Assembly: GCA_963728365.1 (NCBI GenBank)
Contig: CAVSJI010000002.1
Location: forward strand, 49,270 to 113,269
DNA: 64,000 nucleotides
Direction of reading: 5' to 3'
Origin: an uncultured Solirubrobacterales bacterium
Lineage (GTDB): Bacteria > Actinomycetota > Thermoleophilia > Solirubrobacterales > 70-9
Each line of letters starts with the position of its first letter. Positions within the stretch are counted from its first letter, which is position 1. Shown here one piece after another: positions 1 through 64,000 of this stretch. The notes beneath the pieces were generated by a model. The model ran no database searches, was not told where the DNA came from, and saw nothing but the letters and a program-made list of their open reading frames with translations. Made by a program: the position numbers and the translations under genes.

Positions 1-356
1 TCGATCGCCTCGCGTGGGCTGATCTCGAAGAAGCCGGGGTCGAACTCGACCGCGCCGTCGAGAAAGCCCCCCTCCCGGACGTAGCTGACCCCCGGCTTAC
101 CCGGCTCCGGGTCGTAGAGCCGCTCCAGGTCCCAACCGCGATCACCCGGAAAGGGGCCGATCGCGTCGCGTCCCCCGGCGAGCAGATCCCAGAGACCGTC
201 CGGCGAAGCAACCCCACCGGGATAGCGGCAGGCCATGCCAACGATGGCAATCGGCTCCGCCGCGCGGCCCTCGAGCAGCTGCAGCCGGCTGCGCGCGTCG
301 CGCAGTTCGCCAGTCACCTTGCGCAGGTACTTGCTGAGCGTGGTGCTGTCGGCCAT
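1..356 (-). CDS. Type I polyketide synthase, N-terminal fragment (docking helix + start of KS); gene continues past the left edge
   Basis: Hand translation of the minus strand from ATG 356..354 gives [48 protein letters not shown]...[12 protein letters not shown]. This is the canonical docking/KS N-terminus. It is absent from the ORF track because there is no stop inside the window. Confidence 0.85.
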
Positions 357-417
357 TCTCGATCAGACGCCTGAAGGCGCGGCGCGCCCGGTGGCGACGC
401 TTTTCTCCCAATAAAAT

Positions 418-1206
418 TTGATTGGTGACATTTGCCTGGACCCCCCTGCAAAACCAGTGGTTCTCGAGCATCGTGACCACTCCCGGCTTGCAGCCCAAAT
501 AGCCGCTGCCTACGATCGTCAGTACGTGGACGAGGGAGGCAAGGGAGGCAACGCAGTCCGGCTGGGTGTTGGCCTGGGGACCGCAACCCCGGCGCCGGCG
601 CCGGCGTCGACCGCCAACGACCTGACCCTGCGTCACTTCACGCGCCACCGGGCGCGACCGGACCACCTCGGCGAGATTGCCCCGGGGCAGTTGGATTCCT
701 TCCTGCGCTGCCTGCTCTTCACCGACGGCACCGTCACTCGCACCCTGGAGGTGGAGACCCTCAGCGGGGTCGCCGTCAACGTGATCGGGCAGGGCCCGGC
801 GGCGTTAGGCGAGGAAGCCGCCGAGCACCTCGAAGCTTCGACGGCGGATGAGGCGGTGCGCCGCCGGGTCACGATCGGGCCGGCGAGCGGCGCGGCGCCG
901 GCGATCTGGGCCGAATCCCACATCCTTCCCGAGCGCCTGCCCGGCGAGTTCCTCGCGGTGCTCGACGGCAGCCGCGACGGCATTGGCGGCTCGCTGCAGC
1001 GGTTCGAGCTGGAGAGCTGGCGCGAGATGCTCTGGTACGGCCTCGACGAGCCGCCGGAGTGGAGCTTCGTCGCGCCACGCGCGCCATCGCCGGTCCTGAC
1101 CCGCCTCTACAGGGTGATCTCCGGCGGCAGGCCGGCGCTGCTGATCGCCGAGAGCTTCGCGATCGAGCAAAGCGGCGAGCGCTACCGCCTGCGCTGGCCC
1201 GAGTGA
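418..1206 (+). CDS. Chorismate pyruvate-lyase (UbiC fold)-like protein
   Basis: FLRCLLFTDGTVTRTLE resembles UbiC LLLEDSMTKRFE. Later blocks RRRVTIG..AIWAESHILPERL and LTRLYRVISGGRPALLIAESF follow the UbiC order. The true start is probably downstream of 418, because 405-440 is an AT-rich promoter-like patch and GGGAGG-type RBS-like repeats sit at ~533-549. Confidence 0.55.
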   Translation: MIGDICLDPPAKPVVLEHRDHSRLAAQIAAAYDRQYVDEGGKGGNAVRLGVGLGTATPAPAPASTANDLTLRHFTRHRARPDHLGEIAPGQLDSFLRCLLFTDGTVTRTLEVETLSGVAVNVIGQGPAALGEEAAEHLEASTADEAVRRRVTIGPASGAAPAIWAESHILPERLPGEFLAVLDGSRDGIGGSLQRFELESWREMLWYGLDEPPEWSFVAPRAPSPVLTRLYRVISGGRPALLIAESFAIEQSGERYRLRWPE

Positions 1207-1213
1207 GCCGGCC

Positions 1214-4200
1214 TCAAACCGCGCCGAACTCCTCCTCGATCAACCGAATCACCTCGTCGTCGGAGACTGAATCGAGGTCGAGGTGTCGCTCCCCGTGCTC
1301 CTCGAGGGTTGCGTCGTCCGCGGGAAACGCGCGATCGCCGCCCGTCAGGCGGCAGAGATGCGCGGCGGTCGCCGCCACGCTGGGGTGGTCGAAGGCGAGC
1401 GTAGAGGCGAAGCGCAGGCCGGTCACCGCGGCGAGGCGGTTGCGCAGCTCGACCGCCATCAGAGAGTCGAAGCCGAGGTCCCTGAAGGAGCGCTCGGCGG
1501 CGACGGCGCTCGCCGAGCCGTGCCCGAGGATCGCCGCCACCTCAAGCGCGACCAGCTCCCGCGCGACAGCCTCGCGCTCATCCTCCGGCAGCTCGGCGAG
1601 GCGCACTGCCTTCGCCTTGGGCGACGTGGCAATGCCACGGAAAAGACCCCCGAGGATCGCCGGCAACTCACCCGCCCGCGCCCGCTCGCGCAGGGCCGCC
1701 CGGTCGAGTGGCGCGGCGAGCAGAAGCGGCTCGGCAGCCGCGAGGGCGGCCTCGAAGAGAGCGACGCCCTGCTCGTCGCCGATGCCGCGCAGGCCGGCTC
1801 GCGCGATCCGCGCCCGGCCGCTCGCGCCGAGATGCGAGGTCATGCCGGTCGCCCTCTCCCAGTACCCCCAGGCAATCGCCGTGCCGGGCAGGCCTTCGCG
1901 GCGGCGACGCGCGGCAAGCGCGTCGAGGAACGAGTTCGCCGCCGCGTAGCCGGCCTGACCGGGGCTGCCGAGGACCGAGGCGACCGAGGAGAAGAGGACG
2001 AACTCCTCGAGCTCGAGATCGCGGGTCAGCTCGTGCAGGTTCCAGGCGCCGTCGACCTTCGATCGGAAGACTGTTGCCAGACGCTGCGGGTCGAGCGTCT
2101 CGATCAGGCCGTCGTCGAGCAGGCCGGCTGCGTGGATGACGACCCGCAGCGGCGGCTCGCCGTCAAGCGCGACGAGCAGCCTCGCCAGCGCCTCGCGATC
2201 GGCGGCGTCGCAGGCCGCGACGGTGACTCGGGCGCCGAGCGCCTCGAGCTCGGCGCGCAGCGCCCCGGCGCCCGGAGCCGCATCGCCGGAGCGACTGGCG
2301 AGCACCAGGTGGCGTACGCCCCGCTCCGCCAGGCGGCGGGCGAAGAGCGCGCCAAGCGTGCCGGTGCCGCCGGTGATCAGGGCAGTGTCATCGGGCGAGG
2401 TGCGCCGGCGGGCGGGCGGGGGCGCGCCGGCGCGGCGCAGGCGCGGCGCCAGCGCGCGGCCCTCGCGCAGCGCCAGTTGCGGCTCGCCCCCCGCCAGGGC
2501 GGCGCCCAGCGCCGCTTCGGAGAGCTCGCTCCCGTCGCTGTCGACCAGAACGAAGGTGTCGGGACGCTCGGCCTGGGCGGAGCGGAGCAGCCCCCAGACA
2601 ACGGAGGCGGCTAGATCGGGAGTCTCACCGTCCCCGGTTGCGACCGCGCCGCGAGTGAGCACCACGAGGCGAGCGCCCTCCTCGTGCTCTTCGGCCAGCC
2701 AACCCTGAGCCGCCGCCAGGGTTCGCGCGGCGGCGTGGCGGGCGGCCGACGCCGGGTAGCCGGATACCTCGAGCTCGCAGCGCCAGAGCTCCGAGCCCGG
2801 CGGTGTGCCGCCCTCTCCAGCCGGCACCTCTCTCCACTCGACGGCAAAGAGCGCCTCCCGCGCGGGCGAGAGCAGCTCGCCAGAAGCCGGCCGCATGACC
2901 AGCTCGTCCACGGAGATGACAGGTGAGCCGCTCGGGTCCTCGGCACGCAGCGAGAAGCGGTCCTCGCCGCTCGCGACAAGCCGCACCCTCAGGGCGCCCG
3001 AGGGGTCGCCGTCGCCGAGCGCAACCCCGGCCCAGGCGAAGGGCAGGCAACGAGCCGACCCCTCCGCGAGGAACCAGCCGTGCAGAGCGGCGTCGAGCAG
3101 GGCCGGGTGAAGCTGAAAGCCGCGGCCCTCCGCCTCGGGCGGCAGGCGCACCTCGGCGAAGATCTCCCCGCCGCGGCGCCAGGCCGCGCTCAGGCCGCGG
3201 AAGGCCGGCCCGTACTCGAAGCCCGCGTCGCCCAGCCGCTCATAGAAGTCGGCGATCTCGACCGCCTCGGCGTCGAGAGGTGGCCACTCGCCGATCGGCC
3301 CCTGCCTCGCTTCGCCCCCCGCCGGCGCCAGCGTCGCGGTCGCATTCCGAACCCACTCGTGCGGCGGATCCGCCTCGCCCTCGAGCCGCGAGTGCAGGGC
3401 AAGCCGGCGCCGGCCGTCCTCGTCCGCCTCGCCGAGCCGCAGCTGGATCCGCAGCGCCCCGGCCTCGGGCAGGAGCAGCGGTGCCTCCTGAATGAGCTCT
3501 TCGAGCAGCGGAGCCCCGGCCTCTCTACCAGCACGCAGGGCCAGCTCGACGCCGGCGGCGCCGGGAAGCAGGGCGAAGCCGCCGACCGCGTGGCCGGCCA
3601 GCCAGGGATTGGCATGCAGCGAGGCGCGACCGTCGAGGAGCAATTCGTCGCGCTCGGCCACCGGCAGCGTCGCCTCGAGCAGCGGGTGGTCCCCCGCCCG
3701 GCCTGCCTGGCCGTCCGCCGCCCAGTAGCGCCGCCGCTGGAAGGCGTACGTGGGCAGCGACAGCGGCTCGGCTCCGGCGCCGCCAAGGAGGGTGGGCCAA
3801 TCGAGCTCCACCCCGGCCGCGTGCGCCTCGGCGAGCGAGTGGACAAAGCGACCCCAACCACCCTTCTCGCGCCGCAGCGTGCCGATCGTCGCGACCGCGC
3901 CGCTGGGCGCGCCCGCCGCCTCGGCGGTTTCCTCGATCGCCGGGCTCAGCACCGGGTGCGGGCTCGACTCGACGAAGCGCGAGAAGCCGTCGCCGAGCAG
4001 CGCCCTTGTCGCCTGCTCGAAGCGAACCGGCTCACGCAGCGAGCGGTACCAGTAATCCGCCCCAAGCTGCTCTCCGCCGAGCGGCTCGCCCGTCATCCCG
4101 GAGTAGAACGGCACGCCGGCCGGCACCGGGGCGATCGACTCGAGGTCGGCGAGCAAGGGCGCGCGGATCGACTCGACCTGGGCCGAGTGGGAGGCGTAGT

Positions 4201-7200
4201 CGACCGGGATGCGGCGTGCCGGGGTGCCGGCCGCCTCGCAGGCGGCGAGCAGCTCCTCGAGCGCCGCCGGCTCGCCGCTGACCACGGTGGAGGCCGGTCC
4301 GTTGACTGCGGCGAGCGAGAGGCGCTCGCCCCAGGGGCCGATCAGCGCGCCGGTCTCGCCGGCCGGCCGCAGCACGGAGACCATGCCGCCCGCCCCGGCG
4401 AGTCCCTCGGCGATCGCGCGGCTGCGCAGCGCGACGACCCGGGCAGCATCCTCGAGCGAAAGCGCCCCCGCGATGTGAGCCGCCGCGATCTCGCCCTGCG
4501 AGTGGCCGACGACCGCGTCGGGCTCGACCCCGAGCTCCCGCCAGAGGCCGGCGAGCGCGACCATCGTCGCGAAGAGCGCCGGTTGCACGACGTCGACCCG
4601 CTCCAGCGGAGGCGCTTGGGGCTCTCCGCGCAGCAGCTCCTCGAGCGAAAACTCCAGGTGCGGATCGAGCGCCGCCGCGCAAGCCCCGACCAGCTCGGCG
4701 AAGCGGTCAGATCCGGCGAGCAGCTGACGCGCCATGGCCGGCCACTGCGAACCCTGGCCGGGGAAGACGAAGGCCGTCGCCCCGGGACGCGCCACCCCCC
4801 GCACCAGGTTCTCGGCAGGCTCGCCGCGGGCCAGCGCGCCAAGTCCGGCCAGCAGCTCCGCGCGCCCTTCGCCGAGCACGACAGCGCGGTCGTCGAGGCG
4901 CGCCCGCCGGGTCGCCAGGGTGCGGGAGACGGCGTGCAGGTCGAGGCCCGGCTCGCGCTGGAGACGTCCGCGCAGGCGCTCGGCCTGCGCGCGAAGTGCC
5001 TCCTCGCCGCGGGCCGAGACGGGCCAGGCGAGCGGTCCGGGTGGTGCGGCTCCGGCCTCCGGCCCAGCGGAGGCCGGAGCCGGCGGCGGCGCTTCCTCGA
5101 TGATCAAGTGGGCGTTGGTGCCGCTGATCCCGAACGACGAGACGCCGGCGCGGCGCGGCCGCTCACCGGCATCCCACGCGACCGGCTCGGTGAGCAGCTC
5201 GATACCGCCCGCCTCCCACTCGACGTGCGGGCTGGGCCGGTCGACGTGCAGCGTCCGCGGCAGGGCACCATGCCGCATCGCCTCGACCACCTTGATCGTT
5301 CCCGCCACCCCGGCCGCCGCCAGGGTGTGGCCGAGGTTCGACTTGACCGAGCCCAGCAGCAGGGGGCGCTCGCGCCCTTCGCCATAGGTGGCAAGGAGCG
5401 CCCGCGCCTCGATCGGGTCGCCGAGCGGCGTGCCCGTGCCGTGCGCCTCGACCGCGTCGATCTCGCCCGGCTCGAGCCCGGCACCGGCCAGGGCCTCACG
5501 GATCACTCGCTCCTGGGCGGGGCCGCTGGGCGCCGTCAACCCATTCGAGGCGCCGTCCTGCCCGACCGCCGAGCCACGCACGACAGCCAGCACGCGGTGC
5601 CCGTTGGCGCGAGCGTCGGCGAGGCGCTCGAGCACCAGCAGGCCGACTCCCTCCGACCAGCCGGTGCCGTCGGCGCCCGCGGCGAAGGCCTTGCAGCGCC
5701 CGTCCGCGGCGAGTCCGCGCTGACGGGAGAACTCGACGAACTGGGCCGGCGTCGCCATCACGCTCACCCCGCCGGCCAGCGCCAGCGAGCACTCGCCCAG
5801 CCGCAGCGCCTGGCGAGCGAGGTGCACAGCGACCAGCGAGGAGGAGCAGGCCGTGTCCACGGTGACCGCCGGCCCCTCGAGCCCGAGGGCATATGCCACG
5901 CGGCCAGACAGGACGCTGCCGGCGAGCCCGGTGGTTCGGTGTCCCTCGGACGAGTCGGGAAGGGCGCCTCCGTAGTCGTGGGTCATCATTCCGGCGAAGA
6001 CGGCGGTGTTGGTGCCGCGACGCGCCTCGGGATCGATGCCGGCGTCCTCGAGCGCCTCCCAGGCCGCTTCGAGAAGCAACCGCTGCTGGGGGTCCATCGC
6101 CAGCGCCTCACGCGGCGAGATGCCGAAGAAGGCAGCGTCGAAATCGCCCGCCGCCCCGAGGAAACCACCCCGCCGGACGTAGCTGGTCCCGGCTCGATCC
6201 GGATCCGGGTCGTAGAGGCCCTCGCGGTCCCAGCCGCGGTCATCCGGCCAGTCCGACAGCACCTCGCCATCGCGCTCCAGCAGACTCCAGAGGTCGGACG
6301 GAGAATCGATTCCGCCGGGGAAGCGACAGGCCATGCCGACGATCGCCACCGGCTCTCTCACGGCTCCTTTGGGGCTAGCCGCCCGCGGTCGCGGAGCATC
6401 GCCGCCTGCCAGCTCCTCGAGGTGCGCCGCCAAGGCGGCAGGGGTGGGATAGTCGAAGACGGCGGTGGCGCTGACCGGCAGGCCACTCTCCTCGGAGAGC
6501 CGCTCGCAGAGGGTGACGGCGGCGACCGAGTCGAAGCCGAGCTCCCTGAAGCTGCGCCGCGGATCGATCGCCGCCGCGCTGCGATGACCGAGGACCGTGC
6601 CGGCGACCTCACGGCGAACGAGCTCGATCAGCTCGGCGGGGCGAGCTCCCAGTCGCCGGGCCTGCGGCGGCCCGGCCGGGTGCGGCGCCTCGCCCAGCCC
6701 GGCCAGCAACTCGCCGCGCTTCACCTTGCCGGTCAGCGTGCGGGGGATCTCGCGGACGCGGACGAAGCGGCGCGGCAGCTTATGCGGGGAGAGCCACTCG
6801 GCGAGCTCGGCGCGGACCTCGCCGTCGCCCTCCTCGAAGCGCTCGGCGAGGCGCATGAAGGCGACGATCTCGGTGCCGGACCCAGTCTCGAGCGCCGCCA
6901 CGGCACAGTCCTCGACGCCGGCGCAACCGGCGAGCGCCGCCTCGACCTCGGTCGGATCGACCTTCTTGCCGGCGACGTTGATGCGGCTGTCGGCGCGACC
7001 GGTGACGTGCAGGTTGCCGGCGTCGTCGAGCCGGCCGAGATCGCCGGTCTCATACCACCCCTCCTCGGCCGGCTCGGCGCCGATCACGCGATGCGGGCGG
7101 GCGGGGGCGCGGCGGCGGACGGCGACCTCGCCGCCCTCGCCGATGCGCAGCTCGACATCGGGCAGCGGCGCGCCTACGCCCTCCTCCTCGCCACCCCCGG

Positions 7201-8029
7201 CGAGCGTGATCTGACCACCCTCGGTGAGGCCGTAGTGGGAGCGCAGCGGCGTGCCGGCGGTCTCCCGCCAGGCGGCGATCAGCCGCGGCGAGACCGGCTC
7301 CCCGGCGGCGATCGCCATGCGCAGCGGCCAGCCGGCCGCGATCTCGGGGTCCCCGGCGAGCAGACCGAGGTAGCGGTTGAAGAGGAAGGGCACCGAGAGC
7401 AGCACCGTGGGCGCGGCGTCGCCGGCGACCTCGACGATCTCGGCCGCCTCCAGCATCCCCTTGCCGAGCAGCACCGTGGCGCCGCTGAGCAGGCCGCCGA
7501 GGAGCCCGCAGCCGAGGCAGTAGAGGTGGGCGAGCGGCGTCGTGCACCAGAGCACGTCCTCAGCGCGGTAACCGGCCACGGCGGCGAAGGAGCCGGCGTT
7601 GAGCAGCAGGCTCTCCCAATCGAGCTCGACCACCTTGGGCAGCCCGCTGCTGCCCGAGCTACAGAGCCCGACCACCGGCCGGCCGCCGTCCTCTCCGGCA
7701 TCGACGAAGATCCGCTCGGCACGCCGCAGCTCCCACTCGGTGGCGCGCGCGTCGAGCAGCAGCAGGCTCTCGCCGGCGAGGCCCGCGCGGAGCAGCGCCT
7801 CGGCATCGGCGACCGTCGGCGAGAGCCGGGTCGCCCGGCGCCCGGCGCCCGGCGGGCGGCGCTCGCCGGGCAGCTTCGCCAGCTCGCCATAGGTGCGCGC
7901 CTCAGATCCGTCGCGCAGCGCGAGGCGATTCGGGTGACTCTCGGCCGCCGCCCGGATCGCGTCCCCCAGCCGCGCCAACGGATCGCCCGCGATGCCTGCT
8001 CCTCCCTGGCTACCGCGCCGCCCCATCAT
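1214..8029 (-). CDS. Type I PKS loading/first extension module: adenylation(acyl-AMP ligase)-ACP-KS-AT-DH-KR-ACP + C-terminal docking tail
   Basis: AMP-binding motifs are SSGSSGLPK (~7634-7660), [21 protein letters not shown] and [10 protein letters not shown]. Carrier GFDSVA is at ~6525-6540. KS motifs are DTACSSS (~5831-5857), EAHGTGT and KSNLGHT. AT has GHSQGE (~4491-4508) with YASH (~4186-4198). DH has [14 protein letters not shown] (~3555-3601). KR has TGGTGTLG (~2351-2374) with an LDD motif. ACP has GFDSLM (~1457-1474). Start chosen at ATG 8029 (ATGA overlap with the PPTase stop) rather than the track's 8272. Confidence 0.95.
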
Positions 8030-8733
8030 CCCCTCAAGCCGGTCGCCGGGGCAAGCTCCTGGCCCTGTCCCACGGGGGCGCGGGCCGGCAGCGCGATCGC
8101 CGCCAGCAGGAGGCCCTCGGCAGCCAGCCAGCGGCCGGCGAAGCCGTCGAGCACGGCGCCGCACACGGTCGGGCCGGGAACCAGCAGGTGGGCCGAGAAC
8201 GTGCCGCCGACCCGGTCGATGGTCACCGTCGCGTCCTCGAATCCAAGCCACTGGCGGGCCAGCGGGAACCACGCCTTGTACACCGACTCCTTGATGCTGA
8301 AGAGCAGCCGGTCCCAGCTGACCCGAGGTTCGGCCAGCGCCAGGGCGCGCAGCTGGCGGCGCTCCTCGGGCAGGGCGACGTCGGACAGCAGACCCTGGGG
8401 CAGCGGCTCGTCGATCTCGGCATCGACCCCGATCGTCACCAGGTCCGCGTCGCGGGCCAGCGCGCAGGCGCGGTAGCCGGCGCAGTGCGTGATGCTGCCG
8501 ACCACCCCTGGCGGCCAGACCGGCTCCCCCTTCGGCCCCGCTGGAATCGCCTGCGCGGGCATCCCGAGTCGCGCCAGGGCCTGGCGCGAGCAGGCGCGGG
8601 CGGTGACGAACTCGCGCCGGCGCTTCTCCACCGGCCGGCCGAGCGCCTCCTCCTCCTCCGGGAAGAGCGGCGCCTCGAGATCGTCCGCGGTCGCGACGAC
8701 GGCCGCCGTGGCGGGCAGGATGCGCTCAAGCAC
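8026..8733 (-). CDS. Sfp/EntD-type 4'-phosphopantetheinyl transferase
   Basis: Motifs: [50 protein letters not shown] start at 8733 is preceded by GGAGG. Stop TGA overlaps the PKS ATG (ATGA). Confidence 0.85.
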
Positions 8734-9568
8734 CGTCGGCCTCCGGCAGGATCTGGCGCGGCTCGCACGCACCGCCCGCGCGGCGGCGGCGCTCGCGCGG
8801 GTAGCCGAGCGAGACCTCCTCGAAGCGCACCCCGTCCTGCCAGGTCGTACGGGGGATGTGCAGGTGGCCGTAGACAACCGCGACCGCGCCGAATCGACGG
8901 TGCCAGTCGGCGGTGCGGACGGTTCCGCACCACTGGGCGAACTCGGGGTGGCGCAGCGCCCGCGTCGGGTGCACGGTCATCGGAAAGTGGTTGACGAGCA
9001 CCGTCGGCAGCGCCGCGTTCTCGCTCGCCAGCCGGTCCTCGGTCTCGGCCAGTCGGGCGGCGCACCAGGCGGCGCGGCTCGGGTAGGGGTCCGGATGGAG
9101 CAGGAACTCGTCGACGCAGACGACGCCGGCATCGAAGGCGCGGCGCAGGGCGGCCTCCGGGGCGGGCGCGACGTCGCGACCGAAGCTGTAGTCGTAGAGC
9201 AGGAAGAGCGGCGCGACCCGCACCGGCCCGCCAGGTCCCCGCCAGATCGGGTAGGGATCCTCGGGAGTGAGCACGCCGAGCTCCCCACATAGCTCGACCA
9301 GGTGGCGGTAGCGCGCCTCGCCGCGCAACCCGCTGGGGTCGTCGCGGTAGGTGAGCAGCTCATGGTTGCCCGGTGCCCAGATCACGGTGCGGAAGCGCTC
9401 GCGCAGCGTGCGCAGCGCCCCCTCGAACCGGTCGATCCCGTCGGCGACGTCGCCGCAGAGGATCAGCCAGTCGCGCTCCGATCGCGGCTGCATCTGCTGC
9501 ACTACCGCACGGTTCTCCGCGTGGTCGACGTGCAGATCGCCGATCGCGAGCAGCGCCCCATCGCTCAC
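8726..9568 (-). CDS. Metallophosphoesterase (calcineurin-like)
   Basis: Motifs: AIGDLHVDH, LILCGDVADG, APGNHE, VYGHLH. GTG start chosen at 9568, so the track start at 9679 is over-extended. 8-nt overlap with the PPTase start. Confidence 0.75.
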   Translation of the reverse strand: MSDGALLAIGDLHVDHAENRAVVQQMQPRSERDWLILCGDVADGIDRFEGALRTLRERFRTVIWAPGNHELLTYRDDPSGLRGEARYRHLVELCGELGVLTPEDPYPIWRGPGGPVRVAPLFLLYDYSFGRDVAPAPEAALRRAFDAGVVCVDEFLLHPDPYPSRAAWCAARLAETEDRLASENAALPTVLVNHFPMTVHPTRALRHPEFAQWCGTVRTADWHRRFGAVAVVYGHLHIPRTTWQDGVRFEEVSLGYPRERRRRAGGACEPRQILPEADGA

Positions 9569-9587
9569 CGGTCCCGCGTCGCCCCAT

Positions 9588-10193
9588 CTAGCCCGCTGTG
9601 GAGAGCATCTGATGGCCGCACTTGGGACAGACGACGGAATGGTCGCTCGGCGCCTCCTCTGCCCCGCCGGGGGCGGCACCTTGGTCGCCGGGCCCCTTTC
9701 GCGCCTGGCCGCGGAGCTCGATCCTCAGGTCGGCGACCGAGAGGCGCTCCTGCTCGGCCCGCTCCAGCCAGTGCCGCTTCTCCGTCACGTCTAGCGGCGC
9801 TAAGAGAACGTGGTGGCTCCAGGTCAGCTTGTCACTACGTAGTGACGAATCGAATTGCGAGGCGACCCAGGCCATGTTGCGCAAGCTGGCCACGTCATAG
9901 CCGGTGATTCGCGCCGCCTCCGCATACTTCTCCCCCCAGCGGGCCGCCCCGTAGCGAATCCAATCGCCGATCCACCACTGGCTGCAGCGCCCGATCGCCC
10001 CGAGCCGGCGCCCGGTCGCCAGCCACTCGGCCTGGCCCAGGTCGCGCCGGGGAAGCCAGGCCACCTTGGAGACGGCGCTGGCGGAACCCTGCCCGTCCGC
10101 TTCCGGCGCAGCTTCCGCGGCGCCCCGAAGCCGGTAGGCCGACGGCGTTGCCGCTGCGCGAGGCGGCTGCACCGCCTCTCGAATCCCTGACAT
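9588..10193 (-). CDS. Putative cluster-situated regulator (LmbU-like, tentative) with C-terminal CPxCG zinc-ribbon-like tail
   Basis: The WWIGDWIRYGAARWGEKY block recalls the LmbU-type regulator family from memory only. C-terminal VVCPKCGH. Location is next to the PKS genes. Confidence 0.4.
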   Translation of the reverse strand: MSGIREAVQPPRAAATPSAYRLRGAAEAAPEADGQGSASAVSKVAWLPRRDLGQAEWLATGRRLGAIGRCSQWWIGDWIRYGAARWGEKYAEAARITGYDVASLRNMAWVASQFDSSLRSDKLTWSHHVLLAPLDVTEKRHWLERAEQERLSVADLRIELRGQARKGPGDQGAAPGGAEEAPSDHSVVCPKCGHQMLSTAG

Positions 10194-10394
10194 CTAGAGC
10201 CCTTTTCCCGTTTCACGCCGGCCGATGAGCCTGGCGCCGCGCCCACGAAAATGGGCGCTGACACTGACACGAGAAGGTGTACCACTCGAGGCTTGGCAGG
10301 GGCTACACCAATATGGTGCGCCGCTTGATCACGGCATCGCCAATGTGTCCCATGCAGTTCAACTCAAGCCCAGGCGGCGCAGCGGCTGCAACGC

Positions 10395-11582
10395 TCAGCG
10401 GCGTCCGAGCTCCGGCGGCGTCGGGTCGTCGTCGAGCCCCTCGAGGCTGAGCGCCACCTCGATCTCCGCGTGACAGGTATGGAGGAGGCGGCCAAGTGCC
10501 TCCTCCACCTTGCGCAGGCGCCGCTGCACCGTGTGCCGGTCGACGCCGAGCGCGGCCGCCGCGGTGGCAGCATTGAAGCCGGCTGCAAAGTAGGCGCCCA
10601 GCGTCTCGCGCAGGACGGCGCCCGAATCGCCATGGGCGTCGAGCGGCGCCAGATAGGTCTCGCGCAGTGAGGTGGCGAGCAGCTCGTCGCGCAGCACCGC
10701 GGCCAGCAGGGCGACGTCGCTGGCCCGGCTGAACCGCTGCGGCCGGCGCAGCATCACCTCACGCGCCGCCTGAGCCTCGCGGTGGGTGAGCCGCCAGCCC
10801 TCCAGCCCATGGCGGGGCTCGCCGACGGCCAGGCTGACCTCGCCGAGCACGCCGGCCGAGAGATAGCGCTCGACCTCGGCGACGGGTAGCGCCTCCCGGC
10901 CTCCAAGCCAGGCCCAGACGCTCTCCTCGCCGCGGCTGACGACGAGGGCCTTGCGGCTGAGCCCAGCGGCGAGCGTGCGGGCGGCGACGTCGGCGCAAGT
11001 GCCGGAGACGATCAGCCCCAGGTGCCAGACGTCCAGCTCGTACTCGAGGGCGTCGGCATCGAGCGGCGAGTCGGCGGCCAGCAGCCGCTCCACCCTTTCC
11101 GCGAGCCGCTGGGCGGGCGAGCGGCGCATCTCCTCGAGCTCGCTCATGTACGCGGCCGCGACGGCGGCCATCACCCGGTCCACCTGCGGTCCCTGGGTGC
11201 GCAGCACCGGGCTCAGGGCGCCCTCCGGGAAGTGCGCCGCCTCGTCCATGATGAACTCGCTGACCAGCCGGTCGCCCGCGGCGTAGCGGCGCAGCACGGT
11301 GTCGAGCTTGATCCTGGTGCGCGCGGCACGGCGCGCCTGGGCCGCGGTCGCCTCCGGGATCTCGGCCTCCCAATCGAGGCCGCGCTCGATGCTCGTGAAT
11401 GCGAAGTCGACGCCCTCCGCCACCGCCGCGCGGACCCCGGCCCGGTACTCGGCGTCTTCCCTTTCGGAGGGATCGGCGAGGGCGTTCACCGCCTTGAAGA
11501 TCGCGTCTTCCAGCTCTCCCGCGCGGTTCCGCAGGCGCGCGACCAGCTCGGACCGGATCTTCTGCAGCGAGTCGTCCTCCAA
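10395..11582 (-). CDS. PucR/CdaR-family transcriptional regulator
   Basis: C-terminal HTH: LRETLGAYFAAGFNAATAAAALGVDRHTVQRRLRKVEEALG. Start uncertain. TTG at 11582 is preceded by GGAGAGGGGA; the track start 11624 is also TTG. Confidence 0.75.
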   Translation of the reverse strand: MEDDSLQKIRSELVARLRNRAGELEDAIFKAVNALADPSEREDAEYRAGVRAAVAEGVDFAFTSIERGLDWEAEIPEATAAQARRAARTRIKLDTVLRRYAAGDRLVSEFIMDEAAHFPEGALSPVLRTQGPQVDRVMAAVAAAYMSELEEMRRSPAQRLAERVERLLAADSPLDADALEYELDVWHLGLIVSGTCADVAARTLAAGLSRKALVVSRGEESVWAWLGGREALPVAEVERYLSAGVLGEVSLAVGEPRHGLEGWRLTHREAQAAREVMLRRPQRFSRASDVALLAAVLRDELLATSLRETYLAPLDAHGDSGAVLRETLGAYFAAGFNAATAAAALGVDRHTVQRRLRKVEEALGRLLHTCHAEIEVALSLEGLDDDPTPPELGRR

Positions 11583-11657
11583 GACCGCATCCCCTCTCCT
11601 CCCTGCACACACCGTAGTACGCAAAGTTCGGGAGTGTCAACTCGTAGCATCCGGGGC

Positions 11658-12335
11658 ATGGAGATCCTGGTCGTCGAGGACGAGGAGGCGATCGCCGACT
11701 TCGTCGTTCGCGGCCTCGAGGCGGAGGGGCACGCGGTGCGCAGCGCCGCCGACGGGCTCCAGGGCGAACGCCTGGCGCTCGACGACGGAGTCGACCTGGT
11801 GATCCTCGACCGGATGCTGCCCGGGCGCGACGGGATGGCGGTGCTCGCCGCGATCCGCCGCGCCAAGCCGACCCTGCCGGTGATCGTGCTCACCGCCCGC
11901 GACGCTGTCGCCGACCGGGTGGAGGGGCTCGACCGCGGCGCCACCGACTATATGACCAAGCCCTTTGCCTTCGAGGAGCTGGCGGCGCGAGTGCGTGCCC
12001 ACCTGCGCCAGCCGCCGGGTGAGCGGGCGACCGAGCTGGAGGCGGCCGGGATCCGCCTCGACCTGCTGACCCGCGAGGCGCGGCGGGACACGCTCGCCGT
12101 GCGGCTACCGGAGCGCGAGGCGGCCCTGCTCGCCCACCTGATGCGACGCGCCGGCCAGGTCTGCACGCGACGCGAGCTGCTCGCCGCCGTCTGGGGCTAC
12201 GAGCACGACCCGGGCACCAACATCGTCCAGGTCTACGTCGGCTACCTGCGACGGCGCCTCGCCCTGCCCGGCTCGCCGGCGCCGATCGAGACGGTGCGCT
12301 CGGTCGGCTACCGGCTGGTGGAGCGGCCGGCGTGA
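11658..12335 (+). CDS. OmpR/PhoB-family response regulator
   Basis: MEILVVEDEE...DLVILDRMLPGRDG...TKPF receiver domain plus a winged-helix C-terminus (VQVYVGYLRRRL...TVRSVGYRL). ATG at 11658. Confidence 0.9.
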   Translation: MEILVVEDEEAIADFVVRGLEAEGHAVRSAADGLQGERLALDDGVDLVILDRMLPGRDGMAVLAAIRRAKPTLPVIVLTARDAVADRVEGLDRGATDYMTKPFAFEELAARVRAHLRQPPGERATELEAAGIRLDLLTREARRDTLAVRLPEREAALLAHLMRRAGQVCTRRELLAAVWGYEHDPGTNIVQVYVGYLRRRLALPGSPAPIETVRSVGYRLVERPA

Positions 12336-13216
12336 GGAACGCGTGGTCGCGACTCGGCCTGCGCAGCCGGCTGGGGTTGACGGTGGCGACGATCGTCCTC
12401 GTCGCGATCGCCTTCGTCGGGCTCGCCGTGCGGCGCGAGGTGAGCGAGGCGATCGGCGCGGTGCTGATCGGCGGGGCGATCGGCCTCGTCGTCGCCTTCG
12501 TCGCCGGCCGCCTGCTCGAGGAGGCCTCCTCGCGCCAGCGCCAGTTCGTCGCCGACGCCTCGCACGAGCTGCGCACCCCACTGACCGCGATCCGCGGCCA
12601 GCTCGAAGTGCTGGCCCGCGATGAGAGTCCGGACGCCGCCGAGGTGCGCCGGGTCGAGGGCGTGGTGATGGTCGAGGTGACGCGGATCGAACGCTTGGTC
12701 GACGACATGCTGGCGCTGGCGCGGCTCGACGAGGGCGAGCCGCTGCGCACGATGGAGGTGCGGCTGCCCGAGTTCCTGCGCCGCTTCGGCGAGGACCCGG
12801 CGCTCGGCGCGGTGGCCCTCGGCGAGCTGCCGGAGGGCGCGCTGCGCGCCGATCCCGAGCGTCTCACCCAGGTGATCCGCAACCTGGTCGCCAACGCGCG
12901 CCGCCACGCCGGCCCCGGCGGCCGGGTCGAGCTCTCGGCGAGCGCCCACGGCGAGCGGCTCACGGTGCGGGTCGACGACGACGGCCCGGGCATCCCCCCG
13001 GCCGAGCGCGAGCGGGTCTTCGACCGCTTCCAGCGCAGCGCCGCCGCCCGCGACCGCGGCAGCGGCGGCAGCGGCCTCGGCCTGCCGATCGCCCGCTCGA
13101 TCGTCGAGCAGCACGGCGGCCGCATCTGGATCGAGGGCTCCCCCCTGGGCGGCGCCCGCGTCGCCTTCGAGCTAGACGGGTTCGAGCCGCCCCCGGCTCA
13201 ACTCGGCACGGCGTAG
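12332..13216 (+). CDS. Sensor histidine kinase (short, membrane anchored)
   Basis: H-box FVADASHELRTPLTAIRG, N-box IRNLVANARRH, G-box GSGGSGLGLPIARSIV. 4-nt overlap with the upstream response regulator. Confidence 0.9.
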   Translation: MRNAWSRLGLRSRLGLTVATIVLVAIAFVGLAVRREVSEAIGAVLIGGAIGLVVAFVAGRLLEEASSRQRQFVADASHELRTPLTAIRGQLEVLARDESPDAAEVRRVEGVVMVEVTRIERLVDDMLALARLDEGEPLRTMEVRLPEFLRRFGEDPALGAVALGELPEGALRADPERLTQVIRNLVANARRHAGPGGRVELSASAHGERLTVRVDDDGPGIPPAERERVFDRFQRSAAARDRGSGGSGLGLPIARSIVEQHGGRIWIEGSPLGGARVAFELDGFEPPPAQLGTA

Positions 13217-14259
13217 ATCTGGCCGCCGGATTCGACGACCTGCTTCGGGGCCAGGCCGGCCGGCGGCGGGCCGGCGATCACTTCGCCGGTTTCGGCGCTG
13301 TACTCGCCGCCGTGGCAAGGGCAGACGATCACGCCGCCCTGGTAGCCGACCGTACAGCCGGCGTGGGTGCAGACGGCGCTGAAGGCCATGAGGTCGCCCG
13401 CTTCGTCGCGGATCAGGATGTCGGGCGCGCCGTCGCCGGGGTCGGTGTAGGTGGCCGCCTGTCCGGCGGGCAGGCGCTTGCCCGGACCGAGGCGCACGGC
13501 GCCGCTGGGGACCGCGGAGCCGCCGCCGGACGCGGAGCTGCCGTTTCCACCTGAGCCGCCGTTGCCGCCGCCACCGCTGGAGGAACCGCCCCCACCTCCC
13601 GTCGCCGCGCCCGACCCACCCGAGAGCGTGCGCGCCGCCGTGTAGGTGCCCCTGGCGAGGGTCGAGATGCCGGCTATCGCGACCGCCATGCCGGCGAACT
13701 CGGCGAGCAGGACGCGGCGCGTGGTGACCGGGTCCGGCAGCGGTTCGCCCGCCTCGGCCGGGCGCAGGCGGGTGCGCCGCGCCAGCTCGCGCGAGCCGCG
13801 CTCGGTGAGGTTGTCGAGGGCGGGCTGGCCCTCGGCGCCGGCCAGCGCGAGGGGCAGCCAGGCAAAGGCGAAGACGAGGTCGGGCCCGAGGAAGTAGGGC
13901 GTCGTGTGCCAGCTCGCGGTGAGGAAGAGGAGGAAGTTGAGGGCCATGCCGCCGGCGGCGGCGACACGGGTGAAGAGCCCGGCGGTGGCGAGAAGCCCGA
14001 TCAGGATCTCGGTCACGGCGACGCCGATCCCGGCCAGCTCGGGGTGCGGCAGGGCGAAGGTGCGCAGGACGAACCCGCCTGGGGTGCCGGCGGCGAAGCC
14101 ATGCAGCTGGGTGCCGATGTAGGTCGATGCGCCGGCATGCAGGAAGCCTGGGTCGCTGAGCTTCTGGATGCCGGCGTAGACGAAGGTGGCGCCGAGGAAG
14201 AGGCGCAGGGGGAGCAGCGCCATCGCCGGCGATATCGAGCTCCTGCGCATCGGGGTCAA
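13198..14259 (-). CDS. DoxX-like membrane domain fused to a Rieske [2Fe-2S] domain via a Gly/Ser linker
   Basis: N-terminal multi-TM region (LRLFLGATFVYAGIQKL...). Linker GGGGGSSSGGGGNGGSGGNGSS. C-terminal CTHAGC...CPCHGG Rieske ligands. Confidence 0.75.
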   Translation of the reverse strand: MTPMRRSSISPAMALLPLRLFLGATFVYAGIQKLSDPGFLHAGASTYIGTQLHGFAAGTPGGFVLRTFALPHPELAGIGVAVTEILIGLLATAGLFTRVAAAGGMALNFLLFLTASWHTTPYFLGPDLVFAFAWLPLALAGAEGQPALDNLTERGSRELARRTRLRPAEAGEPLPDPVTTRRVLLAEFAGMAVAIAGISTLARGTYTAARTLSGGSGAATGGGGGSSSGGGGNGGSGGNGSSASGGGSAVPSGAVRLGPGKRLPAGQAATYTDPGDGAPDILIRDEAGDLMAFSAVCTHAGCTVGYQGGVIVCPCHGGEYSAETGEVIAGPPPAGLAPKQVVESGGQIYAVPS

Positions 14260-14357
14260 TCTCCCGCGCCCGCCTAAATCCCTGCTCAGACGGGAGTGAG
14301 AGACCTCTCACGCCGTCGTTAGGACGCGATAAGCCCGCGCCACCAGCATCGCCGCCG

Positions 14358-14978
14358 ATGTACAGCGAGGGCACCGCCACGGTTCGCGACGGGGTCGCCG
14401 GCAACGCCCGCCTGACCGGCGGCGCGGCAGTGGCGCTGCTTGTCCTGCTCGCCGCCGAGGGGGCGACGATCCCCTTCATCGGACAGCTGGTCGGCCCGCA
14501 CGTCTTCATCGGCATGCTGCTGATCCCGCCGGTCGCGCTGAAGCTGGGCAGCACCGGGTACCGCTTCGCCCGCTACTACACCGGCAGCCCGCCCTACCGG
14601 AGCAAGGGCCCCCCGTCCCTTGCCCTGCGGGTGCTCGCCCCCGGTGTCGTCCTGGCGACCGTCGCCCTCTTCGCCACCGGCGTGGCGCTGGCAGCGGTCG
14701 GCCCCGACGCCGCCGCCGCCAACTCGCTCAAGTTCCTCCACAAGGCGTTCTTCATCCTCTGGTTCGGCCTGATGACGATCCACGTCCTCGGCCACCTCCT
14801 CGAGCTGCCCAGCCTAGCCCTCCCCGACTGGCGCCGCCACGGCGGCCGCGAGGCGGCCCTGGCCGGCTCCGGCCTGCGCATAGCCCTGCTCGGCGCCTCG
14901 CTGCTCGCCGGCCTCGCCCTGGCCCTGGCGACCCTCTCCCTGATCGGCTCCTGGGCCGGCACCACGCTCGGCGGCTGA
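14358..14978 (+). CDS. Hypothetical polytopic membrane protein
   Basis: Four to five hydrophobic helices and high GC3. No motif recognised. Confidence 0.55.
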   Translation: MYSEGTATVRDGVAGNARLTGGAAVALLVLLAAEGATIPFIGQLVGPHVFIGMLLIPPVALKLGSTGYRFARYYTGSPPYRSKGPPSLALRVLAPGVVLATVALFATGVALAAVGPDAAAANSLKFLHKAFFILWFGLMTIHVLGHLLELPSLALPDWRRHGGREAALAGSGLRIALLGASLLAGLALALATLSLIGSWAGTTLGG

Positions 14979-14990
14979 GCGCCGAGTCGC

Positions 14991-15037
14991 TTCCGGTGCG
15001 CCTTTTGCGGTCCATGACCACATAAGGCGCACCGGAA
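14991..15037. repeat. 47-nt palindromic intergenic element, copy A (14-bp stem TTCCGGTGCGCCTT / AAGGCGCACCGGAA, 19-nt loop)
   Basis: Read directly. It lies between convergent genes. It is the reverse complement of copy B (27719-27765) with one mismatch. Confidence 0.85.
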
Positions 15038-15052
15038 CTGGCCCCGAGCGGG

Positions 15053-15376
15053 TCAGTCGTCCGCGCCGCCGCTGTGCTCGCCGTCGCCGCCGTCGGAGTG
15101 CTGCGGTTTGGCGGGGGCGGGCGGGGTCGTGTAGGTCGGGGGCTCGGCTGATTCGGATGGTGTCGGCGTCGTGGGCGAGCTCTGGGTGCGATGCGGGTGG
15201 TGCTTGGCGCGATGCCGAGTGGGATTGGCGTGCTCGACGGCCCTGGGGGCCAGGGCGTCGCCGGCTGTCACCGGTTCGGAGGCGAGGCCGATCTGCTGGC
15301 TGGCCAGGCGGCTGGCGGCGAACGCCACCGCGGCGGCGATCAGGATGCCGAGCAGGGCGAGGCCGATCCAGCGCAT
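15053..15376 (-). CDS. Small membrane-anchored His/Pro/Thr-rich protein
   Basis: MRWIGLALLGILIAAAVAFAA anchor, then HANPTRHRAKHHPHRTQSSPTTPTP. Lies immediately downstream of the HK in the same operon. Start moved to ATG 15376. Confidence 0.5.
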   Translation of the reverse strand: MRWIGLALLGILIAAAVAFAASRLASQQIGLASEPVTAGDALAPRAVEHANPTRHRAKHHPHRTQSSPTTPTPSESAEPPTYTTPPAPAKPQHSDGGDGEHSGGADD

Positions 15377-15386
15377 CGCGGTCACC

Positions 15387-16739
15387 TTAGGAGCCCTCCG
15401 GCAAAGGGACGGCAAAGTCCGGTTGGGGCAGGGTGATGGTGGCTGTGGCGCCGCCGCCCTCGCGGGGGGCAAGGGTCACCTCGCCGCCCCACTGGCGGGC
15501 CAGCTCGCGGGCTATCGGCAGGCCGAGGCCGGTGCCGCCGGGGCCGTGGCGGCCGGCGCTGCCGCGGCGGAAGCGCTCGAAGACGGCGTCCTGCTCGGCC
15601 GGATCGAGACCGGGTCCGCGGTCGCGGACCTCGATCCCACTTGCGCCGGCGGCGATCTCGACGGTCGCCCCTGGGGGTGAGTAGCGCACCGCGTTCTCGA
15701 CAAGCGCGTCAAGCGCGCGGTCGAGGTCGGGCGACGCGCACCAGGCCTCCCCCGCCCCAGCGCGCACGGCACTCAGCTCGACCGAGCGCTCACCGGCCAG
15801 CGCCCGCCAGCGCTCCGCGGCACGGGCGGCGGCGGCGGCGAGGTCGACCCGCTCGCCCGGCAGTTCGTGCTCGCCGGCGCGGCTCAGCACGAGCAGCTCC
15901 TCGACGATCTGCGAGAGGCGGTCGATCTCGGCCATCGCCGCCTCGAGCTCGGCCGGGCCGGCTTCCCGCCCCGGCTCGGCCATCCCCTCGAGGCGCAGGC
16001 GCAGCCCGGTCAGCGGCGTGCGCAGCTGGTGCGAGGCGTCGGCGACGAAGTCGCGCTGGCCGCGCAGCAGGCGCTTGACCCGCTCGGTCATCTCGTTGAA
16101 GGCGCGCGCCAGCGAACGCTGCTCGCTGCTTCCTTCCACGGCCACGGTCGCGTCGAGATCTCCGGTCGCGACCCGGCGCGCCGCCACGTCCAACCGGCGG
16201 ATCGGCCGCGCGATCCGCTGCGCGACCACGGCCCCGGCGACGAGCCCGAGCAGCAGGACGACGCCGGCCAGGGCCGCCAGGTCGAGGATCGCGGTCTTCA
16301 CCGCACCGCTCACCGCGGAGACGCTCTGGGTCACCCGCACCGCGCCGTCCGGCCGGCCTTCGCTGAGCACCGGCGCCGAGGTGGCGAGAATCGAGGCGCC
16401 GAGCGTTTCGCTGTGGCGGGTGATCTGCTCGCCGTGGCCGCGCAGCGCCGCCCGCACCTCGGGCCGGTCGGCGTAGTCGCGGCCGGCCGGGGCGCCAGCC
16501 GAGTCGGCGATCAGGCGCCCGGCCGCGTTGACGACGATCACCCGGCCGCGCACGCTGTCGGCCGAGACGTTGACCAGGTTGCGCAGCGCCGGGCGCTGTG
16601 CGAGATCGAGCAGCTCCGCGGCGGAGGCGGCGACCACGTCGGCCTGGCTGCGCGCCTGGCCCTTGACCTCGGCGTCGACGCGGTCGCGCAGGCTGACCGC
16701 GAGCGGCACGCCGAGGGCGATCAGGGCCAGGGCCAGCAC
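15387..16739 (-). CDS. Sensor histidine kinase (two TM, HAMP, HisKA, HATPase)
   Basis: FVADASHQLRTPLTGLR, LVENAVRYSP, GTGLGLPIARELA. The start (GTG 16739) may lie further upstream, because the in-frame hydrophobic extension reaches the response regulator stop. Confidence 0.9.
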   Translation of the reverse strand: MLALALIALGVPLAVSLRDRVDAEVKGQARSQADVVAASAAELLDLAQRPALRNLVNVSADSVRGRVIVVNAAGRLIADSAGAPAGRDYADRPEVRAALRGHGEQITRHSETLGASILATSAPVLSEGRPDGAVRVTQSVSAVSGAVKTAILDLAALAGVVLLLGLVAGAVVAQRIARPIRRLDVAARRVATGDLDATVAVEGSSEQRSLARAFNEMTERVKRLLRGQRDFVADASHQLRTPLTGLRLRLEGMAEPGREAGPAELEAAMAEIDRLSQIVEELLVLSRAGEHELPGERVDLAAAAARAAERWRALAGERSVELSAVRAGAGEAWCASPDLDRALDALVENAVRYSPPGATVEIAAGASGIEVRDRGPGLDPAEQDAVFERFRRGSAGRHGPGGTGLGLPIARELARQWGGEVTLAPREGGGATATITLPQPDFAVPLPEGS

Positions 16740-16774
16740 GTAGGCCAGCGAGAGCAGGAGGGTCGCGCGCAGGC

Positions 16775-17506
16775 TCAGGCCCGGGGCTCCTCGTCCTGCG
16801 GCGCGGCGAAGCGGAAGCCGACTCCGCGGACCGTCTCTATATATGTCGGGTCGTTGGGGTCGTCGCCGAGCTTGCGCCGCAACCAGCCGACGTGCACGTC
16901 GAGTGTCTTGGTCGAGCCGAACCAGTTGACGTCCCAGACCTTGGCCATCAGGTCCTCGCGCCTGACCACCCGGCCGGCGTGGCGCATCAGCTCGGCGAGC
17001 AGGTCGAACTCCTTGCGCGAGAGCTCGAGCTCGGCCCCGGCCAGAGTCGCGGTGCGCGCCGCCGGATCGATCCGCAGATCGCCGACCGCCATCGGCTTCA
17101 GCTCCGCGGTGCCGCCGTCGCGCGGAGCGCTGCGGCGCAGGACCGCGCGAATCCGCGAGATCGTCTCGCGGGCGCTGAACGGCTTGACCACGTAGTCGTC
17201 GGCGCCCAGCTCGAGTCCGACGATGCGGTCCATCTCGGTGCCGCGCGCGGTCAGCATCACGATCGGCACGTCGGAGCGGCGGCGCAGCTCGCGGCAGACA
17301 TCGCGGCCGTCGCCGTCGGGGAGGCTGAGGTCGAGCATCACCAGGTCGGGCTCGGCCTCCTCAGCCAACTCCAGGGCGCCGGCCGCGGTGCGGGTCACCA
17401 GCGGCTCGAAGCCGGCGCGGCGCAGCGCCTCGGCGAAGGGCTCGGAGATCGAGGCTTCGTCCTCGACCACGAGGATCCGGCCGCCGGGCGCCGCAGGGTC
17501 CGCCAT
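16775..17506 (-). CDS. OmpR/PhoB-family response regulator
   Basis: RILVVEDE...DLVMLDLSLPDGDG...VKPF receiver domain plus LDVHVGWLRRKL...TVRGVGFRF wHTH. Confidence 0.9.
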   Translation of the reverse strand: MADPAAPGGRILVVEDEASISEPFAEALRRAGFEPLVTRTAAGALELAEEAEPDLVMLDLSLPDGDGRDVCRELRRRSDVPIVMLTARGTEMDRIVGLELGADDYVVKPFSARETISRIRAVLRRSAPRDGGTAELKPMAVGDLRIDPAARTATLAGAELELSRKEFDLLAELMRHAGRVVRREDLMAKVWDVNWFGSTKTLDVHVGWLRRKLGDDPNDPTYIETVRGVGFRFAAPQDEEPRA

Positions 17507-17646
17507 GAACCCACTGTAACGCCGTCGCCGCGCACGGTTTGCGGGTAAATCGCAGGTTTTGCCCGTTCTTTACCCACGCCTTGGAGGGTCTTCAACGCGC
17601 CGCCCGCAGACTGCGCCTCAGTGCAATCGGCCAGGAGGAAGAGAAC

Positions 17647-18222
17647 GTGAACCGGAAGCTGAAGACACGACTTGCGGCGGGGCTGACGATCGTCGGCCTC
17701 GGTGGGCTGACCGGACTGGCGCTGAGCGCCGGCGGCCAGAAGGCGAACACGCTCGCCGACAAGCCGCTGATCCGGACCAAGGTGATCCACCGCACGATCC
17801 GGGTCACCAAGCACGTCAAGCCGAAACACCCGGTCGCGGCCGGCGGCGGCGCCTACGGCGGCAGCGCCGGCTACTCCGGCCCGTCCCCCGGCGTCACCAC
17901 GGGCGCGTCGTCCAGCGGCTCGTCCTCCTACGGGAGCTCCGGCTCCGCGCCGGTGACGACCGCGAGCAGCGGCGCCTCCTCGTCCCCGTCGGGCTCCTCG
18001 GGCGCGACCGCTCCGGTCACCACCCACAGCAGCGGCTCACACGGCGCCGGCTCGGGCGGCGGTGGCTCGGCCCCCGTGACCACGCAGACGAGCGGCGCCG
18101 GCGCAGAATCGGGCGGCGGCACCGGCACCCCGGTGACCACCGCCAGCAGCGGCGGCGGCGCGGCGGGTGGAGGAGGCGGCGAGGATGGCGGCGGCGAGAG
18201 CGAGGGCGGCGGCGATGACTGA
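17647..18222 (+). CDS. Membrane-anchored/secreted Gly-Ser-rich protein with five ~20-aa (A)PVTT-x-SG repeats
   Basis: GTG 17647 follows AGGAGGAAGAG. N-terminal anchor LAAGLTIVGLGGLTGLALSA. VTT codons at 17893, 17953, 18016, 18076 and 18133 give a period of 57-63 nt. TGAS, SGAS and SGAT tetrapeptides are present. Confidence 0.7.
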   Translation: MNRKLKTRLAAGLTIVGLGGLTGLALSAGGQKANTLADKPLIRTKVIHRTIRVTKHVKPKHPVAAGGGAYGGSAGYSGPSPGVTTGASSSGSSSYGSSGSAPVTTASSGASSSPSGSSGATAPVTTHSSGSHGAGSGGGGSAPVTTQTSGAGAESGGGTGTPVTTASSGGGAAGGGGGEDGGGESEGGGDD

Positions 18223-18496
18223 GCCGGCGGCCCGCGCGACCCGGCGACCGGGCCCCGCCCTGGTCGTCTGGGGCTCGATCGCCCTCTTCGCGGTTCTCTT
18301 CGCGCTGCTCACCTACCAGCTTGCCTCGAGCCAGCCGGCCACCCCGCGTCCCGTCCTGGTGCGCAAGGTGCTGAAGCGCAAGGTGATCACGACCTACGTG
18401 CCGACGCCTGGCCAGAACAGCGTCTCGGCCAGCGGCGGATCCCTCGGCGCGGAAGCCTCGCCGGCCTACGCCCCGGTCACCACCGGAGCCTCCTGA
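18215..18496 (+). CDS. Small single-pass membrane protein ending in PVTTGAS
   Basis: ATG 18215 makes an ATGA-type overlap with the upstream stop. TM VVWGSIALFAVLFALLTY. The C-terminal YAPVTTGAS stop lies 1 nt before the apbE ATG. Confidence 0.6.
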   Translation: MTEPAARATRRPGPALVVWGSIALFAVLFALLTYQLASSQPATPRPVLVRKVLKRKVITTYVPTPGQNSVSASGGSLGAEASPAYAPVTTGAS

Positions 18497-18497
18497 G

Positions 18498-19475
18498 ATG
18501 AGCGAGCACGACGTCACATTCGACGCGATGGGCTCGCACGTGCGGCTGCTGATCGGCGCGCCGGGGCCGGACATGGCGCCCGCCGCCGAGGCCGCCCGGG
18601 AAGCGCGGCGGCTGATCGAGGAGTTCGACGCAACCCTCTCCCGCTTCAAGCCCGAGAGCGAGCTCTGCGCCTTCAACGCCGACCCGCGCGAGCGCGTGCC
18701 GGCCTCCGAGCTGCTGCGCGCCGCGGTCGGCGCCGGCCTCGAGGCGGCCGAGCACAGCGGCGGCCTGGTCGACCCCACCCTGACCGACGAGATCGAGTCC
18801 GCCGGCTACGTCGCCTCGCGGGCCGGGATGCGCGGCGAGCCGCTCGAGGCCGCCCTGCGCGAGGCGCCCGCGCGGCGCCCGGCCCGTCCCAACCCGGCGG
18901 CGCGCTGGCGCGGCTTCGAGGTCGACGACGAGGCGGGGACGATCCGCCGCCCGCCGGGCGTGCGCTTCGACACCGGTGGCGCCGGCAAGGGCCTCGCAGC
19001 CGACCTGCTCGCCGCCCGCCTGCGCGGTTACTCGCGCTTCATCGTCGATTGCGGCGGCGACATCCGGATCGGCGGTCCCGGCGCCCTCGTCACCCCGTAT
19101 GAGGTCTTCGTCGAGCACCCTCTGACGGGAGAGCGCGCCTTCGTGCTGAAGCTCGGCTCGGGCGCCGTCGCCACCTCCGGCCTCAACGTGCGGATCTGGC
19201 GCGAGGCGAGCGGCCGCTTCGCCCACCACCTGCTCGACCCGGCAAGCGGCGAGCCGGCCTGGACTGGCCTGGTCGGCGCCACCGCGCTCGGCGACACCGC
19301 GGTCGAGGCAGAGACCTACGCCAAGGCGGCGCTGCTCTCCGGTCCCGAGCGCGGCCGCGAGGTGCTCGCCGCCCGCGGCGGCCTGCTCGTCCACGACGGC
19401 GGCGAGGTCGAGACGGTCGGACCGCTCGCCGCCAGACCCCGCATCCGCATCGCCAACCCGGCGCCGAGCGCATGA
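18498..19475 (+). CDS. apbE: FAD:protein FMN transferase (ApbE family)
   Basis: FDAMGSHVRL, LSRFKPESEL, DTGGAGKGLAADL and the overall ApbE layout. Confidence 0.85.
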   Translation: MSEHDVTFDAMGSHVRLLIGAPGPDMAPAAEAAREARRLIEEFDATLSRFKPESELCAFNADPRERVPASELLRAAVGAGLEAAEHSGGLVDPTLTDEIESAGYVASRAGMRGEPLEAALREAPARRPARPNPAARWRGFEVDDEAGTIRRPPGVRFDTGGAGKGLAADLLAARLRGYSRFIVDCGGDIRIGGPGALVTPYEVFVEHPLTGERAFVLKLGSGAVATSGLNVRIWREASGRFAHHLLDPASGEPAWTGLVGATALGDTAVEAETYAKAALLSGPERGREVLAARGGLLVHDGGEVETVGPLAARPRIRIANPAPSA

Positions 19476-20092
19476 ACCCCGCCGCGACCGAAACGCTGCA
19501 GACACACGGCTGGTGGATCGCCAGCCGCGCCTCGGGGCTGCTCGCCCTCGTCCTGGTGACGGTCTCGGTCGCGATCGGCCTGACGATGGCCGGCAAGGTG
19601 ATGCGCCGGCCCGGCCTCTCGCGCAAGCTGCTGGCGATCCACGAGCACACGGCAGTGGCCGGGATCGTCGCGATCGCCGTGCACGGCATCACCCTGCTCG
19701 GCGACCCCTGGCTCAACCCCGGCCCGAAGGGCATCGCGATCCCCTTCCTGATGAGCTTCCGGCCGCTCTGGACGGGGCTGGGCATACTCGGGGGCTACCT
19801 GGCGGCGCTGCTCGGGCTGAGCTTCTACTTCCGCAAGCGGATCGGGGCGAAGCTCTGGCGCAAGGCCCACCGAGCCACCGTCGCGGTCTGGCTGCTCGGG
19901 ATCGCCCACGCGATCGGCGCCGGCAGTGACGCCTCGGCCCCCTGGTTCCGCTGGTGGGTCGTGCTCACGACTCCGCCGATCGCCGGCCTCTTCGTCTACC
20001 GAACCCTGTCGCACGGCAGGGCGAAGAAGCGGCCGGCGGCCACCCCCAAACGTCAACCGGTCCGGGCGATCCCGGCCCTGGAGGAGGCATGA
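19472..20092 (+). CDS. Ferric-reductase-like (MsrQ/FRD-type) di-heme transmembrane protein
   Basis: Six hydrophobic helices with His pairs in LAIHEHTAVAGIVAIAVHGITLLGD and HRATVAVWLLGIAHAIG. 4-nt overlap with apbE. Confidence 0.75.
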   Translation: MNPAATETLQTHGWWIASRASGLLALVLVTVSVAIGLTMAGKVMRRPGLSRKLLAIHEHTAVAGIVAIAVHGITLLGDPWLNPGPKGIAIPFLMSFRPLWTGLGILGGYLAALLGLSFYFRKRIGAKLWRKAHRATVAVWLLGIAHAIGAGSDASAPWFRWWVVLTTPPIAGLFVYRTLSHGRAKKRPAATPKRQPVRAIPALEEA

Positions 20093-21285
20093 TGAAAGAC
20101 AGAGGAGTGCTGATCGTCGGCGGTGGGCTGGCGGCGCAGCGGTGCGCCGAGACGTTGCGGCGTCGCGGCTTCGACGGATCGGTGCGGATGGTCTGCGCCG
20201 AGCCCGACCCGCCCTATGACCGCCCGCCGCTCTCCAAGGAGCTGCTCGCCGGCGAGTTGGAGGAGGAGGCGGTCGCCTACCGGCCGGCCTGGTGGTACGA
20301 GGAAGCGGGCGTCGAGCTGCTGCTCGGCGACGCGGCTGAGGCGCTCGACTCGGTGGCGCGGCGGGTGCGGCTCGGGTCGGGGGCGGAGCTCGGCTACGAG
20401 CAGCTGCTGATCGCCACCGGCAGCGCTGCCCGGCGGCTGCCCTTCCTCGAGGGCTTCGAGAACGTGCACGCGCTGCGCACGCTGGCCGACGCGCGGCGGT
20501 TGCGCGCCGAGCTGGCGCCGGGGGCGCGGCTGGCGATCGTCGGCGCCGGCTTCATCGGCCAGGAGGTCGCCGCCACGGCGCGCCGCCTGGGCGCCGAGGT
20601 GTCCCTGATCGAGGCGCTGGAGACGCCGCTGGCGCCGATTCTCGGGGCGGAGCTGGGCGGCTGGTTCGCCGAGCTGCACACCGGCAAGGGCGTGCGGGTG
20701 CTGACCGGAGCGAGACTGGAGAGCGCCGCCGGTCGCGCCGGGCGCGCGCGCGAGCTGGTCCTCGAGGGCGGCGAGCGGATCGCCTGCGACGCGGTCGTGG
20801 TCGGGGTCGGCACGGCGCCGGCGACCGGGTGGCTGGCCGGCAGCGGGCTCGATGAGAACGGTGTCCGCACCGACGCCGCCGGGCGCACCGCGCTGCCCGG
20901 GGTCTTCGCCGCGGGCGACGCCTCGGTCCGCTTCGACCCGCGTACCGGAGAGCACGCCCGCACCGAGCACTGGGACGCGGCCGCCTGGCAGGGCGCCGCG
21001 GCGGCCAAGGCGATGCTCGGCGCGCAGCCGGGGACGCCGCCGCTGCCCAGCTTCTGGAGCGACCAGTACGGGATTCGGGTCCAGTACGTCGGCCACGCCC
21101 ACCGCGCCGACGCGGTGCGGATCGAGGGCGACCCGCAGGGCCGCGACTTCGAAGCGATCTTCACCAGCGACGGTGCCCCGGTCGCCGGCCTTGCTGTCGG
21201 CCGCCCGCGCTCGATCCCGATGCTGCGCAGGCAGATCGACCGGGCCGGCGCCCCGACTCACGACGAAGCGAAGGAGGCAGCATGA
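20089..21285 (+). CDS. FAD-dependent ferredoxin/rubredoxin reductase (pyridine nucleotide-disulfide oxidoreductase family)
   Basis: VLIVGGGLAAQRCAETLRRRG, YDRPPLSK, LAIVGAGFIGQEVAA, VFAAGD, EHWDAA. ATG 20089 forms an ATGA overlap. Confidence 0.9.
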   Translation: MMKDRGVLIVGGGLAAQRCAETLRRRGFDGSVRMVCAEPDPPYDRPPLSKELLAGELEEEAVAYRPAWWYEEAGVELLLGDAAEALDSVARRVRLGSGAELGYEQLLIATGSAARRLPFLEGFENVHALRTLADARRLRAELAPGARLAIVGAGFIGQEVAATARRLGAEVSLIEALETPLAPILGAELGGWFAELHTGKGVRVLTGARLESAAGRAGRARELVLEGGERIACDAVVVGVGTAPATGWLAGSGLDENGVRTDAAGRTALPGVFAAGDASVRFDPRTGEHARTEHWDAAAWQGAAAAKAMLGAQPGTPPLPSFWSDQYGIRVQYVGHAHRADAVRIEGDPQGRDFEAIFTSDGAPVAGLAVGRPRSIPMLRRQIDRAGAPTHDEAKEAA

Positions 21286-21488
21286 GCTACCGAGCAGTGG
21301 TCGACCCCGACGAGTGCAGCGCCCACGGCGACTGCGTGGAGGTCGCCCCGGAAGTCTTCCGCCTTGACGACACGGCCGTGGTGATCGGCACCGGCCCCTA
21401 TGAGTTGCTGCTCGAGGCGGCCGAGGCCTGCCCGGCGGTCGCGATCTCGATCGTCGACGAGGACTCGGGCGAGGCGGTCTACCCATGA
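21282..21488 (+). CDS. Small single-cluster ferredoxin
   Basis: 68 aa with DPDECSAHGDCVEVAPEVF...ACPVAAI. Overlaps the reductase stop. Confidence 0.85.
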   Translation: MSYRAVVDPDECSAHGDCVEVAPEVFRLDDTAVVIGTGPYELLLEAAEACPAVAISIVDEDSGEAVYP

Positions 21489-21508
21489 CCTTGTGGCGGT
21501 GAGGAAGC

Positions 21509-21663
21509 CGTCTCGATAGGGGTTCCGCTTAACCCCCGGCCGGGGGCGAGTCCGTCCCGGTAGGGGTTCCGCTTAACTTTTTCGGTGCATCGTCGGTGGG
21601 CTGGCGCCTCCAGCTCACGACGAAAAAGTACAAGACGCTCCACCCCTACCGGGACGGACTCGC
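21509..21663. repeat. Structured intergenic block: 17-nt direct repeat, GC hairpin and a 21-bp perfect inverted repeat
   Basis: TAGGGGTTCCGCTTAAC at 21517-21533 and 21561-21577. CCCCCGGCCGGGGG at 21533-21546. GCGAGTCCGTCCCGGTAGGGG at 21546-21566 pairs with 21643-21663. Inner stem CTTTTTCG (21577-21584) pairs with CGAAAAAG (21621-21628). The block lies between convergent genes. Confidence 0.8.
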
Positions 21664-22245
21664 GGTGCGCGCAGGAGCTGATTGAGACTGGGGCTCACCC
21701 GCGTTTTTGGTGAGCTTGCTCAGTAGCAGGATGGTGGCCGGGAGGGTGGGGATTGCTATTAGGAGGAGGAACCAGGGTTGGGTGGCGTCGGTGCCTGCGG
21801 TGAGGGTGTGGGCTATGCCGAGCAGCCAGAAGAGGGCGGTGAAGCGGTGCAGGGAGCGCCAGCGGGATTGGCCGATGGTGCGGCGGGCGTAGTAGGAGAG
21901 GCCGAGGGCGGCGAGGCCCCAGCCGGCGACGATCCCGATCCCGGTCCAGAAGGGGCGGTAGGCGCCGGTGAAGGGGACCGAGATGTCGAGCGGCGAGGGG
22001 TGCATGTAGTGGTCGCCGAGCAGCGCCACGCCGTGCACGGCGATCGCCACCAGAGTCGCCAGCGAGAGCGCCTCGTGCAGCGCCTTGGTGTCGCTGCCGA
22101 GGCCCTTCAACGCGCCGCCGCGCGAGCCGATCAGGAGGCCGGCGCCGACCGCGAGGCTCGAGAGGACGAGCGCCGCGGTGCCGGCGGCGCGACTGGTGAT
22201 CCAGAAGACGTGCGGCCCGGCGGAGACCGCGCCGGCGACGATCAC
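21646..22245 (-). CDS. Ferric-reductase-like di-heme transmembrane protein (paralogue of 19472-20092)
   Basis: LHEALSLATLVAIAVHGVALLGD and HRFTALFWLLGIAHTLT match the paralogue motif for motif. Confidence 0.75.
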   Translation of the reverse strand: MIVAGAVSAGPHVFWITSRAAGTAALVLSSLAVGAGLLIGSRGGALKGLGSDTKALHEALSLATLVAIAVHGVALLGDHYMHPSPLDISVPFTGAYRPFWTGIGIVAGWGLAALGLSYYARRTIGQSRWRSLHRFTALFWLLGIAHTLTAGTDATQPWFLLLIAIPTLPATILLLSKLTKNAGEPQSQSAPARTASPSR

Positions 22246-22631
22246 GAGGACGCGGTGACGACCGGTTCGGGTTCGGGCGCCGGTTCCGGTTCGACTTCGG
22301 CGAATTCTTCTTCGATCGCTTCCGCCTCAGGCGCGAATTCTTCTTCCGGTTCGGGTTCGAGCGCCGGTTCGTCCTCGTCGGAGGTTTCCGGTTCGGGCGC
22401 CGCCTGCGGTTCGGTCGCCGCCACCGAGTGCCGGCCGGCCCGCTTCGGCGCGCTGCTCAGCGCCGGGTCGTTGCCGCTCACCAGCTGGGCGAAGACGATC
22501 GCCCAGACCGCGGCGAAAAGCGCCAGCGAGCCGCGCAGCGTGCGCCGCCGGATCGTCGCCACCCGCCGCCGCCTCGCCCTGACCTTGGCCCGGGCCAGGC
22601 CCTTCGCCTCGAGTCGCGTGGTCTCGTCCAT
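22242..22631 (-). CDS. Small single-pass membrane protein with acidic Pro/Glu-rich ectodomain ending in PVVTASS
   Basis: Basic N-terminus, TM LALFAAVWAIVFAQLV, then EPEPEEEF.. repeats. 4-nt overlap with the downstream FRD gene. Confidence 0.6.
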   Translation of the reverse strand: MDETTRLEAKGLARAKVRARRRRVATIRRRTLRGSLALFAAVWAIVFAQLVSGNDPALSSAPKRAGRHSVAATEPQAAPEPETSDEDEPALEPEPEEEFAPEAEAIEEEFAEVEPEPAPEPEPVVTASS

Positions 22632-22709
22632 GCCCGAGATGCTCCGGGCGGATTCCTAAGCGCCGCCAAAAGTCAGGTAAGAAAGCTCTTACAGCTAGGC
22701 TGCCCGGCC

Positions 22710-23204
22710 ATGGATGTCATCGACGAGCTGCTGGGCAAGAACGACGCGGTCGCCGCCTCGCTGGCGCCGCGCCACCTGGACGTGCGGCCGAGCCTGCGCC
22801 TGGCGATCGTCACCTGCATGGACTCGCGGCTCGACGTCTTCGCAGCGCTGGGGCTGGGTGACGGCGAGGCGCACGTCTTGCGCAACGCCGGCGGGGTGAT
22901 CACCGACGACGTGATCCGCTCGCTGGCGATCTCCCAGCGGCTGCTCGGCACCCGCGAGGTGATGCTGATCCATCACACCGACTGCGGCATGCTGAAGCTC
23001 ACCGACGACGGCTTCCGCGCCGAGTTGCAGGCCGACACCGGCGTCGCCCCGGCCTTCGCGATCGAGTCCTTCACCGACCTCGACGCCGACGTGCGCCAGT
23101 CGCTCCTGCGCGTGCGCCGCTCCGAGTTCCTCCCCCACCGCGACGCGGTGCGCGGCTTCGTCTACGACGTCGACACCCACCGTCTGCGCGAGGTCAAGGC
23201 CTGA
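22710..23204 (+). CDS. Beta-class carbonic anhydrase-like protein
   Basis: VTCMDSRLD, HVLRNAGG, LIHHTDCGM (Cys-Asp-Arg...His-x-x-Cys zinc site). ATG at 22710. Confidence 0.8.
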   Translation: MDVIDELLGKNDAVAASLAPRHLDVRPSLRLAIVTCMDSRLDVFAALGLGDGEAHVLRNAGGVITDDVIRSLAISQRLLGTREVMLIHHTDCGMLKLTDDGFRAELQADTGVAPAFAIESFTDLDADVRQSLLRVRRSEFLPHRDAVRGFVYDVDTHRLREVKA

Positions 23205-23222
23205 ACAGCCCGGCCGGCACCG

Positions 23223-24770
23223 TCACCCGCCGAGCTTGAAGGCGACGATCTGCGCTTCCTGGCCGGCCGCGGCGGCGAGCCCGGCCGGCGCGATCAGCAT
23301 GTCGCCCTCGGCCATCACGCCTGAGTTGGTCCCGGCTGGCAGGCTCTGACGCCAGACCACCTGGCCCGACTTCGCGTCGAAGGCGCTGACCACGCCTTCG
23401 GAGGACGTGGCGAAGACGAGGTCGTTGACCACGGTGGTCGCGCCGAACGCCGGGGTGGAGAGCTTTTCCTTCCACTTGACCTTGCCCGTGGCCAGGTCGA
23501 GTGCCGCGACTTCGCCGCTCGGAGTACCGTTTTCCACCGTTTCGCTGCCCGAGACCAGTTCGATCGCGTTGTTGACGATTGGCACGAAGACCGACTTGCC
23601 GTCGGTCGACGCCGGCGCAATCACGCCGCCCAACGAGCCGGGGTAAAGGGTCCCGGTCTTGATCTTCGACTCTTCGCCGCGCATCGCCAGCAGGCCGTCT
23701 TCATCGTGGCCGTTGTGTTCGCCGACGGCGCGCTTCCAGATTGTCTTGCCGGTCTTCGGGTCGGCGGCGAGCACGATGCCCGACTTGCCCGCGGCGACGA
23801 CGATTTCGCGACCGCCCGACTGGGTGAGAATCGGCGGGCCCTGGAAATCCCAGTCGTGGAGATCGTGCGGAGTGACCTGGTTGTACCACTCGAGCTTGCC
23901 GGTCTTGGCGTTGAGCTTGACCAGCGAGTCGGTGTAGAGGTTGGGCCCGGGACGGCTCGAGCCCCAGGGGTATTTGCCGGTTCCCGGAAAGGGCGCCGGG
24001 TTGCCGACCCCGATGTACATCGAGCCCTTGCCGTCGAAGGCCGGCGGGTACCAGACGCCGCCGCCGGCGTTGACCGTCGGCTTGCCCCAGAGGTCCTCGG
24101 GCACCGTGTCGAAATGCCACTTTTTCTTACCCGTCTTCGCGTCGAGCCCCCAGAGGATGCCGACGCCGCCGCCTTCGTAGAGCTCGTTGGCGTTGAGCGG
24201 CACGGTCGAGACGTAGACCATCCCGGCGTCGTAGCCGGGGGCCATGTCGATGCCCTCGTGTTCGTTGCGGGTGAGTTTCACCGACCAGAGCTCTTCGCCA
24301 CTTTCCTGGTCGAGGGCGAAGGCTTCGGTCGGCGTCGCGCCGAAGACCTTGCCTTCGGAGACGACGACCCCATTCGGCCCCTCGTCGGGCTGTTCGAAGC
24401 TGGCGTTCCAGAGCACCTTGCCCGATTCGAGGTCGAGCGCCTGCACGTTGGAGGCGAGATCCTGCGAGTAGATCACGCCCTTGTCGATCACAGGAGTGGA
24501 GGCGTAGCTGCCGAAGTTGCTTTCGCCGGTGATCGGCGCGCTCCAGGCTTCACTGAGGCTGGTGACGTTGGAGCTGTTGATTTCGCTCGGGGCGCTGCGG
24601 GTGTTCGCTGCGTCGACTCCGGGGAAGCCGGAGCCGGTGAAGCTGGCTTCGCCGCCCGAGGACGAGGACGAGCCGCCACAGCCGCCAATCGCCAGCGCCG
24701 CGACGAGGGCCGCCGCTACGAAAGGCCCGGCAGCGCGCATCGGCCAGTTCCCCCTGCTCAGACTGGTCAT
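23223..24770 (-). CDS. Lipoprotein with PQQ-like/BamB-like beta-propeller repeats
   Basis: Lipobox LAIGGC. Repeated G.V(Y/F)..(T/D)..G.L.A.D..TGK..W blades. 4-nt overlap with the upstream flavoprotein gene. Confidence 0.7.
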   Translation of the reverse strand: MTSLSRGNWPMRAAGPFVAAALVAALAIGGCGGSSSSSGGEASFTGSGFPGVDAANTRSAPSEINSSNVTSLSEAWSAPITGESNFGSYASTPVIDKGVIYSQDLASNVQALDLESGKVLWNASFEQPDEGPNGVVVSEGKVFGATPTEAFALDQESGEELWSVKLTRNEHEGIDMAPGYDAGMVYVSTVPLNANELYEGGGVGILWGLDAKTGKKKWHFDTVPEDLWGKPTVNAGGGVWYPPAFDGKGSMYIGVGNPAPFPGTGKYPWGSSRPGPNLYTDSLVKLNAKTGKLEWYNQVTPHDLHDWDFQGPPILTQSGGREIVVAAGKSGIVLAADPKTGKTIWKRAVGEHNGHDEDGLLAMRGEESKIKTGTLYPGSLGGVIAPASTDGKSVFVPIVNNAIELVSGSETVENGTPSGEVAALDLATGKVKWKEKLSTPAFGATTVVNDLVFATSSEGVVSAFDAKSGQVVWRQSLPAGTNSGVMAEGDMLIAPAGLAAAAGQEAQIVAFKLGG

Positions 24771-26095
24771 TGCGCGACCCTATGCGATTGTTTTGTACCT
24801 GTCAAATAATCTCGGACAATTGGCTGAAGGACCCGGTTGGAGAGCAGGCCGAGCGCCCCGAGGTTGGCGAAGCCGGGGCCCTGACTGAGCCCGGCGAGGC
24901 CCGGGATGTGCAGGCGGGGGCTCATGCCGCGCAGCTCCAGATGGCGGCCGATCGGCACCTCGGTTCCCGCCGGCCGGTCCCAAACCTGGCCCACCTGGCG
25001 CTCGATCTCCTCGCGCACGGCGGCCGGGAAGAGGGTGCGCAGCTGGGCCAGCAGGTCGAATCCGGTGCAGTTGGCGACGAAGTCGTGCTCGCTTCCGGCC
25101 GGCCCCTCCGGCGATTCGTACTCGAGCCGCACACCCGCCCCGTCGCGGGTCGCGCCGACGTCGGTGACCCGGCCGGTGAGGAAGCGACAGCGATCGTCGT
25201 AGGCGATCTTGTCGAGGCTCGGCGGGTCGAAGACGCCGCGGTCGGAATGCTTGACGAAGTCGCGGCGCGTCTGCAGGTCGAGCGACTCCCATTCGACCGT
25301 GTCGGGATTGGAGAAGACGCGGTTCTCGAGGAAGCTCTCGCCGCGGCTCATCGGCAGCATCGGCGTGTAGATCGTGAAGCGGCAGTCCGGCCGCATCTCG
25401 CGCAGGAACATCGTCGCGCTGAGGGCGCTCTCGCCGCCGCCGACGATCGCCACGTCCTGCTCACAGCCCTCGGGAATGCGGGCGAACTCCTCGCGGCGGC
25501 TGTCGCAGTGGAAGACCCGCCCCTCGACCGCCGGCTCGTGCGGAAAGGCGCGGTGGATTCCCGGCCCGGTGAGGACCAGCGCCCGCCCGCGGTGACGCGA
25601 GGCGCCCTGGGGCCGCTCGGCCTCGACCAGCCACCCCTCCGCGTCCTCCTCGAGCCGCACCTGCGTGACCCGGGCGCGCAGATGCTCGACCCCCTCGGTC
25701 GCCTTGCCGAGGACCCAGGTGAGGTACTCGCCGTAGTCGCGGTGGCGGACCTGCGGCGAGCCGGCGTCGACCCAGCGCGCGTAGCGGCGGGTGGCGATCA
25801 TGAACTGCTGCCAGGTGAACTGGCCGAGGGCCGCGTCGACCGCCTCGCCGGCCTCGCCGAACTCGATGTGGCTCTGGTAGGGGAAGCCGATGTCCTTGAT
25901 CGGGGTTACCGCCAGCGGCTCCTCGCCCGAGGTCATCCCGTTGCGCCCCTTCCAGGAAGCGGCGGCCTCGGTGCTCTCGATCACCAGCGCCGAGATCCGG
26001 GCGAGGCCGAGAGCGTTGAGGACGTGGACCTTTGTCGCGATCCCCGCCGCCTTGGCGCCGGCGCCGACGACGATCAGGTCGTGGCGCTCGCTCAT
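24767..26095 (-). CDS. FAD/NAD(P)-binding flavoprotein monooxygenase, SidA/IucD/PvdA-like N-hydroxylase (tentative)
   Basis: Two dinucleotide folds, LIVVGAGAKAAG and VAIVGGGESA, plus a WKGRNGM block. Subfamily assignment is from memory only. Confidence 0.55.
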   Translation of the reverse strand: MSERHDLIVVGAGAKAAGIATKVHVLNALGLARISALVIESTEAAASWKGRNGMTSGEEPLAVTPIKDIGFPYQSHIEFGEAGEAVDAALGQFTWQQFMIATRRYARWVDAGSPQVRHRDYGEYLTWVLGKATEGVEHLRARVTQVRLEEDAEGWLVEAERPQGASRHRGRALVLTGPGIHRAFPHEPAVEGRVFHCDSRREEFARIPEGCEQDVAIVGGGESALSATMFLREMRPDCRFTIYTPMLPMSRGESFLENRVFSNPDTVEWESLDLQTRRDFVKHSDRGVFDPPSLDKIAYDDRCRFLTGRVTDVGATRDGAGVRLEYESPEGPAGSEHDFVANCTGFDLLAQLRTLFPAAVREEIERQVGQVWDRPAGTEVPIGRHLELRGMSPRLHIPGLAGLSQGPGFANLGALGLLSNRVLQPIVRDYLTGTKQSHRVAQ

Positions 26096-27705
26096 GCCAG
26101 GGCGGGGGTTCGGGGGCGGGCGACGACCAGGCCGTGGTCGGCGGGGCTGAAGGAGATCGCGGCGCGGGCGATCCGCTCGCCGCCGGACTCGACCGGCTCG
26201 AGGTCGACCTCCTCGAGCACGGTGCGCAGCACCCGCTTCATCTCCTGTTCGGCGTAGCTGGCGGCGAGGCAGCGGCGGGCGCCGCCGCCGAAGGGGATCC
26301 AGGTCGGCACCGCGGCGCGCTGGGTGAGGAAGCGCTCGGGGATGAACTCGCTTGGGCTCTCATAGACGTCCTCGCGATGGTGGACGAGGTAGACGCAGGG
26401 CGCGATCAGCGTCCCGGCCGACAGCTCGTAGCCGCCCAGCGTCGCCGGCTTCAAGAGGCGCCGGACGACGACCGAGACCGGCGGGCGCAGGCGCAGGGTC
26501 TCCTTGACCACCGCGTCGAGGTACTCGTCTCCCCCGCCCTCGCGGACTTCTCCCTGCAGGCGCTCCAGCTTGTCCGGGTGGCGCAGGAGTCGCTCGAAGA
26601 CCCAGGCGAGCGAGCTCGAGGTCGGGCCGTCGGTGAGCAGGGTGAGCAGTTCGTCGCGCAGCTCTTTCTCGCTGAGCGGCGCGCCCTGCTCGTCGCGGGC
26701 GTCGACGAGGATCGAGACCGCATCGCGGCGGCCGTCCTCGCCTTCGTCCCGGCGGCGGCGCGCCTCGGCGAGCACGGCGTCCTCGACCGGGTCCATCGCC
26801 GTTCGCCAGCCGGGTTCCGCTTCGAGCCAGTCCGAGCCGAAGAGGGCCAGCTTCAAGAGCCGATCGGGGTCGTTGATCGCCTCGGTCAGGTTGGTGAGCA
26901 GGCCGCGCAGCGGGTCGAGCCGCCCCTCGTCGTCGCCGAAGACCGCGCGCATCACCACCTCCTGGGTGAGCTCCTGCATCCGCGGCCATAGCGCGAAGGG
27001 CTCGCCGGCCGGCCAGGAGCGCACTGCCTGGCGAGCCAGCTCGGTCATCGCCCCGGCGTCCTCGCGCATCCGCTCGCCGTGAAAGCGGGGCAGCATCATC
27101 TTGCGGCGCACCATGTGCTCGGGCTCCTCGCTGAGCATCACCGAGTGGGCGCCGAGGACGGGGCGCAGGGCCAGGTTCGGCATGCCGACGCCGAGCTCGT
27201 CGGTGCCGGTCGAGAAGACGCGTTTGACGTCCTCGGGGTCGGAGAGCAGGACCCAGGTGCCGAGGTGGCGCAGGCGCAGGGTGAAGGTGTCGCCGAAACG
27301 CTCGCGACACTGCTCGAGCATCGGCAGCGGCTCGTAGGCCCAGCGCATCGATTGGACCATCTCCGGGTCCTCAGGGCCCGGCGGCAGGCCGGCGTCGGAG
27401 TCGGCAGCCGCGCTCGCCGCGCCGGGCTCGGCCATCAGCTCGTCCTCGAGCTTGCAGGTGGCGCCGATCAAGAGCTCGAAGAGCTCGGCGGTGAAGTCCT
27501 CGGGCAGCCCCGCCTCGGCGCCGCGCGCCAGGTAGCGGGAGCAGACTTGGGCCACCCGCTCGGGCTGCATCATCGGGATCCCGTGCTCGCCCTTGTACTC
27601 GGCGACTTCGCGGCAGATCTGAAAGCGCTCGCCAAGCAGCCGCGCGATCTCCGCATCGATCGGGTCCAACCGCTCCCGAAACCCTGTGAGGCTCGCGTCG
27701 CTCAT
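26092..27705 (-). CDS. AroQ-type chorismate-mutase-like domain fused to a cytochrome P450
   Basis: N-terminal ~95 aa: FRERLDPIDAEIARLLGERFQICREVAEYKGEHGIPMMQPERVAQV (AroQ pattern). C-terminal ETLRLRPP (ExxR) and FGGGARRCLA heme-Cys loop (~26262-26295). Confidence 0.8.
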   Translation of the reverse strand: MSDASLTGFRERLDPIDAEIARLLGERFQICREVAEYKGEHGIPMMQPERVAQVCSRYLARGAEAGLPEDFTAELFELLIGATCKLEDELMAEPGAASAAADSDAGLPPGPEDPEMVQSMRWAYEPLPMLEQCRERFGDTFTLRLRHLGTWVLLSDPEDVKRVFSTGTDELGVGMPNLALRPVLGAHSVMLSEEPEHMVRRKMMLPRFHGERMREDAGAMTELARQAVRSWPAGEPFALWPRMQELTQEVVMRAVFGDDEGRLDPLRGLLTNLTEAINDPDRLLKLALFGSDWLEAEPGWRTAMDPVEDAVLAEARRRRDEGEDGRRDAVSILVDARDEQGAPLSEKELRDELLTLLTDGPTSSSLAWVFERLLRHPDKLERLQGEVREGGGDEYLDAVVKETLRLRPPVSVVVRRLLKPATLGGYELSAGTLIAPCVYLVHHREDVYESPSEFIPERFLTQRAAVPTWIPFGGGARRCLAASYAEQEMKRVLRTVLEEVDLEPVESGGERIARAAISFSPADHGLVVARPRTPALA

Positions 27706-28721
27706 AGGAGAGCCTCCCTTCCGGTGCGCCTTATGTGGTCATGGGCCGCAAAAGGCGCACCGGAAGCGGCTGGGGCGCCTAGGAGGCCCGTAGCGAAGGA
27801 GTGGCTGCAGGCTGCTAGGGATGCCAATGCGTAACCGCCCTCCTGGACTGTGCAGACCGGCAGGTCCGTGGCGGCCAGCTGGGCGCCGATCTCGGTGAAT
27901 ATCTCCGGGCCGAAGGACCAGGAGCCGTGCGGGTCACCGGCTACGGTGTCGTAGCCGAGCGAGACGACCAGCGCCTCCGAGGTTCCGGCAAGCGCCTCGA
28001 GCGAGTCGGCGAGGGCCGCAAGGTAGGCGTCCGCTTCCGGGCTGCCGGCAAGCTCGACCACGACTTCGCGCTCGCTGCGCGGCGCGACCGTGCCCCCGGC
28101 GACGTTGGTGACCGGCGCGGCGTGCAGCGAGCACAGCCGAACGTCGGTCATCGACTCGACGATCGCCGCGGTGCCGTTCGGGTAGTGCAGGTCGAGGTCG
28201 AGGATGCCGACCGGGCCGATCCCCGCCTGGCGCAGGGTCTGCGTCGCGGCTGCCGCGGTATTCAGGTAGCAGTAGCCGGCAAACCAGGCCGGGCCGGCAT
28301 GGTGGCCGGGGGGTCGGCAGAGCGCGTAGGCGAAGCGGGCGCCGGCGGCGAGCCGCTCCGCCGCGGTGATCGCCGTCCGCACGCCCTCCCAGGCGGCCTC
28401 GACCAGGCCGGCGCTGACCGGAATGTCGGGCGGCAGGCCGGGCGGCGTCAGCTCCGGCATCACCAGCGGCTCGACCGTCGCCGCGCCGAGCGCTTCCAGG
28501 TAGCCGGGCTCGTGCAGGACGCTGAGCGTCTGCTCGACCTCTTCGGCGTCGGCGTCGGCGACCTCGGCCCGCACCCGCTCGTTGCGCAGCAGGCCGCGGC
28601 GCAGCTCCTTCATGCGCCGGCCGTCATCGGCGCCGGGCTTGATCTCGCCGGCTTCGAGGATCCAGTGGGCGGCGTCGGCGCCGTTGCCGGCGCGCTGCTC
28701 GACCAGTAGCAGCTCCGTCAT
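27702..28721 (-). CDS. Histone-deacetylase-family (acetylpolyamine/acetoin-utilisation type) amidohydrolase
   Basis: CRPPGHHAGPAWFAGYCYLN, LDLDLHYPNG and GYD blocks typical of the arginase/deacetylase fold. Confidence 0.8.
   Translation of the reverse strand: MTELLLVEQRAGNGADAAHWILEAGEIKPGADDGRRMKELRRGLLRNERVRAEVADADAEEVEQTLSVLHEPGYLEALGAATVEPLVMPELTPPGLPPDIPVSAGLVEAAWEGVRTAITAAERLAAGARFAYALCRPPGHHAGPAWFAGYCYLNTAAAATQTLRQAGIGPVGILDLDLHYPNGTAAIVESMTDVRLCSLHAAPVTNVAGGTVAPRSEREVVVELAGSPEADAYLAALADSLEALAGTSEALVVSLGYDTVAGDPHGSWSFGPEIFTEIGAQLAATDLPVCTVQEGGYALASLAACSHSFATGLLGAPAASGAPFAAHDHIRRTGREALL
27719..27765. repeat. 47-nt palindromic element, copy B
   Basis: TTCCGGTGCGCCTTATGTGGTCATGGGCCGCAAAAGGCGCACCGGAA. 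Lies inside the last ~20 codons of the deacetylase ORF and just upstream of the GGGAGG RBS of the P450 fusion. Confidence 0.85.
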
Positions 28722-28791
28722 CGCAGCCCCCCTTCCGAGATTGACCCCACCAGAGCGGGGTGAATGTCGGAAGCGCGCGCTCCCATCGCCA

Positions 28792-36454: not shown

Positions 36455-37137
36455 AGGACCAAGGGCAGAAGCCCGACGGCGCCAAGTCTCTGCTGCCCGA
36501 GACGCTTCGCCGCGTTTTGCCGGCGGATACCGCTGACGCTTGGTCCGCTCTCGCGTCGCAGCTGCCCGATCCGCTCTATCTCGGGGGCGAAACGGCGGTT
36601 GCGGTCCATCTCGGACACCGTGAAAGCCGTGACCTCGACTTCTTCTTCCATGAGGCGGTCGACCTCGACCGCCTGGCCGATCGGCTCGCGAGGCTTGGCG
36701 AGTTCGCCGTAACGCAGCGGTCGCCCGGAACTCTGAAGAGCCTATTCGGCGGAACCAGAATCGAGGTCTTCGACGCATCGGACCTGCAGCTGCTGGGGGA
36801 GCCAGAGACCGTGGCCGGCCTGCGGGTGGCAAGCCTTCAAGACCTGATGGCGATGAAGCTCAAGGTGATGGCCGAGCGGGGAGAACTGCGCGACTACTTC
36901 GACGTCAAGGCGATCGACGAGGAGGGTGGAGTCTCGGTCGAGGAGGGCGTCGAGCTATTCATGCTGCGCTACGGCATCGACCCTGGCGACGAGGCGATCC
37001 CCCACCTACTTCGCGCAATGGGCGACCTGAGCGACGTCGAAGAGGACGAGTTGCTGCCCAGCACTCGCGAAGCGCTGCAAGCGTGGTGGAGTCGCCGCCA
37101 GGCAACGGTCCTCCGCAACGCGAGCAGGTTCGGGTAG
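36451..37137 (+). CDS. abiEii: Nucleotidyltransferase AbiEii/AbiGii-family toxin
   Basis: LYLGGETAVAVHLGHRESRDLDFFF (~36616-36648) matches the GG(T/E)A...HRxSxDxDFF signature. MAMKLKV...RGELRDYFD. Confidence 0.75.
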   Translation: MKDQGQKPDGAKSLLPETLRRVLPADTADAWSALASQLPDPLYLGGETAVAVHLGHRESRDLDFFFHEAVDLDRLADRLARLGEFAVTQRSPGTLKSLFGGTRIEVFDASDLQLLGEPETVAGLRVASLQDLMAMKLKVMAERGELRDYFDVKAIDEEGGVSVEEGVELFMLRYGIDPGDEAIPHLLRAMGDLSDVEEDELLPSTREALQAWWSRRQATVLRNASRFG

Positions 37138-37186
37138 GCGTCGTCCGGGTAACGGCCCCGGACTATCGAGCGACGGAAGCGCCCCG

Positions 37187-37639
37187 CTACCGGCGGACGC
37201 CGGCGTGGAATTCGACTGCGTGGATCTCTTCCTCGCCGTGGGAGCCTTCCTGGACCTGTCCGGCGGCGCTGATCAGGCCGCCAAGGCCCGGCAGCGGATG
37301 CGGCCGCCGGCGCCACGGCACCTTGACCGCGGTCAACCCCGGCAAGGTGATCCCCTGCGAGTCGACGATCACGAAGTGCGCGTCGCCGTCACCGTCCGGG
37401 TCGTGCGCCTCGACGTAGACGATCCGCCCCTCGGCCGTACGGCACCCGCGCAGCCCGGCCGGGCACCGCGACGGCGGGACCGCTTCTTCGGCGCCCCCAG
37501 CCCCATCGACCTGGATCACCTTGACCGTCGCGCCGGAGTCGGACTCATGGGTCGCGACCGCGCAGCCGGCGACCGTCAGCACAAGCGCTGCTACAGAGAG
37601 CACCAGCCATTTCCGCCCTCCGGATGCACGTTTGGTCAT
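37187..37639 (-). CDS. Hypothetical lipoprotein
   Basis: MTKRASGGRKWLVLSVAALVLTVAGC lipobox. Start moved to ATG 37639. Confidence 0.5.
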   Translation of the reverse strand: MTKRASGGRKWLVLSVAALVLTVAGCAVATHESDSGATVKVIQVDGAGGAEEAVPPSRCPAGLRGCRTAEGRIVYVEAHDPDGDGDAHFVIVDSQGITLPGLTAVKVPWRRRPHPLPGLGGLISAAGQVQEGSHGEEEIHAVEFHAGVRR

Positions 37640-37832
37640 GCCCCAACTACGAGCCGGAGACTTGAGAATTTCCGCGCCTAAGGACGCGAGGGCGTAGCTC
37701 ATCGTCTCGTGCACGCCCATGCCGACGGCATCTGCAACATCTTTTAGACGGCGGTGAAGACAAACCTCTCGCCCGCCATCGCCCGGCATGAGACAAGGGC
37801 GTCCGTGACGGCACGAGAGACTTGACGAACTG

Positions 37833-39020
37833 CTACCCGGGGAGCGGGTGGCGCCAGTAGAGGTCGGTGCAGTTGAGCGCCAGGGCCCAGGCCGGGCCGA
37901 GCTCGTAGCCGCTGCCGTCTTCGTTGACGACCTGGCCGGCGGCCCCTTGGTCGAGGCGTCCGTGGGCGACCTCGTTGGCGATGCGCGTCAAATTCCCGGC
38001 CCAGGGCGTCCGCAGGCGCGGGTCGCTCACCATCGGCCAGCTCGGCGCCGTGGCGAGCGCCGCGACCGCTTCACGGGCGCCCGTCGCGTCCCCGGCTCCG
38101 CGCGCCGCCTGCCAGGCCTGCACCCAGCCGCAGGCGACCTGGCCGCCGACTTCGACCCCGAGCGCGCGGTGGTCGAGGACGAGGTCTTTGCCCTGTGGCC
38201 CGGCGAGGTCGAAGCCGGGCGGCAGCGGCACGCCGCGCAGCATTCGCTCGGCCGTCGCCTGCCGGTCTTCGGGGCGGACGACCTCGGGAGGCATCGCCGC
38301 CAGCCATTCGTTGACGCTCGCCGGGCCGAGAGAGCGCAGCACTTCTTCGTATTCGGCACGACTGTCGAGTCCGCCGCGGAACTCGAGGAAGACGGAGCCC
38401 TGCGGAGTCAGCATCGTCGCGTATTCGGCGCCGCCGTAGTGGACGGTGGTGGCGAGGCGGCCGAGCAGGCGCGAACGCCGCTGGGGGCTGACGCTCGCCC
38501 GGTCCCGCAGGTAGCCGCGGTACAGCCGCGCCGGATACCAGTGGACCGTCAGTTCGTGGCTGCCGTCGCCGAAGGTGACTTCGCCTTCGCCGGCGCCGAA
38601 CTCGTCGGCGCGGGTCACCTTCCAGCCGGGCGCCCCGACCAGCAGGCGCGGGTTGGCTTCGGCGACTTCGACCGCCGCCGCGGCGAAGGGCGGGCGGCCA
38701 CCGCGGACCGAGCCGCCGGAGAGCAGGACGATCGCCACGGCGAGTGCGGCGATCGCCAGGCCGCCGCCGAGGCCGAGCGCCAGGCGCCTGCGGGCGAAGC
38801 CGCCACCCGTCCGCGAGCGCGGCCCGGCCCCCCCGAACTCGCCGGCGACCCGGTCGCCCGGCTGGATCGGGCGCGCGGGGCGGCGGCCGGCCGCGACGGC
38901 CCGTCGCATCGCCTTGCCCAGGTCGGCGCCGGAGAGCGCTCGGCGCAGCTCCGCGGCGTCGGCGGGGTTCGCGGCCCGCATCGCGGCGAGCGGATCGGGT
39001 TCGTGGCTTGCGTGTCTCAA
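37833..39020 (-). CDS. Putative anti-sigma factor (single TM, large extracytoplasmic domain)
   Basis: 4-nt overlap with the upstream ECF sigma gene. Short cytoplasmic N-terminus, TM LGLGGGLAIAALAVAIVLL. No other motif. Confidence 0.55.
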   Translation of the reverse strand: MRHASHEPDPLAAMRAANPADAAELRRALSGADLGKAMRRAVAAGRRPARPIQPGDRVAGEFGGAGPRSRTGGGFARRRLALGLGGGLAIAALAVAIVLLSGGSVRGGRPPFAAAAVEVAEANPRLLVGAPGWKVTRADEFGAGEGEVTFGDGSHELTVHWYPARLYRGYLRDRASVSPQRRSRLLGRLATTVHYGGAEYATMLTPQGSVFLEFRGGLDSRAEYEEVLRSLGPASVNEWLAAMPPEVVRPEDRQATAERMLRGVPLPPGFDLAGPQGKDLVLDHRALGVEVGGQVACGWVQAWQAARGAGDATGAREAVAALATAPSWPMVSDPRLRTPWAGNLTRIANEVAHGRLDQGAAGQVVNEDGSGYELGPAWALALNCTDLYWRHPLPG

Positions 39021-39601
39021 CTTGCCTCCTCGGCCGGCTCGGGCGCCACGTGGGCGCTCTCATCCGGTGAATGTCCGGCCCGCCGAAGTTGTTTCGCCAG
39101 GCTGCGCCGAGCGCGGTGCAGGCGGACGCGGAAGGCGCCCGGCGAGCAGTCGAGCACCTGCGCCGCCTCCTCCGTGGCGAGCCCGTCCCAGGCGACGAGC
39201 CGCAGCACCTCGCGCTCGCGCTCGGCGAGCCGGGCGAAAGCGACGGCAAAGGCGTCGCGCCGGTCGATCGCCGCGGCCAGGTCCTCCTCCCCATGCCCCG
39301 CGCCGGCCTCGTGCGCGAGCCGGCCCTCCAACTCGCGGCGGCGGCGTGCCGAGCGGCGCTGGTTGGCGATCACCCGGAAGGCGATCGCGTAGAGCCAAGG
39401 CAAGGCCCGTTCGGGCAACACCTCGCGGCGCCGCCAGGCCACGCCGAAGGCCTCGGCCACGGCGTCCTCGGCCGCCGCCCGGTCCGGCAGCCGCCGCAGC
39501 GCGAAGGCGAGCACGTCGGCGTAGTGCTCGCCGAAGCAGCGCTCGAAGCGCGCCTCGGCAAGGTCCGGCGGCAGGCCGGCGCTATCTCCCGCGGTGGGCA
39601 T
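39017..39601 (-). CDS. ECF-type RNA polymerase sigma-70 factor
   Basis: Region 2: DAVAEAFGVAWRR..LPWLYAIAFRVIAN. Region 4: VLRLVAWDGLATEEAAQVLDCSPGAFRVRLHRARRSL. Confidence 0.9.
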   Translation of the reverse strand: MPTAGDSAGLPPDLAEARFERCFGEHYADVLAFALRRLPDRAAAEDAVAEAFGVAWRRREVLPERALPWLYAIAFRVIANQRRSARRRRELEGRLAHEAGAGHGEEDLAAAIDRRDAFAVAFARLAEREREVLRLVAWDGLATEEAAQVLDCSPGAFRVRLHRARRSLAKQLRRAGHSPDESAHVAPEPAEEAS

Positions 39602-39702
39602 CGTGGGTTACATGTACCGGGCCCCCAGATTGTTACGGACGGCTGCGGCGGCGGCGAATGCCGATGCCGCCGCAGCCCCGATCCCCACGCTGGGGCTCGA
39701 CC

Positions 39703-41103
39703 TCACGCCCCGCTCGGCAACACGTTCTGGTTGCGGTGGAAGAGGTTGGTCGGGTCGTAGCGGTCCTTGAGCGCCTGCAGCTTGGCGTACTTCTCCTCGC
39801 CGTAGGAGGCGCGCACCCGGTCCTGCCCCTCGGCGGCGAGGAAGTTGACGTAGCCGCCGCCGGTCAGCGAGGGCTCGAGCTCGGTGTAGAGGCCCTGCGC
39901 CCACTCGACGCACGGCGTGAGGCCGCCAGGCTCGTGGCTGATCGCGCAGGCGTTGAGCACGAAGGCGGCGCCCCGCTCGCCGTAGGCGGTCTCCTCCTCG
40001 GACACCCGGGCGATCGCCCCGCCGAAGTGCTGGACGTGGATCTCCGAGGCGCCCGGGGCCTCCTGGTGGAAGCGCGCCATGGTGGAGATCGCCGCGTCGT
40101 CGAGCTCGCGCAGGTAGCCGGCCTTCATGTAGGTCTGGATGCCCTGCGGCCAGAGCGCGTCGATCAGCTGCTGCATCTGCGCGTAGGGCATCGGGCCGAT
40201 CAGGTCGGCGACTGGATCGCCCAGCTCGCTCAGCGGCCGCATCGCCGCGGCGCCCTCCTCGACGTCGCCGGCATAGCAGCCGATCAGGGCGATCAGCTTC
40301 TTGCCGTGCCACTCCTCGGGCAGGAAGGGCGCCGGCGGCGCGGTCAGCAGGTTGGCCAGCGAGGTCAGCTCGTCGGGCGCCTCGTCGGCGAAGCCGCGGT
40401 AGAAGCGGAGGATCTCCTCGGCGCGAGCGCCGTCGTAGAAGACCGGGCCGGCGGTCACCGTCGGGCCGACCGGGTGCAGGTCGAACTCGAAGGAGGTGAC
40501 CACGCCGAAGTTGCCGCCGCCGCCGCGCAGCCCCCAGAAGAGGTCGGAGTTCTGCGCGTCGCTGGCGGTGATCACGCGGCCGTCGGCGGTCACCACCTGG
40601 GCCGAGCGCAGGTTGTCGCAGGTGAGCCCGTGCTTGCGCATCAGCCAGCCGATCCCGCCGCCGAGGGTGAAGCCGGCGATCCCGGTGGTCGAGACCAGGC
40701 CGCCGGTCACCGCCAGGCCGTGCTCCTGGGTCGCCGCGTCGAGCTCGGACCAGAGGACGCCGCCCTCGGCGACCGCCGTGCGCTGCCCGGCGTCGACCTC
40801 GATCGCCTTCATCGGCGAGAGGTCGATGACGATGCCGCCGTCGACGGTCGAGAAGCCGGGGATGCTGTGACCGCCGCCGCGCACCGCGACCTCGAGCCCC
40901 TCGCTGCGGGCGAAGCCGATCGCGTGACGCACGTCGGCGGCGTCGGCGCAGCGGGCGATCACCGCCGGGCGGCCGTCGTGGGCGCCGTTCCAGATCTGGC
41001 GGGCCTCGTCGTAGCCGGCGTCGGTGGGCCGCACCAGCTCGCCATTGAGGCCATCTTCGAACTCCTTCAGCGTCGCCGCTCCAAGCACTCCTTGCTTTGC
41101 CAT
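39703..41103 (-). CDS. FAD-linked oxidase, berberine-bridge-enzyme/VAO family
   Basis: VAVRGGGHS, TGGLVSTTGIAGFTLGGGIGW, LFWGLRGGGGNFGVVT, C-terminal YDPTNLFHRNQNV. Confidence 0.9.
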   Translation of the reverse strand: MAKQGVLGAATLKEFEDGLNGELVRPTDAGYDEARQIWNGAHDGRPAVIARCADAADVRHAIGFARSEGLEVAVRGGGHSIPGFSTVDGGIVIDLSPMKAIEVDAGQRTAVAEGGVLWSELDAATQEHGLAVTGGLVSTTGIAGFTLGGGIGWLMRKHGLTCDNLRSAQVVTADGRVITASDAQNSDLFWGLRGGGGNFGVVTSFEFDLHPVGPTVTAGPVFYDGARAEEILRFYRGFADEAPDELTSLANLLTAPPAPFLPEEWHGKKLIALIGCYAGDVEEGAAAMRPLSELGDPVADLIGPMPYAQMQQLIDALWPQGIQTYMKAGYLRELDDAAISTMARFHQEAPGASEIHVQHFGGAIARVSEEETAYGERGAAFVLNACAISHEPGGLTPCVEWAQGLYTELEPSLTGGGYVNFLAAEGQDRVRASYGEEKYAKLQALKDRYDPTNLFHRNQNVLPSGA

Positions 41104-41204
41104 TCGGGCTCTCCTTCTCTGCCGGGGGACCGGCTCTCGATCAAACGTTGCGACGAAGCTACGGAGAGCCGCTTAGCGCTCGCTTTGCACCGCCTTACCC
41201 CCGC

Positions 41205-44200
41205 TTAACCGCTGACCGCCGCCAGCCCGGCCTCGAGGTTGGCGCAGTAGGCGGGACCCTGCTCGCCGCCCAGCTGCCCGAAGAGCTGCGTGGCGCGTTC
41301 CAGCCAGGGACGAGCCACGCCCGCCTCGCCGTCCTCGACCGCCATCGCGGCGAGGACCGCCTGCGCCCAGGCCTCATGGTGGCTGGGCGCCATGCGCGCG
41401 AGCAGCTCGGCGGCGCTCTCGAGACGGGCGCGGGCCTCGCCGCGCTCGCCGGCGCTGAGCTCGACGCAGGTGAGGCTCAGCTCGGCGGCGCTGAGCCCGA
41501 TCATGTCGTCGTTCTCGGTGAACCAGGCGCGCGCCTGCCGGGCCGCCGCACGCCCGCCGTCCGGGTCCCCGGCGCGGGCGTCGAGAAGGGCGAGGCAGCC
41601 GAGCGTGATCCCGGTGCCGCGGCGGTCGCCGACCTTCTGGCGGATCGCGAGGCTGCGCTCGAGCAGCCCCCTGCCGCGCTCGAAATCGCCGACGGCGCGG
41701 GCCAGGTTTCCCGCCGCGTTGAGCGCCACTGCTTCGCCCTGGACGTCGCCGAGCCGGCCAAAGCGGGCGAGGCTCTCCTCGATCAGCTCGGCGGCGCGGC
41801 CCGCCTCGCCCATGGCGCGCTCGACCGCGGCGAGGTTGACGAGCACGTAGGCGAGCGCCGCCTCGCCACCCACGCGGCGCGCGAGGAGCACCGTTTCCTC
41901 GTGCAGGGCGAGCGGGTAGCCGACCTCGGGCTCGACCGATATCAAGCCGTAGCTGAGCGGCCAGAGCGCCGCTCCTCGCTCGCCCGTCAGCTCGCCGAGG
42001 CGCTCTTTGGCGAGCTCGAGCCGCTCGCGGGCGAGCGGGTAGTCGCGGCGCAGCCAGGCGCCGAGGCCGATCGTGTGCGCCGCCCAGGCCGATGAGCGGG
42101 CGGCGGGGAGGCCCTTGGCCGCGAGCGCGCCGTGCTCGGCGACCAGCTCCTCGATCTCGGCCACGCCGCAGAATATCGCCCGGTAGGCGCCGCAGATCTC
42201 GACCGCATCGAACATCCGCTGCGGCTCGCCGAGTTCGGCGAAGAGCGCGATGCCCTCCAGCACCTGCTCGTGGATCCCCTCGTGCACGCCGCGGCGCAGC
42301 CCGATCAGGCAGGCGGCGGCGAGCGCCCGGCCACGCGGGACGGTGCGCTCCGGCGCCGCGTTGAGGGCGATCAACAGCCAGGAGTGCCCCTCGGCCAGGT
42401 AGCCGCGCATCAGCCAGAAGCGCCAGAGGGCGACGGCAAGCCGCAACCCGGCCTGCGGGTCGGCGGCGACCGCCGAGGTGAGCGCGGCGCGCAGGTTGTC
42501 GCGCTCCAAATCGAGCCGGCGCAGGCGCTCGCGCGAGGGCAGGTCCCCTTCGGGAGTCGGGTCGCTCTCGGCCAGGTCCAGGTACCACTCGCGGTGGCGC
42601 CACTCGAAGTCCTCACGCTCGCCCGCCTCGCGCAGCCGCTCGGCCGCGTACTGGCGCACCGTCTCGAGCAGTCGGTAGCGCCGCTCCCCCACACCGTCCT
42701 CGGCCTGGAGAAGCGACTTGTCGACGAGCCGGCCGAGCAGGGCGGCGAAACCGCTTCGGTCGAGGGGCGGCTCGGCGCAGACGTCCTCGGCAGCCGGCAG
42801 GCCGAAGCCGGCGGCGAAGACCGCGAGCCGGCGCAGCAGGACCCGCTCCTCGGCATCGAGCAGCTCGTAGCTCCAGGCGAGCGTCGCGCGCAGGGTCTGC
42901 TGGCGGGTCATCGCCGTGCGACTGCCGGCCGCGAGCAAGTCGAGCGATTCGTCGAGGCGCTCGACGATCTGCGCAGGCGAGAGCGAGCCCGCCTGGGCGG
43001 CGGCGAGCTCGATCGCCAGCGGCATCCCGTCGAGCCGGTGGCAAAGGGCGGCGACCGCGGCGGCGTTGTCCGCGGCGAGCTCGAAGCCGGGCGCGGCCTG
43101 GGCGGCGCGGACCGAGAAGAGCCGCACCGACTCCGCCTCAATCGAGTCCGCGGCGGCCTCGCCGTCGAGGCGCGGCAGCGAGAGCGAGGGCACCCGCCAG
43201 GTGACCTCGCCGGGCACTCGCAACGGCTCGCGGCTGGTGGCGAGCACGGTCAGGTTCGGGCAGTGGCGGAGCAGGGACTCGACCAGCTGGGCGACGGGCT
43301 CGATCAGGTGCTCGCAGTTGTCGAGCAGGAGCAGCTGCTCGCGCTCGCCGATCTGGGCGGCGAGCGCGACGTCGGACGCCCGGCCGGAGGCGAGGCGCAC
43401 GTCCATCGCCTGGGCGACGGTCTGCCCGACCAGGGCCGGCTCGCCGAGCACCGCCAGCTCGACCGGCCAGATGCCGTCGGGGAAGTCGTCGCGGCCGGCG
43501 GCCAGCTCGTAGGCGAGCCGCGTCTTGCCGCAGCCCCCGGCGCCGGTCAGGGTCAGCAGGCGCGAGGCGCCGAGCAGGCCGTCGACCTCGCCGAGCTCGC
43601 GCTCGCGGCCGATGAAGCTGGTCAGGTGCCGGGGCAGGCGTGGCGGGGCCGCGGCCTGCGGACCGGCCGCCTCCTCAACCTCGGCCAGCTCGCCGGCGAG
43701 CGCCTCTCGCAGCTCGGCCAGCGTCTCGCGGCGGGCCGAGCACCAGTCCTCGTAACGGTCCTCGGGCAGCAGCTCGCCGCCGTAGGAATCGAGCGCGGCG
43801 CGATAGGCGGACGCCTCGCCGGCCTCGCGCGCCGCGACGGCGGCCCGCTCGAAGGCGACCGCGTCGATCAGCAGCCCGCCGGCCGGGCAGAGCGCCAGCA
43901 CGTCGTCGCGCAGCTCCAGGCAGCTGCGCCCGTCGAGCCCGGTCGAGCCAAGCGCCCGGCGCGCCGCGAAGATCGCCTGGTGCAGGTTGTTGCGGCTCGA
44001 GACCGGGTCGCGATCGGGCCAGAGCAGCTCGGCCGCCTCCTCGGAGTGCATCCGCTGCCCGGGCGCCAGCGCCAGCAGCTTGACCAGCGTCTTCGCCTTG
44101 CGCAGCCGCCAGGCGTCGTCGGGCACCGCCTCGCCGCCGAGCGTCACCGAGAACGCCCCGAGCAGGTTGACGTGGAGCGCCTGGCCAAATGATCGATTTT

Positions 44201-44210
44201 CCTGAACCAT
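41205..44210 (-). CDS. AfsR/SARP-family regulator: OmpR-type wHTH + BTAD + NB-ARC P-loop ATPase + TPR array
   Basis: LHVNLLGAFSVTLGGEAV...LLALAPGQRMHSEEAAELLWPD, BTAD ERAAVAAREAG...YGGELLPEDRYEDW, Walker A GAGGCGKTRLA, LLLLDNCEH, and a long TPR-like C-terminus. Confidence 0.9.
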   Translation of the reverse strand: MVQENRSFGQALHVNLLGAFSVTLGGEAVPDDAWRLRKAKTLVKLLALAPGQRMHSEEAAELLWPDRDPVSSRNNLHQAIFAARRALGSTGLDGRSCLELRDDVLALCPAGGLLIDAVAFERAAVAAREAGEASAYRAALDSYGGELLPEDRYEDWCSARRETLAELREALAGELAEVEEAAGPQAAAPPRLPRHLTSFIGRERELGEVDGLLGASRLLTLTGAGGCGKTRLAYELAAGRDDFPDGIWPVELAVLGEPALVGQTVAQAMDVRLASGRASDVALAAQIGEREQLLLLDNCEHLIEPVAQLVESLLRHCPNLTVLATSREPLRVPGEVTWRVPSLSLPRLDGEAAADSIEAESVRLFSVRAAQAAPGFELAADNAAAVAALCHRLDGMPLAIELAAAQAGSLSPAQIVERLDESLDLLAAGSRTAMTRQQTLRATLAWSYELLDAEERVLLRRLAVFAAGFGLPAAEDVCAEPPLDRSGFAALLGRLVDKSLLQAEDGVGERRYRLLETVRQYAAERLREAGEREDFEWRHREWYLDLAESDPTPEGDLPSRERLRRLDLERDNLRAALTSAVAADPQAGLRLAVALWRFWLMRGYLAEGHSWLLIALNAAPERTVPRGRALAAACLIGLRRGVHEGIHEQVLEGIALFAELGEPQRMFDAVEICGAYRAIFCGVAEIEELVAEHGALAAKGLPAARSSAWAAHTIGLGAWLRRDYPLARERLELAKERLGELTGERGAALWPLSYGLISVEPEVGYPLALHEETVLLARRVGGEAALAYVLVNLAAVERAMGEAGRAAELIEESLARFGRLGDVQGEAVALNAAGNLARAVGDFERGRGLLERSLAIRQKVGDRRGTGITLGCLALLDARAGDPDGGRAAARQARAWFTENDDMIGLSAAELSLTCVELSAGERGEARARLESAAELLARMAPSHHEAWAQAVLAAMAVEDGEAGVARPWLERATQLFGQLGGEQGPAYCANLEAGLAAVSG

Positions 44211-44324
44211 ATACGCGAAGACTGTCTATGGTGTACCGGTCGTCGGTGAGTTGAGGGCGCGACCGGAGGAGCGCCATGGTGGCAGACAGGAGCCAGACGA
44301 AGGAAGCGGAGCCGTGGGGAGACG

Positions 44325-47300
44325 GTGCCGGTGCCTGAGGCGGGCGACCTCGGGCCGCTCGGTGACCTGGCGACGGCGCTCGGGCTGACCGACGCCGCCG
44401 GCAAGTTCAGGAAAGGCTGGCTCGACGACCCCGGGGCGGCACTCGGCGAAGTCCTCTCCGACGACGAGCAGCGCTCCGCGCTGCTCGCCTTCTGCGACGA
44501 GGTGCTCGGCGGCGGCGAGCGCGAGACCGACGCCGAGGGCCGCACCTGGCTGCCGCTGGTGAGCGACGAGGAGGCGGTCGTGCTGCACGCGGTCGTCGAC
44601 GATCGCGACGCCGGCTACGTCGCGATCGGCGCCGGCCTGCGGCTCGCCGGCGAAGACCCGCAGGCGGCGGCCCGACTCCAGGTGCCGGTTGCCCGCGTGT
44701 CGCGCAACGGCGCCCCCTCCCCCGGCCCGATCTTCCTGGGCCAGCCCGGAGCGCGCGCCACGGCCTCGATCTCGATCTCGTTCGCGGGGGAGCCGCGACC
44801 CGGCGAGGCGCACCTGGGCGGCCTGGAGATCGGCTTCGAGGTGCCGACCGCAACCGACGACCCCCAGGAGCCGGCCGTCTCCCTCGCACTGCTCGGCCTG
44901 CAGCTGCCCGGCGTCGAGGCGCCACGCGACCTGCGCATCTCGACCGGCAGTCCGAGCGAGCTGGACGACGCCCTGCTCGAGCTGGTCCTCGGCCTGCTGC
45001 GCAACCAGGCCGCCGCGGGGGGCGGCAAGGCCGGGGCCCTGGCCCGCCTCGCCGGACTCGCCGGAGAGGGAGCGGTGCCACCGCTTCCGGCAGGCGAGCT
45101 GGCCGAGCAGGGGGGCCGCCGGCTGGCCGCCTGGCTGCACGCCACGTTGGCGGCGCCGGAGTCCCGCAGGGAGTGGCTCGCGGCGCTCGCCGAGCTGCTC
45201 GGCGGCGAGCTGCCCGCCGGCGAGGAGGAGCTGCGGTTGAGCGTCGGCGCCGCCGAGGTCAGGGGCGGGATCGAGGTCTCGACCGACGCCGGCGGTCAGC
45301 CGCTGCTCGTTCCCCGCCTGGCCCTGCAGGTCGCCGAGGGCGAGGCGCGCGCCGTCCTGCGCGCCGACCTGCTGGCCCTGAGCCCGGCGTCCGGCGCGGC
45401 GCGGGCGCTGCCGGCGCTGTCCGCCTACGCGCAGCTCGGCGGGGACGAGGGCGGCAAACCGCTGCTCGACGGCGATCCGGGCGTCGGCTCGCTGCGGGCC
45501 GGGATCGAGATCGACGCCCAGCGGCAGGCCGCGATCCTGCTCGCCGCCGAGCGAGTCACGGTCGCCGGCGCCAGCTTCGCGACGCTCGACCTGACCAGCC
45601 CCGAGGCGGTTGTCGAGGCCGCCGGGTCGAGCCTCGGCACGGTCGCCGCCGGCCTGCTCGAGGGCGCCGGAGAGGCGGCCGCGGCGCTGGGCCGGCTGCT
45701 TGGCCTGGCACCACCCAAAGGCCACCAGAGCGTGCCCGCGATCGACCCCGTGCGACTCTTCGAGAACCCGGTCGCCGCCCTGCGCGAGCACTGGCGGAGC
45801 CTGGTCGAGGACGAGCAGACTGCGATCCCGAGCCTGCTCGAGGACGCCCGCGGCCTGCTCGCCGGCGCCGGCGCGAGCGCAGCGAAAGCCGCCGGCGCCG
45901 GCACCGCCGCGGACCCCTGGCGGGTGGCGCTCCGCGAGACGACCGAGCTGCGCGCGGTCCGCGACCCGGCTGGCGCGCTGACGCTCTCGCTGGGGATCGC
46001 CTCCGAGGTCGAGGATCTGGGCAGCGGGCGCGCCGCGATCTCCGCCGATCTGGCGCTGGCGATTGCCCACCTCGACCTCGCCGCCGGCTCGGCCGAGTTC
46101 CTCGCGACGGCCGAGCTGGCGCTGGGGGCTCGCAGCAAGCGGCCCGCCTCCGCGACGATCGCTCTCGCCGGCGCGAAGCTGAGCGCCGAGCGGCTCGGCC
46201 TGCGCGCCGCCTGGACGGCCGCAGCCGGCCTCGAGGTGGCACTCGACGCGCCGAACCCGTCATTGCAGGCGGGCGGCGCCAAGAAGGCCGTGGACCTGGC
46301 CGACCGCGAGACGCTCGAGCGCATCGCCGGCCTGCTGGCCGGGCTGGAGGACGGCGCTTGGCCGGCCGAGGCGGCGACGGCGCTGGGCTGGGCCGCCGAG
46401 GCGGGCAAGGCGCGGCTCTCACTCGAGAAGCTGATCGAAGACCCGCGCGCGGCGCTCGTCGATTGGCTGACCGCGGCGCTCGCCGAGCGCGAGGCGAGAG
46501 CGCTGAGCGCGGCGGCAGCGGCGCTCGCCCGGGTGCTCGACCTGAGCGCCGACCGCAGTGCCGCGGTGGAGGGGACCGGCAAGCCGGATGACCCCTTCGT
46601 CCTGCGCCTCTCCGGCGAGGCGGCCGGGGTGGCGCCGATCGCCTGGGTCGAACCGCAGGAGAAGCCGAAGCAGCTGCGGCTCGGCCTGCGCCTGCCGGTC
46701 GACGCAGGCGAGGGAGCACTCCTCGCCCCCGGTCGGCTCGACCTCGCGCTGGCCGCGATCGACCTCTCGGGAGCCGAGCCGGCGATCCTCGTCGACCGGC
46801 ACCTGACCGCGGTCCTCGACCTCTCCCGCGAGGGTGCTCCGCTGGTCAGCGAGGGAGAGACGGAGCTACGCAGCGTGCGGGCAGAGGTGCGCCTGCCGCT
46901 GGACGGCGGTGGGGCCGCCGCCTCGCTCGAGCTCGTCGACGCGGCGGTCTTCGGCGTGCGCCGCGAGCGCTGGCCGGTCGGTGCCGAGGACCCTGCCCTG
47001 CCCGAGGTCCGCACCATGCTCTCCGCCGCCCTGCGCCGGCTTGCGAAAGCGCCGGTCGGCGGGCTGCTCGCCGGGCTTGGACTGCTGGCCGACGGCGGTC
47101 TCGACGGGGACGCACTCGACGAGCTGCTCCACGACCCCGCCGGCCTGCTCGCCGCCTCGCTGGACTCGCGCCGCGAGGACCTTCAGGAGGCCGCCGACCG
47201 CCTGCTCGGCGGTCTGCCCGGTGTCGCGGTCGATCTCGAGGCGCGGCGCCTGAGCGTCGAGCTCGGCGGTGAGGACGGTCCCCTCTCCTGGTCGGCGCGG

Positions 47301-50300
47301 CTCGAGGTCGGCGGCGACGGGGCGGCGAGCGCCACGGCGACGGTCGGCTCTCCGGGAACCGGGGCCGCCGGCGGCTTCGAGCTGCGCTTCGCCTCCGACC
47401 CGGTCGTCTGCACGGCGCTGCGCCACCTGCCGGGGGGCAGGGCCCGCGAGATCCGCGTCTGGCCCAACCCGGACGGCGACGCCCTCGCCCGGCTGCTGCC
47501 GAAGGCGGTACTCGCGGCGATCGCCCGGCGCGGCCTCGAAGAGGCGCGGCGCCTCGACGCGCAGGCCAAGCCCGCGCTCGACGCGGCGCTCGGTGCGGCC
47601 GGCCTGCTCGACGGGGACCGCGTGCCGCTGCCGCTCGGGCTGCTCGACGACGCCGGCGGCTGGCTCGCCCACCCGGCGGCGCTCGGCGGCAACAGCCTCG
47701 ACCCGGCCAAGCTCGGCGACCTGCTCGACGCCCTGAAGCCGCTGCTCGGCGCCACCGGGCCGGCCTCGAAGCTCGAGCCGGCGCCGGGTCTGACGATCGA
47801 AGCCGGCAAGAGCGACGGGGTGCCGCGAGTCGGGATCAGCCTCGACAGCGACGCCCTGCTGCCCAAAGCCGGAAAAGGCGAGCGCCCGGTCCTGACCGCG
47901 AGCGGCGGCATCGTGCTCGCCGCCGAGTCCCATGCGGAGCTCAGCCTGAGCGCGGCGCTGCCGGGGCTGGGGACCGCGGCGGCGCAGGCAAACGGCGACA
48001 TCTCGGTGGTCCTGCGGCGCAAGGGCCTGCCCGACCTTCCCCTCTACCCCACCTCCCCGGGGCTCGGCGATCTCGCCGATGCGGGGGTCGAGTCGGTGCT
48101 GCCCCGGGTGCTCGACGCGCTCGCCGACCCCGCCGCGAAAGGCGCCGGCGAGCGGGCCGGCGCCCTGGTCGGCGCGCTCGGCGACCTGCTCGACCTGCGT
48201 CCTGGGGGATCCTTCGACCGCGCCCGCATCGCGGCGCTGGCCGCCGACCCCGCCGCCGCGCTGCGCGCCCGACTCGAGGCTGCCGGCGCTTCCGGGCTGG
48301 ACGAGGTCGCCGCGGCCTTCGACGCGGCGCTGCCCAAATCCGCCACGGTCGCCGTCGCCGGCGGCAGGCTGCGGCTGGAGCTCGCCCAGGCGACGATCGA
48401 GCTGCGACCGAAGCCCTTCGAGCTGGCGGTCGCCGGCGAGTTCACCGGGATCGAGGCGATCGAGTCGGCCTCGCTCGACCTGCGCCTCGACGAGGACGGG
48501 CTGGCCGAGCTCTCGGCGAGCGCCGGGCCGGGGGCGATCGATGCGGGAGGCGCGACCTTGCGTCCGCTGGCGACGCTCGCCGCCGGCTCCTCGCCACCCG
48601 GCGGCCGCCGGGTGGAGATCGGCCTCGGCGACGGCGAGGACGGCAGCTTGCGCGCCCGCTGGGACCTCGAGACCGGCAAGGTGGTGGCGCTCGCGATGAC
48701 GGGGGACGCCGCCGACGCCGAGCCCGCGGCGGTCGCCGGCGCGGCGCTCACGGCGCTCGCCGAGCTGGCCGCCGGCGTCGCCCTCGCCGCCGAGGAGACC
48801 CAGAGCCTGCTCGGCAAGGCGGTCGGCAAAGCCACCGCCCGCGACCTGCTCGCCGGCGTGCTGCTCGACGAGAGAGACCCCCGTCGGGCGATCGCCGGTC
48901 TCTTCGACTTCGAGGCGCTGCTCGCTCGGCTGCGACGACTGGCCGTCAACGCCGGCGAGGCCGAGCCGGCGCTGAGGATCGAGGGCTTCACCGTCGGCCT
49001 CGCGACGCAGAACGGACGCCTCGGGCTGAACCTCGACCCCGGCGGCCGGGTCACCCTGCTCGAGGGCGAGGTCACGGTCTCGCTCGAGGCCGACAGCCGC
49101 TGGATCGAGGACTCGCCCCCGCCCGGCCTCTTCCTCGGCGCGCTGTCCGGCGAGGAAATCTCACCGGCGATCGCCTGCGGGGGCCTCGGGCTGCGCTTCT
49201 CGCGCCCCGCGGGTCCGCTGCTCGACGCGGGCGTCACACTGGGCTCGCTCGCCCTGCACGCCTATGCCGCGGTCGAGCCCGGCGCCGGGGGCGCCGAGGT
49301 CTCGGGCGGCGTGCGGATCCAGCTCGACGAGCTCGGCATCCCAGTAAGCAGCGCCGGCGGCAAACAGAGCAACCCGGTCGGCCGGGGGATGCTCGGCGGC
49401 GCCGGCGGCAAACGGGCGCCGGCGCCCGCCTTCAGCCCGGCGCTTGCCGTCCAGCACCGTCACGGCGAGGAGGGAGCCACGGTGCGCCTTTCCGCGGGCG
49501 ACGGCGCCGGACCGTGGTGGCTGCCGATCCAGTCCGCTTTCGGGCCGCTCTACCTCGAGCGCGCCGGCCTCGGGGTCGAGGCCGGCGCCACCGGGCCGCA
49601 GAGAATCGCCGTGCTGCTCGATGGCAAGGTCTCGCTACTCGGCCTCAGCGTCGCGGTCGACGGCCTCGGGCTCGGTTACAGCGTCTCCAGCGAGAGCTCC
49701 TTCGCCGACCCCGAGGCCTGGAGCGTCGAGCTCGCCGGGCTGGCGATCGACGCCGACCTCGCCGGCGTCACTCTGGTCGGCGGCCTGCGCAAGGTCGAGA
49801 CCGAAAGCGCGGAAGGCAAGTCGGTGGAGTACATCGGCTCGCTCACCGGTCGCTTCTCGGTGTACGGGCTCTCGGTGCTCGGCGGCTACGGCGAGGTGCT
49901 CGAAAACGGCCGCCGCTTCTCGACCTTCTTCGCCTTCGGAGCGATCAACGCGCCGATCGGCGGACCGCCCGCCTTCTTCGTCACCGGGATCGGCGGCGGC
50001 GTCGGCATCAATCGCGGGTTGAAAGTCCCCACCGACCTCTCCCGCCTCGGCGACTCGGCCTTCATCCAGGCGCTCGACGCCGGAGCCGATCGCAGCGACG
50101 ACCCGATGGAAGACGTCGTCAGGCTGGGCAACGAATTCCCCGCGGTCGAGGGCGAGCTCTGGTTCGCGGCCGGGATCAGCTTCAACAGCTTCGCCCTGGT
50201 CGAAGGCGTCGCCGTGATCTCGGTGGCGGTCGGCAAGGGGCTCGAAATCGCCCTGCTCGGACTGGCGCGAATGGCGCTGCCCCGCCCCGAGCGGGCGCTG

Positions 50301-52688
50301 GTCTCGATTGAGCTGGGCCTGGTGGCCCGCTTCTCCAGCGAGGAGGGCGTGCTCTGGATCCAGGCCCAGCTGACAGACAACTCCTGGCTCCTGCACCGCT
50401 CCGTGCGGCTCACGGGGGGCTTTGCCTACGCCAGCTGGTTCAAGGGGGAGAAAGCCGGCCAGTTCGTGCTGACGATGGGCGGCTACCACCCCCGCTTCCC
50501 GAGCGAGGGCTATCCGCAGGTTCCACGCCTCGGCTTCTGCTGGCAGGTGGGCAGCAGCATCGTGATCAAGGGCGAGTCCTACTTCGCCCTCACCTCGGAG
50601 GCGATCATGGCCGGCGGCCTGCTCGAAGCGGCGGCCGAGTTCGGCCCGGCCTGGGCGAAGGTCAGCTTCAGCGCCGATGGCATCGTCTACTTCGACCCCT
50701 TCAAGTTCGAACTCGACGTGCACGCCTCGATCTCGGCCGGGATCACGATCGACGTCTGGATCGGCGAGATCACGATCTCGATCCACATCGGAGCCGGCAT
50801 CCACCTCGAGGGGCCCGAGTTCCACGGCGCCGCCAGCTTCGAGGTCGGACCGGCCGAGCTGACGGTTCGCTTCGGCGACCAGACCCCGCCCGATGCGCCA
50901 ACCCTGCAATGGGACGAGTTCGTGATCAAGTACCTCGAGGATGCGGGCGGCGGCGTGGCCCGGGTGCTGAGCGCGACAACCGGAGGCGGCGCCATACCGC
51001 CCGCGCCCACCGCCGGCGGCAAGGAGAAGGCGACGGCGGACGGCTCTCTGCAGCGTCCCTTCGAGGTGCTCGCCGAGTTCGAGCTGACCGTCGTCTCGGC
51101 CGCGCCCGTGGTCAGCTTCGTGTTCGGCGCCGAGGAAGCGGAGCCGCGGACGGTGCCCCACAGCGAGCGGCTGGGCATCGCGCCGGTCGGCATCCGCGAA
51201 CTCCAACCGAAGCTGTGGCTGCGGCTCGAGGTGGTCGAGCTCGACGCGGCGGGCGGAACCGCGCCGGGGACCGAGCTGATCGGCCAGCTCGACCCCCAGC
51301 CGATCGGCGACGGTCGCTTCCCGATCGGCATCTGGGGCCCGGCTCGCAGCGAGGATGAGAAGCAGGTGCCGAGCGGCGAGATGATCGAAGCCGGTCAGGG
51401 CGCCCGGCTCGCCGCGAAGGCCGTGCTGCGCGACGAGCTGCCCGCGGAAGTCGCCTACGAACGGGTCGAGATCAACGAGCAGAAACCGCGTCACCCGCTG
51501 CCGCTGCTCGACGAGGAGCGCTCGCGCGGCGACCTGCTGCGCTCCGCCAGACCGCTGGCCCAGGCGGTGCCGGCCGGCGTCTCGGGCAGGGCGGCCCTCG
51601 GCCAGGCGCGCGAGTGGCTGGCGGCCGGCGGCGCCGGCCGCACCAGCGTCGCCGCCTACGCCGGCGAGCGGGTCGCGCCGCCGCGGCTGGGCTCGCTGAC
51701 CGAGGGCCTCGTCGGGAGCACGCTGCCGGCGGCCCCGGTGGCTGGGCCGGTGGAGGCCGCCCCCAGCCCGCTCGACACCGCCGTGCGACCGCCGCGGGCG
51801 ATCGCGGTGCTCGGCCAGGGCCGGGGGCTGGGCGGCAGCAGGCCGATGGCCGGGCTGACCGCGGCGCTGGCGAAGGGCGAGCCGCTGGCGCTGCGCTTCG
51901 GCGAGATCCTCGTCATCGAGATGCCCAACGCCCGCCGCGACATCGACGCGAGCGCCCCCCGGCCGCGGCTGCGCACCGGCGGCAGCGCCCGGATCGCGGT
52001 CCTCGGCATGGGCGGCCAGCTGCTCGCGGACACCGTCGCGACCGAGCTCGAGATCCCGCAGGGCGCCGAGCGCATCGCGGTGCTCAACGCGGGGGCGGCA
52101 GCCGAGCAGGGCGGCCTGCTCGGCTGGCACACCGGCCAGCAGCTCGCCTACGTCGGCTGGGGAGCCGCCCCGGTCGCCGGCGCCGTCCTTCAGGCCCCGG
52201 GCGGCGGCGTCAGGCTCGGCCCGCGGCGCGCCACGGCGGCCTGGATCGACGCGCCGGCGCTGACCGCGGCGGCGCCGATCGTCGAAACCCGCTTCAACGC
52301 GGCGCCGCTCGCGGTGGCGGTCGGCCTCGACCAGGCCGAGGCGGCCGGCGAGCCGCATTTCGAGCTGCTGGTCTCCGGCGCGAGCAGAGAAGGCAAGGAG
52401 CCAATCGCGGTCGAGACCGGCGCCCGCATCTACCTCGTCTACGCGCTGAAGCCCGACGCCGGCGCGGAGGCGGTGACGCTGACCGCCGCGCGACTGCCCG
52501 GCTGGAGCGTCGGCGCCGTCCTCGCCTCGACCGGCGCCGAGGCGAAGGAGCTTGCCGCGCAGCTGCCCGAGCAGGCGCCCGACGCCCTCCTGCAACCGCT
52601 CGTCGCCCCACCCGCCGACGGCCCGTTGCCGCAGCTGAGCGTCGCCTGGATCGCCGGCGACGAACCCGACCCGAGCCCCAGCCGGTGA
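44325..52688 (+). CDS. Giant hypothetical protein (2787 aa), no family recognised
   Basis: Uninterrupted high-GC3 frame with normal residue composition. The N-terminal two thirds are built from recurring ~190-230-aa units. A conserved-looking core at ~49180-50900 contains TGIGGGVGINRGL and GGYHPRFPSEGYPQVPRLGF. GTG start per the track; the exact start is uncertain. Confidence 0.8.
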   Translation: MPVPEAGDLGPLGDLATALGLTDAAGKFRKGWLDDPGAALGEVLSDDEQRSALLAFCDEVLGGGERETDAEGRTWLPLVSDEEAVVLHAVVDDRDAGYVAIGAGLRLAGEDPQAAARLQVPVARVSRNGAPSPGPIFLGQPGARATASISISFAGEPRPGEAHLGGLEIGFEVPTATDDPQEPAVSLALLGLQLPGVEAPRDLRISTGSPSELDDALLELVLGLLRNQAAAGGGKAGALARLAGLAGEGAVPPLPAGELAEQGGRRLAAWLHATLAAPESRREWLAALAELLGGELPAGEEELRLSVGAAEVRGGIEVSTDAGGQPLLVPRLALQVAEGEARAVLRADLLALSPASGAARALPALSAYAQLGGDEGGKPLLDGDPGVGSLRAGIEIDAQRQAAILLAAERVTVAGASFATLDLTSPEAVVEAAGSSLGTVAAGLLEGAGEAAAALGRLLGLAPPKGHQSVPAIDPVRLFENPVAALREHWRSLVEDEQTAIPSLLEDARGLLAGAGASAAKAAGAGTAADPWRVALRETTELRAVRDPAGALTLSLGIASEVEDLGSGRAAISADLALAIAHLDLAAGSAEFLATAELALGARSKRPASATIALAGAKLSAERLGLRAAWTAAAGLEVALDAPNPSLQAGGAKKAVDLADRETLERIAGLLAGLEDGAWPAEAATALGWAAEAGKARLSLEKLIEDPRAALVDWLTAALAEREARALSAAAAALARVLDLSADRSAAVEGTGKPDDPFVLRLSGEAAGVAPIAWVEPQEKPKQLRLGLRLPVDAGEGALLAPGRLDLALAAIDLSGAEPAILVDRHLTAVLDLSREGAPLVSEGETELRSVRAEVRLPLDGGGAAASLELVDAAVFGVRRERWPVGAEDPALPEVRTMLSAALRRLAKAPVGGLLAGLGLLADGGLDGDALDELLHDPAGLLAASLDSRREDLQEAADRLLGGLPGVAVDLEARRLSVELGGEDGPLSWSARLEVGGDGAASATATVGSPGTGAAGGFELRFASDPVVCTALRHLPGGRAREIRVWPNPDGDALARLLPKAVLAAIARRGLEEARRLDAQAKPALDAALGAAGLLDGDRVPLPLGLLDDAGGWLAHPAALGGNSLDPAKLGDLLDALKPLLGATGPASKLEPAPGLTIEAGKSDGVPRVGISLDSDALLPKAGKGERPVLTASGGIVLAAESHAELSLSAALPGLGTAAAQANGDISVVLRRKGLPDLPLYPTSPGLGDLADAGVESVLPRVLDALADPAAKGAGERAGALVGALGDLLDLRPGGSFDRARIAALAADPAAALRARLEAAGASGLDEVAAAFDAALPKSATVAVAGGRLRLELAQATIELRPKPFELAVAGEFTGIEAIESASLDLRLDEDGLAELSASAGPGAIDAGGATLRPLATLAAGSSPPGGRRVEIGLGDGEDGSLRARWDLETGKVVALAMTGDAADAEPAAVAGAALTALAELAAGVALAAEETQSLLGKAVGKATARDLLAGVLLDERDPRRAIAGLFDFEALLARLRRLAVNAGEAEPALRIEGFTVGLATQNGRLGLNLDPGGRVTLLEGEVTVSLEADSRWIEDSPPPGLFLGALSGEEISPAIACGGLGLRFSRPAGPLLDAGVTLGSLALHAYAAVEPGAGGAEVSGGVRIQLDELGIPVSSAGGKQSNPVGRGMLGGAGGKRAPAPAFSPALAVQHRHGEEGATVRLSAGDGAGPWWLPIQSAFGPLYLERAGLGVEAGATGPQRIAVLLDGKVSLLGLSVAVDGLGLGYSVSSESSFADPEAWSVELAGLAIDADLAGVTLVGGLRKVETESAEGKSVEYIGSLTGRFSVYGLSVLGGYGEVLENGRRFSTFFAFGAINAPIGGPPAFFVTGIGGGVGINRGLKVPTDLSRLGDSAFIQALDAGADRSDDPMEDVVRLGNEFPAVEGELWFAAGISFNSFALVEGVAVISVAVGKGLEIALLGLARMALPRPERALVSIELGLVARFSSEEGVLWIQAQLTDNSWLLHRSVRLTGGFAYASWFKGEKAGQFVLTMGGYHPRFPSEGYPQVPRLGFCWQVGSSIVIKGESYFALTSEAIMAGGLLEAAAEFGPAWAKVSFSADGIVYFDPFKFELDVHASISAGITIDVWIGEITISIHIGAGIHLEGPEFHGAASFEVGPAELTVRFGDQTPPDAPTLQWDEFVIKYLEDAGGGVARVLSATTGGGAIPPAPTAGGKEKATADGSLQRPFEVLAEFELTVVSAAPVVSFVFGAEEAEPRTVPHSERLGIAPVGIRELQPKLWLRLEVVELDAAGGTAPGTELIGQLDPQPIGDGRFPIGIWGPARSEDEKQVPSGEMIEAGQGARLAAKAVLRDELPAEVAYERVEINEQKPRHPLPLLDEERSRGDLLRSARPLAQAVPAGVSGRAALGQAREWLAAGGAGRTSVAAYAGERVAPPRLGSLTEGLVGSTLPAAPVAGPVEAAPSPLDTAVRPPRAIAVLGQGRGLGGSRPMAGLTAALAKGEPLALRFGEILVIEMPNARRDIDASAPRPRLRTGGSARIAVLGMGGQLLADTVATELEIPQGAERIAVLNAGAAAEQGGLLGWHTGQQLAYVGWGAAPVAGAVLQAPGGGVRLGPRRATAAWIDAPALTAAAPIVETRFNAAPLAVAVGLDQAEAAGEPHFELLVSGASREGKEPIAVETGARIYLVYALKPDAGAEAVTLTAARLPGWSVGAVLASTGAEAKELAAQLPEQAPDALLQPLVAPPADGPLPQLSVAWIAGDEPDPSPSR

Positions 52689-52690
52689 CG

Positions 52691-54403
52691 ATGAAGCCCG
52701 GACACTTCAAGCTCTTCGACTCCGCGGTCCCCAAGCTGCGCGCCGGCAAGTACGACCTTGTCGGCAACCACGAGCTGGGCGGACCGACCGAGGAGCTGCG
52801 CACCCGGATCCGGGTGCGCTCGGTCCGCTACAAGCTGCCACCCGAGCAGATCCTCTCGGTCTGGCCCCCCGCCAACGACGAAGGCGCTTTCGAGAGTCGC
52901 CTGCCGCAGATCGCGATCCGCCGGCGAACGCTCCCCTGGGAGCGCGACCCGGGCTCCGGGGCACAGGCGACGACCCCGTGGCTGGCTCTGGTGGTGATCG
53001 CCGAGGACGAGGGCACGGTCTCCGACGAGGTCCCGGTGGCCGAATGCGCGACCCCCGACGCGCATCTCGATGGCGACGCCGACTCGCCGACCGGCGTATA
53101 CCTCGGCGTGACCAAGCCGGTGATCGACAAGGTCTTCCCGACGATCGAGGATCTGCGCTACCTGACCCACGTGCGCCAGGTCGACCTCCACGACACCGAG
53201 CTGGCGCTCGGCGACGACGACGGCTTCCTCGCAATGGTGCTGGCCAACCGCCTGCCCCAGTTCGATCGCGCCGCCGGCAAGCCGGTCCGCTACCAGGCCT
53301 GCCTGATCAACCTCGAGCAGCAGCTCGGCGTCTTGCCCAAAGCCGTAACCCCGAGCAGCACCTTCGAGATCGCAAGCGAGAGCCTCAAAGTGGCGATGGA
53401 GATCAAGCGGCAGGCGACCGCCGTCAAAGCCGAGCCGGCGGTCGTCACCCGCAGGATCGAAGACGTGGCGCTGCGCACCGAGCCTGGCGAGCTGGCGGGC
53501 GCCGTGCGCCGGGAAATGAAGGGCAACTTCACGATCCCGGTCGAGCAGATCGTCGGCAAGCTCTACCGCTTCCCGGTCCTCGCGCACTGGTCGTTCACCT
53601 GCACCGGCGCCGGCGACTTCGAGTCGTTGATGCAGGGACTCGACGTCGGCCTGCTCGGCACCGCGCCGCCGCCCACCGTGGAGGACCCGCAGGCCGCCGA
53701 CCCGGCGGCGCCGCCCCCGCCACCGGCGGCGCGGCCGGCGCCGGAGCTGGCCGAGACCGGCCACGTCGGCCTCGGCCGGCGCAGCCGCCGAGGCGACGCG
53801 ACGCGCGCCTGGTACCGGGGCCCGTTCGTTCCCCACCCCACCGAACGCGACCTCGCTGGGAGAGACGGCGACGGCGAGCGCCTCGCCTTCGCCCACGTCA
53901 GCGACCAGCTGCGCTGGGCGATCCCCGACGGCCGCGAGGAGCTCGGCTATGCGGCGGCCTTTGAGATCGGCAGGCTGCTGACCCTGGCTCGGCCCCTGGT
54001 TGTCGCGACGCTGATGCGCTGGCGCAGCGAGCACTTCGGCGCCGAGCGCGCCCGCGCCAAGGCGGAGCTGAGCCTCGCCGGACTCTCGGAGAAAGCGAAG
54101 CGAGAGCTCGGCGCCGAGTCGGGGGGCGAGCTCAGCCTCGGTCAGGTGCTCGGCCGCGGCATCCTGCTGCGGGCCGCAACCGAGCCGGACGCGATGCTCG
54201 GGCCGAGCCGCCCCCTGGTCGATCCCGGCCGGCCGCTTGAGGGCATCGACCGGCCGCTGGAGCAGATCCTCTCCGAGGGCTTCGAGATCCCCGTCGAGAA
54301 GGTCCGCCGACTGATCGAGAACCCGCTCGCCGGCCCGGGCCTGACCGACGTCCCGCGGATCGAAATCCCGAACCGCCGTCCGATCAAACGAGGAGGACCA
54401 TGA
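52691..54403 (+). CDS. Hypothetical protein (570 aa), second gene of giant operon
   Basis: ATG 52691 lies 2 nt after the ORF1 stop. Blocks TLPWERDP, TPWLALVVIAEDE, YLTHVRQVD, YRFPVLAHWSFTC. Pro-rich linker PAAPPPPPAARPAP. Confidence 0.75.
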   Translation: MKPGHFKLFDSAVPKLRAGKYDLVGNHELGGPTEELRTRIRVRSVRYKLPPEQILSVWPPANDEGAFESRLPQIAIRRRTLPWERDPGSGAQATTPWLALVVIAEDEGTVSDEVPVAECATPDAHLDGDADSPTGVYLGVTKPVIDKVFPTIEDLRYLTHVRQVDLHDTELALGDDDGFLAMVLANRLPQFDRAAGKPVRYQACLINLEQQLGVLPKAVTPSSTFEIASESLKVAMEIKRQATAVKAEPAVVTRRIEDVALRTEPGELAGAVRREMKGNFTIPVEQIVGKLYRFPVLAHWSFTCTGAGDFESLMQGLDVGLLGTAPPPTVEDPQAADPAAPPPPPAARPAPELAETGHVGLGRRSRRGDATRAWYRGPFVPHPTERDLAGRDGDGERLAFAHVSDQLRWAIPDGREELGYAAAFEIGRLLTLARPLVVATLMRWRSEHFGAERARAKAELSLAGLSEKAKRELGAESGGELSLGQVLGRGILLRAATEPDAMLGPSRPLVDPGRPLEGIDRPLEQILSEGFEIPVEKVRRLIENPLAGPGLTDVPRIEIPNRRPIKRGGP

Positions 54404-55398
54404 AGGCGAACGCGTTCAGCATCCGCTACGAGCAGGTCAAAGCCACGCAGGACGGCGTGCTCAGCGCGCCGGTGACCGAGCTGGCGACGAGCGAGGAGAG
54501 CTCGCGCGGCGACCGGGTCGTCCCCGGAGCGCTGCGCTCCTGGCTCGCCCAGCTGCGCCTGCTGCAGAACCTGCCGTTCGCCTACCTGGCCCCCGACAGC
54601 GACCTGCTGCCGCCGGAGTCGATCCGCTTCTTCCACCTCGACCGCGCCTGGACCGATGCCCTGGTGCAGGGGGCGCTCAGCGTCGGCACGGTGTCGAGCG
54701 CGGACCGGGCCGAGCTCGAGGGCCTCTACAGGTGGATCCGCGACGAGATCGACGAGGAGGAGCGCGCCCTGCGCTCTCGACCCGAGGAGCCGCCCGGCCC
54801 CGGACCGGCCGGACCGATCACCGGCTTCCTGCTGCGCAGCCGCGCCGTTTCCGCCTACCCCGGCCTGCACGTCCGCGCCTACCGCGCGGACACGGTCGAC
54901 GACAAGGAGATCGTCCCCGAATCCGACCCGGACAGGCTGCGACTGCTGCGCCTCGAGCGGCTCGCCCCGGCGGTCCTGCTGGCGCTCTTCGACGGGGTGC
55001 CGAAGCTGGTCCACCTGGAGGAGCCCCGGGTCGGAGTCCAGTTCGGGGTGAGGCTGGAGAAGCCGAAGGACGGCGGCGAGACCCGCTCGGCCTGGGTGCC
55101 GGCGCGCGACGCGAAGACGGCCGAGGCGCTGACGCCGGAGGTGAAGGTTCCGGTGACCTTCCGCAAGGACTCCCCCGGCGTGCTCGACCTGCAACGGACC
55201 GGGGCGGAATTCGCCAACAAGGGCGCCAACCTCAGCGCAGACCTGGATGGCGCCGAGCTCGCCCTGGAGATGATCCGCTACCCCTTTCGCCAGATCTTCG
55301 GCGAGGAGAAGCAGCCCCGGCCGGAGCTCGTCTTCAGGCCGACCATCGGGGCGCGGCTCACCGACCTGATCGTCGCCTTCGGAGGAAAAGATGGCTGA
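54400..55398 (+). CDS. Hypothetical protein (332 aa), third gene of giant operon
   Basis: ATGA overlap, preceded by GAGGAGGA. Blocks LPFAYLAPDSDLLPPESIRFFHLD, GFLLRSRAVSAYPGL, LLALFDGVPKLVHLEEP. Confidence 0.75.
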   Translation: MKANAFSIRYEQVKATQDGVLSAPVTELATSEESSRGDRVVPGALRSWLAQLRLLQNLPFAYLAPDSDLLPPESIRFFHLDRAWTDALVQGALSVGTVSSADRAELEGLYRWIRDEIDEEERALRSRPEEPPGPGPAGPITGFLLRSRAVSAYPGLHVRAYRADTVDDKEIVPESDPDRLRLLRLERLAPAVLLALFDGVPKLVHLEEPRVGVQFGVRLEKPKDGGETRSAWVPARDAKTAEALTPEVKVPVTFRKDSPGVLDLQRTGAEFANKGANLSADLDGAELALEMIRYPFRQIFGEEKQPRPELVFRPTIGARLTDLIVAFGGKDG

Positions 55399-58300
55399 TC
55401 CCAAGGCCCGGCTCAGCGGCGTGAAGATCGACCCAGCCTGGCTGGAGACGGTCAAGCGCCGCGCCCTCGAGGAGGGACTCGCCCGCGCACCGCAGATATC
55501 GCCCCCGCCGCGCCTGCTGGTGCCGATCGACGTGCAGGCTCTCTACGTGCCGGAAGGCAGCGAGGAGTCCTTCGCTCGGCTTCCCTTCGCGCTCGCCGGA
55601 AGGGACGGCGAGCCGCCGCCGGCGATGCCGAAGCCATTCGCCGAGGGCGAACGGCGCGAGCCGGGCGTCCACCTGCGCTGGGCGCTGCCCGATGCCCTGC
55701 TGCGGGGCCGGCTCGAGAACCCCGACGGCGGCAACCGGCTGGCGCTGCCGGCCCTGCCCGACCGCTGGGCCGTGCTGCGCATCCTCGCCCCCAAGGGCGC
55801 CGCCCGGCCGGCGATCGACGGCTGGGTGCTCGACGCCGCCGGCGCTCGGGCGGTGCCGCTCGAGGCCTGGCCCGCCGGCGCCGAAGGGGCGCCGCAGGAG
55901 GGTCGCACGGTGCCGCCGGGGGAGCTGAACGGCAGCGCCGGCGGCTCGCCTGCCTGGACGGCCGTCTACGACGCGACCCGCAATCGCTTCGCCTTCCACG
56001 ACCCGCTCGATGGCCTGCAGGAGCTGGAGCAGAAGAGCGGCGCCGTGGCGAATGCGGCGCTCTACGTGGTCGCCGGCTGGCACTCGGACGAGGCCGCCGA
56101 CCCGCTCGCCGCCGGCGATCCGCCGGCGCCGCTCGCCGAGCGGCTCGGCGAGCTCGGCTGGCGCCTGGCGGGCCACGGCAAGGGCGCCCGCTCGCTCGGC
56201 GGACCGCATCTGACGCTGCTGCAGGGAGAGATCCACGGCGTCCCGGTCCGCGGCGAGGCGGCCACCGACCAGCGCCCCGACCCGACCGCGATCGAGCTCG
56301 CGCTTGGCAGCCACGAGAACGACCTGATCGCCACCCTCGCCGGGCTGAAGACGGCCGAGGACCCCGCCGCTCGCCGCAAGCTCGAGCGGCTGCTCTCGGC
56401 CTTCACCGGCCAGCTTCTCTCGCGACTCGACAGCCCCGACGGCCTGGTCGAGATCGAAGAGCAGGAGCACGGCATGGCGTTCGCCTCGCGACCCGGGGGA
56501 CAGGGCCCGCTCGAGCGCCTGCGCGCCGCCGGGGAAGCGGCGCCGCTGCCGGCGGGGCAGACCGCCCGCTCGCTCGCGGCGAAGCCGTCCGACGCCGACG
56601 GCGCGCCCAAGCCGCGCTCGCGGGCACGCCGCGAGGAGCGCGTCGCCGGGCAGCAATCGCTTACCGGCGACGTCGCCTTCAGCCCGCTGGTGCATTCGCG
56701 CGCCGAGCTCTTCCCGCTCCTCGCCGAGCCCCCCGCCGTCGCGACCGAGATGCTCGCCGCCGCGGAGGGGCGCAACCCGCGCCCCGAGTATTCCGACGAG
56801 CCGCGCGAGCAGCGGCGGCCGGCGCCCCGCTTCCACCACCCGATCGAGCCGCAGGTGGCGGTGCGCGGCCCGAAGCGCAGCCTGATCGCCCACGGCGACG
56901 GTCGCTTCTGGGAGGACGGCAAGCTGGTCTGCCGCTGGCCCTCCCAGACCGCCGAGAGGGTCGGCGACGCGGTCGACGGGAGCGAGCTGATCCCCGAGCT
57001 CGCGGGCGAGGGCCTGCCCGAGGAGGTCCTCGCGGTGGCCCGCGACGCGCTGGTCAAGGACAGCTTCCTGATCGAGTGGCTCGCCGCCGCCGCCGCGAGC
57101 CGGGTCGAGAAGGCAAAGTCGAGCGCGGTGCAGGGAGCGGTGCGCAAGCTGCTGCTGGCCGAGACGGCGATGCGGGTGAGCGCTGCGGGCGTCTTCGACG
57201 GCGGCATCGGCCGAGGCGCGCTCGGGGCGGCGGGCGAAGAGCGGCTCGCGGCGCTCGTCGCCCATGAGCAGGTGCAACCCTTCTCGCGCGTCGACGGCGC
57301 CGAGGTCGACCCGGTCGGGTTGACCATCTGGTCGCAGCCGTGGATCCCGCTCTTCCTCGAGTGGGAGGTCGAGGCGGCCGTCGAGGACCGCTTCGAGGAC
57401 TGGCCGCTGGGCCCGATCGACCTCGAACCGGTCGAGCGCCGGGGAGCCGGCAAACGCCGCAAGATCGCCGGGCGCAGCCTGCTCGGCAGCGGCCCGGCCA
57501 AGACCCTGAAGGCGAGCCTCGACGCCTGGGCGGAAGCGGAGCAGGAGCGCGACAGGGCGGGCGACGGCGAAGCCGACGAAGAGACCGAACGCCTGCTGGC
57601 GAGCCTCGGCGAAACCAGCAGAGACCTCGACGTGGTCGCCGCCGGCCTCGACACGCTGCACGACGAGCTGCTCGGGCTGCCGGTCGAGGACTACGGCGTG
57701 CTCAAGCCGCGCGCCGGAGCGAAGCTGGGCAAGCCGGCACCGGTCGCCGCGCCGCAGCTGACGATCGCCGGCGAGCTGAAGCTGACCAGGGCGCGGCTGG
57801 TCGACGCCTTCGGCCGCACCCTCGAGCTGCCGGTGGACGAAACCCGGACGCCGGCCCGCTCGGCGATCGAGGGGCGACCGGGCGCCCTGCGGGTGCGCCC
57901 GCGCCTGCTGCGCCCGGCGCGCTGGATGCTGCGCTTCGCCGACCCCGCCGATCCGAGCGCCGCAAGCCGCGAGGCGACCCTCGACCAGGTCGAGCCGGCG
58001 CGGACCGTCAACCCGGTGGCCGGCTTCCTGCTCCCCGACCACATCGATGAGGCGCTGGAGGCCTTCGACACGGCCGGACGGCCTCTGGGCCAGCTGATGC
58101 ACGAGCCCTTCGGCGGCGGCGTGATGTGGGAGATCGCCCCGGGGCGCGCCGGGCCGCCGGACGCGCCCCCCGGGCACGACCTGGCCGAGGCCACCCGGAT
58201 CGTCGGCGAGGTCGCCGCCGGGCTGCTGGCGGCCGACGCCCGCGCCCGCGACGGCAAGCCGGCGGGCGAGGAGGAGGACTCGGCCCTGACCGCGCTGCTG

Positions 58301-59095
58301 CGGGCGATCGACACGACGCTCTGGTCGATCGACAGCTTCGCCTCGTTCGGCAACGAGCACATCGCCGGCCTGGTCGGCCGGCCCGTGGCGGTGACCCGCG
58401 CCCTGCTGCGGCTCGAGCTCGACGACGACCTCGACGAGCTCGACCTGAGCGGCGCCAAACGGCGGGCGCTTCGCGAGCGGGCGTACGCCGAGCTGGCCGA
58501 GAAGAGCTTCCCCGTGCGGCTCGGCGAGCTGACCCGCGCCGACGACGGGCTGCTCGGCTTCTTCGTCGACGACGACTACGGCCGCATGCGGGTGGTCGAC
58601 AAGGCGGTCCGCGACGGCGCCCTGGAGAGCGGCCGCTTCCGCGGCCACTTCGGCGCCTACGGCGAGACGCCGCGAGTGCCGCCGACGCGCCCGATCGATC
58701 ATCCGTACCTCGAGGCCGAGGACGAGCTGCGCCTCAAGCCCGGGGAGACGCTGCGGCTGACCCTGCTGATGCACCCGATGGGCAAGTGCCACCTGACCTC
58801 CGGGGTGCTGCCGCGCAAGTCGGTGCAGCTGGCCCGAGACTGGGTCAATCCGGGCCTGGCGGCGATCTCGCCCTCGGTGCGGGTCGGGCCGGTGCTGATC
58901 GAACCCGGCGAGGTGCGGCTGCCGAAGGTCTCCTCGCTGCCCGAGGATCAGCTCTGGACCAGGCGCGACAGCCCCGCCACCTGGAAAGACGACCCGATCG
59001 TCGCTGCCACCCAGGCGGCGCTGCTGCCCAAGCAGCCGGCCGCGATCGAGGAAGGCTACATCCGGGTCGCCCCGCAGAACGGCGCCCAGCCCTGA
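55391..59095 (+). CDS. Hypothetical protein (1234 aa), fourth gene of giant operon
   Basis: ATGGCTGA overlap, preceded by GGAGGA. Blocks VHLRWALPDALLRG, PDRWAVLRI, SQPWIPLFLEWEVE, GFLLPDHIDEALE. Confidence 0.75.
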   Translation: MADPKARLSGVKIDPAWLETVKRRALEEGLARAPQISPPPRLLVPIDVQALYVPEGSEESFARLPFALAGRDGEPPPAMPKPFAEGERREPGVHLRWALPDALLRGRLENPDGGNRLALPALPDRWAVLRILAPKGAARPAIDGWVLDAAGARAVPLEAWPAGAEGAPQEGRTVPPGELNGSAGGSPAWTAVYDATRNRFAFHDPLDGLQELEQKSGAVANAALYVVAGWHSDEAADPLAAGDPPAPLAERLGELGWRLAGHGKGARSLGGPHLTLLQGEIHGVPVRGEAATDQRPDPTAIELALGSHENDLIATLAGLKTAEDPAARRKLERLLSAFTGQLLSRLDSPDGLVEIEEQEHGMAFASRPGGQGPLERLRAAGEAAPLPAGQTARSLAAKPSDADGAPKPRSRARREERVAGQQSLTGDVAFSPLVHSRAELFPLLAEPPAVATEMLAAAEGRNPRPEYSDEPREQRRPAPRFHHPIEPQVAVRGPKRSLIAHGDGRFWEDGKLVCRWPSQTAERVGDAVDGSELIPELAGEGLPEEVLAVARDALVKDSFLIEWLAAAAASRVEKAKSSAVQGAVRKLLLAETAMRVSAAGVFDGGIGRGALGAAGEERLAALVAHEQVQPFSRVDGAEVDPVGLTIWSQPWIPLFLEWEVEAAVEDRFEDWPLGPIDLEPVERRGAGKRRKIAGRSLLGSGPAKTLKASLDAWAEAEQERDRAGDGEADEETERLLASLGETSRDLDVVAAGLDTLHDELLGLPVEDYGVLKPRAGAKLGKPAPVAAPQLTIAGELKLTRARLVDAFGRTLELPVDETRTPARSAIEGRPGALRVRPRLLRPARWMLRFADPADPSAASREATLDQVEPARTVNPVAGFLLPDHIDEALEAFDTAGRPLGQLMHEPFGGGVMWEIAPGRAGPPDAPPGHDLAEATRIVGEVAAGLLAADARARDGKPAGEEEDSALTALLRAIDTTLWSIDSFASFGNEHIAGLVGRPVAVTRALLRLELDDDLDELDLSGAKRRALRERAYAELAEKSFPVRLGELTRADDGLLGFFVDDDYGRMRVVDKAVRDGALESGRFRGHFGAYGETPRVPPTRPIDHPYLEAEDELRLKPGETLRLTLLMHPMGKCHLTSGVLPRKSVQLARDWVNPGLAAISPSVRVGPVLIEPGEVRLPKVSSLPEDQLWTRRDSPATWKDDPIVAATQAALLPKQPAAIEEGYIRVAPQNGAQP

Positions 59096-59111
59096 TTCGG
59101 GATCGGCGCGC

Positions 59112-60914
59112 TCAGCGGTCGAGCACGTTGCAGACGCCGACCGACGTGCCACCCGAGGCGCCGATGTCGACCGAGCTGCCCCCCACCCAGATCGAGTTGG
59201 CGTCGAGCATCGGGAAGGAGATGAAGGCGGCGGCGGCCCCCTCGGTGACGCCGGCGGTGCCGTAGCTGAGCACGGTCAGCCGGCAGAGGGCGCCGTCGAA
59301 GTCGTCGATCGTCGCCGCGTAGGGAACCTTGAACGCGGTCCACGCCGCCTGCGGGTCGGCGCCGGGCAGCGTGAGGCCGATGACCAGGCCGTAGCCGACG
59401 TACTTGAAGCGCCAGCGGGTGTCGGGGTCGTCAGGACGGCGGATCTCACCGTCGGCGGTCATCACCCCGACCTCCTCCCCGGCGCTGGCGCTGGCGACCA
59501 GCCTGATTTCCCAATCGTTCGGGTGCGCGGCCGGCGCCGGCGGGGTCTGCTCGGGCAGCAGGTTCGCGGCGACCCGCATATAGCACTCCAGCTCGACGCT
59601 GCGGTTGAGCGGCTCCTCGCGGCCGATCCGGTCCTCGATCGGATCGCTCGAGCCAAGGCCGCGGGGCGGTTCGCCGATGCGGTCGGCGATCGGCGCGAGA
59701 TGGTTGGCGGCCGCTTCGGCGCGGAGCAGCGAGAGCTCCTGGTTGACCGGCTCACCCCCGGTCTGGCTGGCGCGGCCGAGAATCCGCTCGATGCGCAGGT
59801 CTTCGACGTTGGAGCCGTTCGCTTCGGCGACGATCCGGTCGAGGATTTCGACGTGCTTCGGCTTGAGATCGGTTCCGTAGACGTCGAAGTTGGCGAGCAG
59901 CACCCGCCCTCCCGCCCAGCTGGCGCCCGCGCCCTGCGGCACGTCGATCTCGCGGTAGTAGGCCGTCCCCGGGCCGGTCGACACCGGCGTCCGTTTTCCG
60001 GGGGGAGCGTCCGGCACGCCGTCGCCGCCATCGTCGTCACCGCCCTCCACCAGGCCCAGCTCCCGCCGGGTTTCGGGGCCGACCCTGCCGTCCACGTTCA
60101 GGCCCCGAGCTTCCTGGAAGGCGCGCACCGCTTCCTCGGTGCGTTTGCCGAACTTGCCGTCGACTTTGCCCGGGTCGAAGCCGGCTTCCTCGAGCGCCCG
60201 CTGCGCGTCTTCGACCGCTTTCCCCTCGGAGCCGCGGCTCAGGACCGAGCCGCTCGCCGCGCCGTGACCCGGGCGGCGGGCGCCCTGGCCGAGCCAGCGC
60301 CCGAAGTGCTCCTCACCGAGGCGGCAGCGGTTGCGGTCGACCCCGCCGCCGATCCCCTGCAGCGACCCTTTCGAGCTGTACTGCCAGATCAGGGCTTCCG
60401 GCCAGGCCTCGGGGACGTAGCGGTCCGGGACCCAGCCGTCGTCGTTGGCCTGCACGTAGGCGGGCAGCCAGAGGGGGCAGCCGAGGTCGTCCCGCGAGGC
60501 GATCACGTCGCGCCAGAAGTGGCCGCTGTAGATCAGCAGCCGCTGGTCGGGAAAGCGAGTCCGGACCGCCTCCACCCAGGCGGCGGCAGCGGCGTGGATC
60601 TCGGCGCCGCTGCGCTCGTCCTGCTTCTCGATGTCCAGCGCGAAGAAGTCCCCCGCCTGGACGCCGCCTTCGTCGATCCGGTCGCCGAAGTTGGTGGCCT
60701 GCGCCTCCGGCGTGGAGGTCATGCGCAGGAAGTGGTAGGCGCCCCGAAAGGGGATCTCGGATTCGCCGATTCCCGCCCAGTTCGCCGCGAAGCGCGAATC
60801 GGTGAAATCAGACCCCTCGGTCGCCTTGGCAATCGCAAATGAGATGCCCTGCCCGCGCAGGGACTCCCAGGCGACCTCGCCCTGGTGGTGCGAGACGTCG
60901 AGGCCCTCGATCAT
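59112..60914 (-). CDS. GH25 muramidase + peptidoglycan-binding (PG_binding_1-like) + OmpA-like domain + unassigned C-terminal domain; no signal peptide
   Basis: MIEGLDVSHHQGEVAW...FAIAKATEG...YHF...DIE (GH25). GKAVEDAQRALEEAGFDPGKVDGKFGKRTEEAVRAFQ (PG binding). ILGRASQTGGEPVNQELSLLRAEAAANHL (OmpA_C-like). ATG 60914 is preceded by AGGAGG. Confidence 0.8.
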   Translation of the reverse strand: MIEGLDVSHHQGEVAWESLRGQGISFAIAKATEGSDFTDSRFAANWAGIGESEIPFRGAYHFLRMTSTPEAQATNFGDRIDEGGVQAGDFFALDIEKQDERSGAEIHAAAAAWVEAVRTRFPDQRLLIYSGHFWRDVIASRDDLGCPLWLPAYVQANDDGWVPDRYVPEAWPEALIWQYSSKGSLQGIGGGVDRNRCRLGEEHFGRWLGQGARRPGHGAASGSVLSRGSEGKAVEDAQRALEEAGFDPGKVDGKFGKRTEEAVRAFQEARGLNVDGRVGPETRRELGLVEGGDDDGGDGVPDAPPGKRTPVSTGPGTAYYREIDVPQGAGASWAGGRVLLANFDVYGTDLKPKHVEILDRIVAEANGSNVEDLRIERILGRASQTGGEPVNQELSLLRAEAAANHLAPIADRIGEPPRGLGSSDPIEDRIGREEPLNRSVELECYMRVAANLLPEQTPPAPAAHPNDWEIRLVASASAGEEVGVMTADGEIRRPDDPDTRWRFKYVGYGLVIGLTLPGADPQAAWTAFKVPYAATIDDFDGALCRLTVLSYGTAGVTEGAAAAFISFPMLDANSIWVGGSSVDIGASGGTSVGVCNVLDR

Positions 60915-61031
60915 CGATCTCCTCCTGTCGGCGTGACCTAGCCGGCGCGATGGCCGACTCCTCAAGATCTATCGAACCAAACCGCCGGGGCGGCGGCCAA
61001 GGGCTCTGGACGGTTGTCGGAGAGGCTGGCG

Positions 61032-61937
61032 TCAGGCAGGCGCCAGGATCGAGAAGTGGCCGAAGTCGGCACCGCGCACCGGCTCGCCGAAGAAGCCCAG
61101 TGAGGGGGTCGTCGCGACCTCGCCGGCGGCGAGCGCCTCCGCCGCGTCGGCGAGTTCGGTCAGGAAGGCGGGCGGCACGCTCGGCCGCAGGCAGTGCGCG
61201 GTGTAGATCGTGCGCAGGGCGCCGGCGAGCTCATCGGCGAGGCGGCGGGTGCTGGCGACGAAGTCGGCGAGGTCGGCGCCCGGCTCGTAGACGAGGTGCG
61301 GGCCGTAGTAGGCCTGGTCCTGGGCCCAGAGCACGCCCGCCCTCTCGTCGAGCAGGCAGATGTGGTCGGGAGCGTGGCCGGGGGTGTGGATCACGCGCAG
61401 GATGCGGCCGCCGAGGTCGATCTGCTCGCCCTCGTCAAGCAGGCGCGTCGGCGGCGGCGGCTCGATCCGCCAGCCGTGGGCGGCGATCCCCGCCGCCGGC
61501 CAGGGCCGCATCTGCTCGTCGGGCCCGATCAGGAAGAAGTCGGTGCGGTCGGCGGCCAGCAGCCGCTCATAGGAAGCCTCCATCTCGGGGATCAGGTCGG
61601 GATAGGCGGCCAGCTGCCCGGGCTCGCAGCCCGCCGCGATCCACTCCGGCCCGAGCTCGTGCATCGCCACCTCAGCGAACAGCTCGTTGCCGCCGACGTG
61701 GTCGAAGTGAACGTGCGAGTTGACCACCAGCGGCTCCTCCTCCTGGACCGAGGCGACCGCCGCCGAGATGTCAGCCAGCCCCATCCCGGTGTCAAGCAAC
61801 ACCGCCCGCTCCCCACCCTCGATCAACCAGCTGTTCACATGCCCCGGCTCCCCGATCAGGCAAACGCCCGGCTCCAGCCGAGAGACCCTGAACCAGGAAT
61901 CGGCGTCAGCGGGGAAGTGGTGGGATGATCGCGCCAT
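61032..61937 (-). CDS. Metallo-beta-lactamase-fold hydrolase
   Basis: VVNSHVHFDHVGGN (HxHxDH) and IHTPGHAPDH. The start ATG overlaps the upstream stop (TGATG). Confidence 0.85.
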   Translation of the reverse strand: MARSSHHFPADADSWFRVSRLEPGVCLIGEPGHVNSWLIEGGERAVLLDTGMGLADISAAVASVQEEEPLVVNSHVHFDHVGGNELFAEVAMHELGPEWIAAGCEPGQLAAYPDLIPEMEASYERLLAADRTDFFLIGPDEQMRPWPAAGIAAHGWRIEPPPPTRLLDEGEQIDLGGRILRVIHTPGHAPDHICLLDERAGVLWAQDQAYYGPHLVYEPGADLADFVASTRRLADELAGALRTIYTAHCLRPSVPPAFLTELADAAEALAAGEVATTPSLGFFGEPVRGADFGHFSILAPA

Positions 61938-62704
61938 CAGCCGCCACCATCGATCAGCCCGGCGAGGGTCTCGCCCGAGAGCACCGACTCCGGTCGTTCC
62001 CCGACCACATCGGAGCCGGGCAGCGCCTCGTCGTCGCGGCGCTTGATCAGCAGCCACTGCGGCTTGGCGCCCGGCCGGGTGCGCTGCAGGGCGAAGCCGC
62101 CGCGCAGCTTCTCGCCGCGCAGCACGAAGACAGCATGGCCGCGCTCCAACGCCTCCGGCCACGGCACCCGGCCGCCCTGCTCGTAGCCGCCGCGGTCCCA
62201 GACGATCACGCCGCCGCCCTCGGCGCGTCCCTCGAACTCGTTGTGGGCGACATCGTGATCCTCGACCTGAACGGCCAGCCGTTTGACCGCCGGGTCCATC
62301 GACGGCCCCTTGGGCACCGCCCAGGAGCGCATCGCGCCATCGACCTCGAGCCGTAGGTCGTAGTGATGAGCCGTCGCCTGGTGCTCCTGGACGACGAAGG
62401 CGCCGGCGACGACGCCGCGGACCGCGAACTGCTCGTGGCCCTCGTCCTTCGCCTCCTCCACGTCCACCGAGGCGACCTCCGCCGACGGCGGGCCCTCGCG
62501 CAGGAAGCTGAGCAGCTCCTCGACGGCCGCCGCATCGCCCTCGGCATGGACCGCCACCGTGCCGTCCCCGGCGTTGCGCACCCAGCCGCCGACGCCGAGC
62601 GCCAGCGCTCGCTCGCGGGTCGAGTCGCGGAAGAAGACTCCCTGCACCCGACCGCGAACCACGGCCCGCACCGCCCTCCGATCGTCGCCAGGCCGCTTGC
62701 CCAT
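61937..62704 (-). CDS. Acylphosphatase domain fused to LigD-type 3'-phosphoesterase domain
   Basis: VRGRVQGVFFRDSTRERA..GWVRNAGDGTV (acylphosphatase), then FVVQEHQATAHHYDLRLE...SWAVPKGPS...FALQRT (LigD PE). Confidence 0.75.
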   Translation of the reverse strand: MGKRPGDDRRAVRAVVRGRVQGVFFRDSTRERALALGVGGWVRNAGDGTVAVHAEGDAAAVEELLSFLREGPPSAEVASVDVEEAKDEGHEQFAVRGVVAGAFVVQEHQATAHHYDLRLEVDGAMRSWAVPKGPSMDPAVKRLAVQVEDHDVAHNEFEGRAEGGGVIVWDRGGYEQGGRVPWPEALERGHAVFVLRGEKLRGGFALQRTRPGAKPQWLLIKRRDDEALPGSDVVGERPESVLSGETLAGLIDGGG

Positions 62705-62797
62705 TGCCGAAGGCTACGCCGCCCGGTTTCGAACCGCGCGCGGCCGGGGTACTTTGGTGGGCGAACCGCGACACACCCTCGAGCGAATGGAGGACGG

Positions 62798-63313
62798 ATG
62801 GAGGCTTCAACGCACTCGCCGAGCAAGGGAATCTTCGACAGCGCCAACCTGGAGCGGCGGGAACAGATCGTCGCGCTGTTGCAGAAGGCGTACTGGATGG
62901 AGTTGGAGACGGTGATGAGCTACATCGCCGCCTCGGTCAATCTCGACGGGGTGCGAGCGCAGGAGATCAAGGAGTCGCTCGCCACCGACGTCGAAGAGGA
63001 GCTCGGCCACGCAAAGCGCTTCGCCGACCGGATCAAGGAGCTCTACGGGGTGGTGCCCGGCTCGGAAGATTTCGAGGCCGAGCAGAGCTTCCTGCAGCCA
63101 CCCGCCGAGCAGACCGACACCGTCCACGTGATCCGCGGCGTGATCAAGGCCGAGACCGGCGCGATCGAGCACTACACGCGGCTCGTCGAGGAGACCGACA
63201 GCATCGACCCGGTCACCCAGGACATGACGATCGAGATCCTCCGCGACGAGCAGGGCCACCGCCGCCTCTTCGAGGGCTTCCTGCGCGAGTACGAGTTCGA
63301 AGGCGCCGCCTGA
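62798..63313 (+). CDS. Ferritin-like (bacterioferritin/rubrerythrin-fold) protein
   Basis: Di-iron-type E..EE..H pairs: ATDVEEELGHAKRFADRI and EILRDEQGHRRLF. ATG 62798 is preceded by GGAGGA. Confidence 0.7.
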   Translation: MEASTHSPSKGIFDSANLERREQIVALLQKAYWMELETVMSYIAASVNLDGVRAQEIKESLATDVEEELGHAKRFADRIKELYGVVPGSEDFEAEQSFLQPPAEQTDTVHVIRGVIKAETGAIEHYTRLVEETDSIDPVTQDMTIEILRDEQGHRRLFEGFLREYEFEGAA

Positions 63314-63322
63314 GGGGCGGCG

Positions 63323-63544
63323 TCAGGCCGAGGGAAACGAGCCTTGATCCGGTAGGCGCCGCGGCGGCTCCGCTCCCAGCGCGCTCGCCACCACCGGCAG
63401 CCACTCGCGCACGGGCGCCGGCACATCGTCGACGACGTGGAGCGAGACCTCCCACCGCTTGAAGGTGCCATCGACGAGCTGCTGGATAGCAGCTGACGTC
63501 AGGTGCTCGGCGAGATACAGGTCGAACCCGGTGGCGCGGGTCAA
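63323..63544 (-). CDS. Possible small hypothetical protein (73 aa, TTG start) or 3' remnant of a disrupted gene
   Basis: High GC3 holds only downstream of the AT-rich patch. No motif, weak RBS. Confidence 0.3.
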   Translation of the reverse strand: MTRATGFDLYLAEHLTSAAIQQLVDGTFKRWEVSLHVVDDVPAPVREWLPVVASALGAEPPRRLPDQGSFPSA

Positions 63545-63565
63545 GCCTGACCTGAATTCGCTCGG

Positions 63566-63597
63566 AAATATATACTGATATTGATATATTCCTTCCA
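63566..63597. promoter_or_regulatory. AT-rich palindromic promoter/operator patch
   Basis: AATATAT (63567-63573) and ATATATT (63584-63590) are inverted arms with a 10-nt spacer. TATACT and TATATT -10-like hexamers are present. TATATT ends 7 nt before GTG 63598, a leaderless-type layout. Confidence 0.45.
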
Positions 63598-64000
63598 GTG
63601 CACCCGGTACCAGAAGCCATCCGCCAGGCACGCCTGGGCGCAAATCTCTCGCAGGTTGATCTTGCCGCGCGCGCCGGCACTTCTCAGTCTGCGCTCGCCC
63701 GCTATGAGACGGGCGCAGCACTTCCAACCCTCCCCACGCTGGAGCGCCTTCTGGCTGCATGCGGCAGGCGCTTGGAAATCAAGACACCCACTGCTCGCCC
63801 GTCCGCCCCTGCCAGCTCCGTGCGCAGCCAGCTTGGCCCACAGGCAGACAAGCTGCGCCATCGGCGTCGCCGACTGCTCGACGCCGCCGATAGGCACGGC
63901 ATTGGCCGCCTTCGCGCATTCGGATCCCTGGCCCGCGGTGAGGCGAGAGCCAATAGCGACATCGACCTTCTCGTCGATCTCAAACCCGGCCGAACCCTCC
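63598..64000 (+). CDS. XRE-type HTH fused to MNT-like nucleotidyltransferase domain (partial, runs off the right edge)
   Basis: Hand translation: VHPVPEAIRQARLGANLSQVDLAARAGTSQSALARYETGAALPTLPTLERLLAACG...RLRAFGSLARGEARANSDIDLLVDL (GSxxRGE..DxD NTase signature). Absent from the track because there is no stop in the window. Confidence 0.7.
   Translation, partial: MHPVPEAIRQARLGANLSQVDLAARAGTSQSALARYETGAALPTLPTLERLLAACGRRLEIKTPTARPSAPASSVRSQLGPQADKLRHRRRRLLDAADRHGIGRLRAFGSLARGEARANSDIDLLVDLKPGRTL

Follow-up and report, generated by a model that had tools for sequence, protein, structure and literature searches.

A conserved heptapeptide in small membrane proteins encoded beside apbE in Solirubrobacterales, a candidate domain-free flavinylation site

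Flavinylation of proteins by ApbE is a widespread bacterial route for carrying electrons outside the cytosol. In the window analysed here, a 64,000-nucleotide stretch of DNA from an uncultured Solirubrobacterales bacterium, an apbE gene belongs to an operon that opens with a gene for a Gly/Ser-rich repeat protein, which raises the question of what ApbE modifies at this locus. A sequence-only reading of the window had pointed to [S/T]GA[S/T] motifs within the repeats and suggested that the protein might be a compact, multi-flavinylated electron conduit.

The repeat protein and its neighbours

Gene A (17647..18222, + strand), which has a GTG start with AGGAGG 9 nt 5' of it, encodes a membrane-anchored, intrinsically disordered protein of 191 aa with five heptads and an acidic C-terminus, and at least 120 homologues share this architecture. 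The N-terminal hydrophobic segment (residues 9–29; 17671..17733, + strand), taken as a signal-anchor though it might be a cleavable signal peptide, carries an LGGL.G.AL stretch that is near-invariant in the family alignment. It is followed by a highly conserved basic juxtamembrane motif, KP(L/V)V(R/H)TKVIRRT(I/V)HVTKHAKPKHP (17761..17832, + strand), which in A spans residues 39–62 and reads KPLIRTKVIHRTIRVTKHVKPKHP; T44, V46, R49 and T50 are invariant in the family alignment, and the AlphaFold2 pLDDT of the motif is about 79. Elsewhere the model of A is poorly ordered, with a mean pLDDT of 51, a single predicted helix (residues 6–19) and a repeat region mostly below 50.

The heptads are GVTTGAS (17890..17910), PVTTASS (17950..17970), PVTTHSS (18013..18033), PVTTQTS (18073..18093) and PVTTASS (18130..18150), all on the + strand. 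The five repeats of about 20 aa described in the sequence-only reading are therefore real, as are the anchoring helix and the period of 57–63 nt, the VTT codons at 17893, 17953, 18016, 18076 and 18133 being spaced by 60, 63, 60 and 57 nt. TGAS (17899–17910), SGAS (17968–17979) and SGAT (17998–18009) also occur where they had been reported. As parts of the repeat unit they fare unequally: TGAS lies in register in the first heptad, the only copy with such a match, but SGAS and SGAT fall in variable spacers. Gly/Ser spacers and then the acidic end (EVEHESE..DD) follow the heptads of A. The absence of a folded FMN-binding domain from A is borne out by the mostly low pLDDT of the repeat region and by Pfam and NCBIfam searches, which gave no match for A or B; in A, B and C the site is neither matched by the FMN_bind (PF04205) profile nor enclosed in a folded domain of some 120 aa. 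A sortase (LPXTG-type), LAxTG or other sorting signal was considered and ruled out, since in A, B and C no hydrophobic segment and basic tail follow the motif.

A does not lie immediately upstream of apbE, as had been stated, because a 93-codon gene that had been overlooked, B (18215..18496, + strand), stands between them. The start of B overlaps the stop of A (ATGACTGA), and 1 nt separates the stop of B from the apbE ATG. B is a single-pass membrane protein of 93 aa and a paralogue of A, in which RPVxVRKVIKRRVVTT is the counterpart of the basic juxtamembrane motif; the topology of both proteins is ambiguous, as this basic stretch follows the transmembrane segment (TM). B ends in the tag PVTTGAS-COOH (18473..18493, + strand), so that the best match of the locus to the canonical seven-residue ApbE motif is the C-terminus of B rather than any part of A.

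The apbE gene (18498..19475, + strand) starts MSEHDVTFDAMGSH right after the B stop and encodes an ApbE-family FAD:protein FMN transferase of 325 aa (Pfam PF02424, E 4.8e-41). This enzyme, ApbE1, can be aligned to E. coli ApbE (2O18/4XGV/4XGW), including the HHLLDP, ATSG and GGxGKG stretches. Inspection of the N-termini revealed no signal peptide, lipobox or TM in ApbE1 or in its paralogue ApbE2 (see below), and no locus leaves room for a signal. Overlapping apbE by 4 nt (ATGA) is the gene for FRD1 (19472..20092, + strand), a ferric-reductase-type (MsrQ-like) di-haem membrane protein that exceeds the PF01794 cutoff narrowly (29 bits against 28). Four invariant FRD histidines, H57, H71, H133 and H146, are read as haem ligands. 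The AlphaFold2 model of FRD1, built on a two-sequence alignment, has five long helices and is of low confidence (pLDDT 56), and a PDB sequence search with FRD1 returned nothing useful. The FRD loop AG(S/T)DA(S/T) was rejected as a flavinylation site, its last residue varying among S, T, G and A.

The operon continues with a ferredoxin-NAD(P)+ reductase (FdR; Pyr_redox_2 + Reductase_C; 20086..21285, + strand), found in 71 of 80 loci, and a small single-cluster ferredoxin (Fd; Fer4_13; 21282..21488, + strand), found in 68. The ApbE, Ferric_reduct, Pyr_redox_2 and Fer4 assignments of the sequence-only reading were all recovered by Pfam. Its complete path from NAD(P)H to the outside is complicated by an ApbE that is unanchored and signal-less and by the lack of FdR and Fd in some species and in the minimal module described below.

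On the opposite strand, gene C (22242..22631, − strand) precedes and, by GTGA, overlaps the gene for FRD2 (21646..22245, − strand), the second ferric-reductase-type di-haem membrane protein, with which it is paired. C is a single-pass protein of 129 aa with a very basic N-terminus and a Glu/Pro-rich acidic tail that ends in the tag PVVTASS-COOH (22245..22265, − strand). Pfam and NCBIfam returned for C weak compositional matches to Trypan_PARP and TonB, far under the family cutoffs.

Divergent from the operon lie the genes for an OmpR-type response regulator (16775..17506, − strand) and a HAMP/HisKA histidine kinase (15387..16739, − strand), each a conserved neighbour in 77 of 80 loci. Further upstream, 14358..14978 (+ strand) encodes a membrane protein with a weak, below-cutoff match to cytochrome b561 (PF01292, E 4e-4). 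A homologue of this gene, identified by eye, is found beside a paralogous C'-ApbE2-FRD cluster in locus L010 (1701–2324), and genes of 197–198 aa without a Pfam match occupy the corresponding position in L083, L085 and L087, being matched by position and not by sequence. A promoter and terminator scan of 17450–22700 yielded nothing above background.

Conservation of the heptad and its linkage to apbE

The conserved unit of the A family is the heptad P-V-(T/V)-T-x-x-S(-G), present two to five times in each of 121 members (444 copies in all). The [S/T]GA[S/T] motif, previously taken as the key element of A, consists mostly of chance matches driven by composition; it is in register in 32 of the 444 heptads (7%). 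The search pattern itself demanded T at position 4 and S at position 7; at the positions left free, V occupies position 2 in 92% of copies, P position 1 in 79% and G the position after Ser in 80%. Independently of that pattern, P, V, T and S proved at least 90% conserved in three aligned heptads when 32 proteins of the A family, which are 34–70% identical overall and whose spacers vary freely, were aligned with MAFFT. Position −1 relative to the last Ser is S in 60%, T in 26% and A in 11% of A-family heptads, and the residues at −2 include H (10%), A and S. Some members have His-rich spacers, and a mini-A family contains internal T-S-A-S-G and T-R-A-S-G sites.

The repeats are kept at the peptide level. 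Tandem Repeats Finder (TRF) detected no array of 57–63 nt in the DNA of 17500–18600, and a DNA repeat search identified four copies of a 36-nt core in A with 69–75% identity. The codons of the heptads vary between the copies in A and the encoded residues stay the same, which suggests that the repeats are old and have been kept by selection on the peptide. None of 100,000 composition-preserving shuffles of the A tail reached five heptads (maximum 3), and across the six-frame ORFs of the window (115,000 aa) PVxTxxS occurs only eight times, six of them in A, B and C.

The same heptad is found in four further paralogous types of small protein, always with an FRD and ApbE. A B homologue was identified by tblastn in 78 of 80 loci, a divergent one was added in L071 by ORF inspection, and in L081 and L082 B had been called independently as a 105-aa gene. 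T-x-x-S forms the C-terminus of 76 of the 78 B orthologues (TSAS 36, TGAS 28, TSSS 7, TATS 3, TSTS 1 and TAAS 1). All 76 fit T-[S/G/A]-[A/S/T]-S, 64 of these species end in T[S/G]AS (84%), and A stands at −1 in 66 (87%). The repeats of A and the tag of B exhibited no clear covariation. Directly before the TM, 62 of the 78 B orthologues carry RR, mostly as RRP(G/S)P, so that Tat export of a pre-loaded B might be imagined, which is speculation given that the motif is not the canonical Tat consensus. A programmed frameshift fusing B to ApbE was ruled out, as the spacing between the two differs among species, and L058, which might have passed for a natural variant lacking ApbE, is a deletion or assembly remnant in which the N-terminus of B is fused to the C-terminus of ApbE.

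T-x-x-S ends all of the best 120 C homologues and 134 of 149 diverse C-type representatives, with TSAS, TSSS, TASS, TSQS and TGQS among the tags. The largest and most diverse tag group has Q at −1 (TSQS, TGQS), the tag of Solirubrobacteraceae is T-R-T-S, and the tag family as a whole comprises 761 clusters at 50% identity. Among the best 120 C homologues, the part N-terminal to the TM has a median net charge of +10 and the part C-terminal to it one of −20, from which the C-type tails are predicted to lie outside.

The linkage of the tag genes to apbE and FRD genes is invariant. In all 80 genomic loci A is followed by an ApbE homologue, and in 76 also by an FRD; contig ends or a threshold artefact account for the remainder. 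Independent gene calls give the order A, B, ApbE, Ferric_reduct, Pyr_redox_2, Fer4. The operon A-B-apbE-FRD1-(FdR-Fd) is conserved across the actinobacterial soil order Solirubrobacterales, where a tag protein precedes every FRD gene. A paralogous minimal module, in different flanks, consists of a tag gene, ApbE2 and an FRD gene, joined by two 4-nt overlaps. In 80 loci from soil metagenomes, collected by a JGI metagenome scan with a C'-type alignment since the broad alignment held no sufficiently conserved stretch, ApbE starts within 150 nt of the tag-gene stop in 50 of 51 testable cases, and an FRD then follows in 34 of 34. So strong a linkage is the opposite of the spacer without ApbE linkage that would have spoken against the sequence-only reading. 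A link to the PDZ/S41 C-terminal protease seen downstream in L081 and L084 was discarded, because this gene is part of a block of its own, ftsEX-ctp-rnr-smpB, which does not adjoin the cluster in the window.

Flavinylation and competing explanations

The minimal ApbE motif has seven residues, D-x-x-[S/T]-G-A-[S/T]; in the variants described in PMC12052999, changing D to A has a minor effect, and changing G to A or A to V keeps about 50% of flavinylation. The heptad shares its length and the spacing of its hydroxyl residues (positions 4 and 7), but Asp1 is replaced by Pro and the residues at −2 and −1 are often not G-A; pairs such as H-T, S-Q and R-T occur in none of the characterised ApbE substrates that were compared. 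The reading we favour, as plausible if a little short of an even call, is that the heptad may be a divergent, domain-free flavinylation site that serves as a flavin tether for electron transfer. With FAD as the donor, ApbE would transfer FMN to the heptad's invariant final Ser, which corresponds to the acceptor position of the canonical motif. On this view the FRD cytochromes would have B and C as subunits with one flavin each, and A would be a multi-flavin tether passing electrons to a greater distance from the membrane. NAD(P)H would supply the electrons via FdR and Fd, where those genes occur, and they would cross the membrane via the two haems of the FRD. We infer by sequence comparison that FMN is attached and which residue bears it, as well as which way the electrons flow and what finally accepts them.

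With an ApbE that has no export signal and tails that appear to be outside, enzyme and site seem to be located in different compartments unless modification precedes export. The flavin may thus, speculatively, be attached while the unstructured tail is still in the cytoplasm, ahead of export; an unfolded peptide could permit such loading, and a loaded, folded FMN-binding domain would be harder to export. As the tag proteins have no flavin pocket, the flavin would be solvent-exposed unless docked on the FRD. A fuller picture, possible but doubtful, is one of natural domain-free flavin tags in Solirubrobacterales, loaded before export, with a single FMN at the tip of B or C and as many as five along A. 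Each FRD cytochrome would have one tag of the B or C type, at the tip of a long acidic or basic tether, and these tethered flavin shuttles would carry electrons from the di-haem cytochrome through an envelope of Gram-positive type.

It is rather unlikely that the heptad is another kind of recognition element, such as an O-glycosylation site, a strand or peptide docking on the FRD or a partner, or a PDZ handle, with ApbE acting elsewhere; it is to the same degree unlikely that the signal-less ApbE has another cytoplasmic substrate or another role in FRD maturation. Such explanations would account for an ApbE without export signal beside tails that look extracytoplasmic and for −2/−1 residues so unlike G-A, and they agree with the cytoplasmic ApbEs and cytoplasmic substrates of K. 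pneumoniae and with the frequent O-mannosylation of Ser/Thr/Pro-rich stretches in actinobacterial envelope proteins. However, it would be unusual for a glycosylation sequon to be fixed at the very C-terminus of hundreds of proteins, the seven-residue length and the hydroxyls at 4 and 7 match the ApbE motif, and the PDZ/S41 gene is encoded away from the cluster. Another substrate is also hard to place. In the three-gene module it must be the tag protein or the FRD, which has no conserved Ser/Thr motif of this kind. FdR and Fd contain no [ST]GA[ST]-like site on reading of their sequences, and no FMN_bind gene was found within 10 kb in the loci with independent gene calls or, by Pfam scan, among 20 proteins around the locus in the window. 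Should the flavin reading fail, one would still have to explain why a C-terminal tag is so strongly conserved and occurs obligately with ApbE and a haem membrane protein.

Flavinylation may instead be confined to the C-terminal tags of the B and C types, leaving the internal repeats of A (mostly T-G-S-S-G, T-H-T-S-G and T-A-S-S-G) unmodified, which we consider unlikely; A would then be, with the same low probability, a B paralogue that drifted into another role, such as flexible spacing or scaffolding, metal binding by its tail, or docking to or competing for whatever binds the heptad. The tags of B are indeed nearer to the canonical motif than the repeats of A, both in A at −1 (87% against 11%) and in the motif itself (T[S/G]AS in 84%, against 7% in register). 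Engineered tags work best at termini and more poorly at internal positions, and the one to five copies, the occasional His-rich spacers, the acidic end of A and the lack of covariation with the tag would also fit. Against this, the heptads of A share the P, V, T and S positions with the tags, conserved to at least 90% in an alignment free of the search pattern, which implies a recognition common to repeats and tags. The C-type tags that have S or Q at −1 are equally non-canonical yet adjoin ApbE, and mini-A proteins have internal T-S-A-S-G and T-R-A-S-G sites.

The notion that the repeats are an ordinary Gly/Ser low-complexity cell-wall spacer and the apbE neighbourhood inherited synteny without function, which the disordered, Gly/Ser-rich tail, the lack of a clean DNA array and the accidental nature of two of the three [ST]GA[ST] matches might recommend, is very improbable and effectively refuted by the shuffles, by residues conserved in proteins as little as 34% identical, by codons that change under a constant peptide, and by the recurrence of the heptad in four other paralogous types, always with FRD and ApbE and in one module with unrelated flanks.

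Comparison with known flavinylated systems

The ApbE substrates described in the papers cited here are folded FMN_bind, NqrB/RnfD, DUF2271, Flavodoxin_4 or FMN_red proteins, or carry the annotated domain DUF3570; FMN_bind, DUF2271 and DUF3570 are all absent from the cluster. The closest known clusters are the typical actinobacterial MsrQ-like ones, with apbE and a gene for an FMN-binding domain (Meheust et al. 2021, eLife, PMC8238504). They share with the present locus apbE beside a PF01794 di-haem protein, a small anchored protein and a cytosolic NAD(P)H-linked donor. In those clusters, however, the usual substrate is an FMN_bind (PF04205) protein, whose slot is held here by the tag proteins, and a FAD/NAD-binding domain is often fused to MsrQ, whereas the donor here is a separate FdR and Fd or is absent. 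FRD1 is a PF01794 gene within five genes of apbE, as that survey's operational definition demands. Its pipeline also required a signal peptide or lipidation site on the target gene, and inspection of the N-terminus of ApbE revealed neither, so that such clusters would have been excluded; with no signal peptide or known domain in the cluster, this cluster type would have eluded earlier surveys. The text of the eLife supplement that was searched makes no mention of Solirubrobacter, Conexibacter, Thermoleophilia or Patulibacter. About 4% of apbE-bearing genomes have no identified substrate (PMC8238504), and if the heptads are modified, some orphan apbE genes would gain a candidate.

The acidic tails of the C-type proteins recall the Glu/Pro-rich, periplasm-spanning spacers of TonB, with an N-terminal anchor followed by an extended acidic (E-P)n-rich spacer, and many of these proteins are named TonB by JGI. 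The resemblance is compositional only, as they have neither the C-terminal domain of TonB nor ExbBD.

A may be compared with the multi-FMN-bind "beads on a string" proteins SaFMN3 and CbFMN4, with 3–13 predicted covalent FMN sites (PMC10339131, PMC11334425), which are N-terminally anchored, extracytosolic and proposed to carry electrons over a distance, as is proposed for A. Each of their sites lies in a folded domain of about 120–160 aa, in contrast to the period of about 20 aa and the lack of a fold in A. If A is modified, it would hold several-fold more flavin per residue than they do, on a flexible chain. Modified heptads would constitute a new electron-transfer architecture, with flavins on flexible tethers as opposed to packed domains or free shuttles.

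The tags of B and C have a natural parallel in the Lactococcus FMN_red proteins, whose flavinylated C-terminal extension is unstructured (Huang et al. 2024, PMC11334425). In both cases the ApbE site, here a candidate, is part of an unstructured tail at the C-terminus and the gene lies beside apbE, but the Lactococcus tail folds back on the protein's own folded site, whereas the tag proteins are foldless and the pocket would have to come from the FRD. A further likeness is to the engineered seven-residue flavin-tags, which perform best at a protein terminus (Tong et al., as summarised in PMC12052999). Like the heptads of B and C, these tags, as that summary describes them, have hydroxyls at positions 4 and 7. 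They need no folded flavin-binding domain, and the heptad of B, C and their relatives sits right at the C-terminus. The engineered tags differ in being synthetic and in keeping Asp1 and G-A, where the natural heptads have Pro1, S, G, A or H at −2 and A, S, T or Q at −1. If the heptads are modified, the minimal flavin-tag of the engineers would already be present in nature.

Heptad repeats in gene A and its homologues

Gene A (17647–18222, +), which starts with GTG 9 nt after an AGGAGG sequence, encodes a 191-aa protein composed of a basic N-terminus, a hydrophobic segment (residues 9–29), a strongly basic stretch (KPLIRTKVIHRTIRVTKHVKPKHP, residues 39–62), a Gly/Ser-rich region and an acidic end (GEDGGGESEGGGDD). 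It contains five heptads of the form P-V-(T/V)-T-x-x-S (GVTTGAS, PVTTASS, PVTTHSS, PVTTQTS and PVTTASS). The sequence-only reading had proposed [S/T]GA[S/T] as the motif flavinylated in A by the FMN transferase ApbE, and its positions for the VTT codons (17893, 17953, 18016, 18076 and 18133, at 60/63/60/57-nt spacing) and for TGAS (17899–17910), SGAS (17968–17979) and SGAT (17998–18009) proved correct on rechecking. TGAS, in the first repeat, is in register with the heptads, but SGAS and SGAT lie in spacers.

Composition does not account for the five heptads: among 100,000 tail shuffles, none contained five and the maximum was three. Among the six-frame ORFs of the window (115,000 aa), PVxTxxS has eight matches, six of them in A and two neighbouring genes. 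Tandem Repeats Finder did not detect a 57–63-nt array at A, and a DNA repeat search recovered a 36-nt core in four copies (69–75 % identity). Since the heptad codons vary between copies while the encoded residues are identical, the repeats are old and kept by selection at the peptide level. AlphaFold2 with the family alignment predicted the N-terminal helix alone (mean pLDDT 51, with most of the repeat region below 50) and no folded FMN-binding domain in A.

At least 120 homologues of A were found (E-values down to 1e-41), none with a Pfam domain, and neither Pfam nor NCBIfam holds a curated family for A, B or C (the latter two being small neighbouring genes). All matches with a source name are labelled Solirubrobacterales, except one 'Chloroflexota' MAG. 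The common architecture comprises an anchor, a near-invariant basic motif, one to five heptads (two to five in all proteins but two) and an acidic 'EVEHESEGGGDD'-like end. When 444 heptads from 121 A-family proteins were collected with a pattern fixing position 4 as T and position 7 as S, the unconstrained positions were occupied by P (79 %) at position 1, V (92 %) at position 2, T (58 %) or V (21 %) at position 3, G (54 %), A (18 %), S (13 %) or H (10 %) at position 5 and S (60 %), T (26 %) or A (11 %) at position 6, with G (80 %) following the heptad Ser. In an independent alignment of 32 proteins, the P, V, T and S of three aligned heptads were at least 90 % conserved. On the other hand, [S/T]GA[S/T] is in register in only 32 of the 444 heptads (7 %), and 95 of the 121 proteins lack it in register (67 lack it anywhere in the tail); thus, it is not the conserved feature.

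Some A-family members (L040 2793–3623, L005 and L010, homologous loci in other genomes or metagenomes) carry four or five PV(V/T)THTSG repeats with His-rich spacers (SHGSHRSHGGRHHS), which hints at metal binding by the tail. In L071 (7968–9274), from the more distant Solirubrobacteraceae lineage, Arg or His occupies position −2 of the heptads (PVRTRTSG, PVRTHTSG), B ends in APVTRTS and an extra A-like gene lies between A and B. A small family of about 85–95 aa, 'mini-A' (L010 4454–4705 and about 40 other loci, e.g. L013 4853–5197), combines MxNRRAK, a TM segment, two internal heptads (VVTSASG, PPIVTRASGG) and a ...DD end; it is encoded 3–4 kb upstream of A or directly 3′ of the C′-ApbE2-FRD cluster described below, and is absent from the window.

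Tag proteins with a C-terminal heptad

Gene B (18215–18496, +; 93 codons), overlooked in the earlier reading, intervenes between A and apbE, so that A is not immediately upstream of apbE as had been stated. Its ATG overlaps the A stop codon (ATGACTGA) and its own stop lies 1 nt ahead of the apbE ATG. B is a paralogue of A, with one TM helix, a similar basic motif (RPVLVRKVLKRKVITTYVPTPG) and the end PVTTGAS-COOH, a heptad placed at the C-terminus (a 'tag'); among the proteins of the locus, B is the strongest candidate ApbE substrate. With tblastn, 78 of 80 genomic loci gave a B homologue; ORF inspection added a divergent one in L071. Of 78 extracted ORFs, 76 end in T-x-x-S (TSAS 36, TGAS 28, TSSS 7, TATS 3, TSTS 1, TAAS 1), the other two being frameshifted assemblies.

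The product of gene C (22242–22631, −; 129 aa) begins with a very basic N-terminus, followed by a single TM helix and an acidic tail, rich in Glu and Pro, that finishes in PVVTASS. The start of a second gene (FRD2, 21646–22245, −) for a ferric-reductase-type di-haem membrane protein (FRD) overlaps the C stop codon, and the pair (21646–22631, −) is convergent with the A operon. A search of the 80 loci for ORFs that encode a TM segment and terminate in a tag yielded 97 proteins of four types: B, followed by ApbE1 and FRD1; C, with an acidic spacer, followed by FRD2; C′, ending in ...TSQS, followed by ApbE2 and an FRD gene; and D, located after the ferredoxin gene, ending in ...PPVVTSSS and followed by FRD3. 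Upstream of each FRD gene in these loci, a tag protein of its own is encoded. All 120 best database matches of the C type end in T-x-x-S. Their median net charges, +10 N-terminal and −20 C-terminal to the TM segment, point to an N-in, C-out topology. When 1.84 billion representatives were searched with a profile, 761 clusters were recovered; among the best 149, 134 end in T-x-x-S, and the largest and most diverse tag group has Q at −1 (TSQS 53, TGQS 35).

Linkage to ApbE and FRD genes

In each of 80 species-level genomes, A is followed by an ApbE homologue; 74 of these homologues are full length, and the remainder reflect contig ends, frameshifts or one deletion remnant. A is also followed by FRD in 76 genomes, ferredoxin reductase (FdR) in 71 and ferredoxin (Fd) in 68, with a divergent response regulator and histidine kinase beside it in 77. 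Independent gene calls with precomputed Pfam annotation agree with this linkage and show no FMN_bind gene within 10 kb, nor was FMN_bind present among 20 Pfam-scanned proteins around the window's locus. The six genes from A to Fd in the window all abut or overlap, forming one translationally coupled operon. Five genomes with A-B-ApbE-FRD lack FdR-Fd, which reduces the core to four genes. In the deletion remnant (L058 7992–9371), which retains A and FRD intact, most of B and ApbE is deleted and the N-terminal part of B runs directly into the final ~30 ApbE residues; this could represent real decay or an assembly artefact.

The C′-type module is still smaller, consisting of a tag gene, ApbE and Ferric_reduct joined by successive 4-nt overlaps, and occurs in differing flanks. 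Among 80 soil-metagenome loci, 50 of the 51 cases that could be tested have ApbE starting at most 150 nt past the tag gene stop, and FRD comes next in 34 of 34. The ApbE substrate in the three-gene module must be the tag protein or FRD. Four His residues of FRD are invariant, consistent with two haems, but no suitable Ser/Thr motif is conserved in it.

Several other genes were observed in the window. A multi-pass membrane protein (14358–14978, +) with a weak cytochrome b561 match alone may belong to the system; it has a clear homologue beside a C′-ApbE2-FRD cluster (L010 1701–2324), and L083 (6350–6943), L085 and L087 carry a ~197-aa gene at the corresponding position. Just downstream of the histidine kinase lies a conserved small single-pass protein (15056–15376, −; 66 % identical to L081 7412–7771) with a tail rich in Pro and Thr, an acidic GGADD terminus and no heptad. 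In the gene at 13198–14259 (−), a DoxD/DoxX membrane domain is joined through a long Gly/Ser linker to a C-terminal Rieske [2Fe-2S] domain, an unusual architecture near the cluster. Three genes in a row (26092–27705, 24767–26095 and 27702–28721, all −) encode, respectively, a cytochrome P450 carrying an N-terminal chorismate mutase type II domain, a flavoprotein resembling lysine/ornithine N-monooxygenases and a member of the histone-deacetylase family, and may be a small biosynthetic cluster. Two very long ORFs (1214–8272, −, 2352 codons; 44325–52688, +, 2787 codons) have coding-like GC3.

Putative flavinylation and comparison with known ApbE systems

The leading explanation, though held with slightly less than even confidence, is that the heptads as a class are flavinylated by ApbE and constitute divergent, domain-free sites, the B tag being a stronger candidate than the internal repeats of A. 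B and C types would then be one-flavin subunits of FRD cytochromes and A a multi-flavin flexible relay, with NAD(P)H as the electron source, FdR and Fd as intermediates in genomes that encode them, and the FRD haems as the route across the membrane. Low-confidence models give FRD1 and FRD2 five long helices, with a charge pattern suggesting N-out, and the single N-in helix of B or C could complete a six-helix bundle like that of other FRD-domain proteins. The compact multi-flavinylated conduit envisaged earlier may exist, but it rests on a motif other than the one cited in that reading, and on a neighbouring gene that the reading overlooked.

Both ApbE paralogues lack a signal peptide, lipobox and TM segment and leave no room for one, and C-type tails look extracytoplasmic. 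Tags on an unfolded tail could conceivably, if speculatively, be loaded before export; otherwise, either ApbE reaches the outside by some other route or the flavinylation idea is wrong. A further weakness of that idea is that the tag proteins lack any flavin pocket. There is perhaps one chance in four that the heptad serves other recognition, such as glycosylation or docking, while a cytoplasmic ApbE acts elsewhere; the tight three-gene module weighs against this. It is somewhat less probable that the terminal tags alone are modified and A has another role, a reading favoured by the better performance of engineered seven-residue flavin tags at a terminus (PMC12052999) and opposed by the conservation of the same heptad within A. 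A plain low-complexity spacer is effectively excluded by the conservation and linkage data.

ApbE transfers FMN from FAD onto the last Ser/Thr of D-x-x-[S/T]-G-A-[S/T], seven residues being enough; replacing Asp by Ala makes little difference, about 50 % of the flavinylation is left after a Gly-to-Ala or an Ala-to-Val change, Thr is a better acceptor than Ser, and cytoplasmic ApbEs are known (PMC12052999). Flavinylation of Lactococcus FMN_red takes place on a C-terminal extension that is unstructured (PMC11334425). When the window's ApbE is aligned to solved FMN transferases, the conserved HHLLDP, ATSG and GGxGKG stretches fall in line. A full-text literature search found no description of the tag-ApbE-FRD arrangement; a published survey retained clusters in which ApbE, FMN_bind, DUF2271 or DUF3570 bore a signal peptide or lipidation site (PMC8238504), a filter by which clusters with heptad tags would be dropped. 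The heptad differs from the ApbE motif in having Pro in place of the conserved Asp, and the H-T, S-Q and R-T pairs that occur among its −2/−1 residues are unlike any characterised site in the literature examined. It likewise spans seven residues with hydroxyls at positions 4 and 7, the residues separating these are small in most copies, and it is exactly C-terminal in the B, C, C′ and D types. In actinobacterial MsrQ-like clusters, apbE normally accompanies a gene for an FMN-binding domain (PMC8238504); the heptad proteins fill this genomic slot, and the cluster is an MsrQ-like, ApbE-associated system in which the place of the usual substrate is held by short tags on disordered tethers.

Follow-up and report, generated by a model that had tools for sequence, protein, structure and literature searches.

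A translationally coupled operon of a giant DUF6603 protein and three partners of unnamed families in an uncultured Solirubrobacterales bacterium

The analysed window, a 64-kb stretch of the genome of an uncultured Solirubrobacterales bacterium, harbors four consecutive large genes on the plus strand. ORF1 (44325..52688) starts with GTG and encodes 2787 aa (2785 aa in the NCBI/ENA version, which begins at the GTG at 44331). It is followed by ORF2 (52691..54403, 570 aa), ORF3 (54400..55398, 332 aa), and ORF4 (55391..59095, 1234 aa); these coordinates and lengths had been given exactly in an earlier sequence-only reading. Reading of the junctions confirmed the arrangement TGA-cg-ATG between ORF1 and ORF2 (52686-52693), the ATGA overlap with which ORF3 opens (54400-54403, with GAGGAGGA ahead of it), and the overlap ATGGCTGA between ORF3 and ORF4 (55391-55398, with GGAGGA ahead of it). 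Relatives retain such overlaps of stop and start codons, which fits the proposed single mRNA with coupled synthesis. The third codon positions are indeed strongly biased to G/C (GC3 of 0.93, 0.91, 0.93, and 0.94 for ORF1, ORF2, ORF3, and ORF4, respectively), and the GC content by codon position is of the coding type expected in a 74% GC genome, whereas the long antisense ORFs show a shadow pattern (GC1 0.91-0.93, GC3 0.74-0.82). ORF1 to ORF4 are real, translationally coupled genes of one operon.

Upstream, a gene encoding an AAA_22 and TPR protein starts at 44210 on the minus strand and diverges from ORF1. The 114 bp between the two genes (44211..44324) presumably contain the promoter of the operon. 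No sigma-70 consensus site was found in this region, which is a weak test in a genome of 74% GC, and no Rfam family matched it.

No signal peptide, transmembrane helix, or NTPase motif is present in the subunits themselves, nor any recognisable enzyme domain. Motif scans of ORF1 to ORF4 found no Walker A and no HExxH motif, YD dipeptides occur at most once per protein, so that RHS-YD repeats are absent as had been stated, and the N-termini show by eye no signal-peptide or twin-arginine motif. Likewise, ORF2 to ORF4 lack any 19-residue hydrophobic segment reaching 1.6 on the Kyte-Doolittle scale, and the hydrophobic stretches of ORF1 on this scale are mild only, the strongest lying inside its DUF6603 domain. 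The blocks that had looked conserved by inspection map to invariant or near-invariant columns of the family alignments.

The earlier statement that none of the four proteins belongs to a recognisable family holds for ORF2 to ORF4 and fails for ORF1. Residues 1735-2204 of the latter (49527..50936, plus strand) match Pfam PF20248 (DUF6603) with 397 bits (E=1.5e-118; gathering score 27 bits), a family without assigned function, whose name and accession are mentioned by no paper in the searched library. Invariant family motifs, TGIGGGxGINR and GGYHPxF, are present in ORF1. The AlphaFold model of residues 1590-2787 reaches a moderate quality, with an overall pLDDT of 62; within it, DUF6603 (pLDDT 70-90) is predicted to form a meander of about 25 long antiparallel beta strands. 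Foldseek placed Deinococcus SlpA, porins, and ushers nearest to the domain, at E of about 1e-4, TM 0.14, and an rmsd of 22 Å, values at which the predicted likeness to porins and SlpA is one of topology only; the lipid-binding belt of ApoB100 is also among the matches of this region. A C-terminal beta-rich domain (51792..52664, plus strand, aa ~2490-2780) is predicted with a pLDDT of 80-90, and its homologue in Streptomyces davaonensis is a separate 271-aa gene product. Giants of some 3300 aa are homologous to ORF1 from end to end; ORF1 differs from them by the lack of about 350 residues near residue 800. The missing segment corresponds to a degenerate alpha/beta-hydrolase domain of the long giants; these carry a PGAP1/lipase-like alpha/beta-hydrolase whose AHS nucleophile has degenerated except in one subfamily, where it is intact. 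No internal repeats were detected in ORF1 by self-BLAST.

ORF2 belongs to a large unnamed family with invariant motifs that include RRRTLPWER, DxxDTELAxGDDDGF, and ANRLPQFD, and its profile retrieved 3336 clusters (50% identity) among 1.84 billion representative proteins. For ORF2, ORF3, and ORF4, searches of Pfam, NCBIfam, PADLOC, PHROGs, and the sequences of the PDB gave no match. An assignment of ORF3 to EACC1 was rejected as a chance hit, with only 1 of 45 family members matching. In five distant variants (L091, L092, L093, L094, and P0406), ORF2 and ORF3 are fused as one protein, a fusion seen on plasmids of Streptomyces and Paenibacillus, and ORF3 is probably the partner of ORF2. ORF4 yielded a confident AlphaFold model (pLDDT 81.3, pTM 0.80) of a multi-domain alpha/beta protein. 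Foldseek returned no fold neighbour for it in the PDB (best E=0.16, TM 0.05) or in BFVD (best E=1.2). The structure models comprise ORF4 and ORF1 residues 1590-2787; elsewhere in the four proteins, a cryptic known fold may have gone unnoticed.

For every one of the four proteins, homologues at 40-67% identity number in the hundreds to thousands. Where a genome offered enough flanking sequence to judge the gene order, the homologues of ORF1 to ORF4 occurred in the same order and on the same strand without exception (58/58 loci from at least five phyla), contrary to the lack of co-occurrence that the earlier reading had named as a refutation; a fifth gene is present in 51 of these 58 loci. Named genomes with this layout include Streptomyces davaonensis, Roseisolibacter agri, and Piscinibacter koreensis. 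A DUF6603 giant-protein operon, defined as a giant DUF6603 gene followed by ORF2, ORF3, and ORF4 on the same strand, is what the window contains; such operons span 15-22 kb and 4-6 genes. The canonical long form has two further genes, a small one that is coupled and lies upstream (~160-240 aa) and the fifth gene (~1150-1290 aa), neither of which was detected by tblastn in the 64-kb window. The window's operon falls among four-gene relatives (L004, L006, L089, and L090) and is a reduced four-gene form of a usually six-gene operon.

The carriers, numbering well above a hundred, are unrelated bacteria from soil and water; archaea have the system in part. The bacterial carriers encompass both double-membrane and single-membrane types, the latter including actinobacteria and Firmicutes. 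A search of 185,579 species representatives gave 157 matches, scattered over phyla at 40-55% identity, and the system is absent from the great majority of species even inside carrier genera. On sequence comparison, this rare and patchy distribution at 40-55% identity implies horizontal transfer. Across phyla, the mean column identity of the core proteins amounts to 46-53%. DUF6603, ORF2/3, and ORF4-like genes are linked on plasmids of Streptomyces and Paenibacillus, and haloarchaeal plasmids carry a pair of DUF6603 and ORF2-like genes. No relatives were found in IMG/VR or among GenBank phages.

The genes at the 3' end of these operons may point to the cell envelope. The fifth gene encodes a BNR/Asp-box beta-propeller (PDB 3b7f, E=2e-8), with Sortilin-Vps10/BNR matches in members of the family; it is conserved and not polymorphic, unlike typical effector slots. 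A metzincin (HEFGHALGMIHE) is encoded directly downstream on the same strand in 21 loci. The Streptomyces avermitilis-type operon has at position 5 a gene coupled to ORF4, whose 857-aa product ends in an Amidase_2 domain (E=1.8e-14). Beyond the end of ORF4 in the window lies a convergent gene on the minus strand (59112..60914) for a protein with GH25 muramidase, PG_binding_1, and OmpA-like domains (Pfam, 5.5e-34, 3.4e-20, and 1.7e-6, respectively), which likely starts at M18 of the listed ORF. All four products, i.e. propeller, metzincin, Amidase_2 fusion, and muramidase, lack a signal peptide. In the closest related operon (L004), a GH25 and PG_binding_1 gene occupies the same place (62% identity over 284 aa); the two GH25 genes differ in their C-terminus, and the other flanking genes of the two loci are not the same. 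With the link drawn from these two loci only, the GH25 gene is a candidate accessory gene of the operon. The association with peptidoglycan hydrolases comprises three loci and two enzyme types, the GH25 gene being convergent and outside the operon. No holin-like small membrane ORF is present in the 1.2 kb upstream of the GH25 gene, the only stretch scanned, and no immunity-like gene was identified. Archaeal variants adjoin genes annotated as surface proteins with a BGTF surface domain or a lamin tail domain. The flanking genes of the loci are mostly housekeeping or metabolic and do not form defence islands. At some loci, the neighbours include HEPN/nucleotidyltransferase genes (L090), a Fic gene (L091), or a T4SS coupling protein gene (L003).

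None of the four proteins could be matched with confidence, by HMM, profile, or fold search, to Tc toxins, to eCIS or T7SS substrates, or to a defence system already catalogued. Among the closest described systems are the Pfam DUF6603 proteins, of which ORF1 is a clear member and whose relatives are labelled 'DUF6603 domain-containing protein' at NCBI; the conserved partners ORF2 to ORF4 are without any family name. Tc (ABC) toxins are likewise encoded by multi-gene operons with giant subunits devoid of secretion signals. Tc toxins that lack such signals assemble in the cytoplasm and are released via a lysis cassette containing an endolysin (PMC10847048, PMC10847046), and an endolysin-like GH25 gene adjoins the present operon. 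Nevertheless, a Tc complex was rejected: no TcA, TcB, or TcC domains of Pfam (VRP1, TcA_TcB_BD, etc.) were found at E<=1 and no RHS/YD repeats, and no Tc chain is among the best 50 Foldseek matches listed for ORF4 or for ORF1 residues 1590-2787. A T10SS-type lysis cassette consists of endolysin, holin, and spanin. Of these, the endolysin-like GH25 protein is present, and the 1.2 kb scanned upstream of its gene contain no small ORF with a hydrophobic segment that could be a holin or spanin. The operons of eCIS, tailocins, and T6SS are large as well, and their products assemble in the cytoplasm; they have effector genes at the 3' end and have spread horizontally among bacteria and archaea, Streptomyces included. 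These were dismissed since Pfam and PHROGs revealed no sheath, tube, gp25, VgrG, baseplate-J, PAAR, or AAA+ component; the missing Walker A motif, the lack of phage or viral relatives, and the lack of a BFVD match for ORF4 argue in the same direction.

Umbrella (Umb) particles of Streptomyces combine a very large subunit with beta-propeller lectin subunits in actinobacteria (PMC11062931); a beta-propeller is encoded by the long form of the DUF6603 operon, too. UmbC possesses a TAT signal and eight ALF repeats besides coiled coils, and its C-terminal toxin domain is polymorphic; UmbA joins a trypsin-like domain to a lectin, and UmbB is small (PMC11062931). The operon does not fit an umbrella toxin, as ORF1 to ORF4 have no twin-arginine N-terminus and no trypsin match in Pfam, and ORF1 has no self-BLAST repeats. 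Outer-membrane beta-barrels (Deinococcus SlpA, ushers, and porins) are the best Foldseek neighbours of the DUF6603 domain with its long antiparallel meander, at a TM of only 0.14; however, ORF1 lacks a hydrophobic N-terminus or signal peptide, and the DUF6603 family also occurs in actinobacteria, Firmicutes, and haloarchaea, all without an outer membrane.

Taken as a whole, the operon is almost certainly a genuine, undescribed multiprotein system. The earlier suggestion that the genes encode an assembly, structural or toxin-like, and not a metabolic pathway gains support from the conserved junctions, the fusion of ORF2 with ORF3, and the signal-less hydrolases at the 3' end. We propose that the products of ORF1 to ORF4 form a large stoichiometric complex in the cytoplasm, in which ORF1 would serve as the scaffold bound by the ORF2-ORF3 pair, with the core completed by ORF4. 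The assembled complex may act on cell envelopes, with the DUF6603 beta-meander as a putative membrane-inserting or lipid-binding surface, and the genes at the 3' end (BNR propeller, metzincin, Amidase_2 fusion, and GH25 muramidase) would supply envelope-degrading or envelope-binding activities. This would amount to a non-phage device that serves delivery or lysis in the manner of a toxin complex. An envelope role is suggested by these four accessory proteins together with the alpha/beta-hydrolase domain of the long giants and the fold neighbours of DUF6603. Archaea have no peptidoglycan, and because the system occurs in archaea as well as in single- and double-membrane bacteria, any such role must be generic. 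That a DUF6603 assembly breaches envelopes is put forward tentatively, with the chances lying somewhat against it. It is doubtful whether the operon stands for a new class of machine, in which a giant beta-sheet or barrel scaffold would breach membranes and deploy or release signal-less hydrolases; this class would be unrelated to phage tails, Tc toxins, and known secretion systems and exchanged among at least five phyla, and haloarchaea would hold a simpler relative of it.

Several other explanations have to be weighed against an envelope-breaching assembly. High-GC DNA yields spurious long ORFs, of which many lie on the opposite strand here, and the four genes might on that account be chance frames or decaying remnants rather than a functional unit; the coding-type GC3, the hundreds to thousands of full-length homologues, the conserved gene order, and the confident ORF4 model speak against this, and homology and synteny reduce its probability to practically nil. 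The patchy spread over 157 of 185,579 species representatives that implies horizontal transfer, the distant variants on megaplasmids, and the toxin-antitoxin or mobile-element neighbours at L090, L091, and L003 would suit an anti-phage or anti-plasmid defence, e.g. abortive infection, with the giant causing a lesion in the membrane and the hydrolases killing the infected cell. Such a function is unlikely, as no PADLOC model matches ORF1 to ORF4 (zero PADLOC-DB 2.0 families at E<=1), no nuclease, NTPase, or sensor-like domain was found in them, 15-22 kb is unusually large for a defence system, and the flanks are mostly housekeeping or metabolic genes.

Flagella and secretion systems use dedicated peptidoglycan lytic enzymes to make room in the wall. 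The operon could similarly encode a machine for the producer's own envelope or surface, whether for wall remodelling, an appendage, or a developmental structure, whose hydrolases open the cell wall. The core conservation of 46-53% across phyla is as for interlocking structural parts, accessory genes directed at glycan or peptidoglycan are present, and the archaeal variants lie beside the annotated surface-protein genes. Yet no signal peptide, lipobox, or transmembrane anchor was seen in the subunits of any lineage examined, and absence from most species even in carrier genera indicates that the function is not housekeeping, so that this explanation appears improbable as well. Lower still stands the likelihood of an intracellular scaffold or bulk lipid-transfer protein resembling the beta-groove giants of the VPS13/AsmA type, with ORF2 to ORF4 as adaptors. 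In its favour are the giant size of ORF1, the lack of a secretion signal, and the long antiparallel beta sheet with the ApoB100 belt in its Foldseek list, but no TamB, AsmA, VPS13, or ATG2 is among the best 50 matches listed. AsmA-like proteins have an N-terminal membrane anchor, which ORF1 lacks, and this view leaves the genes for protease, amidase, and muramidase unexplained.

If the proposed reading is true, a machine of 15-22 kb and 4-6 genes has gone unnoticed so far in hundreds of environmental and culturable bacteria, including Streptomyces, Kribbella, Mycolicibacterium, Variovorax, Pseudoxanthomonas, and Aliiroseovarius. It would provide the first biological context for Pfam DUF6603 and for three large unnamed protein families, among them ORF4, a confidently predicted protein of about 1,200 residues with no structural neighbour in the PDB or BFVD. 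The system could reveal a new route by which signal-less proteins reach or damage cell envelopes, with a bearing on interbacterial antagonism, lysis and secretion biology, and possibly protein-delivery tools. As the gene set is sharply defined and present in culturable strains, it is directly testable even if the proposed mechanism is wrong.

The four same-strand genes ORF1 (44325-52688, +; 2787 aa), ORF2 (52691-54403, +; 570 aa), ORF3 (54400-55398, +; 332 aa), and ORF4 (55391-59095, +; 1234 aa) constitute a real, translationally coupled operon. ORF listing and translation reproduced exactly the coordinates and lengths proposed in the sequence-only reading, and the three junctions are arranged as described there: a 2-nt gap between ORF1 and ORF2 (TGAcgATG, 52686-52693), an ATGA overlap of ORF2 and ORF3 (54400-54403) preceded by GAGGAGGA, and the overlap ATGGCTGA of ORF3 and ORF4 (55391-55398) preceded by GGAGGA. 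The start of ORF1 is uncertain by two codons, since the database version comprises 2785 aa. The GC content of the window is ~74%, and GC3 amounts to 0.91-0.94 across the four frames, whereas in long antisense ORFs the GC content by codon position follows the mirror pattern expected for non-coding shadows, which agrees with the distinction drawn earlier. A divergent intergenic region of 114 bp lies upstream of ORF1, and 16 bp separate the end of ORF4 from the end of the convergent gene; promoter, terminator, and Rfam scans gave nothing informative. By regex check the four ORFs lack Walker A, as had been noted, and likewise HExxH and YD repeats. The earlier statement that no transmembrane cluster is present holds for ORF2-4, which show no transmembrane-grade segment in the hydropathy check; in ORF1 only mild hydrophobic stretches occur, the strongest of them within the DUF6603 domain. 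Comparison of the four ORFs with each other yielded no significant similarity.

Scans of all four proteins against Pfam, NCBIfam, PADLOC, and PHROGs gave a single result: residues 1735-2204 of ORF1 match Pfam DUF6603 (PF20248; E=1.5e-118), a family without assigned function, and neither 'DUF6603' nor 'PF20248' is mentioned in the literature searched. The view that the proteins belong to no recognisable family is thus formally wrong for ORF1 and correct for ORF2, ORF3, and ORF4, which have no counterpart in these four collections; the PDB likewise contains no match for the sequences of ORF1-4, the whole-giant profile, or the family profiles of ORF2, ORF3, and ORF4. Two matches under the cut-off, EACC1 in ORF3 (found in 1 of 45 family members) and a weak PrgJ match in ORF2, are attributed to chance, and no informative domain fusions came to light when ORF2-family members of unusual length were scanned. 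Formal membership in known families or systems is confined to DUF6603.

Many relatives are full-length for each of the proteins, and they are annotated as hypothetical only. ORF4 has 520 matches with 44-67% identity, ORF2 has 2169, and ORF1 has 170 among the candidates scored, nearly all of them with PF20248; the ORF2 profile retrieves 3336 clusters at 50% identity from a library of 1.84 billion representatives. In a scan of 185,579 species, each represented by a single genome, 157 loci were located. Carriers are found in Actinomycetota (Streptomyces, Kribbella, Microbacterium, Mycolicibacterium stellerae, Trebonia), Pseudomonadota (Variovorax, Caldimonas, Piscinibacter, Pseudoxanthomonas, Aliiroseovarius), Acidobacteriota, Gemmatimonadota, and Chloroflexota. 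Culturable carriers include Streptomyces davaonensis JCM 4913 (BN159_7447 cluster), Kribbella rubisoli VKM Ac-2540, Variovorax fucosicus, Pseudoxanthomonas daejeonensis DSM 17801, Mycolicibacterium stellerae CECT 8783, and Aliiroseovarius zhejiangensis KCTC 42443. When the four window proteins were compared with the 157 loci by tblastn, the order 1-2-3-4 on one strand was observed in all 58 loci with enough flanking sequence, so that the check proposed for the four families shows them to co-occur, and in the gene calls of relatives stop and start codons overlap in the same way, by 1, 4, or 8 nt. Conservation of the four-protein core extends across phyla. Identity to alphaproteobacterial homologues is about the same as to actinobacterial ones, near 50%, and this near-equality, together with the rarity of the operon, indicates horizontal spread under strong purifying selection. 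An origin from phages or prophages was considered and rejected, as no relatives exist in IMG/VR or among GenBank phages.

What the window contains is a larger operon in reduced form, so that the four-gene system proposed from the sequence is correct in its genes and their order and has to be amended in this respect. The common long form consists of six genes: a small, coupled gene upstream of the giant (~160-240 aa), the giant itself (~3300 aa), three genes following it (~680, ~335, and ~1290 aa), and a fifth-position gene (~1150-1290 aa). Only the four core genes, encoding somewhat shorter proteins, are present in the window, in L004 (the closest relative of the window operon, with 67% identity in ORF4), and in L006, a locus of a Solirubrobacterales MAG that groups with the likewise four-gene metagenome contigs L089 and L090; the small upstream gene and the fifth gene are both absent throughout the 64-kb window. 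The small upstream protein (160-240 aa; loci L086-L088, L097-L099) is conserved and has no Pfam match. ORF1 aligns over its full length with the long giants except for a gap of ~350 residues near residue 800, and the missing segment corresponds to a PGAP1/lipase-like alpha/beta-hydrolase domain (residues ~975-1045 in the long-form giant P0247 and 1061-1138 in P0357). The AHS nucleophile of this domain is intact only in the distant S. avermitilis-type subfamily, and most other long forms carry Gly or Ala in place of the serine. Apparently, an enzyme domain was turned into a structural part, and in the lineage of the window it has been deleted. A role of this domain as catalytic heart of the system is dismissed for the window, since it is missing there and most long forms carry it in a degenerate state.

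Downstream of the core, the gene content varies. The fifth gene of the long form encodes a BNR/Asp-box beta-propeller with SxDxGxSW motifs, whose profile matches PDB 3b7f (2e-8) and some members of which give Sortilin-Vps10 or BNR matches; ORF4 and the fifth gene show no significant similarity in a paralogy test. The family HMM detects the propeller gene in at least 106 of 136 loci, a lower bound because the ORF filter missed some lower-GC loci. A PG_binding_1 match in one BNR-type member was given little weight, as a motif search could not place it. Among 131 other downstream ORFs compared with Pfam, mostly unrelated housekeeping genes, the only recurrent addition is a metzincin family (~360-376 aa, signature HEFGHALGMIHE) without signal peptide, present on the operon strand in 21 loci, mostly directly 3' of the propeller gene and in L030 and L169 directly 3' of ORF4. 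At L164:9062-10174 and in 20 further loci, the N-terminus of this protein carries the conserved motif KICSP(Y/F)VPG with a single cysteine, whose likeness to a cysteine-switch pro-peptide suggests a latent protease. Position 5 of the S. avermitilis-type operon is occupied by an 857-aa protein ending in Amidase_2 (E=1.8e-14), whose gene overlaps the ORF4 stop codon. In the window, a gene for a protein combining a GH25 muramidase, PG_binding_1, and an OmpA-like part (59112-60914, -), without signal peptide, is convergent to the operon. L004 harbors the same GH25+PG_binding_1 module at the same position (62% identity over 284 aa), with otherwise different flanking genes. Since the L004 protein carries Peptidase_C70 at its C-terminus, the corresponding region of the window protein, ~180 uncharacterised aa, looks modular or polymorphic. 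Taken together, the propeller, metzincin, Amidase_2, and GH25 cases show that hydrolases or binders directed at the envelope, all lacking signal peptides, recur 3' of an otherwise invariant core.

A second giant ORF of the window (1214-8725, -; 2503 aa), checked as a possible paralogue, is an ordinary modular PKS with an AMP-binding loading domain, ACP, KS, AT, DH, and KR; it is followed by a metallophosphoesterase (8726-9724, -), with a PucR-type regulator (10395-11636, -) nearby, and the region is unrelated to the DUF6603 operon. A 584-aa protein (31544-33298, -), whose only match, to the catalytic domain of class I arginyl-tRNA synthetase, lies below the cut-off (E=1.6e-4), may be a divergent paralogue. 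An ECF sigma factor gene (39017-39601, -) shares 4 nt with the 395-aa ORF downstream of it (37833-39020, -), which has no Pfam match and possibly encodes its anti-sigma factor, and a FAD/BBE oxidase gene (39703-41103, -) adjoins this pair. Divergent from ORF1, a 1001-aa AAA_22 + TPR_12 protein (41205-44210, -) resembles STAND proteins or regulators, with no DNA-binding domain detected; it is not kept at other loci and was rejected as a conserved operon partner. Within 61035-62810 (-), upstream of the GH25 gene, a coding-like minus-strand frame (61035-~61900) differs from the frame of a LigD_N/acylphosphatase gene (61937-62704), which is overlapped by a ferritin-like ORF (62363-63313, +); a frameshift or wrongly placed start codons could account for the arrangement at 61035-63313.

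The system also exists in compact versions on megaplasmids of Streptomyces, Embleya, and Kitasatospora and on Paenibacillus plasmids. Here, after a DUF6603 protein of 900-1400 aa comes a fusion of an N-terminal ORF2-like and a C-terminal ORF3-like part, which speaks clearly for a physical cooperation of ORF2 and ORF3. Of the four loci examined closely, three (L091, L092, L094) have an ORF4-like protein next to the fusion on its 3' side, and none was detected in L093; L092 has no DUF6603 gene beside the fusion. In L094, a Paenibacillus polymyxa plasmid, a polymorphic-toxin-like stretch (1-4221) with a 'phage baseplate assembly protein V'-like gene, a pentapeptide-repeat protein, a GH-E nuclease fragment, and an ankyrin-repeat protein lies ~9 kb upstream of the compact cluster. 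On haloarchaeal plasmids (Halobellus, Salinigranum), an ORF2-like gene comes after a DUF6603 gene. On the Salinigranum marinum plasmid (L096, 17505-24714), this pair precedes a 2322-aa 'BGTF surface domain-containing' protein and a lamin-tail-domain protein, neighbours that hint at a cell-surface link in archaea. No signal peptide or membrane anchor was found in any variant examined.

Fold comparisons cover ORF4 residues 1-1200 and ORF1 residues 1590-2787. For the former, AlphaFold predicts with confidence (pLDDT 81.3, pTM 0.80; 71 aligned sequences) a multi-domain alpha/beta protein, for which Foldseek returns no PDB neighbour (best E=0.16, TM 0.05) and none from BFVD (best E=1.2); the structural search proposed earlier thus left the protein without a relative in these two collections. 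The ORF1 model is moderate (pLDDT 61.9). Its DUF6603 part is predicted as a meander of ~25 long antiparallel strands of 10-19 residues each (pLDDT 70-90), and its C-terminal domain, encoded as a separate gene in S. davaonensis, as beta-rich (pLDDT 80-90). Foldseek neighbours comprise the Deinococcus SlpA barrel, porins, ushers, TonB-dependent receptors, and the ApoB100 belt at E ~1e-4, but with TM 0.14 and an rmsd of 22 Å, so that the resemblance is topological and no evidence of homology. As ORF1 lacks a signal peptide and members of the family are found in organisms that have no outer membrane, DUF6603 is no ordinary outer-membrane protein.

We tentatively propose that the products of ORF1-4 assemble in the cytoplasm as a large complex acting on cell envelopes, in which DUF6603 would make the contact with membranes or lipids and the activities deployed would come from the 3' genes. 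The subunits are all devoid of secretion signals and NTPase motifs, and none has a known enzyme domain. The same logic, with no shared ancestry, is known from Tc toxins, which have no secretion signals and are released by endolysin-cassette-dependent lysis (PMC10847048, PMC10847046). The patchy, plasmid-borne distribution would also suit a defence or abortive-infection system, a reading made rather unlikely by the lack of a PADLOC match and of any sensor or nuclease domain. To a similarly low degree, the operon might encode a machine for the cell's own envelope or surface, whose hydrolases would make room in the wall, and a lipid-transfer-like intracellular scaffold appears improbable.

ORF1-4 were also compared with the features of Tc toxins, contractile injection systems and T6SS, catalogued defence systems, umbrella toxins (as defined in PMC11062931), and outer-membrane barrels, and match none of them; as the fold part of this comparison covers ORF4 residues 1-1200 and ORF1 residues 1590-2787, a cryptic kinship with a known fold is conceivable. 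By these tests, the operon encodes an undescribed kind of multiprotein system, a conclusion reached with moderate confidence, because its function is deduced from gene context and fold topology only. The interpretation given in the sequence-only reading stands with two corrections, the placement of ORF1 in a DUF family and the reduced form of the window operon. The gene set is sharply defined and widely distributed, and its hosts include culturable bacteria.
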